In this document: piece after piece, positions 1 through 64,000 of the stretch
Position numbering within the stretch: position 1 is the first letter of the stretch
How the letters are laid out: each line of letters starts with the position of its first letter
Assembly: GCF_055900595.2 (NCBI RefSeq)
Contig: NZ_CM148325.1
Strand: one strand, 5' to 3'
Length of the DNA: 64,000 nucleotides
Position numbers and translations under genes: made by a program
The notes under the pieces: model-generated
Seen by the model: the letters and a program-made list of their open reading frames with translations, nothing else
What the model was told of the DNA's origin: nothing
Databases searched by the model: none

Positions 1-1927
<1,927 letters not shown>

Positions 1928-2104
1928 TGGAGCACCTCAAAAACACCATCATACACTAAATCAGTAAGTTGGCAGCATCACCAGACACTTCTACAGTTAC
2001 CTTGCGGATGGAGATGCAGTCGACAAATTATTAGCTCTGACGGTATAACCCTCCATCTCCACGGAAAACGCAAAACAGCACAAGTCCTGAATGCTTTAAG
2101 CGTA

Positions 2105-3248
2105 GTGACTCTGTTCATAGTTATCGTCGGCGCCGGATACAGCATCTACCCTGCTCAGGGCAGACGCTATGGCTTGTATTTTCCGTCCGCCACTGGTACT
2201 GCCGTAACCCGGCTTGTTCACGTAAAATTTTTGCCGGGTCGCTTGCCCCCTTCGCCGGTTCACTCCCAGCATTCTTCACAGGTGTTACAAAATTTACAAC
2301 ATCAACTGGGATTAATAGCCGGAGGTGAGGCCGGGAAACAGGCAGCAACGGCAGTGGGGCTCCGTTGCAGTGCTGATACTCTTCTTCGCAGGGTTATTAA
2401 TACCCCGGAGACGAAACAGTCGGGCGCGCCTCATGTCGGTATTGATGAGTGGGCGTGGCATCGGGGCCACCATTACGGCACGTTAATCGTCAATCTTGAT
2501 ACTCACCGTCCCCTCGTCCTGCTTCCCGGTTGCGATCAGAGTACGCTGGCGACCTGGTTCAGAAAATATCCGGAAATACAGGTTGTCTCACGTGACCGTG
2601 GCGGAGTCTATGCGACAGCAGCACGTGAAGGTGCACCTCAGGCCAGACAGATAGCTGATCGATGGCACCTGCTAAAAAATATTGGCGATGCGCCTGAACG
2701 AATGATGTACAGACAGATGCCTCTGATACGTCTTGTTGCCAGTGGGTTGTCACCAAAGAAATCACCTAAGCCAGTACTGTCTGTGCCTGTAGCATCGCTC
2801 CGTCGTCCGGAACGCCTTAAACAGCAAACCCGCCAAAAACGGCATCAGCGTTGGACAGAGGTTATGGCACTACATAACAAGGGATGTGGGTTCAGGGGAA
2901 ATATCCCGTATTACAGGCTTATCCCGTATTACAGGCTTATCACGTGTGACAGTCAGTCTCTGGGTGTGTTCAGGAACATTCCCTGAAATGTCAACCCGGC
3001 CTCCAGAGCGAGGACTTCTGGACCCATGGAGGGAGTGGTTAAAAGAGCAACGAGAAAGTGGTAACTTCGGCGCGTGGCTGCAAGGATGGCAGCTGATGCT
3101 GCGGCTATATGTGAGGCAATCAGCAGTCGCTGGAATAATGGGGGGTGTCGAAAGTCATGTAAATTGGCTAAAAATGCTGAAAGGCCAGATGTATGGTCGA
3201 GCCGGATTTGAACTACTCAGGCAGAGGGTCATGAGTCCACTGGCATGA
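2105..3248 (+). pseudogene. ISL3-family transposase, frameshifted and lacking N-terminal zinc-ribbon region
   Basis: Two overlapping frames (2105..2986 and 2886..3248) together resemble ISL3-family transposases (VGIDEWAWHRGHHYGTLIVNLDTHRPLVLL ... RWHLLKN ... C-terminal GRAGFELLRQRV); N-terminus absent, region upstream is IS1. Confidence 0.7.
2904..2939 (+). repeat. Perfect 18-bp tandem duplication (TCCCGTATTACAGGCTTA x2) inside the ISL3-family transposase pseudogene
   Basis: Direct reading of sequence; gives IPYYRL IPYYRL in one frame. Confidence 0.9.
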
Positions 3249-3274
3249 AAATCTCCATCCAGGTTGCGGAAGAG

Positions 3275-3296
3275 CCACTTTTCATCCGTCGTTGAC
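3275..3296 (+). repeat. 22-bp motif CACTTTTCATCCGTCGTTGACA, copy 2, immediately after a GGTTGCGGAAGAGCC stretch downstream of the ISL3-family transposase
   Basis: Exact identity with 1553..1574. Confidence 0.9.
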
Positions 3297-4083
3297 AGCT
3301 TGGGGGGTAGTGCATCTGTACCTCTAGGTCAAAGGAGGTATTCATATCCATATTAACGACTTGAATATGTTGACAGTACTGATTCAGATTAACGAAAAAC
3401 GACCGAGCTTCTCTACTACGCACCTCACCTATCCAGAGGATTGATGAGTATCCGCATCGGCTACGACGGTGCGTAACGATGAGCTTTGAACAGGGCAAAC
3501 TCTTTCATGACCCGGCCTTGGCAGTACATCAATCAGACCCTGTGACCTCTATTTGCAACTGACGTTTGTCGATAGTATTGATGATATGCTAGTGCAGGGT
3601 AAGAAATTACGAAATATGTTTAATCGGCAAGATTTTGAGTAACGCCTCAACATGCTCAATGAGTCATGTGGTCTGATGAGCATAAGGCTTTAGCCAGCTG
3701 ATATAATCCCGAACTATGCCGTAGTTAGGGCAAAGAATGCGGTAGACGGGTAGGCGTAACTGAACTGGAAATACCAGTATTGTTCATTACGATAAGGTGC
3801 GAAGTGAAGCATCGTGAACGGCTTTAGCCTGTTTGCCACAAGAGTAATGACCGTTTTCAATCGGTTTTAGGTGGATGATGAGGGGGATTTTACTCAGTAG
3901 GGACGACGTCAAAGCCTATCCAGAGATAAATGGAAAAGATAGTATTCGAAATTGAGAACGGTTGGGGTTGGTTATCGTTCTGTTTTAGCAACTAAACAAT
4001 AACTCCCCAACCGTTATCATTTCCAGCCCACGATAATCTGCAATGAACATTAAAAATTCACGGCGGCGGTCGCTTTCCTTAAT

Positions 4084-5046
4084 TTACGTCTCCTCTTGGG
4101 AGTGGATAATATGGGTGCCTGTTTCGCCACGCAGTGCCGCGGACAGGCATTCAGGCGTGGTGATAATCACTCTTTTACCTCCACGTTCCAGGAACTCCAG
4201 ACTGGCAAGAATCTTCGGTAACATACTCCCAGGCGGGAAGTGACCCTCCTGCATGTAACGGGCCATCGTTAGGACATCCACTGTATCCAGTGCATGCTGG
4301 TTGGGTTTCCCAAAATGAATACTCACTTTTTCCACGCCGGTGGTGATCACCAGAATGTCGGCGTGAATTTCGCGAGCCAGTAGCGCGCTAGAGAGATCTT
4401 TGTCGATAACCGCGTCCACGCTTTGGTAATCCCCTGCGTCAGTACGCACCACCGGAATGCCACCGCCGCCCGCGCCAATCACCACAAAGCCTTGCTGGAT
4501 CAGAGTCTTAATGGCAGGTGCTTCGACAATACGTTTCGGTTCCGGCGAGGCGACCACGCGGCGATAGCCCCGTCCGGCATCTTCAACAAAACGCCAGTCA
4601 GGGTTTGCCTTTTGTAGTTCATCACGCTGGTTTTCACTAAAGAATGCACCGATGGGCTTGGTGGGATGGACAAACCCCGGATCGTTTTTATCCACTTCCA
4701 CCTGAGTCACCACGGTGACGGCTTTTTTCTCGCCGTGAGGCGCCAGCCGGTTGTTCAGCGCCTGCTGGATCAGATAGCCAATGCCGCCTTGCGTATCCGC
4801 CACACAGTTCGCCAGCGGCGTTAAGGGTAGCCCTTCGCGCTCGTGGGCTATCTCCGCGCGGCGTAAATCCAGACCGACCTGCGGCCCGTTGCCGTGGGTC
4901 AGCACAATGTCGTAATCGGAAGCCAGCATTTCCAGAACCGTATCGGCGACGGCCTTCACCGCCTCCGCCTGATGCTCAATCGACTGGCTGGCGTTATCTT
5001 TGATAATGCTGTTGCCACCAATGGCAACGACCACAAGTTCTTTCAT
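4084..5046 (-). CDS. yahI: Carbamate kinase-like protein (yahI-type)
   Basis: 320 aa, begins MKELVVVAIGGNSI, carbamate kinase fold motifs (THGNGPQVG, GAGGGGIPV); terminal gene of yah-type cluster. Confidence 0.8.
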   Translation of the reverse strand: MKELVVVAIGGNSIIKDNASQSIEHQAEAVKAVADTVLEMLASDYDIVLTHGNGPQVGLDLRRAEIAHEREGLPLTPLANCVADTQGGIGYLIQQALNNRLAPHGEKKAVTVVTQVEVDKNDPGFVHPTKPIGAFFSENQRDELQKANPDWRFVEDAGRGYRRVVASPEPKRIVEAPAIKTLIQQGFVVIGAGGGGIPVVRTDAGDYQSVDAVIDKDLSSALLAREIHADILVITTGVEKVSIHFGKPNQHALDTVDVLTMARYMQEGHFPPGSMLPKILASLEFLERGGKRVIITTPECLSAALRGETGTHIIHSQEET

Positions 5047-5072
5047 AGAATTATCTTCCGTTTGCAGGCTAT

Positions 5073-6623
5073 TCAGGTCGTTTTAGTCTCTTCCTGCTCA
5101 GACGCAGCCACTGTTTCACGGCTATCAATAACATGCTTGAGGGCAAACATAGCAAGCATCATCAGGTAGGCCACAACAAACACAATCGAGCTGCCTTCCG
5201 CAAAGCCAACCGCTGGGGAGTGAATCACGCCAAACAGCGATAACAGTGCTCCAAAGGATGCAGCTATCGCCCCGCGCAGCGGCTTATTCATAATGGCAAA
5301 GATAGCAATGCATCCCCACAGCATGCTGGCCAGCGGTGCACCGCTTCCCAGATGCATCAGTCCATCGTAATAGACGCCTTTGCTGTGCAACAGGTCGCTA
5401 CCAAGTTTCTCAGCGGATGTTCCGGCTGCGCCCATCACGCTGTTAACGATGGTCAATGCCCAGTTGGCGACCCATGGGAACAGACAGATGAAAATGACGG
5501 GAACCTCGACTTTAGGAGTTTCTCGCACCACCTGATTGGCGGTTACCACACCGATAAAAACCAGAATTGGCACTATAGCAGTCATGGGAATAATGGCGAG
5601 CATAAACGCGCCCAACCCAAACAATGGCACCAGAAACATAGTGATGCCTGATGCGAGGGTATAGCAGATACTAGCGCCCATAGCTTTCCAGCCTGCATGC
5701 CCAACATATACGGTTACCGGGAACGGATTACCCAGCATGCAACCGAGCATGGAGGCAAAGCCGTTCGCCATCATGACCTTACGGGTGTTGTATTCATCAC
5801 CAGCCGCGTGCGCACTTTCAATGTTCTCGAGGTCAAAAATGTAGTTAGCCAGGCCCAAAGGAACTGCAGAAGCCAGATATGGCAGAGCGTGCGGCAAACC
5901 TTGCAGGAAGCTCCTTACATGAATTTCCGGCGGGTTGAAGCCGAAGGAAGACATCGACGCTTTAATGTCTTCCGGGCTTTGTAAACCGGATATCCACGCT
6001 AGGGACGTACCAGCAATCAGCAACAGCAAACCGGTAGGAATATGGGGAAAAATCGGCTTCTTACCGAACCAGTTAATGAAGATCAATAACAGGACGATGA
6101 AAGAAACTGTCGGCGCTTCGAACGCTTGCAGCATCGGGTTCATTGCCAGCAGTAATAACCCCAGTCCGGACAGACAAGAAAGCAGCACTGTACGCGGGAT
6201 CATCTTGCGGATAGTCTCACCCAGGAAGGAGCCACCGACCAGGATCAACGCTTCGACAAAGCACCACACCAATCCTATCTGAATAGCAAAGTTGGCATCT
6301 TTGGTTTGCTGATAAACCGGCATCAGCACCAGGAATGTCACGGTAAAGATTGAGGGTGCGCTCGGTCCAGACGGCAGCGCCGTTACATCGCTACGACCGG
6401 TTTTCTTCACCATCTGTAGACCAAACCAGGAGTAGCAGACACTGGCCGCCAGCACTGCAAGACCAAAGGCAGGCGCAATGCGTCCATAGACAATTTCAGT
6501 AGGGATTCCGACGACAAAAATTAGCAGACCCATCATTGTCAGCAGGTTAGTCAGATTGTTGGTCATCAGTCCAAAGTAAGCCGCCCAGTCACCACGTTTC
6601 CATTCTAGTTTTATGCTGTTCAT
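5073..6623 (-). CDS. Polytopic membrane permease (nucleobase/AzgA-like family suspected)
   Basis: 516 aa, highly hydrophobic with many predicted TM helices; sits between DUF1116 and carbamate kinase genes. Confidence 0.65.
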   Translation of the reverse strand: MNSIKLEWKRGDWAAYFGLMTNNLTNLLTMMGLLIFVVGIPTEIVYGRIAPAFGLAVLAASVCYSWFGLQMVKKTGRSDVTALPSGPSAPSIFTVTFLVLMPVYQQTKDANFAIQIGLVWCFVEALILVGGSFLGETIRKMIPRTVLLSCLSGLGLLLLAMNPMLQAFEAPTVSFIVLLLIFINWFGKKPIFPHIPTGLLLLIAGTSLAWISGLQSPEDIKASMSSFGFNPPEIHVRSFLQGLPHALPYLASAVPLGLANYIFDLENIESAHAAGDEYNTRKVMMANGFASMLGCMLGNPFPVTVYVGHAGWKAMGASICYTLASGITMFLVPLFGLGAFMLAIIPMTAIVPILVFIGVVTANQVVRETPKVEVPVIFICLFPWVANWALTIVNSVMGAAGTSAEKLGSDLLHSKGVYYDGLMHLGSGAPLASMLWGCIAIFAIMNKPLRGAIAASFGALLSLFGVIHSPAVGFAEGSSIVFVVAYLMMLAMFALKHVIDSRETVAASEQEETKTT

Positions 6624-6735
6624 GGAATCTCCTTAACAGGTTAAGCATCGTTTGCGATCATGGAGATCGCCCAGCCCTGAAGGTAAACAACGTTTTCCGC
6701 TACTGTGGGGCTAACTGCGTTAGCCCCGGTTATTG

Positions 6736-8154
6736 TTATTGGCAGTAGTGGTCACGCCAGTTGAGGATCGCCTTTTCAAAACAAGTGAACGGCGGGTGAA
6801 CAATTCCTGCGCCGATCATGCCGATCCCTGCGTCTTTGTGCGCAATGGCTGTGTTAATTACCGGCAGAATGCCTGTACTGCCTACACGCGTAATATCGAT
6901 AGCGGTCGGTACGCCCATAAAACCAAGCAGGGGAATGGTGACGTTGGGGTTTTCTCCGAGAGTGATTTCTCTCATTTTACGTGAGAAATCAATAGCTTCC
7001 TCAACTGTTCCGCCCACCAGTGACACAATAGCTGGTGCCGTCGCCATAGCGAAACCGCCAACGCCGTAGGTTTCGGTAATTGCACTATCACCGATATCAC
7101 GTCCGGAATCCTCTAGCTTATAGCCCGCAAACATCGGCCCAATCACCTGCTGCGCCGGACCGGTAAACCACTTGCCCGGCAAACCGCTAATACGAAGACC
7201 GAACTCAACACCATTGCGTGCCATCGTTGTCACCACGGTGCTGTATTCAATGCCGTGCGCAGCGTCCATTGCGGCTTTACACATTGCCATCCATGTTGGT
7301 CCTGAGAAGTAATCACTACTGAGGACAAACTCGAACACCTCACGCTGCTGCTCAACAGGGTAGCCAGTCTGAATAATCCACGGCGTCAGCGTCTGAATCA
7401 GCAGCGCCGTCCCGGCGTTGTTGCGGTTATGGCACTCATCGCCCATATGCAGCGCCTGCGCTAACATCAAGTGCAGATCGATTTCGCCCGCCAGCTTCAT
7501 AGCATCGCGCAACATAGGTCCCAGTACATCTCGCATCCAGTTAAGACGCTCTATAACGCTCTGGTCGTTAGCGCCCATACGCAGGATCTTTGCCATCTGC
7601 TCGCTCATATTGGTATATGCGCGGTTTCCATAGGTTTTGTTCTCGACGATGTGCATAAACATCGATGCAGACGTGACACCCGCCATTGAGCCGACACAGT
7701 CATGTTCGTGGCACGGAGAGAAGATGATTTCACCTGAAGCAGCTAGTTCGGCGGCATCATCCAGATCTTTCGCCAGTCCTTCAAATACCAGAGCCCCGGT
7801 TACTGCGCCCTTCATTGCGCCGCACATTTTTTCCCAGTGGATTGGCGGCCCGGCGTGAAGGATAGTGTTACGGGTCATACCCGGCACGACGTTGATCGCC
7901 TGATCATAGCCAATTAGCACAGGATGCGACTGGATAATGCGTTCCAGCGCCAGCTGATTAGCAGCTGCAATTTTGTCTGCCAGTGGTGAAGCGGCAATGT
8001 CGTCCAGTGCCGTTACCACTTGTATGTTTCCTTGGCCTGGCGGTGTCCAGTCAAGTTGGGTTACCGGTACATTCTGCTTTTTCATGTCATCGCTGAACAT
8101 TTCGATACCGACATTAATAACGTTCAGCGGCTGATTAAACAGTGTCTGGCTCAT
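6736..8154 (-). CDS. yahG: DUF1116-family protein (yahG/ylbE-type)
   Basis: 472 aa; stop/start coupled with upstream FdrA-like gene at 8154; length and context match yah cluster. Confidence 0.7.
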   Translation of the reverse strand: MSQTLFNQPLNVINVGIEMFSDDMKKQNVPVTQLDWTPPGQGNIQVVTALDDIAASPLADKIAAANQLALERIIQSHPVLIGYDQAINVVPGMTRNTILHAGPPIHWEKMCGAMKGAVTGALVFEGLAKDLDDAAELAASGEIIFSPCHEHDCVGSMAGVTSASMFMHIVENKTYGNRAYTNMSEQMAKILRMGANDQSVIERLNWMRDVLGPMLRDAMKLAGEIDLHLMLAQALHMGDECHNRNNAGTALLIQTLTPWIIQTGYPVEQQREVFEFVLSSDYFSGPTWMAMCKAAMDAAHGIEYSTVVTTMARNGVEFGLRISGLPGKWFTGPAQQVIGPMFAGYKLEDSGRDIGDSAITETYGVGGFAMATAPAIVSLVGGTVEEAIDFSRKMREITLGENPNVTIPLLGFMGVPTAIDITRVGSTGILPVINTAIAHKDAGIGMIGAGIVHPPFTCFEKAILNWRDHYCQ

Positions 8155-9701
8155 CAGCCTTCCTCCCCTTTAAATATAAATTCACGTGCCAGTAATCCGG
8201 TGTTGGTGCTACTGCTTGCCCAAATAACCCCGGCATCGGTCAACATCTGACACTGTTTTTTCAGCGACGGTGTATCAAGGTCGGTTCCCAGCACATAGCC
8301 GAGGATCTCAAGCGGGCGACCGTCTGCGGCAGCAATTTCTTTGGCTTCAACAATTGTATCCAGCATCACTCCAACCGGATCTTCATGTGATCCAAATCCA
8401 AGAATGAAGTCCATCACGATCACGCCAACTTCAGGATCCTGTGCTTCCTGCAAGAGCCGGGTAATGCGATTGGTGGGATCGATCATCGGATGTGGTTTGC
8501 CGTTGGTAAAATAATCATCGCCGAAATCGAGGAAGGTATGCGCCACGCTACGGTTGAGATCTGTAAGGCGGAACGCCGGATTCGGGTGAATATTGCTATA
8601 CACATCCGAGAGTTTTTCCATGGCAGTAAACATCGCTTCATCGCATAACGTGCCACCACAGAACAGGCCACGGATATACTTTTGTTGTGGAGTCAGACGG
8701 GAGCGAACCTCTTCAATCAGCTGCCAGTTGAGCGGATGCAAATCCAGACTCTCTTTTTTCACACCAGTCAACAGTACCGCTTTCAAGGCAGCCTCTTTAG
8801 TACCGCGGGCAAACTGTAGGCCTTCTTCATCCGCAGGGGTGGACTCACGTCCGAGGAAACACACCACCACAGGCTTGTGACAGGTGCGCGCACGTTCCAG
8901 CACCTTACGGGCTACCGCTGGTGCAGGAGGTTTGGATATAAGCGTAATGATCTCAGTTTGTGGATCGGCCTCCAGCATGCTAATCGCGTCAAGCATCATC
9001 AGGCCGCCAATTTTTTCACTCATATCGCGTCCACCTGTCCCAATCAGCTGGGAAATCCCGCCGCCAAATTCGTGAATGCGTACGCTCAGCTCCTGGCTAC
9101 CCGTACCGGAGGCACCAATGATTCCGATGTTGCCGCGACGCACTGCATTGCCAAAACACAACGCTGCGCCGTTAATGATGGCGGTTCCACAATCAGGCCC
9201 CATCATCAACAACCCTTTTTCATGTGCCAGATGCTTGAGTTCCAGCTCGTCCTCAAGAGAGACGTTGTCAGAAAACAGCATAACATTGAGGTTATTTTGT
9301 AGTGCCTGACGAGCTTCACGAGCAGCAAACAGGCCATTGACAGAGATCACCGCCAGATTACTCTCTGGAGCATGCTTCTTCGCACTGGCAATCGTGGCAT
9401 AGCGTGCTTCGTGCTGGCCTCCCTGTTCTTTATGCGCAAACAGCTCATCAATCGCTATTAGCGTCCGCTCGTTCGCCTCCTCGCTGGTACCTTTAATGAC
9501 AATCATCAGATCGCCACTTTTCGCCTCTTCCAGCTCAGGGGTCAGCAGACCGAGATTCTTCAGCACCCCCTTATTCATCTCTGTCGCCATAGCAACAAAT
9601 GCCTGCTCAACTCCATCAAGCTTATTTGCGCGCGTGGAGATAGACATCAGTGAAACAGAATCAAAATACGTGTTTTTTTTTACAACTATCCTGATTGACA
9701 T
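8154..9701 (-). CDS. yahF: FdrA-like acyl-CoA synthetase (NDP-forming)/succinyl-CoA synthetase alpha-like protein (yahF-type)
   Basis: 515 aa, begins MSIRIVVKKNTYFDSVSLMS; CoA-binding/ligase-like glycine-rich motifs. Confidence 0.8.
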   Translation of the reverse strand: MSIRIVVKKNTYFDSVSLMSISTRANKLDGVEQAFVAMATEMNKGVLKNLGLLTPELEEAKSGDLMIVIKGTSEEANERTLIAIDELFAHKEQGGQHEARYATIASAKKHAPESNLAVISVNGLFAAREARQALQNNLNVMLFSDNVSLEDELELKHLAHEKGLLMMGPDCGTAIINGAALCFGNAVRRGNIGIIGASGTGSQELSVRIHEFGGGISQLIGTGGRDMSEKIGGLMMLDAISMLEADPQTEIITLISKPPAPAVARKVLERARTCHKPVVVCFLGRESTPADEEGLQFARGTKEAALKAVLLTGVKKESLDLHPLNWQLIEEVRSRLTPQQKYIRGLFCGGTLCDEAMFTAMEKLSDVYSNIHPNPAFRLTDLNRSVAHTFLDFGDDYFTNGKPHPMIDPTNRITRLLQEAQDPEVGVIVMDFILGFGSHEDPVGVMLDTIVEAKEIAAADGRPLEILGYVLGTDLDTPSLKKQCQMLTDAGVIWASSSTNTGLLAREFIFKGEEG

Positions 9702-10509
9702 AATTACCTCCGGACCTGTGGCTCAGGGCGCAGGCATCCGCCATGCCATACAGCATGTCGCATCCAGAACTTGAGCCTATATTTTTTATGTCAGTAACAT
9801 ATTGCGTAGAAATGGGTTGTGGCTCAGTAATAAATTGGTTCAGTAGCCGTCCGACTCTTTCCCGATAACGCTGATTAAATGCTTCCTCTAAAGTTATTTT
9901 GCTGAGAAGCGTTATGTTATTTCCTGCAAGTTGTAATGCTGCTAAGAAATCGTATCTATACTTCCTTAGTGGATGTCCTTGAATAAATAAAATAGTGCTT
10001 AAACCTACTAAATAATCATCCGATGATGGCGTCAGCCCTATTCCAAGACCAATTAACTGGTTGACTGCCGCAGTGATGTTTTCTCCTGTACACAACGCCT
10101 TCAGCAAATTTTTTCGGCGGTTGAGTAATTGGCGAGAAATTTCCTGATAAAATGGATTGTCACCCTGGTACAGAAATAATGTGTCGTTGCTTCTTAGTTG
10201 TTGGCGGATAAACTCTTCCCAATGCTGCCAGCCGACTTTGGCAAGGCTTGCTGAATCAGATGTCCACCGTGGTATTCGCCACATCTGACAACCGGTTATT
10301 TCTATCCATTTATCATTTCCAACAGTTATTCCAGACCCGCTAAAATTGACCTGTTCACCGGGGTGAAAAAGGTCTTCATAATGTGTCAGTGCTAAACGAC
10401 AACTGTTAGGTGCGTTATCACAATCCTCACTCAGTAACGTCAGCAGTCGCTGCTGTTCAGGTATTAACAGATTTACCGCATGGGAAAAAACCTGTTCAAC
10501 CTGGCCCAT
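9661..10509 (-). CDS. yahE: DUF2877-family protein (yahE/ylbF-type)
   Basis: 282 aa; overlaps start of FdrA-like gene by 41 bp; position in yah-type cluster. Confidence 0.65.
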   Translation of the reverse strand: MGQVEQVFSHAVNLLIPEQQRLLTLLSEDCDNAPNSCRLALTHYEDLFHPGEQVNFSGSGITVGNDKWIEITGCQMWRIPRWTSDSASLAKVGWQHWEEFIRQQLRSNDTLFLYQGDNPFYQEISRQLLNRRKNLLKALCTGENITAAVNQLIGLGIGLTPSSDDYLVGLSTILFIQGHPLRKYRYDFLAALQLAGNNITLLSKITLEEAFNQRYRERVGRLLNQFITEPQPISTQYVTDIKNIGSSSGCDMLYGMADACALSHRSGGNYVNQDSCKKKHVF

Positions 10510-10594
10510 TCCCCGAAAAGTGAGAAACGCGCAGTCTGCGGTTAGTGCCCGAAAAGATTGCCGTGATAATATAGCGATAATCGTGCTCCTGTTG

Positions 10595-11200
10595 TCAGGC
10601 TCCAGCCGAAATCAGCAACTCGGCAATTTTGTGGTAGCCTTTTTCTCGCGCCAGCTCCAGCGGGGTTTTACCGTATTTATCCGTCATGTGCGGGTTTGCG
10701 CCATGCTCAAGCAACAGTTTGACGATCTCCTGCTGCTTTTCACCGCCGTCATTCAGCACGATGGCCTCTAGGAGCGGCGTCCAGCCAACAAAATTAGTAT
10801 GGTTGACATTGATATCAGTACGCATCAGCAATTCACGTACAATCTCGACATGGCCTTTTTCGCAGGCAGGTGTAATACCAACACCGCCAAAACGGGTTAG
10901 GCAATTAAGGTCGGGGTTAGCCGGTAATACCGTACGCAACAGTGTTAAATCATTATTCAGGCAGCCAATCAGGAAGGGATTAAAACAAGTTTGATCTTGT
11001 TTATTAATATCAGCACCTGCGGAAATCAATAAAGAAACGCAGTCATAATGTTTATTCAGACTGGCAATAATAATTGCAGTACGCCCCTCGCGGTTAGTCG
11101 CATTAATATCAACCTTTTTATCAAGGCATGATTTTAATCCATCGGAATTACCTTGTTCTGCCGCCAGCAGAAATTCTGTAATGAGTTCTTTATTGGACAT
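10595..11200 (-). CDS. yahD: Ankyrin-repeat protein (yahD-type)
   Basis: 201 aa with repeated ankyrin motifs (GRTAIIIASLNKHYDCVSLLISAGADIN, GKTPLELAREKGYHKIAELLISAGA). Confidence 0.8.
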   Translation of the reverse strand: MSNKELITEFLLAAEQGNSDGLKSCLDKKVDINATNREGRTAIIIASLNKHYDCVSLLISAGADINKQDQTCFNPFLIGCLNNDLTLLRTVLPANPDLNCLTRFGGVGITPACEKGHVEIVRELLMRTDINVNHTNFVGWTPLLEAIVLNDGGEKQQEIVKLLLEHGANPHMTDKYGKTPLELAREKGYHKIAELLISAGA

Positions 11201-11587
11201 AATCGATCTCCTGCTCTTTTTAAGATTTTACAAATATAACAAGCCAAGAATAGCAACAGAATGCATAGAGCACCATCCATTTAAAATTTACTCATCATTA
11301 GACCATGAATTATTGAAAAAAAATTAACAATAATAAGAGAGTGTGATATAGTGCAATATTTCTATTATAGCTGGGGATATTTTAGCCATTAATCCGCAGT
11401 CATATAAATAAAGGTGGTCTGCAGCACGGATAGCTGCCTGTAATTAAAATTCAGATGTGTGATTTCCTTCAAATTAAATGTAAATACGGTGTTAATTTTT
11501 TCAAAACTGATTGTCGGTTATAAGAATTACAAATACATTCAACAATCATCATGTTGTGTATGTGTATTATCGCCAGAGGAAAGAAAG

Positions 11588-12517
11588 ATGAATTCAATAT
11601 TTACGGAAGAAAACTTACTGGCATTTACTATGGCTGCCCGCTATAGAAGTTTCAGCAAGGCGGCGAAGGAACTGGGCTTAACCACATCGGCAATTAGTTA
11701 CACTATCAAGCGTATGGAAATGGGGCTTGACGTGGTGCTTTTTACCCGAACTACCCGTAGCATTGAGCTGACCGAGCCCGGGCACTACTTTTTTTGCAAA
11801 GCAACTGACCTGCTCAACGATTACCACTCCATCATACGTAGAGTTGATGCCATCGCTCAGGGAATTAAATCCCGGGTGCGCATTTGTATTAATCAACTGT
11901 TGTATACCCCTCAGCATACAGCTCGGCTTCTGCAAGTGCTCAGGGAACACTTTCCAACCTGCCAGATAGCTATTACTACAGAGGTGTATAATGGCGTCTG
12001 GGATTCACTCATTAATAACCAGGCTGATATCGCCATTGGCGCGCCCGATACGTTACTGGACGGTGGTGGAATTGATTACATTGAAATCGGCATGATTCGT
12101 TGGTTGTTCGCGATTTCTCCGGCTCATCCGCTGGCGTTTATTCCTGAGCCCATTTCTGAGAGTCAGTTACGTCTGTACCCGAACATCATGGTGGAAGACA
12201 CTGCAAACACTATTAACAAAAAAGTCGGCTGGCTGTTACACGGGCAAGAGTCGATTCTGGTTCCCGACTTTAATACTAAGCTTCAGTGCCAGATCCTGGG
12301 GGAGGGAATCGGTTTTCTGCCAGACTATATGGTGCGTGAAGCGATGGAAAAGTCATTGCTGGTGACACGGCAGATCCACAACCCACGTCAGGATTCACGA
12401 ATGCTGTTGGCAACCAGGCATTCGGCAAGCGGTCAAGTCACTCAGTGGATAAAAAGAGAATTTAGCTTACAAGGAATACTGACGGGGATTTATCAGGATT
12501 TGATGCATCGAGCGTGA
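11588..12517 (+). CDS. yahB: LysR-family transcriptional regulator (yahB-type), divergent from the yah cluster
   Basis: N-terminal HTH FTMAARYRSFSKAAKELGLTTSAISYTIKRME; ORF in track starts 11459 but Met at 11588 gives typical 310 aa. Confidence 0.8.
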   Translation: MNSIFTEENLLAFTMAARYRSFSKAAKELGLTTSAISYTIKRMEMGLDVVLFTRTTRSIELTEPGHYFFCKATDLLNDYHSIIRRVDAIAQGIKSRVRICINQLLYTPQHTARLLQVLREHFPTCQIAITTEVYNGVWDSLINNQADIAIGAPDTLLDGGGIDYIEIGMIRWLFAISPAHPLAFIPEPISESQLRLYPNIMVEDTANTINKKVGWLLHGQESILVPDFNTKLQCQILGEGIGFLPDYMVREAMEKSLLVTRQIHNPRQDSRMLLATRHSASGQVTQWIKREFSLQGILTGIYQDLMHRA

Positions 12518-13126
12518 TGCACCGGATGGCAGTTTTACCTTTCGGTGCATCAATGAGATAAATGAAGGGCAATCAGTGAGATAAATGACGAATTGGAGTG
12601 GGTTACATGGGTTCTGGTGAACAGAAATGAAATTCTTTTTCTCTATGTGATAGACAAATCGGGAATTGAAATCATCCCTACAGGCAACTCAGAATCTGGG
12701 GGCTGAAAACGCTACGAACCATCAGATTTGGATAATATTCATCACCGTTTCGGCCTGATTGTATCCAATCTGGAAGAAAAGTTTCATGATTTTATGGGCG
12801 TTATCCTTATGGTGCTGGGCGACGAGAGTAATACTTCACGCCGGTTTTGTCGGATAATCCAGAAATATAGGGGCAAATCCAAACAGGAAAGATAGGGGGA
12901 GGGACGCGTTTCCGGCACAACCAGCGTTACGTCACCCTGCATTGTTAGTTACGAAAAGCGTACCGGAAACGCGGAACATTCTTTTAACACATTACAGGCA
13001 TTCGCACACATCTTTTTTCTTCTTTGTGCTCTGAACACTGCAGTGCTCAATTAATATTAGCCACGTTTTACAGTAAGAACGGTATCTGTTCTCTGATTCT
13101 TCCGGCGTCAACCCACAGTGTAATTA

Positions 13127-13556
<430 letters not shown>

Positions 13557-13680
13557 TCAGTCTGGTAACTATCGTAAACCGTTCAGTGGGGAGGATATCA
13601 AGAGCACTGTAGCTTTTTAATATCGTTTTTTGTTCCTCCAGGCGACGAACCTGCTTTTCCAGCTCATGAATACGTTGCTA

Positions 13681-35985: not shown

Positions 35986-37725
35986 TTGACTGGAAAATTA
36001 TGTTGCAGGAACGAGAGGGCTGAGGAACAAAGCTTATCCCGGCGCTGTCCGTCCTTGCTGTCACTGACACTGATGTCTGTTTTATTATCGCCTTTATCTC
36101 TTCAGGCAGCGGATGTCCGGCGTAGCGGAGATGAAGCATTTATCATTCAGCAGCAACGTCAGGAAGCCCTTGAGCAACAACTGACGCCTTCGGCCCCTGA
36201 TGTTCGCCTTTCTGCACCTGGCTCTTTTGCCCGTAAGATTAATTTTCCTGTTGAAACGCCCTGTTTTCAGATTAAACAGACAGAACTGGAGGGGGCTGAT
36301 GCGTTACCACACTGGTTGCCTTTACAAAAAATCGCCAACGGGGCGGTCGGGCATTGCATGGGGGCGAAAGGAATTAATCTGCTGATGAGTACATTGCAGA
36401 ACCGTCTGGTCGATCATGGTTATGTCACTACCCGGGTTCTGGCACCTTCGCAGGATTTAAAAAGCGGTATCCTCCGGCTGGTTATTATTCCCGGTGTTGT
36501 GCGGCATGTGCGTCTGACACCGGACAGTGATGACTATATTCAGTTGTATTCCTCATTTCCGGCACACGAAGGCTCTCTGCTGGATTTACGGGACATTGAG
36601 CAGGGGCTTGAGAATATGCAACGACTGCCGGGTGTACAGGCTGATATGGAAATTGTGCCCGGTGAGCAGCCAGGGGAAAGTGACATTCTTATTACCCGCA
36701 AACAGGACAAATACTGGCGACTGGGGTTTTCGCTTGATGATTCAGGTACCCGCAGCACAGGGCGTTATCTCGGTGGTATAACATTTTCTCTGGATAATCC
36801 TTTTTCCCTGAGTGACCTGCTGTATGTTTCTGCCACCCATAATTTTCCACATTACGGGGGTAAGGGTAGTAAAAACTACACGGCCCATTACTCTGTGCCT
36901 TTCGGCTACTGGCAGTTTTCCGTCACCGCCAGTGATTACGATTACCATCAGACGGTAGCTGGTGCGGTTGAGGATTACCAGTACAGTGGCGAGAGTCAGA
37001 ATCTGGGCATGCAGCTGAGCCGGGTACTGCATCGTAACGGGACGCAGAAAACGGTGCTGACCTACGATGTTCAGGCCCGCAGGTCGCGTAACTACATTAA
37101 TGATACGGAAATCCAGGTACAGCGCCGGCAGACGGCGGCATGGCGACTTGGACTGCAGCACCGCCATTATATTTCGCAGGCCACACTGGATGCCGGCGTC
37201 AGCTGGCAACGGGGAACCCGCTGGTCTGGTGCACAACCGGCACCGGAAGAAACGTTCGGTGAGGCAACGGCGCTCAGTAAGATCCTGCAGTTGAATGCAT
37301 CCTTTAATCTGCCCTTTACACTGGCAGGGCAGCCCTTCAGTTATTCCTTCCGGTATCAGCGTCAGCTGAGCAATACCCCGCTGACCCCACAGGAACAGTT
37401 TGCCATCGGTAACCGCTGGACGGTTCGTGGTTTTGACGGGGAACGAACGCTGAATGCCAGTAACGGATGGTATATCCGCAACGACCTGACCTGGCGTACG
37501 CCACTGCCGGAGCAGGAGTTATATCTGGGAATGGATTACGGCGAGGTGGGGGGAGCCGGCAGTGAATACCTTGTGGGACGTCATCTGGCCGGTGGTGTTG
37601 TGGGGCTGAGGGGGCAACTGTTCAGTACGGATTATGACGTTTTCATCGGTCGTCCGTTTTCAAAGCCGGCGGGTTTTATGACGAGTGATGTGACAGCCGG
37701 TTTTAATCTGTTCCGGGATTTCTGA
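35986..37725 (+). CDS. cdiB: Two-partner secretion outer-membrane transporter CdiB (TpsB/FhaC family)
   Basis: Signal peptide then POTRA/ShlB-type regions; alternative start at 36073 ([12 protein letters not shown]). Confidence 0.85.
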
Positions 37726-37734
37726 GAAAGTTTC

Positions 37735-38172
37735 ATGCGTAACGGGAAATATGACGTTCTGAGTCCCCTGTATTCCGGTGAGCCGGTCAATGAGGCGGAA
37801 GTCCTGGGGGCGGCCGTCTGGCTGTGGATGCACTCCCCCCTGCATCGTGATGCGCCACTGCATACCCTGCCGGACCTGCTGCTGCCGGTGATTAAGCACC
37901 GACAGTATGTGGTGGCAACAGAGCAGGGGCGACCGGTTTTCTTCATGAGCCAGGCCTGGCTCAGCCCGGAGGCAGAGGCGCGTTATCTTACGCAGCCGGC
38001 AATTCTCATGCCTCAGTCGGACTGGAACAGCGGCGACCGGATGTGGGTCTGTGACTGGGTTGCCCCTTTTGGACACACTCCGGATATGAGTCGTCTTGTC
38101 CGGCAGGATATTTTTCCCCGTCTGTGCTGGCGTTCGCTGTACCACCGTGGGCAGCAGACCGGGTTACCCTGA
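37735..38172 (+). CDS. cdiC: HlyC/RtxC-family toxin-activating lysine acyltransferase (CdiC-type), C-terminal end replaced
   Basis: AVWLWMHSPLHRDAP and SGDRMWVCDWVAPFG closely parallel HlyC SWLWASSPLHRNWP and SGDRKWFIDWIAPFG; ORF ends inside the cdiA reading region. Confidence 0.75.
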   Translation: MRNGKYDVLSPLYSGEPVNEAEVLGAAVWLWMHSPLHRDAPLHTLPDLLLPVIKHRQYVVATEQGRPVFFMSQAWLSPEAEARYLTQPAILMPQSDWNSGDRMWVCDWVAPFGHTPDMSRLVRQDIFPRLCWRSLYHRGQQTGLP

Positions 38173-41100
38173 CGGCTGACGGACGTATTGAAAACAGTGG
38201 CAGTATCAGTGCGAAAACGGATGTGCATCTGGCGACAACCCGGGAGCTGCATAACAGTGGTTCTGTTTATGCGGGGCAGGATACGCAGATACAGAGTAAT
38301 GGTGTATTCACCCATACAGGCTCTGTGGCATCACGTCGCAACACCCGGATTCAGACAGCGCGTCTGACCGGCGGTGAGCGAAGTCTGCTCACCGCCGGGG
38401 TGAAAGATGACGGACGTCTGGCGGCAGCGGGCAACCTGACTGTCAGTACCACCGGCGAACTGGCGGCACACGGACAGGTTCTGTCCGGTGGGGACATGCA
38501 ACTGAAGGGGCAGGGGCTGGATTTAAGCAACAGCCGGATACAGGGACAACATACTGAGCTGGATGCAACCAGTGGAAATCTGTCCACACAGAATGCGCAA
38601 CTGAGTGCCGGTACGCTTTCCGCCCGGACTGCCGGGCAGTTCAGCAATAATGACGGCACGATAAATGCCGACACACTGCAGATATCAGCACAGAGCCTGT
38701 CAAACCACAGGGGTAAACTGATTCAGACGGGAACAGGGGATTTTTCGCTGAGTCTGCCGGGAAGCGTGGATAACCGGGAAGGGCTGCTTGCGGCAAATGG
38801 CGCGGTGCGTCTGGATGCACTGAGCCTTGATAATCGCAAGGGGAAAGTGCAGGCGGCGCAGTCAGGCAGTCTGCAGGTGAAGACAACCGGTGCCGTGGAT
38901 AACCAGCAGGGACGTCTGCTTGCCAGCAGTGACATCCTGATTAATACACAGGCGCTGAATAACGACAACGGACTGATTTCAGCTGCTGCCGGAACGGGCA
39001 GGATAAAAACACAGCAGTCTGTCAGCAATACGGAGGGACGAATGGAGTCCGCCGGCAGGCTGGATATTTCGGCAGGGAGTCTGAATAACCACCAGGGTAC
39101 GGTGGTGTCTGACGGGCTGTCCGTGACGCTGGATGGTGCGCTGGATAATACGTCCGGCAGACTGCTTTCACAGAAAACGCTGTCTGTGTCAGGCAGCGAA
39201 CTGGTCTCTGATGATGGTCTGATTCAGTCCGGCAGTGACATGACGCTGGATGTACAGGACGGGGTACTTAGTAACCGGAACACGAAAACACGGGGTGGTA
39301 TCAGCAGCGCCGGTACCCTGACAGTGCGGGCTGGTATGCTGAATAACCAGCAGGGATTTATGGTGGGTCAGAAGGATATGACCCTGAACGCCGGAACGCT
39401 TGATAACCGTCAGGGCGTGCTGGGGAGTCAGGCGTCATTACAGATATCGTCAGGTACGCTGATGAATCAGAAAGGTGCACTGAAGGCCGGGACGGATATG
39501 TTGCTGAGTGGTGGCGATGTCAGTAATCAGGAAGGGACGCTTGCCGCCGGCGGGGACCTGAATACTCACCTGAATGTGCTGGAAAATCAGCAGGGGACGG
39601 TGGTCAGCAACGGTAACAGCAGGCTGGATGTCACACGGTTTGATAATCAGGGCGGCAGACTGGTGGCACAGCAGTCACTGACCCTTTCCTCGACGGATAT
39701 CATCAACGATGCCAGCGGCCTGATACAGAGCGGTGCATCGCTGAATCTCCGTGCTGACACGCTGAGCAACCGTAACAGTGGTGACCGGGGCGGGGTTATC
39801 AGTCAGGGGCCGATGACGCTGAATGCCGGCACACTGGACAGCACTGCCGGTGTGCTTTTGTCGGGAGATGCTCTGTCCCTGACTGCAGGCGTGGTTAACA
39901 ATACATCCGGTCAGGTGGTGGCAAACGGTCTGCTCGGCTGGAACAGCCAGGCGCTGAACAATCAGTCAGGTCTTATTCAGGGGAAAGGCATCAGCATTAA
40001 TACCGCAGGCCAGACGCTGGATAACCGTGAGGGTGGCCGGCTGGTCAGTGAAGGTGAACTCCGTCTGCATACGGGAGGCCTGCAGAACAGCCAGGGACAG
40101 ATACAGTCTGTGGGCGACATTCTGTTCGACAGTGTACGGGGCGTTGTGGACAACGTCTCTGGTCTGATCCGCAGTGGTTCTGCCATTACGCTGAACGCCC
40201 TGCAGTTTATCAATCGCCACACGCAGAATACCGGCCAGGGGCTGGAAGCGCAGACAATACACATCACGACGCAGGACCTTGATAACCAGGAGGGCAGTAT
40301 TCTGGCAGACAGGGCGCTTACGGTTATGGCAGACAGGACGCTCAGTAATAATGATGGCGTGCTCTCTTCCGGCGCGACATTGTCTGTCAGTGGCCGTCAG
40401 CTGACGTTTTCGAACCGTGACGGCGTGGTTAAGGCCGGGCAGTCAGTATCTGTGGATGCCGGTCAGCTCGGTGGTGACGGGAAACTGCTTTCGCTGGGCG
40501 ATATGGCGCTGAAAAGTAACACAACGTTCAGTAACAGTGGTCAGACCATTGCGAACGGAAACCTTACGCTTTCCGTTAATGGCGATGTCTCTAATACCGG
40601 CAGCCTGCTGGCAGGCAGCCGGCTTGACCTGAACAGCATCCGCCTTGAAAACACAGAGAAAGGTGAAATCAGTGCCGGGCAGACCTGGCTTAACGTGACG
40701 GACACACTGCTGAACTGTGGGCTGATTGACGGGAAATATACGCATCTTCAGGCGAACACCCTGACGAATTCCGGTACCGGGCGAATCTACGGCGATGCTG
40801 TTGGTGTCAGTGCTGCCACATTTAATAATCTGGAAGAAAATGGCGTGGCGGCGACGCTGGCCGGTGAGAAAGCGAAGCGGGACCCGGCAGCACTGAATCA
40901 GGCCCGCGCAGAGCTTGAGGCAGCAGGAAAGCCGTTTACGGAACAGGATGTGGCACAGCGGGCCTACAATAACGGTATGGCGGCCTCAGGTTTTGGAACG
41001 GGAGGCAAATACCAGCAGGCGATACAGGCCGCAACGGCAGCGGTACAGGGACTGGTCGGCGGTAATCTGAGTGCAGCCCTGGCAGGTGGTGCAGCGCCGT

Positions 41101-42149
41101 ATATTGCTGAAATTATCAAACAGACCACCCCGGATGGTGCGGGACGTGTGGCAGCTCATGCAGTAGTGAATGCAGCCCTGTCTCTGGCACAGGGTAAGAA
41201 TGCTCTTGCTGGTGCCGCAGGCGCTGCCACCGGCGAGGTGGTGGGAATGATAGCCACACAGATGTACGGTAAGCCGGTGAGTGAACTGAGCGAGACAGAG
41301 AAACAGACGGTCTCCACGCTGGCAACGGTTGCTGCCGGTCTGGCCGGTGGTCTGGTGGGAGACTCAGGTGCTTCAGCGGTAGCCGGAGCACAGTCAGGTA
41401 AGACGACGGTTGAAAACAATATGCTGAACGTGATAGCCACTGAAACAGCGGCTAATACGGCAGCAGCAATAGCTGGTGCTACAGGTAATGCCAGTAGGGA
41501 TACCGGGAATGATAATAGCTGGGATATTGGTGGTGGTTGTGAAGGCTCACGGGAACAGTGTGCTGTACGTGACCCGAGTCGCGATGGTACCCGGGGACCG
41601 GGGCATGTGCTGAATGGCGACAATACAGACGAAAACAAACAGCCGAATCTGGGCAAAGACGTAGCGAGCGCTACGGATAAGGATAAAGCTGAGCTTGGTG
41701 GTGCAGGTGCTGGAACACCGGGTGGGTGGGGACCGGATAATGAAGAAAAAGCCCGTCATCAGGAGGTTCAGCAACAACGATTTGATGAACTGAGTAAAAT
41801 ATATGATAAAAGTCACCCGGTCGGAGAGTTAACAGTGGATGGGCAGACTATCAGGCAGAGTTCGGTAAGTAACCGTTATGGTACGACGAAAGTGTTTGAA
41901 AGCCAGAATCTGACGGATAAACAGATCCACAATTACGCACAACAGCTGGCAGGAGATACACCGCTGAAAGAGGTTCGGCCGGGGATCTATACTGCAAAGC
42001 TGAATAACGGAACATCGATCACGTTGCGGAATTTATCGTCGTCCCAAGAACAAACAGGCGCCAGATGGACTATTGATATTAGAGGGAATCAGCAATTGGC
42101 TGAAATTGCACATAAATACGGACGTCAGGTTGAAATTAAATTTAGGTGA
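38124..42149 (+). CDS. cdiA: CdiA contact-dependent inhibition effector, 5'-truncated (no TPS secretion domain), with VENN-delimited C-terminal toxin
   Basis: 1341 aa starting in FHA-type repeats with no signal peptide or TPS domain; pretoxin region ends ...AGAQSGKTTVENN (VENN at 41409..41420); about 240-aa CdiA-CT. Confidence 0.85.
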   Translation: MLAFAVPPWAADRVTLTADGRIENSGSISAKTDVHLATTRELHNSGSVYAGQDTQIQSNGVFTHTGSVASRRNTRIQTARLTGGERSLLTAGVKDDGRLAAAGNLTVSTTGELAAHGQVLSGGDMQLKGQGLDLSNSRIQGQHTELDATSGNLSTQNAQLSAGTLSARTAGQFSNNDGTINADTLQISAQSLSNHRGKLIQTGTGDFSLSLPGSVDNREGLLAANGAVRLDALSLDNRKGKVQAAQSGSLQVKTTGAVDNQQGRLLASSDILINTQALNNDNGLISAAAGTGRIKTQQSVSNTEGRMESAGRLDISAGSLNNHQGTVVSDGLSVTLDGALDNTSGRLLSQKTLSVSGSELVSDDGLIQSGSDMTLDVQDGVLSNRNTKTRGGISSAGTLTVRAGMLNNQQGFMVGQKDMTLNAGTLDNRQGVLGSQASLQISSGTLMNQKGALKAGTDMLLSGGDVSNQEGTLAAGGDLNTHLNVLENQQGTVVSNGNSRLDVTRFDNQGGRLVAQQSLTLSSTDIINDASGLIQSGASLNLRADTLSNRNSGDRGGVISQGPMTLNAGTLDSTAGVLLSGDALSLTAGVVNNTSGQVVANGLLGWNSQALNNQSGLIQGKGISINTAGQTLDNREGGRLVSEGELRLHTGGLQNSQGQIQSVGDILFDSVRGVVDNVSGLIRSGSAITLNALQFINRHTQNTGQGLEAQTIHITTQDLDNQEGSILADRALTVMADRTLSNNDGVLSSGATLSVSGRQLTFSNRDGVVKAGQSVSVDAGQLGGDGKLLSLGDMALKSNTTFSNSGQTIANGNLTLSVNGDVSNTGSLLAGSRLDLNSIRLENTEKGEISAGQTWLNVTDTLLNCGLIDGKYTHLQANTLTNSGTGRIYGDAVGVSAATFNNLEENGVAATLAGEKAKRDPAALNQARAELEAAGKPFTEQDVAQRAYNNGMAASGFGTGGKYQQAIQAATAAVQGLVGGNLSAALAGGAAPYIAEIIKQTTPDGAGRVAAHAVVNAALSLAQGKNALAGAAGAATGEVVGMIATQMYGKPVSELSETEKQTVSTLATVAAGLAGGLVGDSGASAVAGAQSGKTTVENNMLNVIATETAANTAAAIAGATGNASRDTGNDNSWDIGGGCEGSREQCAVRDPSRDGTRGPGHVLNGDNTDENKQPNLGKDVASATDKDKAELGGAGAGTPGGWGPDNEEKARHQEVQQQRFDELSKIYDKSHPVGELTVDGQTIRQSSVSNRYGTTKVFESQNLTDKQIHNYAQQLAGDTPLKEVRPGIYTAKLNNGTSITLRNLSSSQEQTGARWTIDIRGNQQLAEIAHKYGRQVEIKFR

Positions 42150-42505
42150 GCATTATGTTGACTGAAAATGAGTATCGTGAAACAGCTGACGCATCGGAGA
42201 TGCAAGCGTTAAGTGGTTTATGGGCTTACAGTATTCCAGATCATGTTGATAGCGCAGTATTCAGTTTTGATGAAAGGAAAAAACTCTTTTTCTGGATATT
42301 TGAGCGCCTTCTGAAAGAAGGGCGCATCAAACTCGCCAAGCACGGTAAGTTTCTGGAAGGCAGTGTTGACGAGCAGGTTGAGCGTTTCCGACAGGCATTT
42401 CCAAAAACAGAAGAAGAGATGGAAGACGGTATCTGGTTTTTTGATGAGAGCTGTCCGGGAGGAGCTGTCTGGGTGCTTGAAGATGGCTCTCTCGAATGGA
42501 CCTGA
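42146..42505 (+). CDS. cdiI: Putative CdiI immunity protein
   Basis: 119-aa acidic cytoplasmic ORF overlapping the cdiA stop; assignment by position only. Confidence 0.6.
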   Translation: MSIMLTENEYRETADASEMQALSGLWAYSIPDHVDSAVFSFDERKKLFFWIFERLLKEGRIKLAKHGKFLEGSVDEQVERFRQAFPKTEEEMEDGIWFFDESCPGGAVWVLEDGSLEWT

Positions 42506-43050
42506 TAAACCCGTTCATAGTGCAGGATGCGGTGCAGCAAGCGTATAACAACGATATGACAGCCTCAGGTTTTGGAACGGGAGGCAAATACCAGCAGGCG
42601 ATACAGGCCGCAACGGCAGCGGTACAGGGACTGGCCGGCGGTAATCTGAGTGCACCCTGGCAGGTGGTGCAGCGTCGTATATTGCTGAAATAATCAAAAA
42701 TACCCCCCCCGGACTGTGCGGGAAGTGTGGTAGCTCATGCCTTGGTGAATGCCGCACTGGCTGTGGCACAGGGAAATAACGCTCTTGCCGGTGCCGCAGG
42801 GGCTGCCACCGGCGAGGTGGTGGGAATGATAGCCACACAGATGTACGGTAAACCGGTCAGTGAACTGAGCGAGGCAGAGAAGCAGACGGTCTCGACACTG
42901 GCAACGGTTGCTGCCGGTCTGGCCGGTGGTCTGGTGGGAGACTCAGGTGCTTCAGCGGTAGCCGGAGCACAGTCTGGTAAGGCGGGGGGCGAAGGTAGTT
43001 GGTTCGTGAATTGGTTGGAATTCTGTAATATTAATAATAAAAATCGCTAA
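42496..43050 (+). pseudogene. Orphan cdiA-CT fragment (duplicate pretoxin region, toxin domain lost)
   Basis: Near-identical to cdiA pretoxin region (AYNN.M.ASGFGTGGKYQQAIQAATAAVQGL...[15 protein letters not shown]) but split by indels and in-frame stop at 42691; ends ...[17 protein letters not shown] instead of TTVENN. Confidence 0.7.
42703..42710 (+). repeat. C8 homopolymer at a frame-restoring indel in the orphan cdiA-CT
   Basis: TACCCCCCCC where the cdiA paralogue has CAGACCACCCC. Confidence 0.8.
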
Positions 43051-43072
43051 ATGGTTATTCGGGGATACTCGA

Positions 43073-43474
43073 TTGAATAAATTTATATATTTTCTGTTAG
43101 CAGGTATTTTATTTTCGGGACAGGTGGATGCAGCACGGGGAAGAAAACCCTGCTCGGGTGCTAAAGGTGGCATTTCACACTGTACGTCAGACGGACGTTT
43201 TGTCTGTAACGACGGAAGTCTGAGTCAGTCGAAACGCTTTTGTTCCGGTTATGGCGTGGCACCCGGCAAACGTCAGGTGAAATCACCTGTCACCACGAAG
43301 CCGGTTCAGAAGAAAAAATCAGTGGCTGTCCGGAAGGTGCCACAACCGTCGGTGGCTGAGAAAGATGAGTCTGTACCGGTCACTGAGCCGCGTAAACCCA
43401 CCTGTGCGCCGCTTTATATGGCCAGCAAACCCGGATTCACGCATCTGCCTATTTGTTCCGGTAATCAGTATTAA
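43073..43474 (+). CDS. Small secreted cysteine-containing protein of unknown function
   Basis: 133 aa; signal peptide [21 protein letters not shown]; 6 Cys in mature part; lysine-rich linker. Confidence 0.55.
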
Positions 43475-43708
43475 TCTGACACTGAAATAGCAGAGGCATC
43501 TGTGCTCAGCCTGCAGTTAACCCTGTATTGGCGAGCATCATAAAGCCGGACATCCTTCCGGGTATAAATATTTCCGGAGGGCGTTAATCAGAAATATTCA
43601 GTTACGGAGAAGGAAAATAAAGGAAAGTCATGGCAGGAAGAAAAAAAAGATGATAATGCAGCGGGATTTGTCCTGATTTTAGTTTGCGTTATTCTCTGGG
43701 GGATTTAT

Positions 43709-44875
43709 GTGGCGGTCAGGACGCTGATAAACCTTAATGAGCGCTTTATTGATGCAGTATCGAATCCGGCAGGTATTATTGGTTTGTTTTTTGGTTTGCT
43801 TACCGTATTTGCAATTTTATTTCGTTTTTTTATTTACCGGAGACTCAGAAAGAAAACAGCAGCATTTGAGCAGGCCGTTTCAGAGCTGGTTCAGAGAGAA
43901 CGGGATTTTAATGAAACTGTCAATGCCGCTATAGCCCGGGGAATACGACAGGAAAAGGAGCAGCTTGCCAGACGTCGTGAGGAATTTCATACCACCAGAA
44001 AGAAGGCCGGCCGTGCAATGCAGCGGATTGTTGATTCTGCCTGGAAATTTAAGGCGAAGACTCTGCTGGCTGGTGTAACGATTAATAACTGGCAAAGCAA
44101 ATATGACCAGCTTCGTAAGGAAAGAGAGGCTTACGCTGCTGTCAGTGAGAAAATTGCCTTTCTTAACCTGGAAGATAATTCTGACTGGGAGAGTGTCAGG
44201 CAACAGTTTCTGGACAAAGTGGCATTGCTGGAAAAAGCGCAGGAAGAAAAGGAATATCAGGCAGAGCTTAAGCGTCAGATGCGTGAAGAAAAAGAGCGTC
44301 AGGATGAACTTGACCGGCGCCAGCGGGAAGCGGAAGAGGAAGAACGGCGTCTTGCTGAGCAGCAGAAACTGATTGAGGAGGCGCTGCGCGCAGCAGAAGG
44401 GGCTCACAGGGAGGAGTTAGAGAAACAACGCCTGGAGCTGGAACAGAAAATTCAGGAAGCGCATGCGCAGTATGAACGTGCTAAATCCATGGCTCAGCTT
44501 ACGAAACAGGGGCATGTTTATATCATTTCGAATATTGGTTCGTTTGGTGAGGATGTCTTTAAAATTGGCATGACCCGACGGCTGGAACCCATGGACAGGG
44601 TCAAAGAGTTAAGTGGTGCTTCTGTTCCGTTTGATTTTGATGTTCACGCCATGATTTCCTGTGATGATGCGCCCGCGCTGGAAAAAACACTTCATGACAG
44701 TCTGGAAAAATACCGCATCAACAGGATTAACCTGCGTAAAGAATTTTTCCGCGTGAAGCTTGAGAAAATCATTAATGAAGTGGAGCGTCACCACGGGCAG
44801 GTGGAATATGTGGCTGACCCGGCAGCACTGCAGTATCTGCAGAGTCTGGAGTGCGCGGAAAATGAAGCTGCCTGA
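43709..44875 (+). CDS. Membrane-anchored coiled-coil protein with C-terminal T5orf172/GIY-YIG-like domain (DUF4041-type architecture suspected)
   Basis: N-terminal TM helix GIIGLFFGLLTVFAILFRFFIY; long charged coiled coil; C-terminal GHVYIISNIGSFGEDVFKIGMTRRLEPMDRVKELS...FDFDVHAMI typical of T5orf172. Confidence 0.65.
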   Translation: MAVRTLINLNERFIDAVSNPAGIIGLFFGLLTVFAILFRFFIYRRLRKKTAAFEQAVSELVQRERDFNETVNAAIARGIRQEKEQLARRREEFHTTRKKAGRAMQRIVDSAWKFKAKTLLAGVTINNWQSKYDQLRKEREAYAAVSEKIAFLNLEDNSDWESVRQQFLDKVALLEKAQEEKEYQAELKRQMREEKERQDELDRRQREAEEEERRLAEQQKLIEEALRAAEGAHREELEKQRLELEQKIQEAHAQYERAKSMAQLTKQGHVYIISNIGSFGEDVFKIGMTRRLEPMDRVKELSGASVPFDFDVHAMISCDDAPALEKTLHDSLEKYRINRINLRKEFFRVKLEKIINEVERHHGQVEYVADPAALQYLQSLECAENEAA

Positions 44876-45068
44876 CAATCAGTGTTCTGATTTTATTCCG
44901 GCCGGATATAACAGAAGGGATATCTGCACATATCCTGCAGCATGGTTCACGGTATTCCGGTCATGTTAATGATTCTGTTTTTTTATTTCTGAATAAAATG
45001 ACACCCACGATATAACGTCGTGGGTGTCGGTGATGATTATTTTTTTGTTCACAGATTAAGGTGCGTTT

Positions 45069-46856
<1,788 letters not shown>

Positions 46857-46921
46857 TACCAGACCATTTCTTTATTCCGGGCTTTCACCATACTGTTATT
46901 ATCAGGTTTATTTAATTCGCC

Positions 46922-47227
46922 ATGAACCCGTTATTTAACGATATTCAGATGCGTCTTTTTTATCTGAACCACTCTCCGTACTCCTGGCACTGGAATGTCA
47001 GATTCAGACCTCAGGAAGCCGTATATATTGGCAGCGATACCTGTCATATCACCATTACCTGTAATCAGTCTGGTTTTCATTTAACCCGGGACGGACAACG
47101 GGTATTCACTGAGCGTTATATCAGAAACCTTAATGAGCTGTTACCGGTTCTGAAACGGCGGTGGGATGTGACACCGGCAATCATCCGCGCAGTGGAATAC
47201 CTTTCCCGGGTACCGGTATCACACTGA
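46922..47227 (+). CDS. Small hypothetical protein upstream of ImpA_N-domain gene
   Basis: 101-aa ORF, 43 bp upstream of next gene on same strand. Confidence 0.4.
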   Translation: MNPLFNDIQMRLFYLNHSPYSWHWNVRFRPQEAVYIGSDTCHITITCNQSGFHLTRDGQRVFTERYIRNLNELLPVLKRRWDVTPAIIRAVEYLSRVPVSH

Positions 47228-47269
47228 TGTTCTTTCCGTAACTGTTAATCATGATTTAATACAGCAACA

Positions 47270-48643
47270 TTGAATCTGCCGATGACTTCTGAAGTGAAAC
47301 TGAAAACCGGTGGTGACCCCCGGTCATTACCGGATTATGCTGCCCTGCGTGATGAAATCAGCAAACTGACCCACCCGGCACGCCCGGATGTGGACTGGCG
47401 TCATGTGGAGACGCTCTGCCTGCGTCTGTATGAACACAATGGCGTGGAATTACAGACAGCATCCTGGTACACCATCGCCCGGATGCATACAACAGGGTTA
47501 AGTGGCCTGAATGAAGGGCTGGCTCTGATTGTGGCGCTGACCCGGCATCACTGGTCAGTGATGTGGCCGCTGAATACACACGCCCGGCTGGAAATTATTA
47601 CCGGTCTGTTCAACCGTCTGCAAAAAACGCTCCGGGCCATGCCACCGGACGACCGTGACAACCTGCCCCTGCTGTATCAGACCGAAACATTTCTGAAGGC
47701 ACTGAGTGACACACTGGCCCGGCACGAACTTAAACAGAGCAGTAAAGTGGCTTTACCGGAAGCCATGGTGAAGGGATATATCACCCGTCTGGAAAATCAG
47801 CCAGTGCAGGACGAAGCGTCGTCTCCGGTAACCCTTCCTGCTCAGGCACTCCGGTCTGATGCTCCGGATGTACAGGGACATCAGCCCCTGCCGCACTCCC
47901 GTCTGGTGTATGTTGTTTCTGAAACAAAAACAGAGCCCACATCCTCCCTTCAAAACTCCCCGCCCACGTTTCTGAAACCGTTTGTGACTGGTGTCTGTGC
48001 GGCATTGCTGGCGGTCTGCGTGGCCATTCCGGGATGGCAGTATCTGGCACAGCCATCACCGGCAGAGCAGCAACTCAGGGCGCTGCTGACACCACCACCG
48101 GATGTGCTTTCAGCAGACCAGATGACACAGCTCAGCAGAACACCCTCACTGTTAAATCATGCGTCAGAGTGGATAACCCTTTCCGGTCAACAGATAACGC
48201 GACTGACAGAATTACCCCTGGCATACAACCTGCAGTGCAGTGCGCAGCTACTGCAGCAACTGATGGTACTTTTCCCCGACAATCCCCGGGTACAGGAAAT
48301 GGTGGATAACTGGCAGAAGAGCGTAAGGAGTCGTGCGCTCCCGGAAGAGGCGATGACGGGCTGGAATGAAGGCATGACCCGCTTACAGCAGCTGGCTGAA
48401 CGCCTGAACCGTCTGGATGAACAGCGGGGAAAATACATGACGGTCAGTGAACTGAAAACGGAGGTGTTTGGCATCATGCAGGCTTTTAACCGGCACATAC
48501 CGGCAGAAGAGCGGTTACGTCGCTATGATGAAGCCCGTAACCAGAATGGCAGTGAACAGCAACAAAAACAGATGGAAAATGCCCTGATGGAACTGTTGAA
48601 CCGCTACTATTTTTTAACACGGAATAGTTGTGTGGATATATGA
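47270..48643 (+). CDS. ImpA N-terminal domain protein with central TM helix (TssA/VasL-like)
   Basis: N-terminus GGDPRSLPDYAALRDEISKL...DVDWRHVETLCLRLY...LNEGLALIVALTRHHW resembles ImpA_N domain; TM segment FVTGVCAALLAVCVAI. Confidence 0.55.
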   Translation: MNLPMTSEVKLKTGGDPRSLPDYAALRDEISKLTHPARPDVDWRHVETLCLRLYEHNGVELQTASWYTIARMHTTGLSGLNEGLALIVALTRHHWSVMWPLNTHARLEIITGLFNRLQKTLRAMPPDDRDNLPLLYQTETFLKALSDTLARHELKQSSKVALPEAMVKGYITRLENQPVQDEASSPVTLPAQALRSDAPDVQGHQPLPHSRLVYVVSETKTEPTSSLQNSPPTFLKPFVTGVCAALLAVCVAIPGWQYLAQPSPAEQQLRALLTPPPDVLSADQMTQLSRTPSLLNHASEWITLSGQQITRLTELPLAYNLQCSAQLLQQLMVLFPDNPRVQEMVDNWQKSVRSRALPEEAMTGWNEGMTRLQQLAERLNRLDEQRGKYMTVSELKTEVFGIMQAFNRHIPAEERLRRYDEARNQNGSEQQQKQMENALMELLNRYYFLTRNSCVDI

Positions 48644-48784
48644 GAAGATATTTAACCTTTTGCAAGGTAATTTCCCTAAGGTGCGATAGGGTACAGAATA
48701 TTCTTTATTCTAGGATGGTTTTATTTTGTATGTTGGCAATTTCAATGAATATTTTACATTTAAGTATGGAATAAGGAGTGTTGA

Positions 48785-50491
48785 ATGAAGCTTTCATCAT
48801 TTTTTGTGGAAAACTTTAAATGTATCGGTAGAGAGGTACACATTAAAATAGATGATATTATTATTTTAATTGGGCAGAATAATGTAGGAAAATCAACAAT
48901 CCTTGATGCTTATGAGAAATTTGCTGCTCTTGGAAAAGAAAAGGTCTTAGATATTAGCCATTTTCATAATGAAGATGTTTCAAAGCCAGTGATCATGACA
49001 GGAGTATTTACAGATATTACTGTAGAAGATGAAACGGCAATAGGAAAAAAATGGAAGCACAATGATCCAGTTTATGGTGAGTGTATTAAGTTCAGATGGG
49101 TATGGAATGCACCCGGTGAGTCGGCTAAAAAAGAGGCATTTGATCCAACTAAAGGACAAGGTGAATTTGTAGCTGGTGGCTTGGGCGGGTTTGATAGCAT
49201 AATTAAAAGCCGTATTCCTAAGCCACTTCGAATTAAACCTGATGATTCAGTCCTGAAAACACAGGAGCTTATAATCGAAATATTGAAAAGTAATGTGAAG
49301 GAATACCTCAGTAATGGGCCTGATTCCAAGGCTGATGTGATAGCCAAAATTGAATCCCTAACAAGCGCTCTGGTTGAGTCATCTAAAGCAGAATTTGATC
49401 GATTGCTTGGTCGTATAACAGACAATATAGAATCGATTTTTCCAGGGGTTATTATGGAATTGGTTCCTCAGTCGAAAGATCCTATTGATGAGAAGATTAT
49501 CGCTTCAGCATCCTATTTAAAGGTTCGAAACCCGACTAGTCGTTCAACTATGCTTGAACTCCAAGGAACCGGGCTTAAGCGTTCTTTACTGTGGTCTGCA
49601 TTGTCAGTACTTTCGCAAGAAGGAAAAAGCAAAAAAGGTGATGTTGTCAAGGAGTGTAATATCCTGCTTATAGATGAGCCAGAGGCTTTTTTGCATCCAC
49701 CAACAATCCGTGGCGCACGAGAGGCTTTGTATACATTTGCAGCCAATAATCCTGGTTGGCAGGTAATGGCTACCACGCACTCTCCAGTATTCATCGATTT
49801 GTCGAAAGATCATACGACAATTATTCGGGTTGATAAAGATAGCCAGAACAAATACATCTCAACAAACGATATTGGGTTTGATAAGGATGAGAAAGTCAAT
49901 CTTAAAATTGTTCGAGCATGTAATCCAATGGTAAATGAGTTTTTTTTCTATAATAAAATTGTTCTTGTGGAGGGCCCTACTGAAAAAATTGTACTGAATC
50001 ATCTTCAGGATACTCTGGGGATAGAGATGCATGTAATCGATTGTCTTGGTAAAGGTAATATACCTATGTTTGTTAAAATTCTTAATCAGTTCGATGTTCC
50101 TTATGTTGTTATTCATGATTCTGACTCACCTAAAATCCGTCGTAAAGGAAAATATGTGAACAACGGGATGTGGACTATAAATACTTTGATTAGAAATGAA
50201 GTTGCTAAATCAAAAAAAGGACGTATTTTTACTCAGGTGCCGCACTTTGAAGGCGAATTTTTTGGCGAAACTCTTACCTCTGGTAAGGTATCAAATGTGC
50301 TCGAGGTTCTCCAGAACGTTACGGCTGAAGAATACACTCGCTTAATAAGCGTTTATAGCCGTATTTTAAATGACGCAGAAGAATCATTATTTACTGGGAC
50401 ACTTGAGTCTTTTATGGCTAAAATTAATGCATATACGGCAGATAAAACTGCATTAACAGATCCAGAGTTATGGGGATTATCGGGTTTATAA
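48785..50491 (+). CDS. OLD-family ATPase-Toprim nuclease (class 1 OLD-like, stand-alone)
   Basis: 568 aa; Walker A GQNNVGKST; ABC-type ATPase core (LLIDEPEAFLHP); C-terminal Toprim (VLVEGPTEKIVL ... VVIHDSDSP); gene is AT-rich. Confidence 0.8.
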   Translation: MKLSSFFVENFKCIGREVHIKIDDIIILIGQNNVGKSTILDAYEKFAALGKEKVLDISHFHNEDVSKPVIMTGVFTDITVEDETAIGKKWKHNDPVYGECIKFRWVWNAPGESAKKEAFDPTKGQGEFVAGGLGGFDSIIKSRIPKPLRIKPDDSVLKTQELIIEILKSNVKEYLSNGPDSKADVIAKIESLTSALVESSKAEFDRLLGRITDNIESIFPGVIMELVPQSKDPIDEKIIASASYLKVRNPTSRSTMLELQGTGLKRSLLWSALSVLSQEGKSKKGDVVKECNILLIDEPEAFLHPPTIRGAREALYTFAANNPGWQVMATTHSPVFIDLSKDHTTIIRVDKDSQNKYISTNDIGFDKDEKVNLKIVRACNPMVNEFFFYNKIVLVEGPTEKIVLNHLQDTLGIEMHVIDCLGKGNIPMFVKILNQFDVPYVVIHDSDSPKIRRKGKYVNNGMWTINTLIRNEVAKSKKGRIFTQVPHFEGEFFGETLTSGKVSNVLEVLQNVTAEEYTRLISVYSRILNDAEESLFTGTLESFMAKINAYTADKTALTDPELWGLSGL

Positions 50492-51507
50492 AATTCTCCA
50501 TAAGGGATTTTAAATCAATGAGTTTATTTTTATGCAGATAGAGTCTTTGAGTGAATTGAAATATTAGTACTGTCGACCTGCTGTTTTTGTAATATGATGG
50601 ATTTGGTAGGGGGATGTAATTTTTGTGATAGTGGTTAATATTAAAATGTTTTAGTGTGGATTTTTAGAGTAAAATGATTTAAGTAGTGTTCATATAAAGC
50701 AAGTTTGTTTTTTTTGGGGGGGTGATATTGATAGTAATGTGTGATATATTTTATTGAAATTATTTGTTGTGTGTTGTGAGAATAACAGAGTGTGATTGAT
50801 AAGTATGACGTAAAGAATGAATTATTGGTTCGCTGTATCAGAACAGGTAGGTTATGTTTTATTGACGTTATTTCTAACGAAACTAATTAACTCTGAGTTG
50901 CTTTTGCGTTATCGTATATTTGATCGTTTTTCGTTATAAGAGAAAAGTTTTAGATATATAATTCTTTGAGTGATGTTGAAGTTGGTTTTATCTGTCAGGA
51001 AGTATTGACTATATATGAACATACTCAACGATGCTGCAACGAAAAGAAAATTACAACTGTCCAGTTAGGCAGGAAACTTAATGGCAGGTATGCAGATATG
51101 ATTGCTGAGTTAAAAGAAACAGTAGAGATGAGGGGGGAGGGGTAATTTCTTTTGAGATGGATATATTGAATTCTTTTAATGATGCGGATGAATATCACGG
51201 ACGTGTTAAACTGGAATTGGATATACCTGCTTCAGATATATTATATTGCCATGATTTTATTGATTCAAAACATGTAAACTCCTGGCTGGTTGAACCACAT
51301 GAGTGGGTGGTTATTAATCGTTCTCTTACTGGGATTGTTACAGTGCCAGTATCAGCAATAAAAATCTCTTATTGAAAAAATTATGTATGTAACTTACTTT
51401 ATATATATAAGGGTAAAAACAGTCCCGGTAATAATTAAATATTATTTAATGTTTATTGCTATGTATTGGAGATATAAGCGGGTTTCTTTTGCATAAAGTA
51501 AAAATAA

Positions 51508-52438
51508 ATGAATGATAATTTTTTAACGGAGAAAGTCCTTACTGGAGAGAATGTTCTGCGTGCAGCAATTGCTCGTATTGAGTGGGTTTTTGAAACATTT
51601 CCATCAGTTTGTCTCTCTTTTTCCGGTGGTAAAGATTCCACCGTGCTTTTCCATCTTTTGGCTGATGTGGCCCGCAGGAAAAAACGTCGTTTCTCTGTAC
51701 TGTTCATTGACTGGGAGGCTCAGTACCAGTGCACCATTGAACATATTCAGAAGATGCGGGAAATGTACCATGATGTGACGGATACCTTTTACTGGGTGGC
51801 ACTTCCCCTGACCACGGTAAACGGTGTCTCGCAGTTTCAACCGGAATGGATATGCTGGGAGTCGGGCGTGAAGTGGGTTCGCCAGCCACCGGAGGGGGCC
51901 ATTACAGATATGGCGTATTTTCCCTTTTACCGGTATGCCATGACGTTTGAAGAATTTGTTCCGGCATTTTCTTCCTGGTTTGCAGACAATAAATGTGGTG
52001 TGGCAGTACTGACCGGTGTCCGTGCGGATGAGTCCCTTAACCGGTTCATGGGACTGGTATCCCAGCGCAAACTGAGATACGCCGATGATAAGCCCTGGAC
52101 CACGGCATCGCCTGAAGGGTTTTACTACACCATGTATCCGCTGTATGACTGGAAAACTCGTGATATCTGGATATATCACACCAGAACCCGTGCCATCTAC
52201 AATCCCCTGTATGATCTGATGTACCGTGCCGGCGTACCGTTACGCAACATGCGTGTCTGTGAACCTTTTGGTCCTGAACAACGTAAGGGACTGTGGCTTT
52301 ACCATGTTCTGGAGCCGGATACCTGGGCCAGGATGTGTGAGCGGGTGTCAGGGGCTGCCAGCGGGGCACTTTATGCCAATGAAAGCGGTGCTTATTTTGC
52401 CCTGCGTAAGCGCATATCAAAACCAGCCCATCATACCT
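51508..52438 (+). pseudogene. PAPS reductase-like (phosphoadenosine phosphosulfate reductase family, IbrA-like) gene, 3' end truncated by IS911
   Basis: PP-loop motif SFSGGKDSTVLFHLL; ORF runs from native sequence into IS911 left end at 52439. Confidence 0.7.
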
Positions 52439-52510
52439 TGAAGTGGTTTACTGAATTTGGCCACCTGAACAGAGGTGATATGCTCACCTCAGAACAACAC
52501 AGGTGCCATA

Positions 52511-53658
<1,148 letters not shown>

Positions 53659-53802
53659 CTCGGTGGCCAGTTTTTGTTGACCACTTCATATCTGTAAGAC
53701 TCTCATAAAGAATGATTTCTGGTGCCGGACCCTCTCCTTCAGTCCTAACAAACCCCGGCACTATGAACGTTATCTGCAGCGTATGAAAGAAAGGAGGAAG
53801 GA

Positions 53803-54441
53803 ATGGGGGATTCTGTGACAGCGGAGGTACTGAGTGACATGATTCGTCAGTACTTCAGCCAGGAACGACCAGAAGAAGAGACCATACAGGCTCTGAATCA
53901 TCTGCGCAGGGTGCTTCATGAGGTCAGTCCATTTGCACAGGAGCCTGTGGACTGTGTGCTGTGGGTGAAAGCAGATGAGGTGGTGGCCAATGATTATAAT
54001 CCTAATGTCATGGCGCCGGGTGAGAAAAAACTGCTGAAACATTCGCTGGAGCAGGACGGGTTCACGCAGCCTGTGGTTGTCTCGGAAGAGAAGGAGCATT
54101 ATCTGGTGGTGGATGGTTTTCATCGTCAGTTACTGGGCAGGGAAGCAGGTACGGGAAAACGTCTGAAGGGCTGGTTGCCAGTGACCTGTATTAATCCGGA
54201 GAGAAAGGGACAGGCCGCACGCATTGCCGCGACCATTCGACATAACCGGGCCAGGGGAAAACACCAGATAACTTCAATGTCTGATATTGTCAGGGATCTT
54301 TCACGTCTGGGCTGGACGGATGAACGCATTGGCATGGAGCTGGGTATGGACCAGGATGAAGTTCTCAGGTTGAAACAGATTAGCGGGCTGACGGAGCTGT
54401 TTCAGGAAGAGGATTTCAGCCCGGCATGGACGGTTCGCTGA
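53803..54441 (+). CDS. ParB-like nuclease domain protein (IbrB-like)
   Basis: 212 aa; ParB N-terminal-like segment (VVANDYNPNVMAPGEKKLLKHSLEQDGFTQPVVV...YLVVDGFHR). Confidence 0.65.
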   Translation: MGDSVTAEVLSDMIRQYFSQERPEEETIQALNHLRRVLHEVSPFAQEPVDCVLWVKADEVVANDYNPNVMAPGEKKLLKHSLEQDGFTQPVVVSEEKEHYLVVDGFHRQLLGREAGTGKRLKGWLPVTCINPERKGQAARIAATIRHNRARGKHQITSMSDIVRDLSRLGWTDERIGMELGMDQDEVLRLKQISGLTELFQEEDFSPAWTVR

Positions 54442-54480
54442 GACTGTCAGATATGTGTATTATTTCAGTGAGTTGATGTT

Positions 54481-54789
54481 TTGAGCAGGAAAAATAGTAC
54501 CCCGGAAGTCGTGGAAGACATGGTTGCACAGACGCTGGAGGCGGCGGGTTGCTGGCGCAGAGCTTCTGCCCGCTGGCTTTTTGTTATGGGAAATGTTGAA
54601 TGTACAGAAGCACAACGGGAGTGGTTGTTGTTACGCAGGAATTATTGCCTGGCGCAGATATCGTCCCCGCCGCTACCTGAAAAGCTGGATATCAGCGAGG
54701 TGGCGAAAGCTGCAGATGCCACGCTGAGGCGAATGGGGATTGCCAGTCCGTCTGGGGAGGTATTCAGAAAAGGTACACTGGTCTGTTGA
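54481..54789 (+). CDS. Hypothetical protein
   Basis: ORF only. Confidence 0.35.
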   Translation: MSRKNSTPEVVEDMVAQTLEAAGCWRRASARWLFVMGNVECTEAQREWLLLRRNYCLAQISSPPLPEKLDISEVAKAADATLRRMGIASPSGEVFRKGTLVC

Positions 54790-54809
54790 TATTCAGGTAA
54801 CAGGTATTA

Positions 54810-55454
54810 ATGATGAAGAAAGTAATGGTGGACAGCGTATCAGTGCCATGGCAGCTTTTGTGCGATGAACATGGTTTTACCCGGGAGCACCACAATCAGT
54901 TGAAGAAGTTCAGCCCGGAGGCATTACGTGAAATTATTGCTGAAATAGCCTGCTGCCATCCATCAACCAGTGTATTGCTCAGGAATAAGTGGCTGACACC
55001 GCCGGAGGATATTCCGGAGCAGGTTACCCGTGAATACGAACGAAGAATACAGAACTGTCCATCGTTCAGGAGCGAGAAGGAAGCGGAATCCTGGTTAAAT
55101 GAACTGTTTTTTGCTGTGATTGCTCCGCTATACCGTGTTGCCCCCGAACAAACAGAACAGGTTGAGTCCTTTGTTCTGCAGCTTATTGCCGAGCAGGAGC
55201 GGGTTTGGGAGCTTATTTTAACCAATGATGGTTATTCATGGCATTGCGCACTTTATGATATATTATTTCATCTGGTTTTACGAAATATGGAAGACCAGCC
55301 TGAACATCAGAGACAGCGAATAACAAAAATACTTAATGAGTCCGATACAAAACGGGTTGCAGAAGAGATTAAATTTCGGATTCAATATCTTCAGGATGAA
55401 GAACAAAAAAGAGTTTTAAGTGAACTGGTAAATGTCCTGACTTCAAAAAGATAA
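54810..55454 (+). CDS. Hypothetical protein
   Basis: 214-aa ORF with plausible RBS spacing; no family recognised. Confidence 0.45.
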   Translation: MMKKVMVDSVSVPWQLLCDEHGFTREHHNQLKKFSPEALREIIAEIACCHPSTSVLLRNKWLTPPEDIPEQVTREYERRIQNCPSFRSEKEAESWLNELFFAVIAPLYRVAPEQTEQVESFVLQLIAEQERVWELILTNDGYSWHCALYDILFHLVLRNMEDQPEHQRQRITKILNESDTKRVAEEIKFRIQYLQDEEQKRVLSELVNVLTSKR

Positions 55455-55495
55455 AACATGCCGGAGTAATTTTTTCTATATGTTAATAAAATCGG

Positions 55496-55563
55496 TGCGT
55501 ATTACCATGAAGGAGATCGATGAGTAACCGTTATTGGATGATCTCCTTCCATAAAAATACGCG
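55496..55563. repeat. MITE-like element: two ~33-bp inverted repeats matching the termini of the IS3-family element in asrB, separated by 2 bp
   Basis: TGCGTATTACCATGAAGGAGATCGATGAGTAAC-CG-TTATTGGATGATCTCCTTCCATAAAAATACGCG; compare termini at 30737 and 32480. Confidence 0.7.
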
Positions 55564-56876
55564 TAATCTAATGGTTCGCTCTGTACCAAAAGAAGACATT
55601 GTTCACAATATCGAGTTAATCATTCGATCGTTGAATATTTTCATTGAAAAATTTCTCAGTATAGAATATATCAATGTTGAGGGTATTCCTCTTACATCTC
55701 GAAGGATAACTATCATGGGTCTTAAACCTGGTCCAAAACCAATTGCTAAGTCGACAGGAAAACCGGATCAACGCCGACGCGATAATAAAGATACTCCTGG
55801 CAATACTCCGGGACTAAAGCCAAGTAAGTCCACAGGTAAGTAAAAAAATAAGGGTATAAATAAGCATTTATACCCTGACTATATATCCAGTCCACCGAAG
55901 GTGTTTCAGCAGCCAGATGCTCGTTCTTTCTATATCATACGCCTTTGCCCCGTACCCTTTCGCAAGCAAAGACTCTGGTAAATACTCGTCATATTTATCC
56001 AGATCCTTATCAGGAACAACTGTAGCAGGCTCAAATTCTGAAGGTGCAAAATGGCATCTGAATCGATCACGACTTGGCATGCTTCCGATCATTGATTGGC
56101 ATCCTGCCAATCGTATCGTTCCGGCAAACTCATATTGACGCATTTTTCAGGCGAGCCACTGGGAGCGCATACGAATGGGCGCCGTCTGACGATGGTTGAT
56201 TTATTTTGTTGTACAGGGGCGATCGCCAGGCAGGTGCCGGAGGCTGGCTCTGAAGTGCTGAGTCGGGTAATCGCGTCAGGCTGCGCAGTACTGACATGGG
56301 TACTGGTGGCAGGTGATGAAGTTCGACTCCGGAAATGCCGCCGGGTTGATTGCGTATTCCGCTCTATTCGATCACGGATTGGCCCCCTGTGTACGAACAT
56401 CTGACGGCAGGTGTTGCTCATACAGGGTAAATCCCTCAAGAGGCAACAACTTTGTCAGTCGCTACTCCGGCCACTCAGGCAGACGCGTCAGGATGTTCGT
56501 CAGCCCGGCATGTGACTCTAGGCCATTACGTTTTGCTGTATCCAGAAGACTCATTATCTGTGCTGCATGTTTTCCGTCCCATGATAACCCGATGGATGGC
56601 GTGTTCGTAGATATTGTTGCAGTATGGAACCATATTCTAAGATACTTTGCTGTAAGAAATGCTACGTTTGATGAGCTCTATTTTATTATTCTGCCAGCTA
56701 AAAATTAGTATTGAATATAAAACTCACCACATTGAGAATAAATGAAACAAATATATTTAATCAGGAAGTTAAAAACAGATAACATGGGTGTAATACAATA
56801 AGGTACAGCCAGTAATTCCGGGCTTGCGGAGTTGCTGGATCGTATGACTTAGACGTGATAAAAAACAGGGAATACG

Positions 56877-59800
56877 ATGAAATTCACTGAAGATACTCGG
56901 GTAAAAATCCCCGTAATCCTCCACCTGATACGGTTGGGATACTACTACCTGTCCCTTAAAGAACAACGCTGGGACAAAGAAACCAACATCTTCCCTGACC
57001 TCTTTACTGCTGCGATTGGCCGAATAAACCCCGGACTTGCGCCAGACGACATCGGACGCCTGTTAAAAGACCTCACGCTGCTTCTCGACAACGATGATCT
57101 GGGCCGCGCCTTCTTCGAAAAACTCAGTGATCGTTCCGGTATCAAACTGATCGACTTTGATAACTTCAACAACAACAGTTTCCATGTCGTCACCGAATTG
57201 ACCTGCGAAAACGATGATGAAGAATTCCGCCCGGACATCACGCTGCTGATCAACGGCATGCCGCTAATCTTTATCGAAGTGAAAAAACCCAATAATCGGG
57301 AAGGCATCGTCGCAGAACGCAATCGCATCAACGAACGCTTTAAAAACCCCAAATTCAAACGCTTCGCCAACATCACCCAGTTCATGATCTTCTCCAATAA
57401 CATGGAGTATGACGACAGCGACCCGGAGCCGATTCAAGGGGCATTCTACGCCAGCAGCTCTTACAGCAACCCGGTATTCAACTACTTCCGCGAAGAAGAA
57501 CTCTTCAACCTGACCAACTTACTGAAACCGCTGTCAGACGAAACCGAGATCGCCGTCCTGAAAGACAACAACCTGGAAGTCATCCGTACCAACCCGGAAT
57601 TCCAGACCAACAAAGATCACAACTGCCCGACTAACCGCCTTTGCACCGCGCTGTTGAGCCGGGATCGGCTGGCATTTATTCTGCGCTATGCGCTGGTGTA
57701 TGTCGCCGAACCGGGCGGAATCCAGAAACACATCATGCGCTACCCGCAGCTCTTCGCCACTAAAGCAATCGAGCGCAAACTGAACGCTGGTGTGAAGAAA
57801 GGCATCATCTGGCACACCCAGGGCAGCGGGAAAACCGCGCTGGCTTACTACAACGTGCGCTTCCTGACAGATTACTTCCAGAATCAGCAGGTGATCCCCA
57901 AATTCTACTTTATTGTTGACCGTCTGGATCTGCTCCAGCAGGCGCAGCGCGAGTTCACCGCCCGTGGCTTAATCGTTCACCTTATCGACTCCCGCGAAGC
58001 CTTCACTCGCGATATCAAAGCGACGCAGGCGCTGCACAACCACCACGGCAAAGCGGAAATCACCGTCGTCAACATCCAGAAATTCCGCGATGACCCGGAC
58101 GTCGTCACTACCAAAGACTACGATATCAACATCCAGCGCGTGTACTTCCTCGATGAAGTCCACCGCAGCTACAACCCCAAAGGAAGTTTCCTGGCGAACT
58201 TAAGCCAGTCGGACACCAACGCCATCAAAATTGGCCTGACCGGTACGCCTCTGCTGGGCACAGACTACAACTCCCGCGACCTCTTCGGCGACTACATCCA
58301 CAAATACTACTACAACGCCTCCATTGCCGACGGCTACACGCTGCGCCTGATCCGCGAAGAGATCGCCACCAACTACCGAATGATCCTGCAACAGGCGCTA
58401 AAAGAGGTGGAAGTCAGAATGGGCGATGTGGATCGCAAAGACATCTACGCCCATCCCAGCTTCGTCAAGCCGATGTTGAACTACATCATCACCGACTTTG
58501 CCAAAAGCCGGGGCGCGCTGAATGATGACACCATCGGTGGCATGGTGATTTGTGACAGCTCTGAACAGGCCAAACAGATGTTTGAGATATTCAACACTGA
58601 CTACGCCGAATCGCCCACCACCGTTTACCACATCCACACCAAAGAAACGCGGAAAATCAAACGCGCCGCCCTGATCCTACACGACGTCGGCAGCAAGCAG
58701 GAACGCAAAGAGTGGGTGGAGCAATTCAAAGCGGGAGAGATTGACCTGCTGTTCGTCTACAACATGTTGCTCACTGGCTTTGACGCCAAACGGCTAAAAA
58801 AACTCTACCTCGGGCGGGTGATCAGAAAGCACAACCTGCTCCAGGCGCTGACCCGCGTCAACCGAACCTACAACCACTTCCGCTACGGCTATGTGGTGGA
58901 CTTCGCCGACATCCGCCAGGAATTTGACGCCACCAACAAAGCCTACTTCGAAGAGCTACAGGCTGAACTGGGCGATGAAATGGAGCATTACTCCCGCCTG
59001 TTCAAATCAGCGGATGAGATCCGCGAAGAAATCGAACATATCAAAGACGTTCTGTTTAGCTTTGATACCGAAAACGCGGAAATCTTCACTGACCAGATAA
59101 ACCAGATCCAGGACCGGGAAACCGCGCTGGTACTGAAGAACGCGCTGACCGACGCCCGCAGCCTTTACAACCTGATTCGCCTCCAGGGCAACACAGAGTT
59201 TCTCCAGGCGCTGGATTTCAACAAACTCAACATCCTCTACCGCGAAGCCAGCCGCCGCCTCGACTTACTCAACCTGAAAGCGGATCTGGTACAGGGCGTT
59301 GACCTCTCCGGCCTGCTGAACCGGGCGCTGGAAGAGGTGATCTTTGAATTCCATAAAGTGGGCGAAGAAGAGCTGGTACTGGCCGACGAGCTGAAAGAGA
59401 CGCTGCGCCGCACCCGCGAAGCGCTGGCCGCCAACTTCGACCAGCAGGACCCGCAGTTCGTCAGCCTGAAAGACGAACTGGAGCGTCTGTTTAAGAAAAA
59501 GAAACTCAGCGAAGTCACCCAGCAAGAAATGGTTGCGAATATCGGCACACTCAATAAAATTCATGGCCGCATCAAAGAGCTAAACCGCCAAAACAACCTG
59601 CTGCGCCAGAAATACCGGGGCGACGTGAAATACGCGCGTACCCACAAACGCCTGCGTGAGCGCGGCGGCCTGAGCGAGCCGGAGCGTAAAATCTTCGAAG
59701 CACTGCTTAGCGTTAAGCTGGATGCAGATGAAAAAGTGCTGAACAACAGCCAGATACTGAACAATGAAAGCTATTTTGAGCGGCATATGGAGTCATGTGT

Positions 59801-64000: not shown

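What the first reader, a model, noticed from the sequence alone, without database searches (positions are those of the whole stretch)
3297..4083. 787-bp gene-free gap containing a long-loop inverted repeat
No credible ORF lies between the IS cluster and the carbamate kinase-like gene. An 11-bp inverted repeat AACGGTTGGGG...CCCCAACCGTT with a ~37-nt loop sits at about 3957..4015, roughly 70 bp downstream of the gene end. The gap may be a decayed gene or carry a regulatory or RNA element.
Basis: seen in the sequence. Interest (0 to 1): 0.2.

Follow-up and report, generated by a model that had tools for sequence, protein, structure and literature searches.

The report
Dead ISL3 insertion sequence with regulatory hairpin
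The "empty" gap is the decayed front two-thirds of a second ISL3-type jumping gene, and its inverted repeat is a fossil of a conserved, apparently undescribed RNA hairpin that living relatives probably use to hold down production of their own transposase.

Summary
But the gap is not ordinary intergenic DNA. Window 4049->3299 (minus strand) is the 5' 751 bp of an ISL3-family insertion sequence. It is 82% identical in DNA to an intact element on a Shewanella putrefaciens plasmid. It sits 34 bp past the carbamate-kinase-like stop codon. Its start codon is lost (ATG->ATT), it carries in-frame stops and frameshifts, and another ISL3 element cuts it at about codon 222.

The inverted repeat is the outer stem of a roughly 70-nt extended hairpin between the left terminal repeat and the transposase start codon. 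Relatives from many genera, including the clinically active ISAeme19, keep this hairpin through abundant compensatory changes: 22 of 23 pairs covary, and 85.6% of cells are paired against 63% in shuffles.

G-U versus A-C asymmetry favours the strand antisense to the transposase. So does a positionally fixed promoter-like site (TTCCCA, 17 bp, TAnnAT) on that strand. Together they suggest an antisense RNA like IS10 RNA-OUT or IS200 art200, mirrored by a start-codon-occluding hairpin in the mRNA leader. No expression data exist. Rfam 15 and the searched literature hold no such element. In this window the copy is a fossil.

The parts
3299..4049 (-). Truncated, decayed ISL3-family insertion sequence (IS #2): left end, leader and the first ~222 codons. 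The right part and IRR are missing.
   Evidence: blastn gives 82.4% identity to the intact IS on Shewanella putrefaciens pSA70-3, window 4051->3298 against L003 6760->5997. No other piece of this transposase is found in the window.
4027..4049 (-). Left terminal inverted repeat (IRL) of IS #2: TGTTCATTGCAGATTATCGTGGG. Relatives read GGTTC[AT]TCGC[AG]GAT.AGCG.G. The tip is ambiguous by 1 nt (4048 or 4049).
   Evidence: Aligned with the IRL of 50 relatives. The Shewanella copy has a matching IRR and 8-bp direct repeats TTAAAAAA.
3299..3952 (-). Transposase pseudogene. The start codon is mutated to ATT (3952-3950). There are several in-frame stops and frame-breaking indels near 3886 (-5), 3522, 3472, 3441 (-1 each) and 3308 (+1), plus an in-frame 3-bp deletion near 3406. 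It ends at about codon 222.
   Evidence: tblastn. Nucleotide alignment. Weak Pfam DDE_Tnp_ISL3 hit on ORF 3229-3498, 22.4 bits against a cut-off of 23. PGAP annotates 3304-3511 as a partial frameshifted 'transposase' in some plasmid records.
3950..4022 (.). Extended hairpin, the finding's inverted repeat. P1 is 3957-3967 with 4005-4015, and weaker outer pairs reach 3948-3955 with 4017-4024. P2 is 3971-3980 with 3994-4003. The apical stem-loop is 3982-3992. The covariance-model match spans 3950-4033 on the plus strand.
   Evidence: CM R1 hit of 43.3 bits, E 4e-10. Covariation in relatives.
3982..3992 (.). Apical stem-loop. In the window's plus strand the conserved antisense-strand loop motif GU-UUGGCG-AC (sense GTCGCCAAAC) has degraded to GUUUUAGCAAC.
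   Evidence: Alignments. The window's CM score is lower than the intact Shewanella copy's (43.3 against 78.8 bits).
3917..3945 (+). Relic of the conserved antisense (outward-reading) promoter-like site: -35 TATCCA (3917-3922), a 17-bp spacer, and -10 TAGTAT (3940-3945). That is 7 of 12 matches, against TTCCCA-17-TAATAT in the Shewanella copy.
   Evidence: The scan tool does not call this site in the window but calls the homologous site in Vibrio L016.
4050..4083 (.). The only true intergenic DNA in the gap: a 34-bp spacer between the IS tip and the stop codon (4084-4086) of the carbamate-kinase-like gene. It ends in the AT-rich target sequence AATTTTTAA.
3250..3297 (+). Right end of a different ISL3-family element (IS #1, roughly 1928-3297, itself frameshifted) that truncates IS #2. 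Context only, not part of the element.
   Evidence: Window 3250-3297/3298 recurs at 94-98% identity in hundreds of unrelated E. coli locations, and the homology stops there. Annotation. Only 26% aa identity to IS #2's relative.

Best explanation
**Shown.** Window 4049->3299 (minus strand) is the front part of a dead ISL3-family insertion sequence. It inserted 34 bp downstream of, and co-directionally with, the carbamate-kinase-like gene. It then decayed and was cut off at about codon 222 by the end of another ISL3-type element. The inverted repeat is stem P1 of a ~70-nt three-part hairpin (P1, internal loop, P2, small apical stem-loop). Intact relatives carry this hairpin between the left terminal repeat and the transposase start codon, with its inner end 0-5 nt from that codon. 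It is conserved as a structure by compensatory changes.

**Inferred.** In living relatives the hairpin is mainly the body of a short antisense RNA. That RNA would be transcribed outward from a sigma-70-type promoter lying over codons 2-11 of the transposase gene, starting about at the start codon. It would pair with the transposase mRNA leader, probably beginning at the conserved G/C-rich apical loops, and block ribosome binding. IS10 RNA-OUT and IS200 art200 work this way. The mirror-image hairpin in any transposase transcript that includes both arms would additionally bury the start-codon region, which has no Shine-Dalgarno sequence of its own.

**In this window.** The copy has no intact transposase, no right end, a weakened promoter and a mutated loop, and no intact partner element was found in E. 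coli. It is therefore a fossil with no transposition to regulate.
For: **IS identity**
- 82.4% nucleotide identity over 765 aligned columns to an intact element. That element is bounded by inverted repeats and 8-bp direct repeats, and its 397-aa product has the DDE_Tnp_ISL3 and HTH_Tnp_ISL3 domains.
- tblastn gives E 4e-68 with stops and frameshifts.

**Conserved layout**
- In all but six loci where the terminal motif was found, the IRL tip lies 92-102 nt before the start codon.
- Each of 51 distinct leaders folds into the same extended hairpin ending 0-5 nt from the start codon.

**Structure**
- A covariance model built from 13 Shewanella, Ferrimonas, Aliagarivorans, Vibrio, Photobacterium and metagenome-assembled gammaproteobacterial sequences finds the element at the expected place in the window (43.3 bits, E 4e-10) and in other genera.
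- On 30 sequences not used for training, 85.6% of cells pair against 63.0% in shuffles (0 of 500 shuffles reach it). 22 of 23 pairs show changes on both sides. The covariation score is 0.61, against 0.23 in shuffles and at most 0.13 when partners are slid.

**Strand**
- The antisense strand folds more stably in 46 of 51 sequences (mean -30.5 against -26.3 kcal/mol). G-U pairs number 167 on the antisense strand and 52 on the sense strand.
- G-U cells outnumber A-C cells 73 to 14 in the non-training alignment.
- RNAalifold on the same columns gives -19.2 (antisense) against -12.6 (sense).

**Antisense promoter**
- T(T/G)(C/G)CCA, exactly 17 bp, then TAnnAT (T42, A43, n, n, A38, T42 of 44 sequences). 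The hexamer's two A positions are complements of third codon positions, and the encoded residues differ between groups.
- A sigma-70-like site with its -10 ending at CDS position +4 or +7 is present in 32 of 41 sequences, while no sense-strand site recurs at a fixed position.
- The scan tool calls the site in Vibrio.

**Analogy**
- IS200 has an inverted repeat in its left end forming a 5'UTR stem-loop that hides the ribosome-binding site. [quoted passage not shown] IS10 RNA-OUT pairs with the 5' end of RNA-IN (PMC4513863).

**Relic status**
- The start codon is lost, the loop motif is mutated, and the promoter matches 7 of 12 positions.
- A 65-70%-sensitivity blastn with the window's 785-bp remnant, which covers only the first two-thirds of the element, finds nothing but copies of the remnant (>=99% identity) in 5,426 E. 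coli genomes.
Against: - No expression data. The antisense transcript, its 5' end and its 3' end are all predictions.
- The -35 hexamer coincides with the conserved Trp-Glu or Trp-Pro codons of the N-terminal W(E/P)GF motif, so its conservation could be purely protein-level.
- A U-rich tail after the antisense hairpin is seen in AT-rich hosts (Vibrio, Shewanella, the Marinobacter type) but not in the Pseudomonas-type elements. Termination is therefore unexplained there.
- The covariation alignment was fitted to the model's structure, and the sequences are phylogenetically related. The shuffle counts and the Wilcoxon p-value are not true probabilities.
- In the window copy the sense strand is the more stable one, as in 4 other sequences.
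- The transposase's own promoter was not found, so whether native mRNA contains both arms is unknown.
Confidence: 0.6

Rival explanations
1. Cis-only leader hairpin. The structure acts solely in the transposase mRNA. It buries the start-codon region so that transcripts reading in from outside, or all transcripts, are poorly translated. This would resemble fold-back inhibition in IS10 and the IS200 5'UTR stem-loop, with no functional antisense RNA.
For: - The inner end of P1 lies 0-5 nt from the start codon, and there is no Shine-Dalgarno sequence between them.
- No conserved sense promoter lies inside the loop or elsewhere in the left end. Most transposase transcripts would therefore contain both arms.
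- The sense hairpin is itself stable: z = -4.1 in Shewanella and -8.3 in the window.
- IS200 shows that such a stem-loop works independently of the antisense RNA.
Against: - A sense-only function predicts more G-U than A-C pairs on the sense strand. The opposite is seen: 52 against 167, and 14 against 73.
- It also leaves unexplained the conserved TAnnAT at synonymous sites on the opposite strand.
- This model is not exclusive of the main explanation, which includes the effect as a second layer.
Confidence: 0.25
2. Split ribosome-binding site. The hairpin activates translation by bringing a Shine-Dalgarno-like purine run just 5' of P1 next to the start codon, as described for phage T4 genes 38 and 25 (from my own knowledge of those systems).
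For: Several groups carry AGGAG, GAGGTG, GAGGA or GTGAGGG immediately 5' of P1, and no Shine-Dalgarno sequence lies between P1 and the ATG.
Against: - The purine run is absent in the Vibrio, Shewanella (and window), Lentisphaera and enteric groups.
- In the Marinobacter-type group it pairs with the sequence covering the A of the ATG, so it is hidden rather than presented.
- The strand asymmetry points to the other strand.
Confidence: 0.05
3. An element serving the neighbouring operon. The hairpin would be the terminator or a 3'-end stabiliser of the carbamate-kinase-like operon, whether native or exapted from the IS relic.
For: - The hairpin lies 69-137 nt downstream of the stop codon on the same strand as the gene, and it is very stable there (-36.8 kcal/mol).
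- It has stayed intact while the transposase ORF decayed.
Against: - No T-run follows it on the gene's strand, and the terminator scan finds nothing in 3850-4120.
- The sequence is homologous over its full length to the IS leader of elements in unrelated contexts, so it did not originate with the operon.
- The leader's identity to the Shewanella copy is not clearly higher than that of the rest of the remnant. There is thus no sign of new selection.
Confidence: 0.05
4. A chance inverted repeat, or a DNA-level protein-binding site (transposase or a host factor), in otherwise meaningless spacer DNA.
For: About one perfect 11-bp inverted repeat with a short loop is expected per 64 kb by chance. 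Subterminal regions of insertion sequences often bind transposase (general knowledge).
Against: - The arms change sequence between lineages while staying complementary. All 10 P1 pairs covary.
- The strand-specific excess of G-U over A-C pairs has no meaning for double-stranded DNA.
Confidence: 0.03

Closest known systems
IS200 left end: tnpA 5'UTR stem-loop plus antisense sRNA art200 (STnc490)
   Same: - An inverted repeat inside the left end forms a long stem-loop in the transposase leader that hides the translation start region.
- A ~90-nt RNA is encoded on the opposite strand, complementary to the leader and the first codons.
- Pairing nucleates at G/C-rich terminal loops (PMC4513863).
- The geometry here is nearly the same: the hairpin runs from about nt 25 to 95 of the element, the start codon is at about 93-102, and the predicted antisense start is at the start codon.
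   Different: - The transposase family differs. IS200 uses a HUH/Y1 enzyme on single-stranded DNA, while this element uses a DDE ISL3 enzyme.
- There is no sequence or Rfam similarity.
- IS200 has a near-consensus Shine-Dalgarno sequence inside the stem, whereas these elements have none next to the ATG.
- For the ISL3 elements everything about expression is inferred.
IS10/Tn10 RNA-OUT / RNA-IN antisense control (Rfam RNA-OUT)
   Same: - An outward-reading promoter just inside the transposase start makes a stem-loop RNA of about 70 nt.
- That RNA covers the translation start region of the transposase mRNA and blocks 30S binding.
- The same inverted repeat can fold back in read-through transcripts (my knowledge of Davis, Simons and Kleckner 1985, not re-read here).
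   Different: - IS10 belongs to the IS4 family.
- No RNA-OUT model hit in the window or in intact relatives.
- In IS10 the transposase promoter lies within the repeat, so native mRNA lacks one arm. No such promoter was found here.
ISL3-family insertion sequences, e.g. ISAeme19 (1,304 bp, 19-bp imperfect IRs, 8-bp direct repeats; PMC12554700)
   Same: - The window remnant encodes the N-terminal part of a DDE_Tnp_ISL3 transposase and has a matching left terminal repeat.
- ISAeme19 and a Serratia plasmid ISL3 share the leader hairpin layout.
   Different: - The window copy is truncated and dead. Its nearest intact relative is an unnamed Shewanella element (82% DNA identity), and ISAeme19's transposase is only ~60% identical to that relative's.
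- IS #1 next door is a distant ISL3 member (26% aa identity) with no model hit.
Rho-independent terminator
   Same: It is a stable G/C-containing hairpin downstream of a gene. On the antisense strand of AT-rich relatives a U-rich tail follows it.
   Different: - The 37-nt structured 'loop' exceeds the 3-8 nt of terminator loops.
- No T-run follows on the gene's strand.
- The scan finds no terminator.

Membership tests
ISL3-family insertion sequence | Encodes a DDE transposase of the ISL3 type (Pfam DDE_Tnp_ISL3, with the HTH_Tnp_ISL3 N-terminal domain) | tested here: met
   - tblastn of the Shewanella ISL3 transposase against the window: aa 26-222, 63% identity, E 4e-68.
- That protein scores 234 bits on DDE_Tnp_ISL3 and 46 bits on HTH_Tnp_ISL3.
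- The window's own 89-aa fragment scores 22.4 bits, just under the 23-bit cut-off. The gene is a pseudogene.
ISL3-family insertion sequence | Terminal inverted repeats at both ends | tested here: inconclusive
   The left repeat is present at 4027-4049 and aligns with the GGTTC[AT]TCGC... termini of 50 relatives. The right end is missing because the element is truncated at 3298/3299. The intact Shewanella relative has both.
ISL3-family insertion sequence | 8-bp target-site duplication | not testable with these tools
   Only one end survives in the window. The flank is AT-rich (AATTTTTAA). The Shewanella copy is flanked by TTAAAAAA on both sides, and ISAeme19 is reported with 8-bp direct repeats (PMC12554700).
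IS10 RNA-OUT (Rfam family) | Match to the curated covariance model | tested here: not met
   cmscan against Rfam 15 at E<=10 on window 3200-4200 and at E<=1 on eight intact relatives returned only chance hits: mir-3613, BTnc060, mir-392 and c-di-AMP.
IS-encoded cis-antisense RNA controlling transposase translation (functional class: RNA-OUT, art200) | A stable RNA structure on the strand antisense to the transposase translation start region, conserved by covariation | tested here: met
   - 22 of 23 pairs covary, with 85.6% of cells paired against 63% in shuffles.
- The antisense strand is favoured in 46 of 51 folds, by 167 against 52 G-U pairs, and by -19.2 against -12.6 kcal/mol in the consensus fold.
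IS-encoded cis-antisense RNA controlling transposase translation (functional class: RNA-OUT, art200) | A promoter driving the antisense transcript | tested here: inconclusive
   A positionally fixed TTCCCA-17-TAnnAT site is present in 32 of 41 sequences by consensus scan and in 42-43 of 44 sequences at the key -10 positions. It is sequence evidence only, and the -35 overlaps conserved codons. The window copy is degraded to 7 of 12 matches.
IS-encoded cis-antisense RNA controlling transposase translation (functional class: RNA-OUT, art200) | The antisense transcript exists and represses the transposase | not testable with these tools
   No transcriptome or reporter data were available. The literature searches found no study of it.
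Rho-independent terminator | A G/C-rich stem with a 3-8 nt loop followed by a T-run | tested here: not met
   No terminator-like site in window 3850-4120 on either strand. The loop is 37 nt.

The most novel reading that the evidence does not exclude
The inverted repeat is the fossil of a previously undescribed family of transposon-encoded antisense RNAs. These would be RNA-OUT/art200-like, about 70-100 nt long, with a conserved UUGGCG apical loop. They would be shared by a large branch of ISL3 elements across Gammaproteobacteria and beyond, including ISAeme19, which is currently inactivating mgrB in carbapenem-resistant Klebsiella. The family would limit transposase translation in a copy-number-dependent way. 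A less likely extension is that the ColV-plasmid relic is still transcribed and now affects the 3' end of the adjacent carbamate-kinase-like operon.
Probability: 0.5. Interest if true: 0.55.

Novelty: new member of a known kind. Interest (0 to 1): 0.4.

Why it matters
**For this window.** The result is housekeeping. About 750 bp that look empty should be annotated as an ISL3 pseudogene plus its left end. That moves the true boundary of the IS nest to 34 bp from the carbamate-kinase-like gene. It also shows that the module was assembled by nested IS insertions, one of them of a Shewanella-like element.

**More generally.** The fossil led to a strongly covarying RNA structure, with an associated antisense promoter-like site, in living ISL3 elements. 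This structure is absent from Rfam 15 and from the searched literature. If it works as inferred, it adds the ISL3 family to the short list of insertion sequences known to be controlled by antisense RNA; IS10 and IS200 are the two cited here. It would also give a handle on what limits the transposition of ISAeme19-type elements that disrupt mgrB and cause polymyxin resistance (PMC12554700).

Tried and rejected
1. **MAFFT plus RNAalifold on the full leaders.** The MAFFT alignment of 51 full leaders followed by RNAalifold gave no structure at all, because the covarying arms were misaligned. A covariance model built from a close subgroup solved this.
2. **Rfam searches.** The window and eight intact elements returned only chance hits.
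3. **Literature searches.** I searched for ISL3 with antisense RNA, stem-loop or translation, and for ISAeme19. Nothing on regulation turned up. The second query was too loose and returned eukaryotic and viral papers.
4. **Full-text search for the loop motif as a sequence string.** It returned only unrelated primer sequences.
5. **Split ribosome-binding site.** The purine run 5' of P1 is present in only some groups, so I rejected this as the general mechanism.
6. **A transposase promoter inside the hairpin loop (the IS10 design).** No positionally conserved sense-strand sigma-70 site was found.
7. **Intrinsic terminator for the neighbouring gene.** No terminator was called.
8. **An upstream ORF in the Shewanella and window leader.** It starts at the ATG in GGAAATGAAAAC, but the Vibrio-group leaders have no ATG upstream of the transposase start, so it is not a shared feature. 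I dropped it.
9. **An IS #1 frameshift from the repeat at 2902-2945.** The period is 18 bp, which keeps the frame, so this is not the cause.
Full report
**1. The observation**

A perfect 11-bp inverted repeat, AACGGTTGGGG / CCCCAACCGTT, lies at 3957-3967 and 4005-4015 with 37 nt between the arms. With mismatches it extends to 18-nt arms at 3950-3967 and 4005-4022. The nearest ORF of any size is the carbamate-kinase-like gene at 4084..5046 on the minus strand. Nothing longer than 89 aa is open between 3299 and 4083.

By itself the repeat is not remarkable. Dinucleotide shuffles of the window give 0.85 such repeats on average, and the window holds eight such hits. The 81-nt segment does fold far better than shuffles, on both strands: -36.8 kcal/mol (z = -8.3) on the minus strand and -32.1 kcal/mol (z = -6.0) on the plus strand.

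**2. Where the window comes from and what the gap is**

The region is 100% identical to ColV/ColBM-type IncF plasmids of avian-pathogenic and other E. coli. The same module also occurs at 45 chromosomal places: 126 records hold at least 80% of the query, in 121 of 5,426 genomes. In p1ColV5155 the annotated neighbours are IS1, IS100 (istA/istB), an IS1 fragment and a frameshifted ISL3 transposase. Then come a short 'transposase' pseudogene that maps to window 3304-3511, the carbamate kinase family gene, a 516-aa hypothetical protein, a DUF1116/YlbE protein and FdrA.

A more sensitive blastn against plasmids gave the key hit. Window 3303-4051 is 82% identical to a stretch of Shewanella putrefaciens plasmid pSA70-3 annotated as an ISL3-family transposase gene plus about 100 bp upstream of it. 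Three features show that the Shewanella element is a complete IS:
- It has terminal inverted repeats (GGTTCATCGCAGAT... and GGTTCATCGCGGAT...).
- It has 8-bp direct repeats TTAAAAAA.
- It encodes a 397-aa protein with the DDE_Tnp_ISL3 and HTH_Tnp_ISL3 domains.

A direct alignment runs from window 4051 down to 3298, with 82.4% identity over 765 columns and six indel events. Four of these events break the reading frame. tblastn aligns residues 26-222 at 63% identity (E 4e-68), through several in-frame stops and frameshifts. The start codon has become ATT at 3952-3950.

Homology stops at 3298/3299. That is exactly where the right end of a different ISL3-type element (IS #1) stops. Window 3250-3297/3298 recurs at hundreds of unrelated E. 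coli sites, and the match ends there. The missing 3' part of the transposase is nowhere else in the window.

The 787-bp gap therefore consists of two things: 751 bp of a dead, truncated IS (4049->3299, minus strand) and 34 bp of true spacer (4050-4083).

**3. What the inverted repeat is**

In the intact Shewanella copy the repeat lies between the left terminal repeat and the transposase start codon. One arm ends 6 nt before the ATG.

I fetched 80 loci encoding relatives of that transposase at 99-55% aa identity. They come from Shewanella, Ferrimonas, Aliagarivorans, Vibrio, Photobacterium, Marinobacter, Alcanivorax, Pseudomonas/Stutzerimonas, Tatumella, Kluyvera, Pectobacterium, Buttiauxella, Aeromonas, Lentisphaera and several metagenome bins.

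In all but six loci where the terminal motif could be found, the IS tip lies 92-102 nt before the start codon. Every one of 51 distinct leaders folds into the same extended hairpin, which has three parts:
- **Outer stem P1.** Its inner end lies 0-5 nt from the start codon.
- **Internal loop and second stem P2.**
- **Small apical stem-loop.** It carries a nearly invariant sequence, GTCGCCAAAC on the sense strand and GUUUGGCGAC on the opposite strand.

The arm sequences differ between lineages yet stay complementary. Examples are AACGGTTGG/CCAACCGTT, GACGGCGGT/ACCGCCGTC, GACAG.CAGGG/CCCTGCTGTC and AAGTCGTTCTC/GAGAACGACTT.

A plain MAFFT alignment hid this. I therefore built a covariance model from 13 Shewanella-to-Vibrio sequences with a hand-drawn structure. 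The model finds the window copy (3950-4033, 43.3 bits, E 4e-10). It also finds the element at the expected position in the other genera, in a Serratia plasmid ISL3 and in the named element ISAeme19.

I then measured covariation on 30 matches that were not part of the training set:

| Measure | Observed | Control |
|---|---|---|
| Cells forming standard pairs | 85.6% | 63.0% in shuffles (0 of 500 reach it) |
| Pairs with changes on both sides | 22 of 23 | - |
| Covariation score | 0.61 | 0.23 shuffled; at most 0.13 when partners are slid |
| P1 cells paired | 93% | - |
| P1 pairs that covary | all 10 | - |

There are caveats. The alignment was fitted to the structure, and the sequences are related. 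Even so, the signal is large, and it is also visible by eye in unaligned sequences.

**4. Which strand**

Transitions in a stem give G-U on one strand and A-C on the other, so their ratio indicates the strand under selection. Three tests agree:
- I folded each strand independently. The strand antisense to the transposase is more stable in 46 of 51 sequences (mean -30.5 against -26.3 kcal/mol), with 167 G-U pairs against 52.
- In the non-training alignment, G-U cells outnumber A-C cells 73 to 14.
- RNAalifold on the same columns gives -19.2 kcal/mol antisense against -12.6 sense.

The antisense strand also carries a promoter-like site at a fixed position: T(T/G)(C/G)CCA, exactly 17 bp, then TAnnAT. 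The -10 hexamer ends 1 or 4 nt before the complement of the start codon.

The -35 hexamer is the complement of the conserved Trp-Glu or Trp-Pro codons, so it may be conserved for the protein's sake. The -10 hexamer is more telling. T, A, A and T at positions 1, 2, 5 and 6 are kept in 42, 43, 38 and 42 of 44 sequences. Meanwhile the encoded residues differ (N-I-T, N-H-T, A-N, P-I, D-A and others). The two A positions are complements of third codon positions.

A consensus scan finds such a site in 32 of 41 sequences on the antisense strand. It finds no positionally recurrent site on the sense strand. The promoter tool independently calls TTCCCA-17-TATGAT in Vibrio.

The predicted transcript would start about at the start codon and read outward through the hairpin towards the IS tip. 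In AT-rich hosts a U-rich tail follows the hairpin. In the Pseudomonas-type elements it does not.

**5. How it most likely works**

*Shown:*
- The gap is a dead ISL3 element.
- The hairpin is a conserved structure belonging to that element's left end.
- It abuts a start codon that lacks its own Shine-Dalgarno sequence.
- The strand asymmetry and a fixed promoter-like site favour the antisense strand.

*Inferred:* intact elements make a short antisense RNA whose stem-loop body is this hairpin. The RNA pairs with the transposase leader, probably starting at the complementary G/C-rich apical loops. The antisense loop UUGGCG also fits the YUNR U-turn pattern that I recall from Franch et al. 1999, which I did not re-read here. 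Pairing would block ribosome binding. The mirror-image hairpin in the mRNA would give a second, cis-acting block.

This is the design demonstrated for IS200 (a left-end inverted repeat forming a 5'UTR stem-loop that hides the ribosome-binding site, plus the art200 RNA, with loop-loop nucleation). IS10 RNA-OUT is a second demonstrated antisense control, pairing its terminal loop with the 5' end of the transposase mRNA to block ribosome binding (PMC4513863).

I put about 0.6 on the combined statement. The IS-relic part is near certain. The conserved RNA structure is about 0.9. The antisense-RNA mechanism is roughly 0.55-0.6.

*Rivals:*
- A cis-only leader hairpin, which the G-U asymmetry and the synonymous-site conservation contradict.
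- A split ribosome-binding site, for which the purine run is present in only some groups.
- A terminator or stabiliser for the neighbouring operon, which lacks a T-run, gets no terminator call and shows IS homology throughout.
- Chance or a DNA-binding site, which covariation and strand asymmetry contradict.

**6. The copy in this window**

This copy has lost its start codon, its reading frame, its right end and part of the loop motif (GUUUUAGCAAC in place of GUUUGGCGAC). Its promoter-like site is down to 7 of 12 matches. The stems are intact, and here the sense strand happens to be the more stable one, which fits drift after inactivation.

A blastn sensitive to about 65-70% identity finds nothing in 5,426 E. 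coli genomes except copies of the remnant at >=99% identity. That query covers only the first two-thirds of the element. No intact partner for the relic was therefore found. I conclude that it is a fossil.

Exaptation as a 3' structure of the carbamate-kinase-like operon cannot be excluded, but nothing supports it.

**7. Comparison with what is known, and novelty**

The remnant qualifies as an ISL3-family element on transposase homology and on its left terminal repeat. The right repeat and the target duplication cannot be checked because the element is truncated.

The hairpin matches no Rfam 15 family, in the window or in intact relatives. My literature searches found no description of a leader hairpin or antisense RNA in ISL3 elements. 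The library lacks many subscription papers, and ISfinder could not be queried.

The element works like IS200 art200 with its 5'UTR stem-loop, and like IS10 RNA-OUT. It is not a member of either family. I classify it as a new member of a known kind of system. For the window itself the finding is ordinary: an unannotated IS remnant.

The wider element has some practical interest. ISAeme19, which shares the layout, is actively transposing into mgrB in carbapenem-resistant Klebsiella (PMC12554700).

**8. Scores**

Interest is 0.4. The window feature is a fossil, but it exposes a well-supported and apparently undescribed RNA element with a testable mechanism.

Noticed in passing
L011, L016, L017, L023, L033, L055, L057, L068, L072, L077, L084 (about 30 nt upstream of the IRL in each). 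L016 1380-1405.: Many intact copies of this IS group sit immediately after a G/C-rich hairpin and T-run, the form of a rho-independent terminator. The IS left end abuts the T-tract and the transposase gene is co-directional with the upstream gene. This suggests a target preference for terminator T-tracts, or survival of insertions shielded from read-through. The window copy also sits just past a gene end, in AATTTTTAA.
   Followed up: partly
window 2902-2945: An 18-bp tandem repeat (TATCCCGTATTACAGGCT, 2.4 copies, 96% matches) lies inside the ORF of the neighbouring ISL3 element IS #1. It duplicates the peptide IPYYRL in frame.
   Followed up: partly
window 76-3297: A nest of insertion sequences lies upstream of the finding: IS100 (istA/istB ORFs at 76-1508), an IS1 fragment (~1518-1927, minus strand), and a frameshifted ISL3 element (~1928-3297). 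The right end of that ISL3 element recurs at hundreds of E. coli chromosomal sites.
   Followed up: partly
L001 10905-12451 versus L002 10905-12452: In plasmid p1ColV5155, fdrA in the adjacent fdrA-ylbE-permease-carbamate-kinase-like cluster is annotated as frameshifted, and the DUF2877 gene as truncated. In the chromosomal copy of strain 135 both are intact. I did not check the state in the window.
   Followed up: no
window 12905/12963, 25580/25647, 38368/38388, 45000/45018, 55851/55866, 63785/63809: Six other loci with perfect 11-bp inverted repeats and short loops bring the window to eight hits, against 0.85 expected from shuffles. None was examined.
   Followed up: no
H77, H99 (Klebsiella pneumoniae plasmids); 45 chromosomal places in E. 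coli: The identical IS remnant, together with the carbamate-kinase-like module, also occurs on Klebsiella pneumoniae plasmids and in E. coli chromosomes at 99.4-100% identity. The whole block therefore moves as a unit. Some plasmids carry a further break at window ~3730 or ~3764.
   Followed up: no
sense strand of the leaders, e.g. L003 6690-6710 (CAAACAAAAACAA); window 3975-3990: The 3' side of the hairpin's upper part is a C/A-rich run of A-R-N triplets on the mRNA strand. It resembles the single-stranded C/A-rich stretch discussed as a possible translational enhancer in IS200, and it also fits the A-R-N pattern I recall for Hfq binding (from memory, not checked here). This is speculative and untested.
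   Followed up: no
L085 1300-1377 (ISAeme19 in E. coli pESC15ND21-1, next to rmtB): ISAeme19 carries a variant apical motif (TCTCCAAAC instead of TCGCCAAAC), and its annotated start is a GTG directly after P1. Elsewhere, tblastn matches to it begin only at residue 40 of the Shewanella protein.
   Followed up: partly

What the first reader, a model, noticed from the sequence alone, without database searches (positions are those of the whole stretch)
4084..12517. yah-type cluster (putative oxamate carbamoyltransferase-like genes) carrying a full-length permease
FdrA-like, DUF1116, DUF2877 and carbamate kinase-like genes parallel the fdrA-ylbE-ylbF-ybcF set implicated in oxamate/carbamoyl-phosphate metabolism. 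A 516-aa permease sits between the DUF1116 and carbamate kinase genes, and an ankyrin protein and LysR regulator flank the cluster. Substrate and role are not established.
Basis: partly seen in the sequence, partly recalled or inferred. Interest (0 to 1): 0.4.

Follow-up and report, generated by a model that had tools for sequence, protein, structure and literature searches.

The report
Mobile yah-type carbamoyl-catabolism cluster with permease
This is a horizontally acquired, IS-carried second copy of the uncharacterised E. coli "yah" gene cluster. It still carries the transporter that the native chromosomal copy lacks, which makes it a better starting point for finding out what these genes break down.

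Summary
The LysR gene most likely starts at 11588, not 11459.

This is not the native chromosomal yah locus. It is a Citrobacter-like xenolog (about 85% nucleotide identity to Citrobacter, about 82% to the E. coli chromosomal yah locus). It is bounded by IS debris and found at 99.8% identity or more in 141 of 5,426 complete E. coli genomes, mostly on IncF conjugative plasmids of poultry isolates.

The permease is an ancestral core gene of yah-type clusters. In 80 of 80 genome loci from four bacterial classes it sits next to the same enzyme genes. The E. coli chromosome has only a REP array ("yahH") at that position. The permease has a 7+7 UraA-type fold but matches no Pfam, NCBIfam or PDB sequence model, so the "xanthine permease" label is unsupported.

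The mobile copy lost yahJ, a Tat-signal amidohydrolase, apart from an 11-codon stub. Its kinase gene carries an Escherichia-like recombination patch.

The likely function is inferred only: uptake of a carbamoyl compound, phosphorolysis to carbamoyl phosphate, and ATP plus ammonia via carbamate kinase. The substrate is unknown. It is a new member of a known but uncharacterised kind, of moderate interest.

The parts
4050..4083 (-). 11-codon 5' stub of yahJ (reads IKESDRRREFL, with ATT in place of ATG). Homology to Citrobacter chromosomes ends at 4050.
   Evidence: The blastn boundary to L003, L004 and L007 is at window 4050. The sequence was read directly. Full-length YahJ begins MKESNSRREFLSQ, a twin-arginine signal (PMC7549933).
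4084..5046 (-). Carbamate kinase-like gene (YahI-like, 320 aa). It is mosaic: about 4330-5046 is Escherichia yahI-like and 4084-4330 is Citrobacter-like.
   Evidence: Family matches: Pfam AA_kinase; NCBIfam NF009007 at 629 bits; PDB carbamate kinases 1e19 and 1b7b at E = 2e-82 and 5e-71. Mosaic evidence: sliding-window identity; dS of 0.41 to E. coli against 1.0 to C. braakii; the patch is 94-96.7% identical to E. coli yahI alleles.
5073..6623 (-). 516-aa permease with a 7+7 inverted-repeat (UraA/SLC26-type) fold, in a family with no curated sequence model.
6624..6735 (-). Intercistronic spacer with a GC-rich hairpin (6706-6728) directly after the DUF1116 stop codon.
   Evidence: Found by the scan and read directly. 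The hairpin is kept through different sequences in Atlantibacter, Providencia, Pantoea and Aeromonas. The spacer is absent in Enterobacter, Leclercia and Trabulsiella (alignment A2).
6736..8154 (-). DUF1116/AllG-like subunit (YahG-like, 472 aa).
   Evidence: Pfam AllG, E = 6e-90. 90% identical to YahG and 46% to AllG. Residues 12-53 resemble the C-terminus of AllF. PDB 3clq, E = 2e-192.
8154..9701 (-). FdrA/AllF-like subunit (YahF-like, 515 aa).
   Evidence: NCBIfam FdrA at 490 bits, above the cutoff of 433. 83% identical to YahF and 38% to AllF. PDB 3dmy (E. coli FdrA), E = 1e-83.
9661..10509 (-). DUF2877/AllH-like subunit (YahE-like, 282 aa), the fastest-evolving gene of the set.
   Evidence: Pfam AllH, E = 1e-22. 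Only 53% identical to YahE. dN/dS of 0.19 against 0.03-0.09 for the other genes. The gene is missing from Enterobacter- and Leclercia-type clusters.
10595..11200 (-). Ankyrin-repeat protein (YahD-like, 201 aa) with no signal-peptide-like N-terminus.
   Evidence: Pfam Ank families. 72% identical to YahD. It is kept in the cluster across phyla: 62-63% identity in Brevibacillus and an Ank-TPR fusion in Bosea. The N-terminus was read.
11201..11587 (.). Divergent regulatory region between the ankyrin operon and the LysR gene. Two sequence blocks (about 11244-11367 and 11453-11548) are conserved across genera.
   Evidence: Alignment A3 of nine Enterobacterales loci. Promoter-like hexamers occur on both strands, but no more often than in shuffled sequence.
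11588..12517 (+). LysR-type regulator (YahB-like, 309 aa).
   Evidence: Pfam HTH_1 + LysR_substrate. 85% identical to YahB. The best NCBIfam models are AllS (266 bits, cutoff 372) and PunR (233 bits, cutoff 345); both are below cutoff.
1..3511 (.). Left-flank IS debris: IS100 (istA partial, istB 726-1508), an IS1 fragment (1563-1927), a frameshifted ISL3 transposase (2027-3248) and a transposase fragment (3304-3511).
   Evidence: Pfam DDE_Tnp_ISL3. RefSeq annotation of identical sequence in L086, mapped with an offset of 5501.
13203..13832 (-). Right-flank IS3-family transposase fragment. Homology to Citrobacter ends at about 12545.
   Evidence: Annotation of L086 and L087. Boundary. The flank is 99.6-99.8% identical in plasmid and chromosomal copies.

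Best explanation
Window 4050-12545 is a mobile, xenologous copy of the yah-type gene cluster.

SHOWN
- It was captured from the chromosome of a Citrobacter-like enterobacterium.
- The capture cut yahJ at about codon 11-12.
- The segment is now carried between IS elements. On poultry-associated IncF plasmids it is cargo of an IS1 composite transposon of about 15.6 kb. In some strains it lies in chromosomal islands.
- After arrival, the 5' three-quarters of its carbamate kinase gene was replaced by Escherichia yahI-like sequence.
- The permease is a conserved core gene of yah-type clusters and is missing from the native E. coli locus.

INFERRED (from homology to the characterised AllFGH and AllK proteins and from conserved gene linkage)
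- The LysR protein activates the divergent ankyrin-to-kinase operon when an effector is present.
- The 7+7-fold permease imports an N-carbamoyl (ureido or acyl-urea) compound.
- The DUF2877, FdrA-like and DUF1116 proteins form a phosphorolytic carbamoyltransferase that releases carbamoyl phosphate. The ankyrin protein may be an accessory or scaffold subunit.
- The carbamate kinase converts carbamoyl phosphate and ADP to ATP, NH3 and CO2.
- Where present, Tat-signal YahJ (predicted periplasmic) would convert an amino precursor into the transported compound.

The substrate is not identified.
For: ORIGIN AND MOBILITY
- The module is 99.9% identical across IncFIB/IncFIC conjugative plasmids and a few chromosomes, but only about 82% identical to the yah locus present in about 5,000 E. 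coli genomes.
- The permease gene is in 141 of 5,426 genomes, always at 99.8% identity or more: 105 plasmid and 45 chromosomal places.
- The closest chromosomal loci are Citrobacter youngae, C. braakii and C. werkmanii (permease 94-95% amino-acid identity; collinear over window 4050-12545 at about 85% nucleotide identity).
- A yahJ stub remains.
- On plasmid pST95-32-2 the block is IS1-bounded. It carries a 9-bp target duplication (CATGCAGGA) and splits a serine acetyltransferase ORF.
- A recombination patch lies in the kinase gene.

FUNCTION
- Pfam AllG and AllH and the NCBIfam FdrA and carbamate kinase models are all passed.
- AllFGH is experimentally the oxamate carbamoyltransferase and YbcF/AllK is the catabolic carbamate kinase (PMC11326118, PMC9843812).
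- The Ank, AllH-like, AllF-like, AllG-like, permease and kinase genes are linked in 80 of 80 loci. These come from Enterobacterales, Aeromonas, beta- and alpha-proteobacteria, Brevibacillus and Paenibacillus.
- dN/dS is 0.03-0.19.
- Regulators in the clusters are AllS/PunR-like LysR or PucR proteins. Accessory genes are CodA-type or CDA-type deaminases and an allantoin-permease-like NCS1 transporter.
- Herminiimonas carries the same seven genes with no YahJ-type amidohydrolase gene called within 8 kb on either side, so the truncated module can plausibly work alone.
Against: - No biochemical or genetic data exist for any Yah protein, and no paper describes this mobile copy.
- Identity to AllF, AllG and AllK is only 38, 46 and 38%. 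The AllH relationship is seen only through Pfam. The reaction could therefore differ in kind.
- The DUF2877 gene is missing from many otherwise intact clusters. It may not be an obligatory catalytic subunit.
- The permease fold does not distinguish a nucleobase carrier from an anion carrier.
- All E. coli copies are near-identical, so nothing shows selection for function since acquisition.
- The module is surrounded by IS debris and has lost yahJ.
Confidence: 0.6

Rival explanations
1. The cluster is simply a second oxamate carbamoyltransferase plus carbamate kinase. It would act on oxalurate from allantoin breakdown and duplicate AllFGHK.
For: It has the same three Pfam/NCBIfam subunit families plus a carbamate kinase. 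The LysR protein scores best against AllS. A Brevibacillus cluster includes an allantoin-permease-like NCS1 transporter.
Against: Identity to AllF, AllG and AllK is only 38, 46 and 38%, and there is no blastp match to AllH. The LysR protein is below the AllS cutoff (266 against 372 bits). E. coli keeps separate all and yah loci. yah-type clusters have their own conserved ankyrin, permease and deaminase genes and no allB, allC, allD or allE neighbours.
Confidence: 0.12
2. The module is functionally inert cargo. It would be a truncated pathway fragment that hitch-hikes on IS elements and successful ColV-type plasmids and contributes nothing to the host.
For: yahJ is truncated to 11 codons. The module is flanked by degraded IS copies. 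All copies are at least 99.8% identical, so there has been no time for selection to be visible. One chromosomal copy has an IS50R annotated within the matched span, with the match split into two pieces (H21).
Against: All seven ORFs are intact at full ortholog length. The regulatory region keeps the blocks conserved across genera. A natural cluster without YahJ and with the same gene set exists in Herminiimonas. The module persists in both plasmid and chromosomal contexts.
Confidence: 0.15
3. The FdrA-like protein is a true acyl-CoA synthetase, as many records annotate it. The cluster would activate an organic acid with CoA, and the kinase would serve another role.
For: Pfam CoA_binding and Ligase_CoA domains are present, with similarity to succinyl-CoA synthetase alpha chains (E = 1e-10 to 1e-17).
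Against: The family member that has been characterised (AllF) works as a carbamoyltransferase subunit (PMC11326118). No beta-subunit (ATP-grasp) partner gene is in the cluster. A pattern search for GH[AS]G / H[AS]GA, the form I recall from memory for the succinyl-CoA synthetase alpha phosphohistidine site, found nothing in the window protein, YahF or AllF. That is a crude test. Linkage to a carbamate kinase is invariant.
Confidence: 0.08

Closest known systems
E. coli K-12 chromosomal yah locus (yahB, yahC / yahD-yahE-yahF-yahG-[yahH]-yahI-yahJ)
   Same: Same gene order and orientation for LysR / ankyrin, DUF2877, FdrA, DUF1116 and carbamate kinase. Proteins are 53-93% identical. Both are functionally uncharacterised.
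   Different: The native locus has no permease. A REP/BIME array (the 'yahH' ORF) fills that gap and shows no detectable permease remnant. The native locus has yahC (DUF1097) and full-length yahJ; the window has neither. The window copy is IS-bounded and mostly plasmid-borne.
Citrobacter (freundii-complex) chromosomal yah-type cluster, e.g. C. braakii ATCC 51113 and C. youngae CCUG 30791
   Same: Collinear including the permease, the intercistronic hairpin and the regulatory region. Proteins are 80-96% identical.
   Different: Nucleotide identity is only about 85%, so no sampled species is the actual donor. Citrobacter has a complete yahJ after the kinase. The window's kinase gene carries an Escherichia-like patch.
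AllFGH oxamate carbamoyltransferase + AllK carbamate kinase (E. coli allF operon; PMC11326118, PMC9843812)
   Same: Same three subunit families plus a carbamate kinase in one operon. This is the only biochemically defined model for what the enzymes do.
   Different: These are distant paralogs (38-46% identity). The all operon has no ankyrin, no 7+7 permease and no YahJ-type deaminase. A segment of about 40 residues sits at the C-terminus of AllF but at the N-terminus of the DUF1116 protein here.
Isochorismatase/cytosine-permease-type FdrA cluster (tkt1 island of APEC O1, PMC3349570; GR29 of BEN2908, PMC12928451)
   Same: A third paralogous FdrA, DUF1116, DUF2877 and carbamate kinase set in avian E. 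coli. It is on the same plasmids about 10 kb away in pACN001-B and pST95-32-2 and adjacent to the yah-type genes in Avibacterium paragallinarum.
   Different: Its accessory genes differ: an isochorismatase-family hydrolase, an allophanate-hydrolase C-terminal-domain protein and an NCS1 cytosine permease. Identity to the window proteins is about 48%.
NCS2/NAT (UraA, UapA, SVCT1), AzgA and SulP/SLC26 transporters
   Same: Same 7+7 inverted-repeat fold, with short beta-strands in TM3 and TM10 of the model.

Membership tests
yah-type cluster (as in E. coli K-12 yahB-yahJ) | Orthologs of YahD, YahE, YahF, YahG and YahI in that order, with a divergent YahB | tested here: met
   Identities of 72, 53, 83, 90, 93 and 85% over full length, in the same order and orientation
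yah-type cluster (as in E. coli K-12 yahB-yahJ) | yahJ (Tat-signal amidohydrolase) downstream of the kinase | tested here: not met
   Only an 11-codon stub remains at 4050-4083. tblastn with YahJ finds nothing else in the window
yah-type cluster (as in E. coli K-12 yahB-yahJ) | Resident chromosomal position (pdeL ... yahK neighbourhood) | tested here: not met
   It is flanked by IS100, IS1, ISL3 and IS3 debris. Identical copies are on IncF plasmids and in a chromosomal island
yah-type cluster, broad sense (across bacteria) | Linkage of the 7+7 permease with the Ank, AllH-like, AllF-like, AllG-like and carbamate kinase genes | tested here: met
   80 of 80 genome loci found through the permease carry the enzyme genes next to it. 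Pfam-annotated examples are L083, L084, L085 and L089-L092
AllFGH oxamate carbamoyltransferase | Three subunits of the FdrA, AllG (PF06545) and AllH (PF11392) families encoded together | tested here: met
   Pfam AllG at 300.8 bits and AllH at 81.1 bits; NCBIfam FdrA at 490 bits against a cutoff of 433
AllFGH oxamate carbamoyltransferase | Orthology to AllF, AllG and AllH, and a setting among allantoin genes under AllS control | tested here: not met
   38% and 46% identity and no blastp hit, respectively. There are no all genes nearby. The LysR protein scores 266 bits against the AllS cutoff of 372
AllFGH oxamate carbamoyltransferase | Oxalurate + phosphate -> carbamoyl phosphate + oxamate activity | not testable with these tools
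   Requires an enzyme assay
Carbamate kinase | A match to curated carbamate kinase models above cutoff | tested here: met
   NF009007 at 629 bits against a cutoff of 266. The stricter arcC equivalog TIGR00746 scores 345.6 bits against a cutoff of 358.25, just below. PDB carbamate kinases match at E = 2e-82
NCS2/NAT nucleobase permeases ('xanthine permease' annotation) | A sequence match to Xan_ur_permease (PF00860) or a curated NCS2 model | tested here: not met
   No Pfam or NCBIfam hit even at E = 10. A profile against PDB sequences gave nothing. hhalign to the NCS2 protein YbbY gave probability 0.1
NCS2/NAT nucleobase permeases ('xanthine permease' annotation) | 7+7 inverted-repeat core/gate fold | tested here: met
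SulP/SLC26 anion transporters | Sulfate_transp domain plus a C-terminal STAS domain | tested here: not met
   No Pfam hit of any kind. The model ends in a single helix after the last transmembrane segment
IS1 composite transposon | Two flanking IS1 copies and a target-site duplication | tested here: inconclusive
   Met on plasmid pST95-32-2: a 9-bp CATGCAGGA repeat on both sides and a split serine acetyltransferase ORF. The window itself holds only part of the left end and no right IS1

The most novel reading that the evidence does not exclude
The plasmid module and the host chromosome complement each other. The module supplies the transporter (plus a second enzyme set) that the native E. coli yah locus lacks. 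The chromosome supplies Tat-exported YahJ, which the module lost. Together they would rebuild the complete Citrobacter-type pathway and give poultry-associated E. coli an ATP- and ammonia-yielding route for an as yet unidentified nitrogen-rich compound of the uric-acid-rich avian gut. The permease would then be the founding characterised member of a large 7+7-fold transporter family that has no curated model.
Probability: 0.15. Interest if true: 0.6.

Novelty: new member of a known kind. Interest (0 to 1): 0.4.

Why it matters
The yah genes remain among the uncharacterised "y-ome" genes of E. coli K-12.

This analysis suggests one reason. The K-12 locus lacks the dedicated transporter that accompanies these enzymes in the other bacteria examined, so screens in K-12 may never deliver the substrate.

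The mobile copy, or its Citrobacter counterpart, offers a compact, regulator-equipped cassette of about 8.5 kb. It can be moved into K-12 and screened for new nitrogen sources and inducers.

The work also flags three further points:
- a transporter family of at least 2,700 sequence clusters has no Pfam or NCBIfam model, and its "xanthine permease" label is unsupported;
- an ankyrin-repeat protein is conserved in a bacterial metabolic operon across phyla;
- this metabolic cargo travels with poultry-associated virulence plasmids.

Tried and rejected
1. yahH as a decayed permease: rejected. tblastn and blastn of the permease against the chromosomal yahG-yahI gap found nothing, and that gap is a tandem REP/BIME array.
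2. A diverged native permease somewhere in E. coli: rejected. Sensitive blastn finds only the copies at 99.8% identity or more.
3. Assigning the permease to NCS2, AzgA or SulP by sequence: failed. Tried Pfam and NCBIfam at E up to 10, phmmer and a profile against PDB sequences, and hhalign to YbbY. Fold search gives the superfamily only.
4. Bridging through distant relatives: failed. 10 of 10 remote family members also have no meaningful Pfam hit.
5. Riboswitch or other known RNA in window 3400-13400: none in Rfam at E up to 0.1.
6. Promoter and terminator scans: counts are no higher than in shuffled sequence, so they were used only descriptively.
7. A phosphohistidine-type GH[AS]G / H[AS]GA pattern in the FdrA-like protein: no such string in the window protein, YahF or AllF. 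The motif form was recalled from memory, so this is crude and not decisive.
8. Literature on the plasmid-borne cluster, on Yah protein function or on YahB targets: nothing specific found.
9. The origin of the 550 bp between the ISL3 fragment and the yahJ stub, and of 12546-13200: no match in any donor-like locus.

Full report
**1. What is in the sequence**

ORF listing and family scans confirm seven intact genes. On the minus strand they are:
- a carbamate kinase-like gene (4084-5046);
- a 516-aa membrane protein (5073-6623);
- a DUF1116/AllG-like gene (6736-8154);
- an FdrA/AllF-like gene (8154-9701);
- a DUF2877/AllH-like gene (9661-10509);
- an ankyrin-repeat gene (10595-11200).

On the plus strand is a LysR-type regulator ending at 12517. 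The mechanical ORF from 11459 is over-extended. RefSeq records of identical DNA start the gene at 11588, and the alignment with YahB begins there.

Against a typical E. coli chromosomal yah locus (L002), the proteins are 93% (YahI), 90% (YahG), 83% (YahF), 53% (YahE), 72% (YahD) and 85% (YahB) identical over full length.

**2. It is not the resident yah locus**

- Window 3500-13000 is 99.9% identical to about 140 complete E. coli genomes. It is only about 82% identical to the yah locus carried by roughly 5,000 others.
- In the plasmid collection, 78 of the 86 records with a match are predicted conjugative. pACN001-B, for example, types as IncFIB/IncFIC. Five matching plasmid records are from Klebsiella.
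- The permease gene alone occurs in 141 of 5,426 genomes, always at 99.8% identity or more. That comprises 105 plasmid and 45 chromosomal places. No diverged copy was found at blastn sensitivity.
- In an evenly spaced sample of 30 of these records, 20 come from birds or poultry products. This compares with about 3 of 18 in a similar sample of genomes holding only the native locus. The comparison is rough and uncontrolled, and it probably reflects the host range of the plasmids.

**3. Origin and boundaries**

- A scan of species-representative genomes with the permease returned 80 loci. The closest are Citrobacter youngae, C. braakii, C. werkmanii and unnamed Citrobacter species (permease 94-95% identical).
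- Nucleotide homology to these chromosomes runs from window 4050 to about 12545 at about 85% and stops at both ends. No sampled species is therefore the donor itself.
- At the left end, the minus strand reads TAA (kinase stop) followed by ATT AAG GAA AGC GAC CGC CGC CGT GAA TTT TTA. This corresponds to the first 11 codons of yahJ (MKESNSRREFL in E. coli and Citrobacter). Unrelated sequence follows. The donor therefore had yahJ, and the capture or a later deletion cut it.
- Beyond the boundaries lie IS100, an IS1 fragment, a frameshifted ISL3 transposase and, on the right, an IS3 fragment.
- On plasmid pST95-32-2 the whole block between two IS1 copies (about 15.6 kb) is flanked by a 9-bp direct repeat, CATGCAGGA. 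It interrupts a serine acetyltransferase reading frame that continues across the insertion. This is the signature of an IS1 composite transposon.
- In strain CFSAN061770 the module lies in a chromosomal island with toxin-antitoxin and antirestriction genes, sodC, an ABC transporter and an S6 autotransporter peptidase.
- The window's right flank matches that island type, and its left flank matches the plasmids.

**4. A recombination patch**

Synonymous divergence to C. braakii is 0.5-1.0 for all genes. Divergence to the E. coli chromosome is 1.4 or more, except for the kinase gene, where it is 0.41.

Sliding windows show the following:
- window ~4330-5046, the 5' three-quarters of the kinase gene, is 92-98% identical to E. 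coli yahI but only 71-88% identical to Citrobacter;
- 4084-4330 and the rest of the module are closer to Citrobacter.

Across E. coli genomes the patch is 94-96.7% identical to native yahI alleles. The simplest reading is gene conversion from an Escherichia yahI. The patch ends at the kinase start, where the native locus has REP elements instead of a permease.

**5. The permease is ancestral, and E. coli lacks it**

- In the native locus the yahG-yahI gap is a tandem REP/BIME array. The annotated 'yahH' ORF lies inside that array. Neither tblastn nor blastn finds any permease remnant there.
- In all 80 genome loci found through the permease, it sits beside the ankyrin, FdrA-like, DUF1116 and kinase genes, usually with DUF2877 as well. 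In Enterobacterales the order is the same as in the window.
- These loci come from Enterobacterales, Aeromonas, Herminiimonas, Ramlibacter, Azospirillum, Bosea, Brevibacillus and Paenibacillus (Pfam-annotated examples).
- Conservation is high across phyla: permease 69-72%, DUF1116 71-77% and FdrA-like 61-68% identical between the window and Firmicutes or alpha-proteobacteria. DUF2877 falls to 26-30% and is absent from Enterobacter-, Leclercia- and Lelliottia-type clusters.
- No Escherichia genome appears among the 80 best loci.
- The native E. coli locus is therefore a derived form without its transporter. It additionally has yahC, a DUF1097 membrane protein absent from the Citrobacter arrangement.

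**6. What kind of permease**

- It matches no Pfam or NCBIfam model, even at E = 10. It matches no PDB sequence, either alone or as a 22-sequence profile.
- An AlphaFold2 model (mean pLDDT 83.6, pTM 0.80) has short strands at residues 85-87 and 303-305. From my own knowledge of these folds, strands at such positions are typical of the 7+7 inverted-repeat transporters.
- An exhaustive profile search found 2,715 cluster representatives at E up to 0.001 (449 at 1e-30). Ten distant members sampled also lack any meaningful Pfam match.
- The 'xanthine permease' and 'AGZA family' names attached by some sources were therefore not supported by any test run here.

**7. Likely function**

The only biochemical anchor is the all operon. 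AllFGH (formerly FdrA-YlbE-YlbF) converts oxalurate and phosphate to carbamoyl phosphate and oxamate. YbcF/AllK then makes ATP from carbamoyl phosphate (PMC11326118, PMC9843812).

The window's proteins are distant paralogs of these: 38% to AllF, 46% to AllG, 38% to AllK, and a Pfam-only relationship to AllH. The carbamate kinase assignment is solid (PDB matches).

One small structural clue links the F and G subunits. About 40 residues at the N-terminus of the DUF1116 protein match the C-terminus of AllF.

By analogy, and given the invariant linkage of transporter, enzyme genes and kinase, I infer the following sequence:
- uptake of a carbamoyl compound;
- phosphorolysis to carbamoyl phosphate;
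- substrate-level ATP formation with release of ammonia.

Context supports a nitrogen-rich, nucleobase-related substrate:
- regulators are AllS/PunR-like LysR proteins or PucR proteins;
- the accessory enzymes seen are deaminase-type: the CodA-related amidohydrolase YahJ, or a CDA-fold deaminase in Brevibacillus;
- one cluster adds an allantoin-permease-like NCS1 carrier.

YahJ has a twin-arginine signal peptide and is listed as a predicted Tat substrate. Its deletion mildly reduced ExPEC fitness in mice, with a competitive index of 0.70 (PMC7549933). It probably acts before transport.

Herminiimonas has the same seven genes as the window, with no amidohydrolase gene called within 8 kb on either side. 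The truncated module may therefore be self-sufficient for the transported compound.

yahJ itself is present in 5,035 of 5,426 E. coli genomes. Most hosts could therefore supply it.

None of this was tested experimentally, and the substrate remains unknown.

**8. Regulation and other sequence features**

- The 387-bp divergent region holds two blocks that are nearly invariant across Citrobacter, Trabulsiella, Yokenella, Serratia and Buttiauxella. They lie at about 11244-11367 and 11453-11548. This is consistent with a conserved LysR-controlled promoter pair.
- Simple promoter scans are no better than chance.
- The 112-nt spacer before the permease gene has a GC-rich hairpin. It is maintained by different sequences in several genera, but the spacer is missing altogether in others.
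- No Rfam family matches.

**9. Novelty and verdict**

The genes are annotated in many public records, and the yah operon is a known unknown. My literature searches found no description of the mobile copy or of the permease linkage.

This is a new member of a known but uncharacterised kind. It is not a new kind of system. Its value is practical. It identifies the complete form of the cluster, offers a possible reason why K-12 has been uninformative, and provides a compact cassette for de-orphaning the pathway. Interest is moderate.

Noticed in passing
window 4330-5046: The 5' three-quarters of the carbamate kinase gene is 92-98% identical to E. coli chromosomal yahI. The rest of the module is Citrobacter-like. 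This looks like a gene-conversion patch acquired after transfer into Escherichia.
   Followed up: yes
window 4050-4083: An 11-codon remnant of yahJ keeps the twin-arginine codons, but its start codon reads ATT. Unrelated DNA of unknown origin follows (3512-4049).
   Followed up: partly
window 6706-6728: A GC-rich hairpin lies immediately after the DUF1116 stop codon with no U-run. It is conserved by compensatory changes in several genera. The whole spacer is absent in Enterobacter, Leclercia, Trabulsiella, Buttiauxella and Yokenella.
   Followed up: partly
window 6736-6900 (N-terminus of the DUF1116 protein): Residues 12-53 match the C-terminal 40 residues of AllF/FdrA. One segment is therefore attached to different subunits in the yah-type and all-type systems, which hints at a physical F-G interaction.
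   Followed up: no
L015, L018-L021, L023-L025, L030-L038 and others (Enterobacter, Leclercia, Lelliottia loci): The DUF2877/AllH-like gene is missing between the ankyrin and FdrA-like genes in otherwise intact clusters. It is also the fastest-evolving gene elsewhere (dN/dS 0.19-0.28).
   Followed up: partly
L001 27996-33501; L086 24995-27501: The same plasmids carry, about 10 kb away, a second paralogous set: FdrA, DUF1116 and carbamate kinase with a cytosine permease, an allophanate-hydrolase-related small protein and its own LysR. This is the 'tkt1 island' type.
   Followed up: partly
L085 5487-19721 (Avibacterium paragallinarum): In this chicken pathogen a yah-type set (LysR, Ank, FdrA, AllG, permease) lies directly beside the isochorismatase-type set. 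Only one AllH-like gene and one carbamate kinase gene were called within the 10 kb examined on each side.
   Followed up: no
L086 4813-20388 (plasmid pST95-32-2): An IS1 composite transposon of about 15.6 kb carries the module. It has a 9-bp target duplication (CATGCAGGA) and splits a serine acetyltransferase gene. The left IS1 is itself interrupted by IS100.
   Followed up: yes
L002 5991-6411 (E. coli chromosome): The annotated gene yahH lies entirely within a tandem array of REP/BIME elements between yahG and yahI. It is probably not a real gene.
   Followed up: partly
window 15112-29012: Downstream island cargo includes sodC (15112-15636), a four-gene ABC transporter, a glycerophosphodiester phosphodiesterase, a ROK regulator, an AbgT-family transporter and a 1,291-aa S6-family autotransporter peptidase (25137-29012). 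It matches chromosomal islands of chicken E. coli.
   Followed up: no
L084 11685-12917 (Bosea): In alpha-proteobacterial clusters the ankyrin protein is replaced by a 410-aa ankyrin-TPR fusion. A repeat-protein partner therefore seems to be a constant of the system.
   Followed up: no

Follow-up and report, generated by a model that had tools for sequence, protein, structure and literature searches.

The window, i.e., the whole 64,000-nucleotide stretch of DNA analyzed here, contains four co-oriented open reading frames (ORFs) in the order cdiB-cdiC-cdiA-cdiI (Table 1), with exactly the limits given in an earlier note on this sequence. The upstream region was described there as AT-rich, and the spacer ahead of cdiB is indeed 36.5% GC, as compared with 49% in the window and 54.6% in the locus. 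Scans of positions 35300-43700 with sigma-70 and terminator consensus sequences gave promoter sites no commoner than in shuffled sequence, and terminator counts not above it. The prophage-like flanks proposed in the same note fared less well: small genes flanking the locus do match PHROG families (of unknown function), but the surroundings rather resemble a mosaic island, with a SPATE autotransporter, an IS element splitting asrABC, and genes for anti-phage defence (downstream, PD-Lambda-1, NERD-UvrD, Old and type I R-M), and a scan of the whole window found no tRNA. An Rfam scan of the whole window also gave zero matches.

Table 1. Features of the locus and its immediate surroundings (window coordinates).
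Feature	Position	Strand	Remarks
AT-rich spacer, presumed promoter region	35394..35985	.	Upstream of cdiB
ORF1	35986-37725	+	579 aa
cdiB, TpsB-type outer-membrane transporter	35986..37725	+	Pfam POTRA_2, POTRA_3, ShlB
ORF2	37735-38172	+	145 aa
cdiC remnant, toxin-activating lysine acyltransferase	37735..38172	+	Pfam HlyC, ApxC 4WHN, His37 and Asp107
ORF3	38124-42149	+	1341 aa
Deletion 1 junction	38162..38165	+	1071 bp, GGTT microhomology; cdiC 3' region fused to cdiA codon ~321
cdiA remnant, FHA-1 repeat region	38166..40864	+	Intact residues 321-1263 minus 40 aa; blastp, TIGR01731 repeats
Deletion 2 junction	40015..40025	+	120 bp, in frame, 11-bp direct repeat CGCTGGATAAC
Deletion 3 junction	40860..40864	+	3951 bp, in frame, 5-bp microhomology
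cdiA remnant, distal repeat end and pre-toxin domain	40865..41420	+	Pfam PT-VENN E 4.8e-20
cdiA-CT	41421..42149	+	N-terminal segment common to other CdiA-CT types, then ~126-aa toxin domain
ORF4	42146-42505	+	119 aa as called
cdiI, DUF596 / Imm-NMB0513 family immunity gene	42155..42505	+	116 aa; Pfam DUF596 E 2.9e-17
Orphan pre-toxin fragment	42507..43050	+	Direct repeat of 40928-41414, 87-91% identity

The first gene may start at TTG 35986 (579 aa) or at ATG 36073 (550 aa). Its product carries the POTRA and TpsB domains of a two-partner transporter (POTRA_2, E 2.7e-22; POTRA_3, E 2.8e-17; ShlB, E 3.4e-108), and the ORF is equal in length to those of intact loci, with zero indels relative to them; cdiB is an intact ORF left without a partner in its own locus. 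In principle, this CdiB could serve an intact cdiA lying outside the window in the same genome.

The HlyC/RtxC-like acyltransferase that had been recognized between cdiB and cdiA was borne out by homology searches, ORF2 matching Pfam HlyC (PF02794; E 2.1e-30, model positions 1-119 of 127) and aligning over residues 14-135 with the sequence of the ApxC structure (PDB 4WHN; E 1.1e-25), while an NCBIfam search returned nothing for CdiC or CdiI. The catalytic residues of CdiC are His37 and Asp107 (PMC8510554), and both are present, as read directly from the translation. The 145 aa comprise 143 native residues and two foreign ones at the deletion 1 junction; compared with the intact 175-aa homologue, the C-terminal 32 aa (residues 144-175) have been lost. 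Besides this truncation and the loss of its substrate site, the window CdiC differs from HlyC and ApxC in being paired with a two-partner-secretion effector and not with an RTX cytolysin.

ORF3 carries filamentous-haemagglutinin repeats and a PT-VENN domain, the VENN motif lying at 41409-41420 (remnant residue 1096), and is still a single open 4-kb frame. By blastp it aligns to residues 321-1263 and 2576-3005 of intact CdiA. A signal peptide is absent from ORF3, and so is the TPS domain, with no match to TIGR01901 vs. residues 106-203 matched in the intact 3005-aa CdiA; the class IV receptor-binding domain (Val1328-Pro1589), with its acylated Lys1467, is also missing. The comparison of this region with characterized classes, suggested earlier as a check, is impossible because the region (within deleted residues 1264-2575) is absent from the window. 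The frame opens with a GTG that lies in cdiC and has no visible Shine-Dalgarno sequence ahead of it; since deletion removed the 5' part of cdiA, the “1341-aa CdiA” is an ORF-caller product lacking the native start.

The extent of the losses was established against the intact locus of E. coli GmM062 (hereafter L001), which occupies the same chromosomal site, is 97-99% identical to the window, and shares with it both the upstream (asrA, ECs1377-family, DUF4222) and the downstream flanks (YdcA, GIY-YIG, helicase). Its four ORFs are uninterrupted (579, 175, 3005 and 119 aa), and blastn against it revealed three deletions in the window, with homologies of 4, 11 and 5 bp at the breakpoints. Deletion 1 took the 3' end of cdiC (last 32 aa), the cdiC-cdiA spacer and CdiA residues 1-320, within which lie the signal peptide and the TPS secretion domain; deletion 2 cost 40 aa within the repeats; and deletion 3 removed residues 1264-2575, i.e., the receptor-binding domain, Lys1467 and the stretch onward to the distal repeats. 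No other copy of the deleted segments was found within the 64-kb window by blastn or tblastn. Degeneracy of every E. coli copy was also considered, as even in intact loci cdiB and cdiA are annotated by RefSeq as pseudogenes in fragments; these are actually continuous ORFs in one frame, and universal degeneracy in E. coli was therefore rejected.

As judged from its sequence, the window locus is a member of the class IV cdiBCAI family of CDI systems, described as CdiBCAI-STEC4 in E. coli STEC_O31 (Halvorsen et al., 2021, PMC8510554). Both have cdiC between cdiB and cdiA, a CdiC with the same catalytic pair, and an immunity gene after a toxin delimited by VENN. The receptor-binding landmarks are reproduced in the sister locus: L001 CdiA agrees with CdiA-STEC4 (PMC8510554) at every landmark checked, having Val1328, Arg1465, a KKGK motif at 1466-1469 (Lys1466/1467/1469), Pro1589, and a peptide (Lys1466-Arg1535) that contains seven Lys and whose only Arg is the terminal one. 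The window copy differs in lacking CdiA residues 1-320 and 1264-2575, 40 aa of repeats and CdiC residues 144-175, and is predicted to be unable to export CdiA, to bind LPS or to be lipidated. Thus, the earlier assignment to an acyltransferase-containing cdiB-cdiC-cdiA-cdiI class stands as regards gene order and families, but not as a complete system, cdiC being 3'-truncated and cdiA a deletion remnant. A paper on the reannotation of CFT073 cdiAB was discarded as a source, as it concerns another locus.

Within cdiA-CT, the toxin domain (~126 aa) spans 41769-42146. CT homologues were found on scaffolds of several kinds (CdiA, PAAR, pyocin-S, Xylella haemagglutinin), and R87 and R99 are invariant in an alignment (A1). 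An AlphaFold2 model of cdiA-CT (pLDDT 85.8) shows a mixed alpha/beta structure, for which a PDB fold search gave no significant match. A PDB sequence search with CdiA-CT left the toxin domain unmatched, and aligned only query residues 90-132 ahead of it, which are shared with the tRNase CdiA-CTs 5J43, 5J5V and 8ZYC (E ~0.01). Likewise, CdiA-CT matched no Pfam toxin family, and PADLOC reported nothing for CdiA-CT or CdiI. The domain is a widespread polymorphic-toxin module that could be characterized from an intact locus.

A cognate immunity role is predicted for the 116-aa cdiI ORF, which begins 5 nt past the cdiA stop, its ATG being preceded 5 nt upstream by AGGTGA, a good ribosome-binding site. 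Zhang et al. (2012, PMC3482391) connect its family, DUF596 / Imm-NMB0513, with the T5SS-delivered toxins Ntox20 and Ntox7; Ntox20 is a mostly-beta domain that has a conserved Arg and is paired with Imm-NMB0513. The resemblance to the Imm-NMB0513 systems of Neisseria and gammaproteobacterial polymorphic toxins lies in the DUF596 match and in a weak match of CdiI to PDB 2O5H (E 1.1e-5); the window toxin differs in matching no Pfam toxin family, so that its Ntox20 link runs solely via the immunity family. Directly downstream, the orphan pre-toxin fragment is frameshifted, stops just short of VENN and carries neither toxin nor immunity gene; its L001 counterpart is annotated as a frameshifted VENN pre-toxin pseudogene.

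Orphan cdiA-CT/cdiI modules were reportedly described by Poole and co-workers in 2011 downstream of cdi loci. The window module is similar to them in being a 3' piece of cdiA that lacks promoter and start and carries VENN, toxin and cognate immunity gene, and in sharing pre-toxin homology with neighbouring copies; furthermore, this CT/cdiI pair serves as the main module of L001 and recurs in another locus, L003, as an orphan placed after a different CT. It differs in that the “orphan” is here the leftover of the main cdiA after internal deletions, with ~900 FHA-1 repeat codons kept. In effect, cdiA-CT and cdiI now form such an orphan module.

The exact 145-aa truncated CdiC occurs on 161 contigs in 251 blocks, multi-Mb contigs included, and three loci (L004, L005, L010) show 99.95-99.97% identity with the window over the whole locus. 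Deletion 1 is present in many assemblies of E. coli, and there the cdiA remnants have decayed further and differently (1341, 1036, 1028, 512 and 441 aa). The CT/cdiI pair has been lost in five of the eight other loci with deletion 1, via recombination between the two pre-toxin repeats, and cdiB has acquired a nonsense codon in one. Neither deletion junction was found among the 5,426 complete RefSeq E. coli genomes searched, the deletion 1 lineage being represented solely in a second assembly collection. The cdiB copies of this lineage are 99.7-100% identical, with too few substitutions to measure selection.

Taken together, the window very probably holds a class IV cdiBCAI locus that has decayed in place and is unable to deliver its toxin. 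In an intact system, CdiB recognizes the N-terminal TPS domain of CdiA and exports the protein through the outer membrane; CdiC acylates Lys1467 of the receptor-binding domain with 3-hydroxydecanoate, which aids binding to the LPS core of a target cell; the post-VENN C-terminal toxin is then transferred, and sibling cells are protected by CdiI. In the window, the 1071-bp microhomology deletion stripped the secretion signals from cdiA and trimmed cdiC, the 3951-bp deletion took the receptor-binding domain with Lys1467, and the 120-bp deletion 40 aa of repeats. Any product translated from the remnant would be barred from the Sec and CdiB pathways, CdiC would be left without a substrate site, and the missing domains predict no LPS-core-dependent growth inhibition of target cells. 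As cdiI keeps its own ribosome-binding site, it may still guard against neighbours delivering the same toxin. The open 4-kb cdiA frame, the intact cdiB and both CdiC catalytic residues are a counterpoint to decay, and residual expression or a secondary role is possible. The absence of the deletion junctions from the complete RefSeq genomes searched, and the chance that this CdiB is used by a cdiA outside the window, also count against it.

The reading of the earlier note, in which the class IV CDI system is complete and functional and its CdiA simply short (1341 aa), is highly unlikely: the gene order and domain families are correct and the cdiA ORF is uninterrupted, but this ORF lacks signal peptide, TPS domain, receptor-binding domain and Lys1467, starts at a GTG within cdiC with no visible Shine-Dalgarno sequence, and stands next to a CdiC short of its last 32 aa, with breakpoints that are unambiguous against the intact locus at the same site. 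It is even harder to believe that collapse of the haemagglutinin repeats during assembly mimicked the deletions. The repeat-rich nature of cdiA and the position of deletion 2 between 11-bp direct repeats would suit such an artefact; deletions 1 and 3, however, join non-repetitive sequence at 4-5 bp microhomologies, assemblies made independently show the same structure, contigs of 3.1 and 4.0 Mb among them, and the many contigs bearing the exact truncated CdiC also speak against it.

Compatible with decay, and possible though doubtful, is that selection has kept the remnant for the immunity conferred by cdiI and as an orphan CT/cdiI cassette able to recombine into an intact cdiA. The intact cdiI ORF with its good ribosome-binding site, the changing position of the pair between L001 and L003, and a 459-bp pre-toxin repeat offering recombination homology argue for it; yet the pair has been lost from most other deletion 1 loci, and therefore retention is not general, and within-lineage divergence is too small to measure selection. 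A new use for the remnant, as a cytoplasmic toxin/immunity addiction or abortive-infection-like module near the defence genes, which would explain why cdiB, the cdiA fragment and cdiI persist in a widespread E. coli lineage, or through CdiB serving another TpsA, seems very improbable.

Decay in place remains our preferred explanation, and what the window holds is an already-known system in a pseudogenised copy, whose significance beyond correct annotation is slight. It should be annotated as cdiB, two pseudogenes (cdiC and cdiA) and cdiI, not as an active CDI system, and strain-level predictions of interbacterial antagonism should leave it out. The locus also illustrates cleanly the way in which class IV CDI systems decay, one microhomology deletion stripping the secretion domain, followed by lineage-specific repeat deletions, with loss of the toxin/immunity pair through recombination of the two pre-toxin repeats.

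The cdiB-cdiC-cdiA-cdiI locus is a pseudogenised copy of a class IV CDI system, a known type reported in 2021 (PMC8510554), and other E. coli carry an intact version, 97-99% identical, at the same chromosomal site; what is gained is a corrected annotation and a clear view of the decay path. ORF listing recovered four co-oriented ORFs, with limits identical to those proposed in an earlier note made from the sequence alone. ORF1 contains POTRA_2, POTRA_3 and ShlB domains (ShlB E 3.4e-108), ORF2 matches Pfam HlyC (E 2.1e-30) and ApxC (PDB 4WHN, E 1.1e-25), ORF3 carries filamentous-haemagglutinin repeats and a PT-VENN domain, and ORF4 belongs to DUF596. With acyltransferase homology and the POTRA/TpsB domains of CdiB both present, the family call of that note was correct: judged by homology, this is a CDI locus with a CdiC acyltransferase. 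The AT-rich upstream region described there was also recovered, as a 592-bp spacer 5' of the locus with 36.5% GC (49% window average, 54.6% locus).

Features of the locus and its surroundings
Feature	Position	Strand	Details
SPATE-type (S6-peptidase) autotransporter	25137-29012		1291 aa; ~7 kb upstream of locus
asrCBA, anaerobic sulfite reductase operon	29162-33809	-	upstream of locus
ORF1 (cdiB)	35986-37725	+	579 aa
ORF2 (cdiC)	37735-38172	+	145 aa
ORF3 (cdiA remnant)	38124-42149	+	1341 aa; GTG start
Deletion 1	junction 38162-38165		1071 bp; GGTT at junction; last 32 cdiC codons, cdiC-cdiA spacer and cdiA codons 1-320 lost
Deletion 2	junction 40015-40025		120 bp, in frame; 11-bp direct repeat; 40 aa of repeats lost
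Deletion 3	junction 40860-40864		3951 bp, in frame; 5 bp homology; CdiA residues 1264-2575 lost
CdiA-CT toxin domain	41769-42146	+	~126 aa
ORF4 (cdiI ORF)	42146-42505	+	119 aa
cdiI	42155-42505	+	AGGTGA 5 nt 5' of ATG
Orphan PT-VENN pre-toxin fragment	42507-43050		direct repeat of 40928-41414, 87-91%; frameshifted, cut just before VENN motif
PD-Lambda-1 (GIY-YIG/T5orf172)	43709-44875		downstream
NERD+UvrD helicase	45069-46856		downstream
Isolated TssA-like orphan (TssA/ImpA_N-VasL)	47270-48643		downstream
Old-family nuclease	48785-50491		downstream
PAPS-reductase-like protein	51508-52542		downstream
Type I R-M hsdR	56877-59921		then more large ORFs up to 62774

In a Megablast search of 5,426 complete E. 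coli genomes with an 8.2-kb query, the best matches spanned ~13.3 kb, and the best of them, L001 (E. coli GmM062), was taken as reference. Its neighbours are those of the window locus, both upstream (asrA/asrB, ECs1377-family, DUF4222) and downstream (YdcA, GIY-YIG nuclease, helicase). In L001 CdiA, Arg1465 directly precedes a peptide, Lys1466-Arg1535, that contains seven Lys and only one Arg, the terminal one, and KKGK at 1466-1469, Val1328 and Pro1589 are also present; all the published landmarks of class IV CdiA-STEC4 that were checked (PMC8510554) are thus reproduced, making L001 a bona fide class IV reference. At L001 3587-14896, and in the further reference loci L002 and L003, RefSeq/PGAP breaks up cdiB (579 aa) and cdiA (3005 aa), each one frame, into several pseudogene fragments labelled "incomplete" and one shorter protein. 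This fragmentation is an annotation artefact, since direct ORF listing and translation of L001 gave uninterrupted frames (CdiB 579 aa, CdiC 175 aa, CdiA 3005 aa, CdiI 119 aa), and it makes intact class IV loci appear degenerate.

Aligned to L001 by blastn, the window gives four collinear blocks of 97.4-99.1% identity separated by three gaps, so that the earlier description of a CDI locus stands for the families and the CdiC acyltransferase and falls for intactness. Deletion 1 deprives CdiA of its extended signal peptide and TPS domain; TIGR01901, matching residues 106-203 of intact CdiA, has no match in the window cdiA ORF. With deletion 3 the entire receptor-binding domain is gone, and with it Lys1467, the residue targeted by CdiC. 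What is left of CdiA corresponds to intact residues 321-1263 and 2576-3005, and blastn and tblastn found none of the deleted segments elsewhere in the 64-kb window. As the called GTG lies within cdiC in a different frame and has no visible Shine-Dalgarno, the "1341-aa CdiA" is an ORF-calling artefact on a start-less fragment. CdiC keeps His37 and Asp107 and ends at residue 143 plus two foreign residues.

In the intact class IV system, CdiA is exported by CdiB, CdiC places 3-hydroxydecanoate on Lys1467, strengthening LPS-core binding, and toxin delivery follows binding, sibling cells being protected by CdiI (PMC8510554). Here the missing sequence shows any step that relies on the signal peptide and TPS domain, on the receptor-binding domain or on the acylation site to be structurally impossible, and we infer that the locus has ceased to mediate CDI. 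The sole plausible residual roles, immunity or an orphan toxin/immunity cassette, are weakened because sister loci have often lost the cdiA-CT/cdiI pair.

Among the surviving parts, the cdiB ORF is intact, starting at TTG 35986 or ATG 36073, and the longer form would have the more conventional signal peptide. cdiI could still be translated. The post-VENN region (41421-42146) comprises an N-terminal segment common to other CdiA-CT types, then the toxin domain, which also occurs on PAAR (T6SS), pyocin-S-like and Xylella DUF769 haemagglutinin scaffolds as a fusion and is therefore a mobile module, a widespread polymorphic toxin. Its sequences always end E-[IL]-K-F-R; Pfam has no family for it and the PDB no clear structural neighbour, and its AlphaFold2 model is confident. 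Invariant Arg, Ser, Thr and Lys residues, together with the immunity family (DUF596 is Imm-NMB0513, tied to Ntox20 and Ntox7 toxins; PMC3482391), hint by association at an Ntox20-type toxin.

The truncated locus is real and widespread rather than a misassembly. Neither junction query (37965-38365, 40660-41060) was found contiguous in the 5,426 complete RefSeq E. coli genomes, where the query halves always map apart, and the lineage appears absent from that set. In a larger assembly collection, the exact 145-aa truncated CdiC occurs in 161 contigs (251 blocks), E. coli by their sources' naming and some several Mb long, and over the locus three fetched loci (L004, L005, L010) share 99.95-99.97% identity with the window. 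Deletions 1 and 3 both appear older, the former being common to all eight fetched loci and the latter shared by at least three others (L006, L008, L011); deletion 2 is present in the window and in the near-identical L004, L005 and L010, and absent from L006 and L011. In other loci sharing deletion 1, the cdiA remnant measures 1036, 1028, 512 or 441 aa; in five (L006-L009, L011), recombination of the pre-toxin region (40928-41414) with its orphan copy (42507-42993, 87-91% identical) has deleted cdiA-CT/cdiI, and cdiB of L010 has a nonsense codon. The pattern is one of progressive decay following one inactivating event.

Of the horizontal acquisition suggested earlier, a setting in island DNA is reasonable, and the case for prophage flanks is weak, the small neighbour genes matching PHROG families of unknown function; a tRNA scan of the window found none. 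The autotransporter shows the region to be a mosaic island of the virulence or fitness type, and many avian and human E. coli match 11000-29067 at 99.6% identity. An IS3-family element, with transposase ORFs at 30813-31718 and 31838-32383, interrupts asrB, which is unbroken in the related loci L007-L009 and L011. Directly 3' of the CDI remnant, anti-phage defence candidates are clustered at 43709-62774.

Follow-up and report, generated by a model that had tools for sequence, protein, structure and literature searches.

A cdiBCAI locus of class IV (STEC_O31 type), very probably disarmed by three deletions at microhomologies and short repeats

The closest described relative of the locus considered here is the class IV cdiBCAI system of E. 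coli STEC_O31 (Halvorsen et al., 2021; PMC8510554). The same paper defines the catalytic His/Asp dyad of the TAAT family and cites a frameshift of cdiC in the class IV locus of Salmonella enterica S-1643. Orphan cdiA-CT/cdiI modules, which are found downstream of cdi loci, are presumed to be kept for immunity (Ruhe et al., 2016; PMC4927057), and on these modules the authors refer to an earlier paper of their own (their reference 28). Under the surveillance model discussed there, selection acts against cells that lose cdiI only for as long as toxin is still being delivered by their siblings (PMC4927057).

The locus at positions 35986-43050 of the window (the whole 64-kb stretch of DNA analysed) is a cdiBCAI locus of class IV and belongs to the E. 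coli STEC_O31 "STEC4" type, whose gene order, cdiB-cdiC-cdiA-cdiI, it shares. A truncated cdiC (cdiC') sits between cdiB and a cdiA remnant, which is the class IV position for a TAAT-family gene. Blastn and direct sequence comparison with four intact E. coli loci (L001-L004) revealed three deletions, J1 to J3, and alignment to each of the four returned the same three gaps; as had been proposed, deletion endpoints could be mapped by alignment to intact cdiBCAI loci. Judging from these comparisons, we consider it highly probable that this is a pseudogenised contact-dependent growth inhibition (CDI) locus of class IV, disarmed by three deletions at microhomologies or short repeats. This is ordinary gene decay. 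The deletions, domain losses and reading frames are shown by the sequences, and the features are as follows.

35986-37725, + strand: cdiB, Omp85-type TPS transporter, frame intact.
37735-38172, + strand: cdiC', truncated toxin-activating lysine acyltransferase, 145 aa against 175 in intact CdiC.
38162-38165, no strand: J1, GGTT microhomology, from blastn and sequence comparison with L001-L004.
38166-42149, + strand: cdiA remnant, 1,327 codons comprising FHA-1 repeats, part of the pre-toxin region, VENN and the CT toxin region.
40015-40025, no strand: J2, 11-nt repeat CGCTGGATAAC, from alignment to the intact loci.
40860-40864, no strand: J3, GCCGG microhomology, from alignment to the intact loci.
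41409-42149, + strand: VENN (41409-41420) and CdiA-CT, a 242-aa putative toxin region; PT-VENN PF04829, E=2e-19.
42155-42505, + strand: cdiI, immunity gene, 116 aa, DUF596 (precomputed Pfam).
42507-43050, + strand: orphan pre-toxin fragment, degenerate, about 90% identical to 40928-41405.

The possibility that the references themselves are broken was considered, as they carry RefSeq pseudogene flags; it was rejected because their cdiB and cdiA frames translate continuously (583 codons and 2929-3016 codons, respectively). A promoter and terminator scan of 35300-43600 gave promoter-like counts at the level of shuffled sequence. An IS was also seen in asrB.

The first deletion could be placed exactly, with window 35502-38165 corresponding to L001 3001-5664 and the window from 38162 onward to L001 from 6736 onward; the join is equally placed against L002-L004. 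Lost at J1 are 1,071 bp, made up of cdiC codons 145-175, a 15-nt spacer and cdiA codons 1-320, the last of which encode the ESPR signal peptide and the TPS domain. The original prediction is thus borne out in that a deletion has brought a 3′-truncated cdiC up against cdiA, at the cost of the CdiA signal peptide and TPS domain. It had set the join in the middle of cdiA; the actual position is codon ~321 of 3005, where the TPS domain ends and FHA-1 starts. The product of cdiC' is, as predicted, a truncated acyltransferase of the HlyC family (PF02794, E=2e-30; positions 1-119 of the 127-position model). The native sequence extends further than the residue ~130 first proposed, since residues 1-144 equal intact CdiC of L004 exactly and are followed by a single foreign Pro codon and a TGA at 38170-38172. 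The catalytic dyad of His37 and Asp107 is retained. The last 31 residues (145-175) are missing and the fold is incomplete, with the lost residues 145-160 aligning to residues 141-156 of ApxC (4WHN).

An in-frame CdiC-CdiA fusion, amounting to a new acyltransferase-toxin chimera, would account for the overlap of the ORFs at 37735-38172 and 38124-42149 and for the direct joining of DNA from both genes. We regard it as extremely improbable, as the frames differ and cdiC' meets its TGA one codon past J1, and as the ORFs overlap only because the frame of the remnant was extended upstream as far as a GTG within cdiC', with an in-frame TGA at 38052. This GTG, at 38124, has no Shine-Dalgarno sequence, and the "GTG start" is an artefact of ORF calling. 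Because cdiC' and the cdiA remnant lie in different frames, no fusion protein is made, and the earlier idea that the acyltransferase ORF is fused to, or runs into, the cdiA frame has to be given up.

The called ORF of 1341 aa (38124-42149) contains FHA repeats and PT-VENN. NCBIfam detects only the fil_hemag_20aa repeat in the remnant and Pfam only Fil_haemagg and PT-VENN, and ~900 FHA-1 residues are kept. At its N-terminus the reference CdiA carries MNRNCYRIIFN, an ESPR signal, and PF05860 marks a TPS domain at residues 51-313 (E=6e-57). No TPS domain was found in the remnant by Pfam or NCBIfam, and reference CdiA residues 1-303 had no tblastn match in any frame of the 64-kb window, alternative frames included. 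The expectation of a cdiA ORF with FHA repeats that lacks both signal peptide and TPS domain is thereby confirmed. A tblastn search with the deleted segments likewise found no copy in any frame of the window, which contains no second cdiA. The remnant retains neither the native start codon and signal peptide nor the TPS domain, the receptor-binding domain (RBD) and FHA-2, and a search of its frame found no start codon preceded by a Shine-Dalgarno sequence. With signal peptide and TPS domain gone, the effector would no longer be a substrate of CdiB, as originally predicted, and the remnant is probably neither expressed nor exported. The 1,341-codon frame stays open, J2 and J3 both being in frame, which could hint at a retained coding use; an open frame is equally expected from recent deletions in a repeat region where stops in the sense frame are rare.

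J1 covers only ~320 of the ~1,677 missing CdiA residues. The comparison of a full CdiA of ~3000 aa with 1341 here agrees with the length of the intact homologues, but a single deletion does not account for it, as most of the loss belongs to the separate J3 (3,951 bp), to which J2 (120 bp) adds. J2 is in frame and takes 40 codons, equivalent to two FHA-1 repeats (STEC4 residues 942-981). J3, also in frame, takes 1,317 codons (STEC4 residues about 1262-2578). Gone with them are the last part of FHA-1, the RBD including K1466/K1467/K1469, the stretch from RBD to FHA-2, FHA-2 itself and part of the pre-toxin region. The class IV RBD (about residues 1300-1600), including the CdiC-acylated Lys1467, falls wholly within this gap. 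Reference CdiA carries V1328, K1466, K1467, K1469 and P1589 in the STEC4 numbering of PMC8510554, with a KKGK motif at 1466-1469, and all five residues are inside J3. FHA-2 (Fil_haemagg_2, PF13332) spans reference residues about 1744-2361 and is not detected by Pfam in the window remnant. A natively short class of CdiA would be an alternative to truncation; the scars of J1 and J3 are present in every one of the short homologues (1341, 1036, 1028, 512 and 441 aa), which are therefore remnants. For a J3-only "mini-CdiA" with a TPS domain, a 400-aa query across J3 was run against 5.8 billion protein clusters, and the matches listed were fragments of <700 aa with <=54% query cover.

J1 and J3 were found together in eight independent public assemblies (NCBI and Logan assemblies of separate sequencing runs), which shows that the allele is inherited and not confined to one assembly. 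Short-read assemblies are prone to collapse of FHA repeats, and J2 lies between 11-nt repeats within periodic FHA-1 units, so that one could suspect an assembly artefact, whether by repeat collapse or by a chimeric join, in a true genome with an intact cdiA. Such an error is scarcely credible here. J1 and J3 join non-repeated sequences with merely 4-5 nt of microhomology, and both recur in all eight assemblies, among them several Logan assemblies and, from NCBI, a 3.1-Mb contig of GCA_900448525.1. CdiC' in its exact 145-aa form occurs on 161 contigs, the public copies being labelled E. coli, and one carrier (L006) is 99.96% identical to the window over 16.4 kb, including all three junctions. 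The J1 carriers were retrieved with the exact CdiC' sequence, so identity of cdiC' among them holds by construction. Their cdiB genes differ by only 0-5 nucleotides in the comparison for selection, which is consistent with a single origin of the allele. J3 is common to 8/8 J1 carriers, and J2 is confined to the window, L006 and L008. Neither J1 nor J3 was spanned in any of 5,426 complete RefSeq E. coli genomes, and no allele with only J1 or only J3 was found among these genomes and the eight carriers. The exact J1 28-mer had no match in the GTDB species representatives, where one genome stands for each species and an E. coli variant is easily missed.

The sister alleles have decayed further and in different ways: the changes include additional internal deletions, absence of CT and cdiI, and a nonsense codon in the cdiB of L008. 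CT and cdiI are gone from five of the eight, their deletion having proceeded by recombination of the orphan repeat with the main pre-toxin region. The orphan pre-toxin fragment in the window contains an internal stop and is without VENN, toxin or immunity gene. The toxin/immunity end is intact in the window, as had been predicted: no nucleotide difference from intact L001 occurs after 41373, and CT and cdiI show zero differences, with CdiI identical at 116/116 residues. The toxin domain of CT has no covering Pfam or PDB match; the search of PDB sequences with CT matched CdiA tRNase entries only weakly, and in the linker (E about 0.01). CdiI has a weak PDB relative (2O5H). Its gene has its own Shine-Dalgarno sequence (AGGTGA), 5 nt upstream of the ATG. 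The 579-codon frame of cdiB is continuous, and its product is identical to CdiB of L001 at 565/579 residues (97.6%); the true start is likely the ATG at 36073, giving 550 aa. Precomputed Pfam hits to POTRA_2, POTRA_3 and ShlB exist on identical CdiB products in sister loci, and cdiB is intact in 7/8 J1 carriers.

As CT and cdiI match an active-type locus exactly and the frame has stayed open across two in-frame deletions, the module might be taken to be disarmed but selected, either as a weakly translated toxin-antitoxin-like pair with CdiI or as a silent CT/cdiI reservoir for cdiA/rhs recombination, and published models propose that orphan modules persist because they confer immunity or form a silent reserve (PMC4927057). 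We consider such selection very improbable: the remnant has no translation start signal, loss of CT and cdiI from most sister alleles makes the module dispensable in the lineage, and the window offers no second cdiA as a recombination partner.

Under the preferred reading of a pseudogenised, disarmed locus, J1 removed the 3′ end of cdiC together with the start codon, signal peptide and TPS domain of cdiA; J3 removed the RBD, the lysine acylated by CdiC and the FHA-2 translocation domain; and J2 cost two FHA-1 repeats. From these losses it would follow that the remnant has no native translation start, no entry to Sec and CdiB, and no means of binding or entering a target cell. CdiB would be left without cargo, and CdiC' would be clipped and its substrate gone. 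The immunity gene cdiI, which has a ribosome-binding site of its own and follows an upstream region of the cdi locus that has been retained, is probably still expressed and working, and cells with a working cdiI would stay immune to neighbours that deploy the same CT type.

The pattern of further decay among J1/J3 alleles fits the published surveillance model (PMC4927057). Once export of CdiA is lost and siblings are unable to police immunity, the CT/cdiI module would be free to go. It is possible, though we think it rather unlikely, that the J1/J3 allele amounts to a natural test of this model, in which attack was lost, CT and cdiI thereby became free to be lost, and the window represents a "disarmed but immune" state with a working cdiI; this order of events is one that we infer. 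In a weaker version, cdiB or the open 1,341-codon remnant may be kept for a CdiA-independent role.

For annotation, the 1,341-aa ORF should be treated as a cdiA pseudogene and the 145-aa ORF as a truncated cdiC, and the two represent neither a fusion nor a new class of short effector. Strains with the J1/J3 allele should be scored as CDI-negative, possibly immune to the same CT type. The sister alleles provide a small picture of how a polymorphic-toxin locus decays stepwise once its delivery arm is gone, which is in line with what has been published about surveillance by CDI and about orphan modules, and opens no new question.

Compared with the STEC_O31 locus (Halvorsen et al., 2021; PMC8510554), the window has the same gene order and the same His37/Asp107 dyad in CdiC, and its flanks are 95-98% identical to loci with the STEC4-numbered V1328, K1466, K1467, K1469 and P1589. 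It differs in lacking CdiA residues 1-320, 942-981 and about 1262-2578 and CdiC residues 145-175, and hence has no export signal, LPS-binding RBD, acylation site or FHA-2. Intact CdiC aligns to ApxC (PDB 4WHN) over residues 14-160 (E=5e-27), whereas CdiC' of the window ends at native residue 144, within the aligned fold. Orphan modules likewise consist of a 5′-truncated piece of cdiA that lacks signals for secretion and initiation, with the cognate immunity gene intact behind it, and strain CE0026f has the CT/cdiI pair of the window as such an orphan (L004 13537-15768). Unlike an orphan module, however, the remnant in the window is the main cdiA, beheaded in place directly after cdiC', with no intact cdiA upstream. 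In S. enterica S-1643, cdiC has likewise been naturally inactivated, but there the defect is described alone, whereas in the window it is a by-product of the deletion that took the 5′ end of cdiA.

Window positions 35986-43050 (contig NZ_CM148325.1) have the gene order cdiB-cdiC-cdiA-cdiI, the defining feature of the class IV CDI loci known from E. coli STEC_O31 (Halvorsen et al., 2021; PMC8510554). Profile search matched the product of the truncated cdiC (cdiC') to PF02794 (E=2e-30, model positions 1-119 of 127), and Pfam/NCBIfam found filamentous-haemagglutinin repeats and PT-VENN in the cdiA remnant and no other domains.

35986-37725, + strand: Omp85-type transporter frame (cdiB), 579 codons
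37735-38172, + strand: 145-codon ORF (cdiC'), HlyC/TAAT acyltransferase
38124-42149, + strand: 1,341-codon ORF (cdiA remnant as called)
42146/42155-42505, + strand: 116-119-codon ORF (cdiI), DUF596
42507-43050: degenerate orphan pre-toxin fragment; internal stop, no VENN
42727-43050, + strand: 107-codon fragment

When window 35500-43500 was compared by megablast with 5,426 complete E. coli genomes, 71 of them covered 80% or more of the query, with identities reaching 98.2%, and in the best records the match spreads over ~12-15 kb versus 8 kb in the window. Four reference loci (L001-L004) were retrieved for comparison, and on translation cdiB (583 codons) and cdiA (2929-3016 codons) are unbroken open frames. 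RefSeq/PGAP nevertheless splits this cdiB into two pieces and cdiA into three (L001 3572-5224 and 5828-14794; likewise L002-L004) and labels all but the last piece of each gene 'incomplete; partial in the middle of a contig', so that intact class IV loci resemble pseudogenes in these records. In L001, cdiA properly starts at the ATG at 5777, opening with an ESPR-type signal (MNRNCYRIIFN...) and giving a 3,005-aa product. Since V1328, K1466, K1467, K1469 and P1589 of this protein sit at CdiA-STEC4 positions named in PMC8510554, the reference loci are STEC4-like, and the protein sets the STEC4 numbering used here for lost cdiA residues.

The window has three gaps, and they are the same whichever of the four references is aligned to it.

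J1, window 38162-38165: only GGTT common to both sides, 1,071 bp lost
J2, window 40015-40025: CGCTGGATAAC common to both sides, 120 bp lost
J3, window 40860-40864: GCCGG common to both sides, 3,951 bp lost

J1 removes cdiC codons 145-175, a 15-nt spacer and cdiA codons 1-320, which encode the signal peptide and virtually all of the TPS domain (PF05860, E=6e-57; reference residues 51-313, PGAP numbering). The original prediction of a lost secretion domain is therefore borne out, but it had misplaced the breakpoint at the middle of cdiA and, in assuming a single deletion, had missed the larger J3. J2 takes residues 942-981, two FHA-1 repeats. J3 takes residues ~1262-2578, comprising the last FHA-1 repeats, the RBD-to-FHA-2 region, all of the FHA-2 translocation domain and part of the pre-toxin region; the LPS-binding RBD (~1300-1600), including Lys1467 acylated by CdiC, is gone with it, and Pfam finds no match in the window to FHA-2 (PF13332, reference residues ~1744-2361). 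A tblastn search of all frames of the 64-kb window recovered no copy of the deleted protein segments (best E=0.13), including a TPS domain in an alternative frame.

The acyltransferase had also been thought to run into the cdiA frame, a fusion that does not exist. Residues 1-144 of CdiC' match those of intact CdiC exactly (L004 and others); a single Pro codon and the stop codon TGA (38170-38172) come next, in a frame different from that of the cdiA remnant. The GTG at 38124, called by the ORF finder, falls within cdiC', with an in-frame TGA upstream at 38052, and no Shine-Dalgarno was found there or at the next candidate starts (38223, 38325, 38400 and 38496). The frame difference and these starts thus leave no fusion protein and no evident route to translating the remnant. 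CdiC' retains the catalytic dyad His37 and Asp107, part of its lost tail aligns inside the ApxC structure 4WHN, and its substrate lysine is missing from the cdiA of the window.

The toxin/immunity end, by comparison, is as intact as first proposed. The 242-aa C-terminal toxin region (CdiA-CT, 41421-42146) and the 116-aa CdiI (42155-42505) are identical to their intact-locus counterparts, there are no nucleotide differences from L001 between 41374 and the cdiA stop, and the four differing positions in the last 428 cdiA residues all lie upstream of VENN (41409). An AGGTGA Shine-Dalgarno lies 5 nt upstream of the cdiI ATG, and CdiB, free of stop codons, shares 565/579 residues with the reference. 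For the CdiA-CT, Pfam gave no domain and a PDB sequence search no meaningful relative; CdiI, a DUF596 protein, has a distant relative in PDB 2O5H (E=1e-5). Strain GmM062 (L001) carries this CT/cdiI pair as its main module, strain CE0026f (L004) as an orphan module.

None of the 5,426 complete RefSeq E. coli genomes spans J1 or J3, and a J1 28-mer has no match among GTDB species representatives. The exact 145-aa CdiC' is recorded on 161 contigs labelled E. coli. The eight CdiC' loci examined (L006-L013) come from assemblies in NCBI and from separate sequencing runs assembled by Logan. Because J1 and J3 occur together in every one of them, and L006 (GCA_900448525.1) matches the window at 99.96% identity over 16.4 kb including all three junctions, an assembly artefact is excluded. 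Carriers differ by only 0-5 nucleotides in cdiB while farther flanks differ by up to 5%, which suggests that the allele arose once and fairly recently. A 4.68-Mb contig deposited under the Firmicute name 'Vagococcus sp. WN89Y' encodes a full-length CdiC (P0010) that is 95% identical to CdiC'; the record is probably a mislabelled or contaminated assembly.

Upstream, an IS3-family element (30813-32383, - strand; transposase ORFs of 301 and 181 aa) lies where asrB is expected, between asrC (29162-30301) and asrA (32754-33809). The split asrB is also found in L006 and L008, and L009-L013 have an intact 272-aa asrB. Window 4000-29100 looks like a mosaic island adjoining the asr/cdi region. It contains fdrA/ylbE-like genes and encodes a ROK regulator, an AbgT transporter and, at 25137-29012, an S6-family (SPATE) autotransporter of 1,291 aa. 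Of the 5,426 E. coli genomes, only 18 cover window 4000-24000 in full, at 99.9% identity, and in CFSAN061770 the shared genes extend through AbgT and the S6 peptidase before differing genes follow. On the 3′ side, 43709-62774 holds a series of defence-like and nuclease genes, including the following.

43709-44875: GIY-YIG/T5orf172 protein
45069-46856: NERD/UvrD-type helicase
47270-48643: TssA/ImpA_N-like protein
48785-50491: protein with a weak retron-Eco8-effector-like match
56877-59921: type I restriction HsdR

Decay continues in the sister alleles. J2 is confined to the window, L006 and L008; L010, L012 and L013 have an additional internal deletion (window 38284 to 40015) and L009 a different one (39546 to 40777). 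Since carriers share J1 and J3 and differ in later deletions, the short homologues (1341, 1036, 1028, 512 and 441 aa) are scars of one event and not a natively short class. In L008 (GCA_965264825.1), codon 59 of cdiB is a nonsense codon, a further decay step in the same lineage; the assembly otherwise matches the window at 99.96% identity. The main CT and cdiI are absent from L007 and L009-L013 through recombination of the main with the orphan pre-toxin repeat (window 40928-41405 and 42507-42984, ~90% identical; for example L010 9461-10005).

In the established pathway, CdiA undergoes Sec export, TPS recognition by CdiB, RBD binding and FHA-2-mediated translocation. As judged from its sequence, the effector in the window lacks a start codon, signal peptide, TPS domain, RBD and FHA-2, and given this pathway it cannot be exported or delivered. 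The locus would then be defunct as a means of attack, and its cdiI may still confer immunity; a promoter scan of 35300-43600 gave counts at chance level. The feature is real and inherited, yet it is an ordinary pseudogene of a known system. Under the surveillance model (Ruhe et al., 2016; PMC4927057), immunity loss is punished only while siblings deliver toxin. That sister alleles subsequently lost CT and cdiI fits this model, and is a natural instance of the main-orphan recombination discussed in the same work.

What the first reader, a model, noticed from the sequence alone, without database searches (positions are those of the whole stretch)
42496..43474. Degenerate orphan cdiA-CT module followed by a secreted Cys-rich protein
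A second copy of the pretoxin region is broken by a 1-bp deletion, an in-frame stop and a compensating insertion at a C8 homopolymer. Its toxin-coding end is replaced by a short unrelated tail. The next gene encodes a 133-aa signal-peptide protein with six cysteines and may be an orphan immunity protein for a periplasm-acting toxin. The C8 tract could also be a slipped-strand switch.
Basis: partly seen in the sequence, partly recalled or inferred. Interest (0 to 1): 0.5.

Follow-up and report, generated by a model that had tools for sequence, protein, structure and literature searches.

The report
Dead cdiA fragment beside T6SS-linked gene
The region is a dead leftover of an E. coli contact-dependent toxin gene, already flagged as a pseudogene in public genomes, and the small secreted protein next to it is not its antidote but a conserved gene that normally sits at the end of a type VI secretion gene cluster.

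Summary
Window 42507-42981 is a second copy (about 90-93% identical) of the cdiA pre-toxin region at 40944-41402. It carries a 1-bp deletion (between 42654 and 42655), a TAA in the shifted frame (42691-42693) and a C8 run (42703-42710). A 69-nt unrelated tail replaces VENN, toxin and immunity gene.

The piece is a decayed pre-toxin remnant, not a toxin/immunity module. PGAP already annotates it as a frameshifted pseudogene in 23 complete E. coli genomes.

All 23 share the deletion and the stop, but the C run ranges from C6 to C13, and only one other genome has C8. The "compensating insertion" is therefore one state of a drifting homopolymer. The run lies between two dead ORFs, so it switches nothing.

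The 133-aa six-cysteine protein belongs to the YdcA family. In E. coli 55989 and in 8 of 9 contigs sampled from other Enterobacterales, it lies between tssE and tagA of a type VI secretion cluster. It is nearly invariant across genera. It is flanking backbone, not an orphan CDI immunity gene.

The window's main cdiA has also lost its secretion domain.

Ordinary overall. The T6SS linkage of the YdcA-family gene is the only mildly new lead.

The parts
35986..37725 (+). cdiB (TpsB-type outer-membrane transporter); context
   Evidence: 579-aa ORF. The homologous gene in strain H22 is annotated as a ShlB/FhaC/HecB family protein. Weak BamA-like NCBIfam hit.
37735..38172 (+). cdiC (HlyC-family lysine acyltransferase), 3' end lost to a deletion
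   Evidence: Pfam HlyC PF02794, 2.1e-30, model 1-119/127. Collinearity with H22 breaks at window 38165: H22 locus L006 positions 6167-7237 are absent.
38124..42149 (+). Main cdiA remnant: FHA repeats, PT-VENN (41277-41429, VENN 41409-41420) and a C-terminal toxin region with no family match. It has no signal peptide or TPS domain.
   Evidence: Only Fil_haemagg repeats in the first 999 aa. PT-VENN 5.6e-20. Deletions of 1071 bp and about 3.9 kb relative to H22. No Pfam or PADLOC hit for the C-terminal region.
42146..42505 (+). cdiI, intact (annotated as DUF596 in related genomes)
   Evidence: The homologous gene WP_000954752.1 is annotated 'DUF596 domain-containing protein' in near-identical loci.
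42507..42981 (+). Orphan pre-toxin remnant: a second, diverged copy of cdiA 40944-41402
   Evidence: Alignment and BLAST at 89-93% identity. PT-VENN model 1-42/52 on ORF 42727-43047. PGAP label in 23 genomes: 'VENN motif pre-toxin domain-containing protein; frameshifted; incomplete'.
42654..42655 (+). Site of the 1-bp deletion (G missing between these two bases)
   Evidence: Alignments. Present in all orphan copies examined.
42691..42693 (+). TAA stop in the post-deletion frame, created by att>ata
   Evidence: Sequence and ORF end. Same substitution in every orphan copy aligned.
42703..42710 (+). C8 homopolymer. Length-polymorphic between strains (C6-C13). Lies between the two dead ORFs.
   Evidence: Span lengths of matches in 23 genomes. 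Nine of them checked by direct alignment.
42982..43050 (+). Unrelated tail ([22 protein letters not shown]) replacing VENN, toxin and cdiI. Contains a G6 run at 42984-42989 that also varies between strains.
   Evidence: Alignments. Query 42976-43072 matches only this junction, in 32 genomes. No homology to T6SS flanks.
43073..43474 (+). Long-form YdcA-family gene: 133 aa, signal peptide, six Cys. It is T6SS-cluster backbone, not part of the CDI remnant.
   Evidence: Translation. NCBIfam PRK10040 N-terminal hits. PF27300 on all homologues. Synteny.
43629..44875 (+). SNIPE/PD-Lambda-1-type membrane nuclease gene, frameshifted by an A8 run (43640-43647); context
   Evidence: PADLOC PD-Lambda-1 5.5e-89. 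A8 here versus A7 in intact alleles.
47270..48643 (+). tagA-like T6SS gene (ImpA_N + VasL), intact. Marks the far end of the former T6SS cluster.
   Evidence: Pfam VasL 3.2e-37 and ImpA_N 7e-17.

Best explanation
Window 42496-43050 is a non-functional leftover of an older 3' end of cdiA.

How it formed (inferred): a newer pre-toxin/VENN/toxin/cdiI block (40944-42505, with a DUF596-type cdiI) was recombined into the locus. The previous 3' end was pushed downstream of cdiI. A later deletion removed that older copy's VENN, toxin and immunity gene, joining it through a 91-nt filler to the start of the next gene.

How it decayed (shown): the remnant acquired a fixed 1-bp deletion. It also acquired a substitution that makes a stop in the shifted frame. 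An A>C change turned CCACCCC into a C7 run, which has since slipped freely to C6-C13 in different strains. It makes no toxin, immunity protein or secreted product.

Its only demonstrable activity is as a 0.45-kb direct repeat. Recombination between the main copy and the remnant has deleted cdiA-CT/cdiI at least twice, in strains CE0011b and PS2C.

The adjacent 133-aa protein is a separate, intact, conserved gene. It is a periplasmic YdcA-family protein that belongs to the tssE-to-tagA end of an Enterobacterales T6SS cluster. In this strain the core of that cluster has been replaced by the CDI locus. The CDI locus is itself decayed here, because cdiA lacks its signal peptide and TPS domain.
For: Repeat and lesions:
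- The repeat, the deletion, the stop and the C run are visible directly in the sequence and alignments.
- The deletion and the stop are identical in every orphan copy aligned.
- The C run differs among the 23 genomes: C6 in 1, C7 in 8, C8 in 1, C9 in 10, C10 in 2, C13 in 1.
- Lengths are uniform within clonal sets (four UTME strains at C7; three 33F4/32F4/33E strains at C9). This argues for heritable variation rather than random read error.
- The G run in the tail also varies: G6, GGGTGG, GGGAGG and G10.

Truncation and annotation:
- PT-VENN is truncated at model position 42 of 52, so there is no VENN. The main copy matches 1-51 of 52.
- PGAP calls the piece a frameshifted, incomplete pseudogene.

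Recombination:
- CE0011b and PS2C each have a single hybrid copy. It is main-like in the 5' part, with no deletion and CCACCCC, and orphan-like in the 3' part with the tail.
- Their crossover points differ, and cdiA-CT/cdiI is missing in both.

The 133-aa protein:
- Homology between the window and E. coli 55989 starts exactly at its start codon. In 55989 the gene follows tssE.
- Eight of nine contigs sampled outside E. coli place it between tssE and tagA.
- tagA is intact in the window.
- There are 28 invariant and 38 nearly invariant columns in 54 homologues.

The main cdiA:
- It has no TPS domain, cdiC is truncated, and there are deletions relative to H22.

Precedent: cdiA fragments without VENN and without cdiI are described in Poole et al. 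2011 (PMC3150448).
Against: - No expression data. The 65-aa and 107-aa ORFs are annotated as real CDSs in strain E62, so peptide products cannot be formally excluded.
- The order of events (insertion first, then deletion) is inferred from comparisons, not observed.
- The origin of the 91-nt tail is unknown.
- Homopolymer lengths in public long-read assemblies can be wrong, so part of the C6-C13 spread could be technical.
- The function of the YdcA-family protein is unknown. It also persists where the T6SS core is gone (this window; contig L027), so the T6SS linkage may be positional only.
Confidence: 0.85

Rival explanations
1. One reading: an orphan cdiA-CT module whose cognate orphan immunity gene is the downstream secreted Cys-rich protein, protecting against a periplasm-acting toxin.
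For: The gene lies immediately downstream of the fragment, 22 nt after its stop, in the position a cdiI would occupy. It is exported and small. Orphan cdiI genes are typically intact and expressed (PMC3150448).
Against: The same gene sits in the same flank (followed by the GIY-YIG nuclease and the NERD/UvrD gene) in genomes with no CDI locus, directly after tssE. It is conserved at 58-68% identity across genera, with near-invariant Cys blocks. No toxin domain precedes it in any of the 33 genomes matched around this junction. Homology between the CDI-linked and T6SS-linked alleles begins at its start codon, so it belongs to the flank.
Confidence: 0.04
2. The C run is a slipped-strand (phase-variation) switch that turns a product of the fragment, or the downstream gene, on and off.
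For: The run is unstable between strains, from C6 to C13. C8 does restore the ancestral frame in the window.
Against: The run lies after the fixed stop at 42691-42693 and before the GTG at 42727, so its length changes neither present-day ORF. Only 1 of 23 genomes, plus the window, has the frame-restoring length. There is no toxin, secretion domain or credible Shine-Dalgarno to regulate. No promoter-like site involves the run, and the ydcA-like start is about 360 nt away.
Confidence: 0.04
3. The indels are sequencing or assembly errors, and the fragment is really an intact in-frame pre-toxin ORF.
For: Homopolymers are error-prone, and the C-run length in this window cannot be checked without reads.
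Against: The 1-bp deletion is not in a long homopolymer. It is identical, together with the att>ata stop, in 23 independent assemblies. Even an error-free frame would end without VENN or toxin.
Confidence: 0.02
4. The remnant is kept because it is useful as a recombination cassette. It would be a homology arm that lets the cell delete or exchange its toxin/immunity pair.
For: Two independent deletion derivatives with different crossover points exist: CE0011b and PS2C. Poole et al. proposed recombination at conserved pre-VENN sequence as a way to reload CdiA.
Against: The outcome here is loss of toxin and immunity, not reloading, because nothing functional lies downstream of the remnant. The cdiA genes involved lack an N-terminal secretion domain in the window. 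The drifting homopolymers indicate no selection on the sequence.
Confidence: 0.1

Closest known systems
Orphan cdiA-CT/cdiI modules downstream of cdiBAI (Poole et al. 2011, PLoS Genet, PMC3150448)
   Same: [quoted passage not shown] It lacks translation-initiation signals. It is a direct repeat of the main gene's pre-toxin region.
   Different: It has no VENN, no toxin domain and no cdiI, and it carries a fixed frameshift and stop. [quoted passage not shown]
E. coli K-12 YdcA (57-aa exported protein of unknown function; NCBIfam PRK10040, Pfam PF27300)
   Same: The N-terminal four-Cys domain CSGxKGGIxHCTxxGxFVCNDGSxSxSKxxC is shared (NCBIfam NF007462, E 7.7e-22 over residues 1-58).
   Different: The window protein is the 132-133-aa long form. 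It has a variable Lys/Thr/Ser-rich linker and a second invariant block ([25 protein letters not shown]). Its scores are below the equivalog cut-offs (77 versus 118 bits). The long form is syntenic with T6SS genes. The K-12 context of the short form is from memory only and was not tested here.
Legionella pneumophila Dis2 (Lpg0823), outer-membrane-cap subunit of the Dot/Icm T4SS (PDB 7MUC; Sheedlo et al. 2021, PMC8486379)
   Same: Both are small exported, disulfide-pinned proteins encoded in or used by an envelope-spanning secretion machine. Both lobes of Dis2 match the YdcA motif (C..GGI.YC.S.GR.VCN.G..S).
   Different: The similarity is marginal (E 2.4e-4 with the signal peptide, 7.6e-3 without) and short. 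No structural confirmation was possible (AF2 model mean pLDDT 56). Dis2 is reported as dispensable and species-specific. No evidence shows that the YdcA-like protein binds a T6SS.
Homopolymer contingency loci (slipped-strand phase variation)
   Same: A poly-C run whose length differs between closely related strains.
   Different: No functional reading frame or promoter depends on the run. This is neutral slippage in a pseudogene.

Membership tests
Orphan cdiA-CT/cdiI module | Located downstream of a cdiB-cdiA-cdiI cluster | tested here: met
   cdiB 35986-37725, cdiA remnant 38124-42149 and cdiI 42146-42505. The fragment starts at 42507.
Orphan cdiA-CT/cdiI module | Retains cdiA sequence homologous to the region upstream of VENN | tested here: met
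   89-93% nucleotide identity to 40944-41402. PT-VENN Pfam hit 8.6e-15.
Orphan cdiA-CT/cdiI module | Encodes the VENN motif that marks the start of the CT | tested here: not met
   Homology ends about 42981, before the VENN codons. The Pfam match stops at model position 42 of 52.
Orphan cdiA-CT/cdiI module | Encodes a C-terminal toxin domain | tested here: not met
   Only a 22-residue unrelated tail follows.
Orphan cdiA-CT/cdiI module | Followed by a cognate cdiI immunity gene | tested here: not met
   The next gene is a conserved YdcA-family gene. It is found in the same flank next to tssE in genomes without CDI.
CDI/T6SS immunity protein (the 133-aa protein) | Encoded immediately next to its cognate toxin or effector | tested here: not met
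   No toxin domain is adjacent in the window or in 10 other contexts. Its neighbours are tssE or a 156-aa protein upstream, and T5orf172 or tagA downstream.
CDI/T6SS immunity protein (the 133-aa protein) | Polymorphic, strain-specific sequence that co-varies with the toxin | tested here: not met
   28 invariant and 38 nearly invariant columns across 54 homologues from many genera. Only the linker varies.
CDI/T6SS immunity protein (the 133-aa protein) | Neutralises a specific toxin | not testable with these tools
   Needs co-expression or competition assays.
YdcA family (PF27300 / NCBIfam PRK10040) | Signal peptide followed by the four-Cys CSGxKGGIxHC...VCNDG...C domain | tested here: met
   NF007462 E 7.7e-22 over residues 1-58 of the protein and positions 1-56 of 57 of the model, though below the equivalog cut-off. 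All 120 listed homologues carry precomputed PF27300. PGAP names it 'YdcA family protein'. The local Pfam-A copy lacks this family and gave no hit.
Phase-variable contingency locus (C run) | Repeat length varies among closely related strains | tested here: met
   C6, C7, C8, C9, C10 and C13 in 23 genomes.
Phase-variable contingency locus (C run) | The repeat lies inside the ORF or promoter of a functional gene, so that length toggles expression | tested here: not met
   The run (42703-42710) lies between stop 42693 and GTG 42727 of a fragment that has no start, no secretion domain and no toxin. No promoter-like site is nearby.
Dis2-like secretion-machine subunit | Significant sequence or structural similarity to Dis2 lobes | tested here: inconclusive
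   Profile versus PDB gives E 2.4e-4 (full length) and 7.6e-3 (mature domain). The motif matches both lobes. The AF2 model was too poor for a fold search.

The most novel reading that the evidence does not exclude
The long-form (about 132 aa) YdcA-family protein would be an unrecognised accessory component of the Enterobacterales T6SS cluster, encoded between tssE and tagA. It would be a small disulfide-pinned periplasmic protein built from the same Cys motif as the lobes of Legionella Dis2, an outer-membrane-cap subunit of the Dot/Icm T4SS. On this reading it acts at the envelope-spanning part of the machine rather than as an immunity protein. The CDI remnant next to it would then simply mark where a CDI locus overwrote the T6SS core.
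Probability: 0.2. Interest if true: 0.55.

Novelty: already known. Interest (0 to 1): 0.22.

Why it matters
The finding itself matters little. It is a textbook decayed cdiA fragment that public annotation already labels as a pseudogene. It has no toxin, immunity or switching function.

It is useful in three modest ways:
- It shows step by step how CDI loci erode. The sequence of events is displacement, truncation, frameshift, homopolymer drift, and then repeat-mediated loss of the active toxin/immunity pair in sister strains.
- It corrects a tempting mis-annotation, namely that a small secreted protein after a toxin fragment must be an immunity protein.
- It points to a conserved, uncharacterised periplasmic protein that travels with T6SS clusters across Enterobacterales. 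Deletion and localisation experiments in T6SS-1-positive strains could test this cheaply.

Tried and rejected
- Origin of the 91-nt tail. A sensitive BLAST of 42976-43072 against 5,426 E. coli genomes found it only at this junction, in 32 genomes, plus one weak partial hit. Short-word BLAST against the T6SS flanks of 55989, Citrobacter, Pantoea and Enterobacter gave nothing. The tail is also not the C-terminus of the 156-aa gene that precedes ydcA-like elsewhere. The origin is unresolved.
- Pfam-A on the 133-aa protein gave no hit, because the local library lacks PF27300. PADLOC also gave no hit.
- AlphaFold2 with a 54-sequence alignment gave mean pLDDT 55.9 and pTM 0.29. Only residues about 30-60 were moderately confident. 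No fold search was run, because it would be meaningless.
- The promoter/terminator scan of 42100-43750 found nothing convincing upstream of the ydcA-like gene or involving the C run. Counts were near the shuffle expectation.
- Toxin identity of the main CdiA-CT: no Pfam or PADLOC family beyond PT-VENN.
- Literature: no paper in the held library links YdcA to type VI secretion or gives it a function.
- I considered whether the single-copy form (CE0011b) was ancestral. I rejected this because its 5' half is main-type and its 3' end orphan-type, with a crossover that differs from the one in PS2C. That pattern is the signature of recombination between two pre-existing copies.

Full report
**What is at the coordinates**

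The window is E. coli chromosome. Related complete genomes match at 97-99.6%.

Downstream of asrABC lies a CDI locus with these parts:
- cdiB, 35986-37725.
- A truncated HlyC-family cdiC, 37735-38172.
- A 1341-codon cdiA ORF, 38124-42149. It contains only haemagglutinin repeats, a PT-VENN domain (VENN at 41409-41420) and a C-terminal region with no family match.
- An intact cdiI, 42146-42505, annotated DUF596 in sister genomes.

Immediately after cdiI, 42507-42981 repeats cdiA 40944-41402 at about 90-93% identity.
- One G is missing between 42654 and 42655.
- An att>ata change gives TAA at 42691-42693 in the shifted frame, ending ORF 42496-42693.
- A C8 run at 42703-42710 (main copy CCACCCC) returns to the ancestral frame, in which ORF 42727-43050 lies.
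- Homology stops at about 42981, before VENN. An unrelated 69-nt tail then ends at TAA 43048-43050.

Pfam sees PT-VENN model positions 1-42 of 52 in the orphan ORF. The main copy matches 1-51 of 52. ORF 43073-43474 encodes the 133-aa, six-Cys, signal-peptide protein.

**The lesions are real, but the 'compensation' is accidental**

Twenty-three complete E. coli genomes carry this orphan allele. PGAP labels it 'VENN motif pre-toxin domain-containing protein; frameshifted; incomplete'.

Direct alignment of eleven orphan copies, including the window, shows the same 1-bp deletion and the same ata codon in all of them.

The C run differs among the 23 genomes:

| Run length | Genomes |
|---|---|
| C6 | FCI54 |
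| C7 | eight genomes |
| C8 | NCTC9022 only (besides the window) |
| C9 | ten genomes |
| C10 | two genomes |
| C13 | A2 |

- Nine of these lengths were verified by alignment. The rest are inferred from match spans.
- Lengths are uniform within clonal sets, so the variation is probably heritable. Homopolymer error in some assemblies cannot be excluded.
- C7 (ACC CCC CCG, Thr-Pro-Pro) is the length collinear with the main gene. An A>C change created the run, and it has slipped since.
- The G run in the tail drifts in the same way: G6, GGGTGG, GGGAGG and G10.

The C run lies in the 33-nt gap between the fixed stop (42693) and the GTG of the next ORF (42727). Its length therefore alters neither present-day ORF. 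Strain E62, which has C7, has the same two ORFs annotated. This is drift in a dead sequence, not a switch.

**How the fragment arose and what it does**

The orphan's first 50 nt are much more diverged from the main copy than the rest, so it comes from a different cdiA allele. I infer the usual CDI history:
- A new pre-toxin/toxin/cdiI block recombined into cdiA.
- The old 3' end was displaced.
- A deletion then removed the old VENN, toxin and cdiI.

The 91-nt filler between the breakpoint and the next gene occurs only at this junction, and its origin is unknown. Fragments without VENN and without cdiI are already described (PMC3150448).

The remnant's one visible effect is as a direct repeat.
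- Strains CE0011b and PS2C have a single hybrid copy and no cdiA-CT/cdiI. The hybrid is main-type in the 5' part, with no deletion and CCACCCC, and orphan-type in the 3' part with the tail.
- Their crossover points differ, so these are two independent deletions.

The window's 'main' cdiA is also dead as a delivery protein. Relative to strain H22, a 1071-bp deletion removes the end of cdiC and about 300 N-terminal codons of cdiA, which include the signal peptide and TPS domain. A further roughly 3.9 kb of repeats is also missing.

**The secreted Cys-rich protein is not an orphan immunity gene**

It is a YdcA-family protein:
- NCBIfam PRK10040 models match residues 1-58, below their equivalog cut-offs.
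- All 120 listed homologues carry PF27300.
- PGAP names it 'YdcA family protein'.

Synteny in E. coli:
- A second E. coli allele group, about 91-92% identical, is homologous from exactly the start codon onward.
- In E. coli 55989 the gene follows tssE of an intact T6SS cluster. The same GIY-YIG nuclease and NERD/UvrD genes follow it there as in the window.

Synteny outside E. coli:
- Eight of nine sampled contigs place the 131-133-aa gene at the 3' end of a T6SS cluster. These are Citrobacter, Pantoea, Enterobacter, Yersinia, Serratia, Klebsiella, Winslowiella and one unnamed contig.
- The order is tssF-tssG-tssJ-tssE-(156-aa gene)-ydcA-like-(T5orf172)-(NERD/UvrD)-tagA.
- One contig keeps ydcA-like plus the two defence-type genes without any T6SS gene.

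In the window, tagA (ImpA_N + VasL) is intact at 47270-48643. The ydcA-like gene therefore belongs to the remains of a T6SS cluster whose core was replaced by the CDI locus.

The protein has two almost invariant blocks, joined by a variable basic linker:
- [41 protein letters not shown]
- [25 protein letters not shown]

Conserved position, conserved sequence and no adjacent toxin are the opposite of what defines an immunity gene.

**What the YdcA-like protein might do**

Its function is unknown. I found no literature linking YdcA to T6SS.

The only solved relative is Legionella Dis2 (Lpg0823). Dis2 is a two-lobed, five-disulfide subunit of the Dot/Icm outer-membrane cap (PMC8486379).
- Both Dis2 lobes match the YdcA Cys motif.
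- The match is weak: E 2.4e-4, or 7.6e-3 without the signal peptide.
- The AlphaFold model was too poor to test this.

I treat an envelope-associated T6SS accessory role as a lead with about 20% probability, not as a finding.

**Verdict**

The feature is a known kind of pseudogene remnant, already annotated as such, lying beside an unrelated conserved gene. Interest is low.

The by-products are listed separately: the T6SS-linked long-form YdcA family, the recurrent repeat-mediated loss of cdiA-CT/cdiI, and a 5' A7/A8 frameshift in the neighbouring SNIPE/PD-Lambda-1 homologue.

Noticed in passing
window 43629-44875 (A run 43640-43647): The gene after ydcA-like is a strong homologue of the anti-phage membrane nuclease PD-Lambda-1/SNIPE (PADLOC 5.5e-89; bioRxiv 10.1101/2025.11.03.685801). 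In the window it is frameshifted four codons after its ATG by an A8 run. Intact alleles have A7. In a spread sample of 60 of 140 E. coli genomes, 11 showed the A8-length span, most showed A7, and a few were shorter or longer. This is a more plausible slipped-strand on/off site than the C8 run, but A8 may instead be a single inherited mutation.
   Followed up: partly
window 37735-42149: The 'main' cdiA of the window lacks its signal peptide and TPS secretion domain. A 1071-bp deletion relative to strain H22 fuses truncated cdiC (HlyC family) to the FHA repeats, and about 3.9 kb of repeats is also missing. cdiI stays intact. The whole CDI locus therefore looks decayed, apart from immunity.
   Followed up: partly
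L005 (CE0011b) 8917-9558; L002 (PS2C) 8933-9574: Two strains carry a single hybrid pre-toxin copy with different crossover points and no cdiA-CT/cdiI. These are two independent deletions by recombination between the main and orphan copies. In CE0011b this leaves a 2166-aa haemagglutinin-repeat ORF ending in the 22-residue tail.
   Followed up: partly
window 43073-43474; loci L007, L018-L028: The long-form YdcA-family gene is syntenic with the tssE-tagA end of T6SS clusters in at least eight genera. The T5orf172/PD-Lambda-1 and NERD/UvrD genes are variably inserted between it and tagA. Minimal arrangement: tssE-ydcA-like-tagA (L028). One contig (L027) has ydcA-like plus the two defence-type genes without any T6SS gene.
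   Followed up: partly
window 43133-43240 (protein residues 21-56): The YdcA Cys motif weakly matches both lobes of Legionella Dis2/Lpg0823, a disulfide-pinned outer-membrane-cap subunit of the Dot/Icm T4SS (PDB 7MUC). E is 2.4e-4 for the full-length profile and 7.6e-3 for the mature domain.
   Followed up: partly
window 45069-46856 and 48785-50491: There are further defence-type genes in the same island. One is a NERD+UvrD helicase matching the PADLOC candidate C3a187 (2.5e-139). The other is a 568-aa ATPase-like ORF with weak retron-effector, PtuA and MADS3 similarities. Related genomes carry a KAP NTPase here instead.
   Followed up: no
L017 (strain C5) 2980-3588: A different, in-frame orphan pre-toxin allele (C5 run...[17 protein letters not shown]...) is directly followed by a frameshifted tssE pseudogene. 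This is another sign that CDI orphan arrays and the T6SS cluster have recombined at this island.
   Followed up: no
window 30813-31718: An IS3-family transposase ORF sits on the minus strand between asrC (29162-30301) and asrA (32754-33809), in the region where asrB lies in strain H22.
   Followed up: no

Follow-up and report, generated by a model that had tools for sequence, protein, structure and literature searches.

A tagA gene and its small upstream neighbour as a probable remnant of a T6SS-1 locus whose core site holds a CDI cassette

TagA proteins and the identity of the ImpA_N/VasL gene

TagA is a membrane-associated protein that binds the long TssA capping the growing sheath of a type VI secretion system (T6SS). 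When the sheath has grown across the whole cell, TagA is located at its distal end, where it stops polymerization and holds the sheath in its extended state, and ΔtagA mutants have over-long, bending or sliding sheaths, fewer non-canonical contractions and intermediate killing (PMC6745524, PMC7545191, PMC6450956, PMC7896307, bioRxiv 10.1101/2025.02.08.637259). It is an accessory protein that is non-essential for the T6SS (PMC7545191, PMC6450956, PMC7896307, bioRxiv 10.1101/2025.02.08.637259). The published definition of TagA, a class B TssA-like protein, is an ImpA_N domain, a hydrophobic region and a VasL domain (PMC6745524). Vibrio cholerae TagA/VasL (VCA0121), the founding member of PF12486, belongs to the same class; it has an ImpA_N domain, a hydrophobic region and a membrane localization, it limits sheath over-extension, and it is distant from E. 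coli TagA (19.3% identity) (PMC6745524). The published binding partner of TagA is the long TssA (PMC6745524, PMC7545191, PMC6450956, PMC7896307), which in EAEC is EC042_4540, an ImpA_N plus VasJ protein that acts as the T6SS cap and chaperone. The two proteins have the N-terminal ImpA_N domain in common, whereas TagA lacks VasJ and carries a membrane segment and VasL instead.

The closest described relative of the gene analyzed here encodes EAEC TagA, EC042_4550, of the Sci-1 (T6SS-1) system of strains 17-2 and 042, for which the name TsmA ("T6SS sheath membrane anchor") has also been proposed. The sci1 cluster of EAEC 042, which lies side by side with the aai T6SS, is ordered tssB, tssC, tssK, tssL, tagL, hcp, clpV, …, vgrG, tle1, tli1, PAAR, …, tssM, tssA, …, tssF, tssG, tssJ, tssE, and tssE is followed by genes for a YdcA-like protein, a GIY-YIG nuclease and a NERD/UvrD helicase, a 101-aa ORF, the ImpA_N/VasL gene, ibrA, ibrB and perC. 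EC042_4550 is the sole ImpA_N plus VasL gene of this cluster, and we equate it with the TagA protein of Santin et al. 2018. Its locus tag was obtained by counting from tssA, which is EC042_4540 (PMC6745524), and the string "EC042_4550" did not occur in the searchable literature.

Both + strand ORFs reported in a preliminary description of this DNA, 46922-47227 (101 aa) and 47270-48643 (457 aa), are present in the 64-kb stretch that we analyzed (hereafter, the window). The 457-aa length of the larger ORF is read from a TTG codon; the ATG at 47282 is the conserved tagA start, being used in relatives and the first possible start in EAEC 042, and gives a protein of 453 aa (Table 1). The preliminary description had recognized an ImpA_N-like N-terminus, and this region indeed matches the PF06812 profile (residues 12-113, E 1.6e-17) with 64.2 bits against a cut-off of 26.9, well beyond chance; it is also the most conserved part of the protein among 100 homologues. 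What that domain reading had missed was the VasL domain (PF12486) and the TagA identity. The VasL match (E 3.2e-37, 128 bits against a cut-off of 27.3) covers positions 2-146 of the 147 in the profile, thus fitting the domain founded on the V. cholerae protein end to end, and is the stronger and more diagnostic of the two. Between ImpA_N and VasL lies one hydrophobic segment (peak mean Kyte-Doolittle 2.16; residues 229-252 when counted from the ATG), which on hydropathy alone is the sole stretch with a mean value above 1.6 and which fits the previous label of "membrane protein". Across 452 aa, its full length, the syntenic EC042_4550 is 92% identical to the window protein, with the same three-part architecture and a different 8-residue C-terminal tail. 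Since an ImpA_N domain, a single hydrophobic segment and a VasL domain are combined with this level of identity to EC042_4550, we conclude that the protein is TagA (TsmA).

Table 1. Features of the T6SS-1 site in the window
Feature	Position	Strand	Basis
Retained left flank of the Sci-1 locus: ECs1377-family, small hypothetical and DUF4222 genes	34148..35833	+	blastn
CDI cassette in place of the T6SS-1 core	35834..43073	+	Pfam, blastn map, junction alignments
YdcA-family small protein, EC042_4546 orthologue, first gene of the retained right flank	43073..43474	+	homology
GIY-YIG/T5orf172 nuclease, EC042_4547 orthologue	43709..44875	+	Pfam, PADLOC PD-Lambda-1 (E 5.5e-89)
NERD + UvrD-like helicase, EC042_4548 orthologue	45069..46856	+	PADLOC C3a187 NERD+UvrD (E 2.5e-139)
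101-aa ORF, EC042_4549 orthologue, conserved upstream neighbour of tagA	46922..47227	+	homology, constraint, synteny
tagA orthologue, 453 aa	47282..48643	+	homology to EC042_4550, Pfam domains, synteny
ImpA_N domain (PF06812) of TagA	47303..47608	+	Pfam, residues 12-113 of the 457-aa reading
Single hydrophobic (membrane-anchor) segment of TagA, FLKPFVTGVCAALLAVCVAIPGW	47966..48037	+	Kyte-Doolittle
VasL domain (PF12486) of TagA	48185..48616	+	Pfam, residues 306-449

Since ImpA_N is common to both proteins, we considered whether the gene could instead encode the core TssA, the baseplate/cap subunit, rather than the accessory TagA. The best NCBIfam matches of the window protein are TssA equivalogs (TIGR03362 and TIGR03363), and its PDB sequence matches, all weak, are to TssA N-terminal domains alone (6hs5, 6rju, 6g7b). 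However, both NCBIfam scores fall far below the equivalog cut-offs (83.2 against 230.1 bits and 39.8 against 160.85 bits, respectively), there is no match to VasJ (PF16989), and the C-terminus is VasL. Moreover, the true tssA of orthologous clusters is a separate gene of 532-537 aa encoding ImpA_N plus VasJ, and 042 TssA had no tblastn match in the window at E<=1e-3. The score cut-offs and the domain content therefore rule out core TssA, and we give this identity practically no chance of being correct.

The mechanism that we propose for TagA is carried over from what has been published on the EAEC protein, with which it is 92% identical. [quoted passage not shown]

In RefSeq/PGAP, tagA genes are split into three pseudogene fragments even when they are intact, and in relatives the annotation mislabels a ~130-nt tagA stretch at the hydrophobic segment as "POTRA domain-containing protein". 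This fragmenting masks a characterized T6SS component and prompts findings of an "orphan domain".

The T6SS-1 site and the cassette in place of its core

The window tagA occupies the same site as its EAEC counterpart, with the same 5' neighbours (EC042_4546-4549 orthologues) and the same ibrA, ibrB and perC genes on the 3' side. The two loci differ in that EAEC 042 carries the cognate tssB…tssE core, with TssA and TssM, where the window carries a contact-dependent-inhibition (CDI) cassette, and in that an OLD nuclease gene lies directly 3' of tagA in the window as opposed to two hypothetical genes in 042. On the left, the retained flank is 92.6% identical by blastn to positions 1124-2812 of the 042 region (L003), and this homology stops 64 bp before 042 tssB, whose start is at L003 position 2876. 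The cassette that follows consists of an ops element, cdiB, a gene for an HlyC-like acyltransferase, a truncated cdiA, cdiI (DUF596) and an orphan PT-VENN fragment, such that 7.2 kb of CDI genes in the window stand at the position of the ~27-kb tssB…tssE core in 042. Alignments across the two junctions showed both to be clean, without an IS or a repeat.

Homology to 042 and to E. coli SC418 resumes at 43074, and by blastn window positions 43074-48581 match the 042 stretch that begins with the gene next to tssE and takes in tagA. The retained right-hand tail therefore consists of the EC042_4546-4550 orthologues. Within it, the GIY-YIG nuclease is a 388-aa short form compared with 414 aa in 042, with 97% identity and an alignment that begins at 43643, and the NERD/UvrD helicase is likewise 97% identical to the 042 protein. 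Over 33000-53000 the window is mosaic, with an H22-like left part joined to an SC418-like right part, and no complete E. coli genome was found to cover at least 80% of this interval.

The preliminary description had placed the gene outside any T6SS cluster, and for the 64-kb window this is true. A Pfam sweep of all large ORFs detected no T6SS core gene, the sole T6SS domains being those of TagA; the other large ORFs belong to IS elements, the allantoin pathway, an ABC transporter, a SPATE autotransporter, asr genes, a type I restriction-modification system and the like. Likewise, when EAEC 042 proteins, 26 from Sci-1 and 5 from aai, were searched against the window by tblastn, the orthologues of EC042_4546-4550 alone matched, while the 21 tssB…tssE and 5 aai proteins had no match in the 64 kb. 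The reason that tagA stands outside a cluster is that the cassette has replaced the core at the orthologous site. A "T6SS remnant" had been one of the two origins first suggested for the gene, and the presence of an EAEC tagA orthologue at the same site, with a CDI cassette between Sci-1 flanks that end at 35833 and resume at 43074, bears this out. Since the tssB…tssE core was replaced at the same site, the retained tail is a remnant, and we consider it very probable that tagA and its 101-aa neighbour are what is left of a T6SS-1 whose core gave way to a CDI cassette. T6SS-1 cores and CDI cassettes are thus alternative occupants of one chromosomal site.

The neighbourhoods of homologues are consistent with this origin. 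In the closest relative, the T6SS-positive strain SC418, tagA is 99.7% identical (4 nt apart), and the tagA block lies directly after tssM-tssA-tssF-tssG-tssJ-vgrG-tssE. The two most widespread exact tagA alleles, P0023 and P0031, are T6SS-linked in 16 of the 16 places listed, in the order tssA-tssF-tssG-tssJ-vgrG-(effector/immunity)-tssE-small ORF-tagA, and tagA also closes the T6SS cluster in SC418, STEC307, SC407 and a Salmonella-labelled contig (L025). A comparison of this kind had been proposed at the outset, with a recent duplication out of complete T6SS clusters as the outcome that would speak against an orphan. Homologues are indeed found consistently in complete clusters, but the window copy is a relic of cluster loss and not a recent duplicate. 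Duplication is ruled out, as there is one tagA copy per locus, at the orthologous site.

To place the locus in its population, we searched 5426 complete E. coli genomes. Any match to tagA was present in 1520 genomes, of which 453 had tagA at a coverage of at least 80% and 1067 had fragments alone, such as a 130-bp piece in O157:H7, O26, O111 and O145. Junction counts, which are approximate in that diverged variants may escape, came to 358 genomes for the NCTC86-type junction (an IS3-family remnant abutting the NERD helicase, with the core gone), 29 for the CDI/ydcA junction seen in the window, 42 for the 042-type tssE/ydcA junction and 37 for the direct tssE-small ORF-tagA junction of the P0023 type; on this basis, about 387 of the 453 genomes with a near-complete tagA have no adjacent core. 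The NCTC86 locus is at the same site as that of the window and retains the same tail (NERD helicase, small ORF, tagA, ibrA/ibrB) after loss of the core, but its core was lost beside an IS3-family remnant and its tagA and small ORF are both frameshifted, in contrast with the CDI cassette and the intact pair in the window. Orphan tagA is thus the usual, majority state of the locus in sequenced E. coli. Both the identity of tagA and its orphan state are already known and ordinary in this species, and since the gene is the orthologue of an experimentally studied sheath anchor in the majority state of its locus, it carries little discovery value.

Flanking defence genes and the decay of tagA

The second origin first suggested for the gene was recruitment to another role, possibly together with the defence genes on either side. 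TagA and the 101-aa protein might, for example, serve as a membrane-anchored scaffold or sensor for the flanking nucleases or for CDI, in a role independent of a T6SS. The GIY-YIG and NERD-UvrD genes lie directly 5' of the pair and the OLD nuclease gene directly 3', all on the same strand, and the GIY-YIG/NERD/small ORF/tagA block is kept in both 042-type and CDI-type loci. In addition, a perfect RfaH ops element (35898-35909) precedes cdiB, and every gene from there to tagA points the same way; the element could drive read-through transcription, so the remnant genes may still be transcribed. In EAEC, RfaH/ops-dependent transcription of sci1 extends to the 4548/4549 junction (bioRxiv 10.1101/2025.02.08.637259). 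The published ops2 motif (GGTAGNNT) was sought between the EC042_4547 and EC042_4548 orthologues, but neither the window nor 042 contains it exactly, and a promoter and terminator scan of 44800-48900 gave counts no higher than those of shuffled sequence.

However, the commonest T6SS-positive arrangement has tssE followed by the small ORF and then tagA, without GIY-YIG or NERD genes, which indicates that these genes are a secondary insertion in the lineage of 042, SC418 and the window and that their linkage to tagA is itself secondary. For EAEC, the literature counts EC042_4547 and EC042_4548 among the accessory genes of sci1 (bioRxiv 10.1101/2025.02.08.637259). The slot 3' of tagA also differs from strain to strain, holding OLD, Zorya II, Kiwa/Hachiman-like genes, a KAP NTPase, an AAA protein or hypotheticals. 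It thus looks like a defence-island hotspot that adjoins tagA, a slot that gathers anti-phage systems just 3' of the gene, and not like a system that includes it. Consistent with this, PADLOC-DB v2 has no family for TagA or the 101-aa protein, neither of which matches PHROGs, whereas their neighbours match PD-Lambda-1, NERD+UvrD (C3a187) and Old. Furthermore, decay has reached tagA and the small ORF in NCTC86, WR3-3, A2 and FORC_041, strains in which the NERD helicase is still annotated as intact. The secondary linkage, the variable 3' slot, the lack of a PADLOC match and the repeated inactivation of tagA once the core is gone together argue against co-option, and we regard recruitment of the pair to the flanking defence genes or CDI as very improbable. 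Only slightly better, in our estimate, are the prospects of the idea that the intact pair is kept in some core-less strains for a T6SS-independent job, possibly as a membrane-anchored module of CDI or the neighbouring nucleases that is expressed by RfaH-assisted read-through from the CDI operon.

We compared intact and broken tagA copies at 12 loci, a small sample collected by nucleotide search, a method that does not favour intact genes. The gene was intact in all four T6SS-positive loci (SC418, 042, STEC307 and SC407) and in three of the eight core-less loci (the window, H22 and M1), a contrast with a one-sided Fisher value of about 0.07 by hand calculation. Four independent types of lesion account for the broken copies: a frameshift at codon 146 in NCTC86 and WR3-3, a nonsense codon at 337 in A2, an IS3 insertion in GmM062, and a stop plus a 3' deletion in FORC_041.

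Given that tagA and the 101-aa ORF are both intact in the window, the orphan TagA could be in use in trans, anchoring the sheath of a T6SS with a compatible long TssA encoded outside the window, either a second T6SS-1 or a T6SS-2 or -3. Several T6SSs per strain are frequent in E. coli, as the adjoining sci1 and aai clusters of EAEC 042 illustrate. The overall tagA dN/dS of 0.16-0.38 and the three intact copies among the core-less loci fit such a use, as does the lack of private substitutions at conserved sites: compared with 100 full-length homologues, the window TagA has none outside the variable C-terminal tail. In contrast, NCTC86 is reported to have a T6SS-2 cluster (bioRxiv 10.1101/2025.02.08.637259), and yet its tagA and small ORF are both frameshifted, at a locus whose junction type is present in 358 genomes; a tagA that is broken despite a T6SS-2 argues against retention of the T6SS-1 gene for the benefit of another system. 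Other core-less strains, with their independent lesions by nonsense mutation, IS insertion and deletion, point in the same direction. Finally, as only 4 nt separate the window allele from a T6SS-positive one, selection is not needed to account for its intactness. Taken together, these observations make use in trans unlikely, although less so than recruitment to a T6SS-independent role.

Returning to the remnant, the intactness of the window tagA is most likely due to recent loss of the core or to recombination rather than to a new job, because the gene is so close to the T6SS-positive SC418 allele. The 4 substitutions between the two (2 non-synonymous and 2 synonymous) are too few for a lineage test of selection. 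Without TssA, TssM and a sheath, which the locus does not encode, TagA could not act, and we infer that tagA is most likely functionless but undegraded in the source strain.

The small upstream ORF

The ORF directly upstream of tagA starts with ATG and is 95% identical to EC042_4549. Its dN/dS of 0.04-0.15 (about 0.07) at dS values of up to 0.6 indicates that it is a real and strongly constrained gene. It always lies ~55 nt 5' of tagA, even beside homologues with 70-82% TagA identity, and in T6SS-positive loci it is located between tssE and tagA.

Searches of Pfam, NCBIfam, PADLOC and PHROGs returned no match to the 101-aa protein, and no functional characterization of the ORF was found in the searchable literature. 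A word-indexed search yielded 31 clusters of homologues, all of them Escherichia-labelled, while a profile search with HMMER, run exhaustively over 1.84 billion representatives, yielded 19 matches, the remote ones (P0153, P0159 and P0160) lying on contigs of less than 1 kb without gene context. The family thus appears to be restricted to Escherichia-type clusters. A confident AlphaFold2 model of the protein (pLDDT 85.6) has one helix, five strands and two helices, and a structure search with this model gave no informative neighbour.

As the conserved upstream partner of tagA, the 101-aa protein is the only part of these findings with potential for novelty. We tentatively suggest, as a possibility that is more likely wrong than right, that TagA has in this Escherichia-restricted protein an unrecognized partner within the distal-end complex of T6SS-1; the protein is a cheap candidate for a missing part of that poorly defined complex. 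It is probably dispensable for T6SS-1, since the very common, T6SS-positive P0023-type allele carries a premature stop at codon 22 of the 101-aa ORF.

Mosaic ancestry of the region upstream of tagA

When we compared window positions 42650-47282 with the core-less locus of E. coli H22 (L004) and the T6SS-positive locus of SC418 (L001), this region proved to be a recombination mosaic. The CDI/ydcA junction of the window was 99.6% H22-like, while the window tagA, the accessory sheath anchor gene, was 99.7% SC418-like and just 94.7% H22-like. Given this H22-like junction and SC418-like tagA, a recombination breakpoint must lie somewhere between ~43450 and 47282. The GIY-YIG gene in this interval encodes a 388-aa short form in the window, as in A2 and GmM062; the protein is 414 aa long in 042, SC418, and M1, and the H22 gene carries an internal stop. 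The tblastn alignment obtained with the 042 protein begins at window position 43643, upstream of the window ORF start.

The CDI locus is itself degenerate, with cdiA present as a 1341-aa ORF lacking the TPS and signal regions; its counterpart in H22 and A2 is ~7.2 kb. A perfect match to the RfaH-recruiting ops element (GGCGGTAGCGTG) lies inside the CDI-specific insert, and cdiB begins 77 nt downstream of it. Since all genes from cdiB through tagA to the OLD nuclease are on the + strand, RfaH-assisted read-through from the ops element into the T6SS remnant is conceivable.

Annotation of tagA and its upstream small ORF

RefSeq/PGAP splits the intact tagA ORFs of SC418, EAEC 042 (L003), and H22 into three pseudogene fragments labeled "ImpA family N-terminal", "POTRA domain-containing", and "VasL domain-containing". 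A Pfam search found no POTRA domain in the TagA protein, and the ~130-nt "POTRA" fragment corresponds to the hydrophobic-segment region of tagA. This piece is all that remains of tagA in many O157:H7, O26, O111, and O145 genomes.

In the T6SS-positive loci of P0023 type (L005-L012), codon 22 of the small ORF is a premature stop, and a 68-aa product is called. Elsewhere, the ORF is under strong purifying selection, yet this T6SS-positive allele with the stop is very widespread. This suggests that the small-ORF protein is either dispensable for T6SS-1 or functional in a shorter form.

Variable cargo between tagA and ibrA

Comparison of the tagA-ibrA slot with its equivalents in 042, H22, and three further E. 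coli loci (L030, L032, and L033) indicates a hotspot for variable cargo, mostly anti-phage defence genes. The slot holds an OLD-family nuclease in the window and SC418, and type II Zorya in STEC307. SC407 has KwaB-like and HamA/helicase genes there, H22 and FORC_041 carry a KAP NTPase and an AAA protein, respectively, and the 042 slot contains hypotheticals. The window ibrA is split by an IS3-family element and is ~171 bp short relative to SC418 and 042. Further cargo of the island comprises a SPATE autotransporter, the asr genes with their IS insertion, and a type I restriction-modification system.

Coordinates of features in the window and in comparison loci
Feature	Locus	Position	Detail
SPATE autotransporter	window	25137-29012	1291 aa (Peptidase_S6)
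asr genes	window	29162-33809	anaerobic sulfite reductase; IS insertion, rve ORF 30813-31718
ops element	window	35898-35909	+ strand
CDI locus	window	37735-43050	HlyC-like acyltransferase, cdiA, cdiI (DUF596), orphan PT-VENN fragment, in this order
GIY-YIG gene	window	43643-44875	PD-Lambda-1-like; ORF itself 43709-44875
tagA	window	47282-48643	+ strand
tagA equivalent	L001	15483-16844	
tagA equivalent	L003	34071-35438	
tagA equivalent	L004	13632-14993	
small ORF	L005-L012	9641-9946	
tagA-ibrA slot	window	48644-51500	
ibrA	window	51508-53688	PAPS-reductase-like
IS3-family element	window	~52441-53688	IS911-like
ibrB	window	53803-54441	partner of ibrA
type I restriction-modification system	window	56877-62774	complete (hsdR/M/S)

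What the first reader, a model, noticed from the sequence alone, without database searches (positions are those of the whole stretch)
48785..50491. Stand-alone OLD-family ATPase-Toprim nuclease on AT-rich DNA
The domain order matches P2 Old / class 1 OLD proteins. No helicase gene follows it, so it is not a canonical Gabija pair. Low GC relative to neighbours suggests separate acquisition. Such proteins are abortive-infection or anti-phage factors.
Basis: partly seen in the sequence, partly recalled or inferred. Interest (0 to 1): 0.55.

Follow-up and report, generated by a model that had tools for sequence, protein, structure and literature searches.

The report
Stand-alone OLD anti-phage nuclease gene
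This is an intact single-gene "OLD" ATPase-nuclease of the kind bacteria and prophages use to abort phage infection; here it is a rare piece of foreign, AT-rich DNA in a swap-slot of an E. coli genomic island, which makes it an ordinary but well-supported new member of a known defence family.

Summary
Window 48785-50491 (+) is an intact 568-aa ORF with an ABC-type ATPase (AAA_15), then an OLD-type Toprim domain. All ATPase and two-metal nuclease residues are invariant in its family. Its best matches are the PADLOC 'Old' profile (1.5e-78) and the class 1 Ts OLD structure. GajA, AriA/AriAB and retron-Eco8 models score far lower, and there is no DUF4435. No helicase, reverse transcriptase, RNA or other conserved ORF accompanies it, here or in about 10 other lineages, so it meets the definition of class 1. 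The upstream NERD-UvrD helicase also occurs in strains without this gene. GC is 0.376 against about 0.5 in the flanks. The 2.2-kb cargo fills a slot between a VasL-like gene and hyp214-ibrAB. Other E. coli carry there a different OLD (29% identical, 133 of 5,426 genomes), a Mokosh-like remnant, or nothing. This allele occurs in 1 of 5,426 genomes. It belongs to a conserved, experimentally uncharacterised clade of about 562 aa found beside integrases and in prophages, satellites and defence islands. The clade is 25% identical to P2 Old and under purifying selection (dN/dS 0.08). The most likely role is ATP-dependent abortive-infection nuclease; trigger and target (DNA nicking or tRNA cleavage) are unknown. 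Verdict: new member of a known kind, moderate-to-low interest.

The parts
48785..50491 (+). OLD-family class 1 ATPase-Toprim nuclease gene (568 aa), intact
   Evidence: ORF; Pfam AAA_15 plus PF20469; PADLOC Old 1.5e-78; PHROG 4747, the P2 Old phrog, 3e-89; Ts OLD 6p74 is the top hit by sequence profile and by Foldseek; dN/dS 0.078 against the Salmonella copy.
48785..49798 (+). ABC-type ATPase region (aa 1-338): Walker A G30-x4-G35-K36-S37-T38, signature Q260-G261-x-G263, Walker B D297-E298 and H-loop H332. A low-confidence helical insert (aa ~156-218) lies where Ts OLD has its dimerisation domain.
   Evidence: All motif residues are invariant in 36 of 36 family members. AF2 secondary structure and pLDDT. 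Domain layout of Ts OLD from PMC7049728. Calling the insert a dimerisation domain is an inference.
49931..50491 (+). Toprim nuclease region with its C-terminal extension (aa ~383-568). Metal A ligands: E396, D445, D447. Metal B ligands: E400, H487 (N in 10 of 36 members), E489. K501 is an invariant candidate transition-state lysine. The last ~55 aa are family-specific helices.
   Evidence: Alignments to Ts OLD mapped onto the Ts catalytic residues E377/D431/D433, D381/S478/E480 and R487. Column counts. pLDDT is 85-92 over aa 390-550. The region cannot be aligned to P2 Old beyond aa 448.
48609..50800 (.). Low-GC cargo segment (about 2.2 kb, GC 0.357) that fills the variable slot: 176 bp of upstream spacer, the OLD gene, and about 310 bp of downstream AT-rich spacer
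   Evidence: blastn boundaries against strains 405, M8 and O157:H7. tblastn of the intact hyp214 protein places the start of the pseudogene near 50801. Homology to the Salmonella copy covers only 48770-50494.
48733..48760 (+). Candidate sigma-70 promoter (TTGGCA, 16 nt, TACATT; 9 of 12 matches), about 25 nt upstream of the start. Weak evidence.
   Evidence: Consensus scan. The number of such sites in the region (13) equals the shuffle expectation (12.5), so this is a candidate only.
47270..48643 (+). Left flank of the slot: ImpA/VasL-like ORF. Not part of the OLD unit.
   Evidence: Shared at 90-94% identity with strains that lack this OLD. Annotated as ImpA-N/POTRA/VasL fragments.
50801..51375 (+). 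Right flank of the slot: frameshifted remnant of a 214-aa hypothetical gene that is intact in other strains. Not part of the OLD unit.
   Evidence: tblastn splits it into two frames (aa 4-136 at 54% identity, aa 127-214 at 86%). PGAP marks it 'frameshifted' in SC418. It is intact in strains 405, M8, ST69 and 504239.

Best explanation
This is a horizontally acquired single-gene class 1 OLD (overcoming lysogenization defect) nuclease that acts as an anti-phage, probably abortive-infection, effector.

Proposed mechanism, with the basis for each step:
1. The protein oligomerises through a helical insert in its ABC ATPase head. This is inferred from Ts OLD.
2. In uninfected cells the nuclease is held inactive. 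This is inferred from the gene being kept intact under purifying selection.
3. Infection provides a cue, which is unknown. For P2 Old the cue is loss of RecBCD activity; for Vc OLD it is independent of RecBCD.
4. ATP binding and hydrolysis at the invariant Walker A, Walker B, signature and H-loop motifs license the Toprim domain.
5. The Toprim domain cuts a double-stranded nucleic-acid substrate by two-metal catalysis (E396/D445/D447, E400/H487/E489, and probably K501).
6. The substrate is either replicating phage DNA, which would be nicked as by Vc OLD, or host tRNA anticodon stems, as cut by P2 Old. Either way phage production stops.

What is shown here: domain architecture, intact catalytic residues, absence of partner genes, foreign origin, hotspot location, purifying selection, and the mobile-element and defence-island contexts of homologs. 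What is inferred: the defence function itself, the trigger, the substrate and the oligomeric state.

The gene arrived as the cargo of a variable slot in a pheV-type island that also carries PD-Lambda-1, a NERD-UvrD candidate and a type I R-M system.
For: - Architecture and ranking: Pfam AAA_15 plus OLD-like_TOPRIM. PADLOC Old 1.5e-78, against AriA 7e-32 and GajA 7e-26. As a control, P2 Old scores 712 bits on the same profile and four family members score 227-279 bits. PHROG 4747 is shared with P2 Old. hhalign against P2 Old gives probability 99.5% over 416 columns. Ts OLD 6p74 is the best hit by sequence profile (7.5e-27) and by Foldseek (3e-21).
- Catalytic residues are invariant in 36 of 36 members and map onto the residues validated by mutation in Ts OLD.
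- Stand-alone status: homologs in Salmonella, Photorhabdus, Burkholderia, Pseudomonas, Leptospira, Flavobacteriales, Yersinia, Serratia and a Rhizobium phage share no neighbouring gene. An all-against-all search of flank ORFs found none conserved. No Rfam or retron RNA is nearby.
- Mobile and defence context: homologs lie beside integrases, in a P2-like prophage, in a P4-like satellite cargo position, next to a Tn3 resolvase, and in a Leptospira island with HNH, MazE-PIN and an MmeI-like R-M. Window neighbours are PD-Lambda-1, NERD+UvrD and type I R-M. The slot holds an alternative OLD or a Mokosh-like remnant in other strains.
- Foreign origin: GC is 0.376 against about 0.5, and homolog genes have lower GC than their flanks in all eight lineages examined.
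- Selection: dN/dS is 0.078.
- Function of relatives: P2 OLD, Vc OLD and YbjD all give anti-phage phenotypes (PMC12445682, PMC12392090, PMC13261556).
Against: - No experiment exists for this clade. Identity to any characterised OLD is 25% or less.
- The three characterised class 1 enzymes differ in trigger, substrate and even in whether they need Toprim: YbjD's Toprim domain is dispensable. Mechanism therefore cannot be transferred with confidence.
- The last ~120 residues do not align with P2 Old.
- No promoter or terminator signal rises above chance, so expression is unproven.
- An archaeal OLD (Cran1) has a role outside defence, in the cell cycle (listing).
- The AF2 model has only moderate confidence overall (pLDDT 76), and the putative dimerisation insert scores below 60.
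Confidence: 0.8

Rival explanations
1. It is the GajA half of a split or non-canonical Gabija-like system (class 2 OLD) that works with the NERD+UvrD helicase encoded 1.9 kb upstream (45069-46856).
For: The upstream protein carries a UvrD-type helicase core that hits GajB profiles at about 1e-21. GajA structures are the second-best structural matches. Both genes are on the same strand in one defence cluster.
Against: The helicase's best match is a different stand-alone candidate family, NERD+UvrD C3a187 (2.5e-139, full length). It is upstream rather than immediately downstream, and two genes separate it from OLD. The same helicase occurs in strain 405 with an empty slot, and in M8 and 504239 with a different OLD allele. 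None of the homolog loci has a helicase next to OLD. GajA profiles score 89 bits or less, against 263 for Old.
Confidence: 0.04
2. It is a fused PARIS (AriA-AriB, class 4) or a retron-associated (class 3) effector that has lost or hidden its partner.
For: The AriA profile hits at 6.6e-32 and AriAB at 1.4e-20. The retron Eco8 effector hits at 1e-10. Eco8 structures appear among the Foldseek matches.
Against: There is no DUF4435 match, the domain that defines AriB (definition in PMC9122126). The Eco8 model scores 41 bits against a curated cut-off of 250. There is no reverse-transcriptase ORF, no Rfam hit of any kind near the gene, and no RT in any homolog locus.
Confidence: 0.02
3. It is one component of a larger, undescribed system together with the downstream hyp214-IbrA (PAPS-reductase-like)-IbrB (ParB-like) module. 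For example, OLD would be the nuclease arm and IbrAB a modification or sensing arm.
For: Two unrelated OLD alleles, and a Mokosh-like ATPase in O157:H7, all sit immediately upstream of the same ibrAB module on the same strand. IbrA has a weak BrxP-like PAPS-reductase match (2.7e-7).
Against: In strain 405 the slot is empty and ibrAB is intact. hyp214 occurs in 463 genomes while the two OLD alleles account for only 134. The second ibrAB locus near cobUST has no ATPase upstream. None of about 10 homolog loci outside E. coli has ibrAB or hyp214. In this window hyp214 is a pseudogene and ibrA is split by ISEc52, yet OLD remains intact.
Confidence: 0.05
4. It is a selfish, addiction-type or otherwise non-defence gene (DNA repair, mobile-element maintenance, or a Cran1-like cell-cycle role), or a functionally silent passenger, with no anti-phage activity.
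For: No experimental data exist for this clade. Archaeal Cran1 shows that OLD ATPases can have non-defence roles. Allele B in the same slot is frequently truncated or frameshifted, which shows that OLD genes at this locus are dispensable. No clear promoter was found.
Against: The gene's rarity (1 of 5,426 genomes) and patchy cross-phylum distribution on mobile elements argue against a housekeeping role. Strong purifying selection and complete conservation of the catalytic residues argue against a dead passenger. It is embedded among recognised defence genes and in P2/P4 cargo positions known to hold anti-phage systems.
Confidence: 0.09

Closest known systems
P2 Old (bacteriophage P2 old gene product; archetypal class 1 OLD)
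   Same: A single polypeptide with ABC ATPase then Toprim, of similar length (586 vs 568 aa). The two are collinear over aa 1-447 (25% identity, hhalign probability 99.5%) and share the same PADLOC and PHROG family as best hit. Both are carried by mobile DNA as lysogenic-conversion or defence cargo. The 603-aa sister branch sits in P2-like prophage and P4-like satellite cargo positions.
   Different: Identity is only about 25%. The C-terminal ~120 residues cannot be aligned. The PADLOC Old profile is matched only over positions 2-455 of 578, at 263 bits against 712 for P2 Old. The gene here is chromosomal, in a genomic island rather than a prophage, and has no tin-like neighbour. Whether it senses RecBCD loss or cuts tRNA-Thr anticodon stems (PMC12445682) is untested.
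Thermus scotoductus OLD (PDB 6p74; structural reference for class 1)
   Same: It is the best match among solved structures by sequence profile (7.5e-27) and by Foldseek (3e-21). The metal A triad, two of the three metal B ligands, and the layout of the Toprim C-terminal extension all align.
   Different: Foldseek identity is 18%. The S478 position is His or Asn here. The R487 column is not conserved, and an invariant Lys (K501) lies five residues further on. About 55 extra C-terminal residues are present. Ts OLD has no known biological role.
Vibrio cholerae Vc OLD (class 1; DNA nickase, RecBCD-independent, inhibited by ICP1 Oad1)
   Same: Both are bacterial, stand-alone, island-borne OLD genes next to other defence genes. 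Both have an E/E/(N or H)-type metal B triad rather than D/E/S (for Vc OLD).
   Different: I could not retrieve the Vc OLD sequence, so no direct comparison was made. The closest Vibrio hits are about 25% identical. Its clade in the Patel & Seed tree was not determined.
E. coli allele-B OLD in the same slot (626 aa; WP_225526271.1 type, e.g. strains 504239 and CFT073)
   Same: It occupies the same insertion point between the VasL-like gene and hyp214-ibrAB. It is stand-alone with PADLOC Old as best hit (227 bits) and shares the C-terminal W-T-x-N-x-x-I-R-N-E and P-x-F-E motifs.
   Different: It is 29% identical and has a ~60-aa insertion before Walker B. It is far commoner (133 of 5,426 genomes against 1) and is often truncated or frameshifted.
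GajA (class 2 OLD, Gabija) and E. coli YbjD/OldB
   Same: Same ATPase-Toprim architecture and two-metal Toprim site.
   Different: GajA needs an adjacent GajB helicase, which is absent here. YbjD is a core-genome gene whose best profile matches are GajA-type (267 bits), not Old (84 bits). It aligns to this protein only over aa 293-493 at 24% identity.

Membership tests
OLD family nucleases (all classes) | N-terminal ABC-type ATPase domain with intact Walker A, Walker B, signature and H-loop motifs | tested here: met
   Pfam AAA_15/AAA_21. K36/S37, D297/E298, Q260-G261-x-G263 and H332 are invariant in 36 of 36 members.
OLD family nucleases (all classes) | C-terminal OLD-type Toprim domain carrying the acidic two-metal site | tested here: met
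   PF20469 at 5.5e-15. E396, E400, D445, D447 and E489 are invariant and align to Ts E377, D381, D431, D433 and E480.
OLD family nucleases (all classes) | Metal-dependent nuclease and ATPase activity | not testable with these tools
   Needs purified protein.
Class 1 OLD | Both domains in one polypeptide encoded by a single isolated gene | tested here: met
   One 568-aa ORF. No conserved neighbour in about 10 lineages.
Class 1 OLD | [quoted passage not shown] | tested here: met
   Downstream lie a pseudogene and ibrA. The upstream NERD-UvrD gene is present independently of OLD.
Class 1 OLD | No reverse transcriptase or ncRNA (retron) flanking the gene | tested here: met
   No RT ORF. No Rfam match near the gene.
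Class 1 OLD | Conserved Arg or Lys taking the role of Ts R487 / Bp K562 | tested here: inconclusive
   The column aligned to R487 is variable (E/T/S/F/D). An invariant K501 aligns to Ts K492, five residues away.
Class 1 OLD | Anti-phage phenotype dependent on ATPase and Toprim residues | not testable with these tools
   Requires phage challenge of a clone and point mutants.
Class 2 OLD / Gabija GajA | Tandem gajB helicase gene; longer protein with a C-terminal helical domain carrying K562 | tested here: not met
   No adjacent helicase. GajA profiles score 89 bits or less against 263 for Old.
Class 3 OLD / retron Eco8 effector | Retron RT and msr-msd ncRNA adjacent; NCBIfam NF038234 score of at least 250 bits | tested here: not met
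   41 bits. No RT or RNA.
Class 4 OLD / PARIS (AriA+AriB or the fusion) | DUF4435-type Toprim (AriB), either separate or fused | tested here: not met
   No DUF4435 hit even at E of 10 or less. AriAB scores 72 bits. Definition taken from PMC9122126.
P2 Old orthologous group | Full-length similarity to P2 Old, including the C-terminal ~130 residues | tested here: not met
   Alignment stops at aa 448 here / 456 in P2 Old. The profile is covered only over positions 2-455 of 578.

The most novel reading that the evidence does not exclude
The ~562-aa clade this gene belongs to may be a mechanistically distinct type of class 1 OLD. It has its own conserved C-terminal module (invariant W463, N466, Q484, P486-x-F488-E489, K501) and a His/Asn metal-B ligand. 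That could give it a trigger and substrate different from both P2 Old (loss of RecBCD leading to tRNA anticodon-stem cleavage) and Vc OLD (DNA nicking). Separately, the junction between the VasL-like gene and hyp214-ibrAB may be a previously undescribed E. coli defence hotspot where divergent OLD alleles replace one another.
Probability: 0.25. Interest if true: 0.55.

Novelty: new member of a known kind. Interest (0 to 1): 0.35.

Why it matters
Class 1 OLD nucleases are the oldest known phage-exclusion factors, yet they are still poorly understood. Only P2 Old, Vc OLD and YbjD have in vivo data, and those three disagree on trigger, substrate and even on whether Toprim is needed.

This gene represents a widespread, well-conserved and untested clade: hundreds of members at 50% identity or more across Proteobacteria, Leptospira, Bacteroidota and a Rhizobium phage. 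It sits in an E. coli background where the BASEL and classical phage panels and recBC genetics are immediately available.

The natural "allele series" at one slot (allele A, allele B, a Mokosh-like remnant, empty) would let isogenic comparisons show what each OLD type protects against. None of this changes how the family is understood; it adds a tractable member and a small piece of island biology.

Tried and rejected
1. Gabija pairing with the upstream NERD-UvrD helicase. Rejected: the helicase belongs to another full-length candidate family and occurs without this OLD.
2. PARIS fusion or retron effector. Rejected on the absence of DUF4435, a sub-threshold NF038234 score, and no RT or RNA.
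3. Functional coupling to hyp214/ibrAB. Examined because three different ATPase cargos sit upstream of ibrAB. Disfavoured by the empty slot in strain 405, the cobUST-linked ibrAB paralog, homolog contexts elsewhere, and the decay of hyp214 and ibrA in this window.
4. A hidden small partner ORF. An all-against-all blastp of every stop-to-stop segment of at least 35 aa within 2.5 kb either side, across 13 loci, found only integrases, one weak HNH match and the shared island flanks.
5. T6SS effector or immunity role. Considered because of the adjacent ImpA/VasL remnant and the Hcp/VgrG genes near the Pseudomonas homolog. Rejected: there is no secretion-associated domain, and the association is not conserved.
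6. Promoter and terminator scan. Uninformative: counts equal the shuffle expectation, and no terminator follows the stop codon.
7. Rfam scan at permissive E-values. It returned only two sub-threshold chance hits.
8. Literature search for ibrA/ibrB. It returned only unrelated 'iBRB' retina papers. Two other searches failed on term format.
9. Direct comparison with Vc OLD.
10. hyp214 and the 214-aa ORF at 54810-55454. They are not paralogs (E = 0.13).
Full report
OBSERVATION. The window contains an ATG-initiated ORF at 48785-50491 on the + strand, encoding 568 aa. An AAGGAG ribosome-binding site lies about 6 nt upstream of the start. GC falls to 0.29-0.40 between 48500 and 51500, against 0.50-0.55 on either side. 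The gene itself is 0.376 GC (GC3 0.297), whereas the neighbouring genes are 0.48-0.54. Pfam finds AAA_15 (aa 1-78 and 149-337), AAA_21, and OLD-like_TOPRIM PF20469 (aa 387-447, 5.5e-15).

CLASSIFICATION.
- In PADLOC the best model is 'Old' (1.5e-78, 263 bits, aa 1-454). It is far ahead of AriA (110 bits), GajA models (89 bits or less), AriAB (72 bits) and ATPase-Toprim_I-B (64 bits).
- No NCBIfam model passes its cut-off. The retron-Eco8 effector model gives 41 bits against a required 250.
- There is no DUF4435 hit, the domain that defines PARIS AriB (PMC9122126).
- As controls, P2 Old scores 712 bits full-length on the PADLOC Old model, and three diverse members of this protein's family score 246-279 bits over profile positions 2-455. 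E. coli YbjD scores best on a GajA-type profile (267 bits) and only 84 bits on Old.
- PHROG 4747, the family of P2 Old, is also this protein's best PHROG (3e-89).
- BLASTP and hhalign against P2 Old give a collinear alignment over aa 1-447 (25-26% identity, probability 99.5%), which stops just after the DxD motif.
- Among solved structures the class 1 Thermus scotoductus OLD (6p74) is the top hit by single sequence (1.7e-17), by family profile (7.5e-27, now reaching Ts residue 504) and by Foldseek on an AF2 model (3e-21). GajA and retron-Eco8 effectors follow.

CATALYTIC MACHINERY. I aligned 36 family members at 48-83% identity (A1). Invariant residues include:
- Walker A: G30...G35-K36-S37-T38.
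- Signature motif: Q260-G261-x-G263.
- Walker B: D297-E298.
- H-loop: H332.
- Toprim: E396-G-x-T-E400 and H444-D445-x-D447.
- Further on: E489 and K501.

The residues proven by mutagenesis in Ts OLD are metal A E377/D431/D433, metal B D381/S478/E480, and R487 (PMC7049728). The alignments map these onto E396/D445/D447 and E400/H487/E489. Position 487 is His in 26 members and Asn in 10 of the 36. According to PMC12392090, Vc OLD has an E/E/N metal-B triad, so this family looks more like Vc OLD than Ts OLD at that site. The column aligned to R487 is variable. The invariant K501, which aligns to Ts K492, is my candidate for that role, but this is an inference.

The AF2 model (pLDDT 76, pTM 0.68) is confident over the Toprim and C-terminal helices (85-92). 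It is weak over helices 156-218, which lie where Ts OLD has its dimerisation insert.

IS IT REALLY STAND-ALONE? Class 1 is defined by context: a single isolated gene with no downstream UvrD-like helicase and no retron RT or ncRNA (PMC7049728; PMC12392090).
- In the window, the gene is followed by about 310 bp of AT-rich spacer, a frameshifted remnant of a 214-aa hypothetical gene, and ibrA split by an ISEc52-type IS.
- A NERD+UvrD protein is encoded 1.9 kb upstream (45069-46856). However, it matches a separate full-length candidate family (C3a187, 2.5e-139). It is also present in strain 405, whose slot is empty, and in strains carrying a different OLD.
- Rfam finds nothing relevant, and the window has no tRNA.
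- I inspected homolog loci in Salmonella, Photorhabdus, Burkholderia stagnalis (two contexts), Pseudomonas aeruginosa (two), Leptospira, a Flavobacteriales genome, Yersinia ruckeri, Serratia marcescens and Rhizobium phage RHph_Y3_56_1. No neighbouring gene is shared.
- An all-against-all blastp of every stop-to-stop segment of at least 35 aa within 2.5 kb either side found nothing conserved apart from integrases, one weak HNH match and the shared E. coli island flanks.

The class 1 criteria that can be tested computationally are therefore met.

ORIGIN AND LOCUS.
- Only 1 of 5,426 complete E. coli genomes carries the gene: SC418, from sediment, with one nucleotide and one amino-acid difference (G412R). 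In that genome it lies in an island at a tRNA-Phe gene next to yqgA/speC.
- blastn against related islands maps the foreign segment to about 48609-50800.
- The left flank (VasL-like ORF) and the right flank (hyp214, ibrA, ibrB, perC) are shared with other strains, which differ in what they hold between them:

| Strain(s) | Slot content |
|---|---|
| window, SC418 | allele A OLD, 568 aa, intact |
| 504239 | allele B OLD, intact 626 aa, 29% identical to A, PADLOC Old 227 bits |
| M8 | allele B, frameshifted |
| ST69 | allele B, cut by an IS |
| O157:H7 | frameshifted gene with MkoA/MkoC (Mokosh)-like helicase segments |
| 405 | nothing |

- Allele B occurs in 133 of 5,426 genomes, including CFT073, and is often 5'-truncated. 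The right-flank gene hyp214 occurs in 463 genomes.
- The slot therefore behaves as a defence hotspot, and the window's allele is its rare occupant.
- The surrounding cluster reinforces this: PD-Lambda-1 (43709-44875), NERD+UvrD, and a type I R-M system (56877-62774). SC418 carries Shango (SngABC) where the window has the R-M system.
- The recurring position upstream of ibrAB raised the idea of a joint system. I consider that unlikely, because ibrAB exists with an empty slot, a second ibrAB locus near cobUST has no ATPase upstream, homologs elsewhere lack ibrAB, and in this window both hyp214 and ibrA are broken while OLD is intact.

THE FAMILY.
- The large protein database returned 778 hits at E below 1e-10. 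The closest are 84% (Salmonella), 79% (Photorhabdus) and 77% (Yersinia).
- Beyond those is a large set of proteins of about 562 aa, 50-55% identical over their full length, in Burkholderiales, Pseudomonas, Rhizobium, Leptospira and Flavobacteriales.
- A 603-aa branch (47-48% identical) occurs in Yersinia, Serratia and E. coli.
- Contexts are typically mobile or defence-related: beside integrases, next to a Tn3 resolvase, at the edge of DUF927/P4-like elements, just after int in a P2-like prophage (Y. ruckeri), in the cargo position of a P4-like satellite at ssrA (Serratia), next to int/attL in a temperate Rhizobium phage, and in a Leptospira island with HNH, MazE-PIN and an MmeI-like enzyme.
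- The gene's GC is below that of its flanks in all eight lineages examined, by as much as 17-18 points in Burkholderia and Pseudomonas.
- DNA similarity to the Salmonella copy covers only 48770-50494, so the ORF moves essentially alone.
- dN/dS against Salmonella is 0.078, indicating strong purifying selection.

MECHANISM. Shown here: intact ATPase and two-metal Toprim sites, single-gene organisation, mobile and defence context, and selective constraint. Inferred from characterised relatives: an infection cue licenses ATP-dependent activation of the nuclease, which then cuts a double-stranded nucleic acid and aborts infection.

The characterised class 1 enzymes diverge from one another:
- P2 Old is activated by loss of RecBCD and cuts tRNA anticodon stems; its ATPase is required (PMC12445682).
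- Vc OLD is a DNA nickase, acts independently of RecBCD, blocks phage replication, and needs its Walker A/B and DxD residues (PMC12392090).
- YbjD does not even need its Toprim domain (PMC13261556).

With 25% identity or less to each of these, and a family-specific C-terminus, I cannot tell which substrate applies here. The His/Asn metal-B ligand leans slightly towards the Vc-type. My estimates are about 0.8 for an anti-phage defence role. Given a defence role, they are roughly 0.45 for a DNA target, 0.3 for a tRNA/RNA target, and the remainder for other or both.

COMPARISON AND NOVELTY. The protein meets every testable criterion for the OLD family and for class 1. It fails the criteria for classes 2, 3 and 4, and it is not an ortholog of P2 Old because the C-terminus does not align. 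PGAP already annotates it as 'ATP-dependent nuclease', and current defence finders would call it Old. It is therefore a new member of a known kind: an uncharacterised but widespread clade of class 1 OLD.

The modest extras are the hotspot with alternating OLD alleles and the clade-specific C-terminal module. Interest is moderate to low. A specialist would not be surprised, but the gene offers a convenient E. coli entry point into an under-studied class.

LIMITS.
- There is no experimental evidence for expression or function.
- The promoter scan is at chance level.
- The survey of hotspot cargo rests on a handful of inspected genomes plus three count searches, not on an exhaustive census.

Noticed in passing
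window 43709-44875 (+): A 388-aa protein with a coiled-coil N-terminal half and a GIY-YIG/T5orf172-type C-terminus matches the PADLOC PD-Lambda-1 model (5.5e-89). This is a second single-gene defence candidate in the same cluster, annotated 'GIY-YIG nuclease family protein' in related genomes.
   Followed up: partly
window 45069-46856 (+): A 595-aa NERD plus UvrD-like helicase, annotated '3'-5' exonuclease', matches the PADLOC candidate family C3a187 over its full length (2.5e-139). It is conserved in islands with and without OLD, so it is an independent candidate defence gene and not a GajB partner.
   Followed up: partly
window 51508-53800 (ibrA) with the IS at about 52439-53700: The ibrA gene (PAPS-reductase-like) is interrupted by an IS3-family element of ISEc52/IS911 type (orfA 52475-52813, orfB 52840-53658). 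ibrA is intact in SC418 and in strains 405 and 504239. ibrB (53803-54441) and perC (54481-54789) follow.
   Followed up: partly
window 50801-51375 (+): Frameshifted remnant of a 214-aa hypothetical gene that is intact in 400-plus E. coli genomes, always directly upstream of ibrA. It has no Pfam or PADLOC match and its function is unknown. Its N-terminal half is much more diverged here (54% aa identity) than its C-terminal half (86%).
   Followed up: partly
window 56877-62774 (+): A complete type I restriction-modification operon (hsdR 1014 aa, hsdM 544 aa, hsdS 410 aa), 100% identical to human E. coli isolates such as strain 504239. In SC418 this position instead holds a Shango system (SngABC) on the opposite strand, so it is a second variable defence slot in the same island.
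   Followed up: partly
L004 6408-9087 (E. coli O157:H7 ECP17-46), the equivalent of the OLD slot: O157:H7 carries a frameshifted ~2.7-kb 'AAA domain' gene here. Its fragments match the Mokosh MkoA/MkoC and PDC-S37 helicase models (1e-16 to 6e-32), which makes it a decayed defence gene of a third type at the same locus.
   Followed up: partly
L022 4330-6210 (E. coli 504239); also CFT073 and 131 other genomes: A second stand-alone OLD allele (626 aa, 29% identical, with a ~60-aa insert before Walker B) sits in the same slot. In most genomes the match starts at nt 304 of the gene, which suggests a common 5'-truncated form. Whether the truncated form is functional is unknown.
   Followed up: partly
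window ~25137-42149: The left part of the window carries an S6-family (SPATE) autotransporter gene (25137-29012) and a cdiB/cdiA-type two-partner secretion pair (35986-37725 and 38124-42149), according to the annotation of the best-matching genomes. This is typical pheV-type pathogenicity-island content. SC418 has a T6SS cluster to the left of the defence genes instead, so the island is a mosaic.
   Followed up: no
L016 5001-6699 (Rhizobium phage RHph_Y3_56_1): The phage homolog (52% identical) is annotated as two CDSs (1230 nt and 468 nt) that split the gene just before the Toprim core. This is either a genuine frameshift or stop, or a sequencing error. The identical arrangement appears in the sister phage RHph_Y3_1.
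   Followed up: no
window 50700-50716: A T8-G7 homopolymer tract (ttttttttggggggg) lies in the AT-rich spacer downstream of OLD, inside the cargo segment. It is a potential slippage site or part of a decayed element. No function is evident.
   Followed up: no

What the first reader, a model, noticed from the sequence alone, without database searches (positions are those of the whole stretch)
54481..55454. Two uncharacterised ORFs between the ParB-like gene and the MITE-like element
Both are co-oriented with the ParB-like gene and 21 bp apart, suggesting an operon with it. They could be further components of the disrupted PAPS-reductase/ParB module or cargo of the defence island.
Basis: inference. 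Interest (0 to 1): 0.3.

Follow-up and report, generated by a model that had tools for sequence, protein, structure and literature searches.

The report
PchD regulator gene plus unknown partner
The two ORFs are real, conserved E. coli accessory genes: the first is the known PerC-family regulator PchD, and the second is a helical-repeat protein of unknown function that always follows it, so this is an ordinary, already catalogued locus with one open functional question.

The parts
51508..52438 (+). 5' part of ibrA (PAPS-reductase-like plus DUF3440), interrupted
   Evidence: Pfam PAPS_reduct E 4.8e-17 and DUF3440 E 6.9e-14. Collinear with intact ibrA of L002, L001 and L011 up to window position 52438.
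52439..53688 (+). IS3-family insertion sequence (orfA 52475-52813, orfB 52840-53658) that replaces 172 bp of ibrA
   Evidence: ORF translations. In L002, L001 and L011 the flanks are 172 bp apart. Annotated as IS3 family transposase in related genomes.
53689..53818 (+). 3' remnant of ibrA, overlapping the ibrB start by 16 bp
   Evidence: Alignment to L002 resumes at 53689, equal to L002 11666. In L002 ibrA ends at 11795 and ibrB starts at 11780.
53803..54441 (+). ibrB (IbrB-like, ParB N-terminal-domain protein), intact
   Evidence: phrog_2159 E 1.4e-82. Weak ParB_N hit. Annotated 'IbrB-like domain-containing protein' in relatives. dN/dS 0.07-0.10.
54511..54789 (+). ORF1: PerC-family regulator, orthologue of PchD (ECs1388).
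54810..55454 (+). [not shown]
   Evidence: No Pfam, NCBIfam, PHROG or PADLOC family. Homologues. AF2 model pLDDT 81.7, pTM 0.78, 12 helices. hhalign to DUF6880 proteins: probability 98.7%, E 2e-16. pI 5.5.
55520..55843 (+). ORF3: 107-aa basic protein (pI 10.5) with a K/P/G-rich tail and a strong Shine-Dalgarno (AAGGAG). Conserved after ORF2 in some relatives, absent in O157 and O26
   Evidence: Annotated as a hypothetical protein in 042 and 504239. 100% identical to 504239; dN/dS 0.28 against 042. Sequence; pI and GC.
55851..55876 (-). 11-bp-stem hairpin followed by a T-run on the minus strand, marking the end of the conserved block
   Evidence: Terminator-like site; sequence.

Best explanation
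The two ORFs are the distal genes of the E. coli 'IbrAB island' operon ibrA-ibrB-pchD-ORF2(-ORF3).

ORF1 is PchD, a roughly 90-aa helical PerC-family protein. Its characterised relative Pch activates horizontally acquired promoters by displacing H-NS-type silencing complexes. [quoted passage not shown]

ORF2 is a soluble, acidic alpha-solenoid with no catalytic motif, equivalent to the N-terminal domain of DUF6880 proteins. It is co-transcribed with pchD and most likely acts as a protein-binding accessory, either a modulator or an adaptor of the regulator. It is not an enzyme.

In this window ibrA has been destroyed by IS3, so any IbrA-dependent activity is lost, while ibrB, pchD and ORF2 remain intact.

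Shown here: gene identity, orthology, conservation, synteny, fold class and DUF6880 homology. Taken from the literature: co-induction on host-cell contact, and anti-silencing by Pch. Inferred: that PchD is an anti-silencer, that ORF2 binds proteins, and that it acts on PchD or IbrB.
For: ORF1 identity:
- PF06069 E 2.3e-35.
- About 95% identity and identical synteny with the O157 and O26 gene between ibrB and the ORF2 homologue, named pchD/ECs1388.

Operon:
- Fixed order and spacers in four annotated genomes and in about 1,000 of 5,426 complete genomes.
- No terminator predicted between the genes.
- ibrB, perC and hyp3 were induced together, 2.4-7.6 fold, on adherence in two STEC strains.
- pchD rose 3.7 fold on lettuce at day 5.

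perC as a recurrent third gene of ibrAB:
- Two divergent modules (L032-35 on plasmids, L036-39) carry IbrA at 85-89%, IbrB at 88-90% but PerC at only about 63% identity.

ORF2-PerC linkage beyond ibrAB:
- L003/L004: ORF2-like then perC, with a 4-bp overlap.
- L014: perC, DUF6933, then ORF2-like. L003 is not E. coli.

ORF2 as a real, non-enzymatic scaffold:
- Confident helical model.
- Conserved residues are mostly hydrophobic or structural.
- hhalign to the DUF6880 N-terminal domain gives 98.7% probability.

Mechanism of the family: Pch relieves H-NS/StpA/Hha/YdgT silencing at LEE1 (PMC4764244).
Against: - PchD has no detected effect on LEE, and only small effects on curli and biofilm when expressed alone; its function is described as elusive.
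- A fused PerC-linker-ORF2 AlphaFold run gave pTM 0.51 and no gain in confidence, so it gives no support for a direct complex.
- ORF2-like genes occur without PerC in at least four other contexts (L006, L008, L013, L016). L005 and L007 also show no PerC but are too short to judge.
- PerC-bearing ibrAB modules exist without ORF2.
- GC drops from 55% in perC to 43% in ORF2 and 38% in ORF3, which suggests a separate origin.
- ORF2 evolves faster than its neighbours, with dN/dS up to 0.59.
- The transcriptomic evidence comes from other strains in which no IS interrupts the operon.
Confidence: 0.55

Rival explanations
1. ORF2 (with ORF3) is independent mobile-island cargo that merely sits at the 3' end of the ibrAB-pchD operon. 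Its function would relate to the DUF6880 family, which travels with restriction-modification systems, integrases and transposons. It could, for example, be an accessory or regulator of DNA-targeting systems rather than a partner of PchD.
For: - ORF2 is homologous to the DUF6880 N-terminal domain.
- DUF6880 genes lie next to type I or type III RM genes in L012, L017, L018, L022 and L026, and next to Tn3, IS elements or integrases elsewhere.
- In the window, ORF2 lies 1.4 kb upstream of hsdRMS.
- There is a GC break between perC and ORF2/ORF3.
- ORF2-like genes occur without PerC or IbrAB in several loci.
- The fused model gave no confident complex.
Against: - In E. coli, ORF2 follows pchD at a fixed 20-nt distance whatever lies downstream: RM in the window, a helicase/TerB system in 042, IS elements in O157 and O26.
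- Its prevalence equals that of PchD-type perC, 1,056 against 1,095 genomes.
- It is co-induced with ibrB and perC.
- PerC reappears next to ORF2-like genes in two unrelated contexts.
- Adjacency of DUF6880 to RM may only reflect shared residence in variable islands.
- There is no PADLOC hit.
Confidence: 0.25
2. ibrA-ibrB-ORF1-ORF2 would be a Dnd/BREX-like nucleic-acid modification or anti-phage module, in which the PAPS-reductase-like enzyme and the ParB-like protein modify DNA, and ORF1 and ORF2 are further components such as a regulator and a specificity or sensor subunit.
For: - IbrA gives weak hits to BrxP (E 1.8e-7) and DndC (E 1.4e-4), and to DndC in NCBIfam.
- IbrB is ParB-like, as are DndB and DpdB.
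- The locus is flanked by an OLD-family nuclease (PADLOC Old, E 1.5e-78) and a type I RM system.
- ibrA/ibrB-like pairs are common in phages (phrog_2302 and phrog_2159).
Against: - There is no PADLOC model for IbrB, ORF1, ORF2 or ORF3.
- PerC is a regulator family.
- ibrAB occurs without perC and ORF2.
- ibrA is inactivated here by IS3 and independently in O26 11368 by a frameshift, while the downstream genes stay intact. That pattern is not expected if they only work as parts of one enzyme complex.
Confidence: 0.12
3. One or both ORFs are spurious or decaying and make no functional protein.
For: - ORF2 has no family assignment and a rather high dN/dS, up to 0.59 against O157.
- One genome carries an IS1 inside ORF2.
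- The operon's first gene is broken in this window.
Against: - ORF1 has a Pfam hit at E 2e-35.
- ORF2 has full-length homologues down to 28% identity with conserved motifs.
- The structure model is confident.
- ORF2 is intact in more than 1,000 genomes.
- Expression is published.
Confidence: 0.02

Closest known systems
PchD (ECs1388) of E. coli O157:H7 Sakai, the group 2 PerC homologue on SpLE1 / O-islands 43 and 48 (the tellurite-adherence island)
   Different: The island context differs. Here the module lies between an OLD-family nuclease and a type I RM system beside a T6SS remnant, not in the ter/iha island. ibrA is disrupted by IS3, and the allele differs by a few residues.
PerC of EPEC and PchA/B/C of EHEC (Pfam PF06069), activators of LEE1/ler that counteract H-NS silencing
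   Same: Same Pfam family, with the match covering model positions 2-88 of 90. Small helical protein encoded on horizontally acquired DNA.
   Different: PchD-type proteins do not activate LEE and have no established target. They are encoded after ibrAB rather than in a prophage or after perA-perB.
'hyp3' (ECO26_1340) of STEC, proposed in 2020 as a candidate virulence gene (PMC7649339)
   Same: ORF2 is the orthologue. The gene after ibrB and perC in the tellurite-adherence island of O26:H11 11368 is WP_001333354.1, the same protein as in O157 EDL933, and it is 90% identical to ORF2.
   Different: That paper reports only expression and prevalence, with no fold, homology or function. The equation hyp3 = ORF2 rests on island location, consecutive locus tags and my reading of the O26 locus, not on a sequence given in the paper.
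DUF6880 (Pfam PF21810) proteins of Enterobacterales and Shewanella, about 460 aa
   Same: ORF2 residues 23-209 align to residues 4-190 of these proteins (hhalign probability 98.7%, E 2e-16), including the LLxN(K/G)WL(T/S)xPxD(I/V)L...(E/A)Y motif.
   Different: ORF2 is less than half their length and lacks the C-terminal half that carries the Pfam-scoring region. It does not hit PF21810 itself. Many DUF6880 genes are followed by an overlapping RecX-like gene, whereas ORF2 is preceded by perC, and PerC and RecX-like proteins are not detectably homologous.
IbrA/IbrB of the E. coli ECOR-9 IbrAB island (Sandt et al. 2002) and the K-12 paralogues YbdN/YbdM
   Same: The upstream genes of the operon are IbrA-like and IbrB-like. 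ybdM is annotated as IbrB-like.
   Different: The original paper could not be read here. Some ibrAB modules have neither perC nor ORF2.

Membership tests
PerC / Pch family (Pfam PF06069), for ORF1 | Sequence match to the PerC profile above the curated threshold over most of the model | tested here: met
   121.2 bits against a cut-off of 22.6, E 2.3e-35, model positions 2-88 of 90.
PerC / Pch family (Pfam PF06069), for ORF1 | Small (about 90-130 aa) helical protein encoded on horizontally acquired DNA | tested here: met
   89-102 aa depending on the start. Helices are predicted at pLDDT 74-84 for the first ~50 residues. The gene is present in only 1,095 of 5,426 complete E. coli genomes.
PerC / Pch family (Pfam PF06069), for ORF1 | Activates transcription of silenced horizontally acquired promoters (LEE1/ler for PerC and PchA-C) | not testable with these tools
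   The literature reports little effect of PchD on LEE. Anti-silencing has been shown for Pch.
PchD orthologue group (ECs1388), for ORF1 | High identity and conserved position between ibrB and the 214-aa gene | tested here: met
   About 95% identity to the O157 protein. Synteny. Naming.
DUF6880 (Pfam PF21810), for ORF2 | Match to the PF21810 profile above threshold | tested here: not met
   No PF21810 hit for ORF2 or its short homologues, even at E up to 1.
DUF6880 (Pfam PF21810), for ORF2 | Homology to the family's proteins by profile-profile comparison | tested here: met
   hhalign probability 98.7%, E 2.1e-16, 184 columns, covering only the N-terminal ~190 residues of the 460-aa proteins. 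phmmer gives E 5.6e-5 and 3.4e-4. tblastn to Shewanella DUF6880 gives E 3e-4.
DUF6880 (Pfam PF21810), for ORF2 | Full-length architecture of about 460 aa with the C-terminal TPR-like half | tested here: not met
   ORF2 and all its close relatives are 194-219 aa.
IbrAB-island operon (ibrA-ibrB-perC-ORF2) | Co-oriented genes with overlapping or short spacers and conserved order across genomes | tested here: met
   976 genomes carry the ibrB-perC-ORF2 block. No terminator is predicted inside it.
IbrAB-island operon (ibrA-ibrB-perC-ORF2) | Intact ibrA and ibrB | tested here: not met
   ibrA is interrupted by IS3 with loss of 172 bp. ibrB is intact.
IbrAB-island operon (ibrA-ibrB-perC-ORF2) | Co-transcription or co-regulation | not testable with these tools
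   Published co-induction in two STEC strains. There are no data for this strain, in which IS3 separates the native promoter from ibrB.
Known anti-phage defence systems (PADLOC-DB 2.0) | Match of the proteins to a defence-system model | tested here: not met
   No hit for ORF1, ORF2, ORF3 or IbrB. There are only weak BrxP and DndC hits for IbrA.
HEAT/ARM-type alpha-solenoid fold, for ORF2 | Structural similarity to solved helical-repeat proteins | tested here: inconclusive
   [not shown]

The most novel reading that the evidence does not exclude
PerC-family regulators and the short DUF6880-N-like solenoid form a mobile two-gene regulatory pair. The solenoid would be the partner (co-activator, antagonist or signal-sensing subunit) that PchD needs to act. 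That would explain why PchD expressed alone has no clear phenotype, and why the pair recurs with different gene orders outside the ibrAB island.
Probability: 0.2. Interest if true: 0.5.

Novelty: already known. Interest (0 to 1): 0.22.

Why it matters
It matters only modestly. PchD is a named regulator without a known target. Its constant neighbour ORF2, which I equate with the published 'hyp3', was reported in about a fifth of E. coli genomes and in 82.6% of EAEC genomes, and it is induced on contact with gut epithelial cells.

Three results from this work give concrete handles for experiments on how the IbrAB island regulates horizontally acquired surface and prophage genes:
- pchD is a recurrent third gene of ibrAB modules.
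- ORF2 is a stand-alone DUF6880 N-terminal domain.
- ORF2-like and PerC genes re-associate outside ibrAB.

For genome annotation, ORF1 should be labelled pchD-like, and the start codon used for it is inconsistent across databases.

Tried and rejected
1. Family scans of ORF2 against Pfam, NCBIfam, PHROGs and PADLOC found nothing significant.
2. Sequence search of the PDB for both ORFs found nothing below E 0.5.
3. Foldseek of the ORF2 model against PDB and BFVD found nothing at E <= 0.001. The afdb50 library was unavailable.
4. Scans of one genome per species (GTDB) and of IMG/VR with the NKWLT motif found no relative of ORF2.
5. tblastn against phage records found no match. Against plasmid records it found only mis-binned E. 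coli chromosome pieces and two Shewanella DUF6880 genes.
6. I tested whether the 214-aa hypothetical gene upstream of ibrA in relatives is a paralogue of ORF2. Rejected: BLASTP E 0.21.
7. I tested whether the 214-aa gene before perC in L014 is IbrB-like. Rejected: BLASTP E 3.1; it is a sigma70-r4-type HTH protein.
8. I tested whether PerC is homologous to the RecX-like partner of DUF6880. Rejected: hhalign probability 0.2%.
9. AlphaFold of a PerC-(GGGGS)6-ORF2 fusion with a partly paired alignment gave pTM 0.51 and no support for a complex. The tool returns no PAE or coordinates, so this is a weak negative.
10. An Rfam scan of 50000-57500 found no RNA family.
11. A repeat search of 55300-57000 for terminal inverted repeats of a MITE found only one weak 16-nt pair.
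12. Sandt et al. 2002 could not be read. No paper mentions DUF6880.

Full report
**1. What is in the sequence**

The + strand carries two ORFs, at 54481-54789 (TTG start, 102 aa) and 54810-55454 (ATG start, 214 aa). They lie downstream of a ParB-like gene at 53803-54441 and have the same orientation. The spacer between them is 20 nt, not 21.

Upstream lies a PAPS-reductase-like gene starting at 51508. It is broken by an IS3-family element at about 52439-53688, which replaces 172 bp of the gene. The last 130 bp of the gene resume at 53689 and overlap the ParB-like gene by 16 bp. Downstream come a third conserved ORF (55520-55843), IS66 debris and a type I hsdRMS system starting at 56877.

The window is E. 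coli-like. Its best long match is 97.7% to several E. coli chromosomes, where the same block lies beside a T6SS remnant.

**2. ORF1 is a PerC-family regulator, the orthologue of PchD**

- It matches Pfam PF06069 at E 2.3e-35.
- PGAP labels the homologous gene 'PerC family transcriptional regulator' in every related genome examined.
- In O157:H7 EDL933 and O26:H11 11368 the same gene (WP_000226520.1) sits between the IbrB-like gene and a 214-aa hypothetical gene. It is about 95% identical to ORF1.
- PchD is the sole 'group 2' Pch. It has little effect on LEE, and its function is called elusive.
- For Pch in EHEC, activation has been shown to work by relieving H-NS/StpA/Hha/YdgT silencing.

The start codon needs correcting. 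The ATG at 54520 that PGAP uses is ATT in strain 504239. A homologue in L014 starts two codons upstream of the position equivalent to 54511. The Pfam alignment starts at residue 11 of the 102-aa form. GTG 54511 (92 aa) is the best guess, and databases hold all three lengths.

**3. ORF2 is a real protein of an unnamed small family**

No library gives it a family. A word-indexed search of 5.8 billion proteins found 39 clusters, and every one that carries a source name is Escherichia. An exhaustive phmmer search of 1.84 billion representatives found 35 hits. These include roughly full-length (194-201 aa) homologues at 34-43% identity and two 460-aa proteins at weak E-values.

The aligned family has invariant and near-invariant residues around the motif LLRNKWLTxPxDIL...EY. 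dN/dS among E. coli alleles is 0.16-0.59, higher than for ibrB (0.07-0.10) or perC (0.09-0.27) but below 1.

Profile-profile comparison shows that ORF2 residues 23-209 are homologous to residues 4-190 of DUF6880 proteins (probability 98.7%, E 2e-16). ORF2 itself does not hit PF21810 and lacks the C-terminal half of those proteins. It is therefore a stand-alone version of their N-terminal domain, not a member by the Pfam criterion. No paper in the library mentions DUF6880.

**4. Linkage**

*Prevalence in complete E. coli genomes.*

| Element | Genomes with a match (of 5,426) |
|---|---|
| ORF2 | 1,056 |
| PchD-type perC | 1,095 |
| ibrB-perC-ORF2 block, at least 80% coverage | 976 |
| ibrB, including the ybdM paralogue | 2,511 |

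ORF2 therefore travels with PchD-type perC, while ibrAB is about twice as common.

*ibrAB modules with and without perC and ORF2.* Two divergent PerC paralogues (about 63% identity to ORF1) also sit directly after IbrA (85-89% identity) and IbrB (88-90% identity). One is on plasmids with FaeA and GerE-type regulators. The other is beside AraC-type regulators and fimbrial genes. Neither locus has an ORF2 homologue. A widespread chromosomal ibrAB variant has neither perC nor ORF2.

*ORF2-like genes in other contexts.* Distant ORF2-like genes (36-49% identity) are found as follows:

| Locus | Context of the ORF2-like gene |
|---|---|
| L003/L004 | PRiA4_ORF3, then ORF2-like, then perC with a 4-bp overlap; not E. 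coli |
| L014 | perC, DUF6933, then ORF2-like |
| L007 | after PRiA4_ORF3 |
| L013 | directly after a T6SS VasL gene |
| L005, L006, L008 | after Crp-like, zf-ClpX or DUF2913 genes |
| L016 | after a TPM_phosphatase-domain gene; the ORF2-like gene is frameshifted |

Two of eight independent non-ibrAB contexts therefore carry a PerC gene within two genes. PerC genes are rare in a genome, so this is unlikely to be chance. That is my rough estimate, not a computed statistic.

*Signs of a separate origin.* GC content falls from 55% in perC to 43% in ORF2 and 38% in ORF3. The window is 042-like across ibrB-perC and 504239-like from mid-ORF2 onward. The block is therefore a mosaic.

**5. Expression**

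A 2020 RNA-seq study found ibrB, perC and 'hyp3' (consecutive locus tags) induced 2.4-7.6 fold in two STEC strains after 3 h on T84 and Caco-2 cells. It placed hyp3 (ECO26_1340) in the tellurite-adherence island and found it in 5,475 of 25,527 genomes and in 82.6% of EAEC genomes. In O26:H11 11368 the gene after ibrB and perC in that island is the ORF2 orthologue. I equate hyp3 with ORF2 on that basis; this is an inference from position, not from a sequence in the paper. pchD was also induced 3.7 fold on lettuce at day 5.

**6. Mechanism**

*Shown here:* identity, orthology, conserved operon-like arrangement, fold class and DUF6880 homology.

[quoted passage not shown] The original Sandt et al. 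2002 paper could not be read.

*Inferred:* PchD acts as an anti-silencer or modulator at non-LEE targets together with IbrAB. ORF2 is a protein-binding accessory of that regulator.

A direct test was possible only crudely. A PerC-linker-ORF2 fusion model gave pTM 0.51, which does not support a fixed complex. I put the partner model at about 0.2, and the broader 'regulatory operon with an accessory scaffold' reading at about 0.55.

The main rival is that ORF2 is independent island cargo related to DUF6880. DUF6880 genes lie next to RM systems, integrases or transposons in five or more loci and are often followed by an overlapping RecX-like gene. PerC and RecX-like proteins are not detectably related.

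The defence or DNA-modification reading rests only on weak BrxP/DndC similarity of IbrA and on the neighbourhood. Two facts argue against ORF1 and ORF2 being obligate parts of one enzyme complex. ibrA has been inactivated independently here and in O26 while the downstream genes stay intact, and ibrAB exists without them.

**7. Verdict**

'Uncharacterised' is wrong for ORF1 and right, in function only, for ORF2. Both genes are already catalogued, as pchD/ECs1388 and as ECs1389/'hyp3'. The modest new points are these:
- ORF2 is homologous to the N-terminal domain of DUF6880 proteins.
- perC recurs as a fast-diverging third gene of ibrAB modules.
- ORF2-like and PerC genes re-associate elsewhere.
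- The start codon used for pchD is inconsistent across databases.

Interest is low to moderate.

Noticed in passing
window 52439-53688 (flanks 52438 and 53689): An IS3-family element, in the same orientation as the operon, replaces 172 bp of ibrA. ibrA is therefore a pseudogene, and ibrB-pchD-ORF2 are cut off from the native upstream promoter. Read-through or an outward promoter of the IS may now drive them.
   Followed up: partly
L040 26922-28153 (E. coli O26:H11 11368): ibrA is independently inactivated by a frameshift in O26:H11 11368, while ibrB, perC and the ORF2 orthologue remain intact. Loss of ibrA with retention of the downstream genes is recurrent.
   Followed up: partly
window 50835-51375: The 214-aa hypothetical gene that precedes ibrA in strains 042 and 504239 is a remnant here. 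Its first 100 bp are missing and the rest is split into two frames (ORFs 50966-51145 and 51157-51375). Upstream of it the window carries a different nuclease cassette: an OLD-family ATPase-nuclease at 48785-50491 (PADLOC Old, E 1.5e-78).
   Followed up: partly
window 55520-55843: ORF3 is a 107-aa basic protein (pI 10.5, GC 38%) with a strong AAGGAG ribosome-binding site and a K/P/G-rich tail. It is annotated and conserved after ORF2 in 042 and 504239 but absent in O157 and O26.
   Followed up: partly
window 55455-56876: This stretch is a patchwork, not an evident MITE. It consists of the ORF3 segment shared with 042-type loci, followed by IS66-derived debris that is multi-copy in E. coli (up to 50 places per genome). 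Only one weak 16-nt inverted pair was found.
   Followed up: partly
window 55851-55876 and 55868-56143 (minus strand): There is an 11-bp-stem hairpin with a T-run on the minus strand, directly after a 91-aa minus-strand ORF that is not annotated in relatives. It may be a terminator for that ORF or a bidirectional stop after ORF3.
   Followed up: no
window 53803-55843 compared with L001 and L002: The alleles are mosaic. ibrB and perC are closer to strain 042 (95-97% nucleotide identity). From about 55100 onward the sequence is nearly identical to strain 504239. The first 100 bp of ORF2 differ from both (13 mismatches each), so the N-terminus of ORF2 is hypervariable.
   Followed up: partly
window 54511-55843: Base composition steps down along the operon: perC 55% GC, ORF2 43%, ORF3 38%. 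ORF2 and ORF3 probably joined the ibrAB-perC unit from another source.
   Followed up: no
L012 5989-7688; L020, L021, L023 (about 5001-6832); L017, L018, L022, L026: Full-length DUF6880 genes in Shewanella plasmids and several Enterobacterales are often followed by an overlapping small RecX-like gene. They lie beside type I or type III restriction-modification genes, integrases or Tn3. This is an uncharacterised two-gene unit of mobile islands.
   Followed up: partly
L003 7374-8917 and L007 2-1096: A PRiA4_ORF3 (PF07929) gene lies immediately upstream of the ORF2-like gene in two independent metagenomic loci. This is a second recurrent neighbour besides PerC.
   Followed up: no
L002 12497 (strain 504239) and window 54481/54511/54520: Public annotation of pchD-type genes is inconsistent: 89-, 92- and 102-aa versions exist. 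In strain 504239 the annotated start is an ATT codon, whereas a GTG three codons upstream is conserved.
   Followed up: yes
L032-L035 and L036-L039: In divergent ibrAB-perC modules IbrA and IbrB stay 85-90% identical to the window's type, while PerC drops to about 63%. PerC is the fast-diverging member. These modules sit beside fimbrial or adhesin regulators (FaeA, GerE-type, AraC-type).
   Followed up: partly
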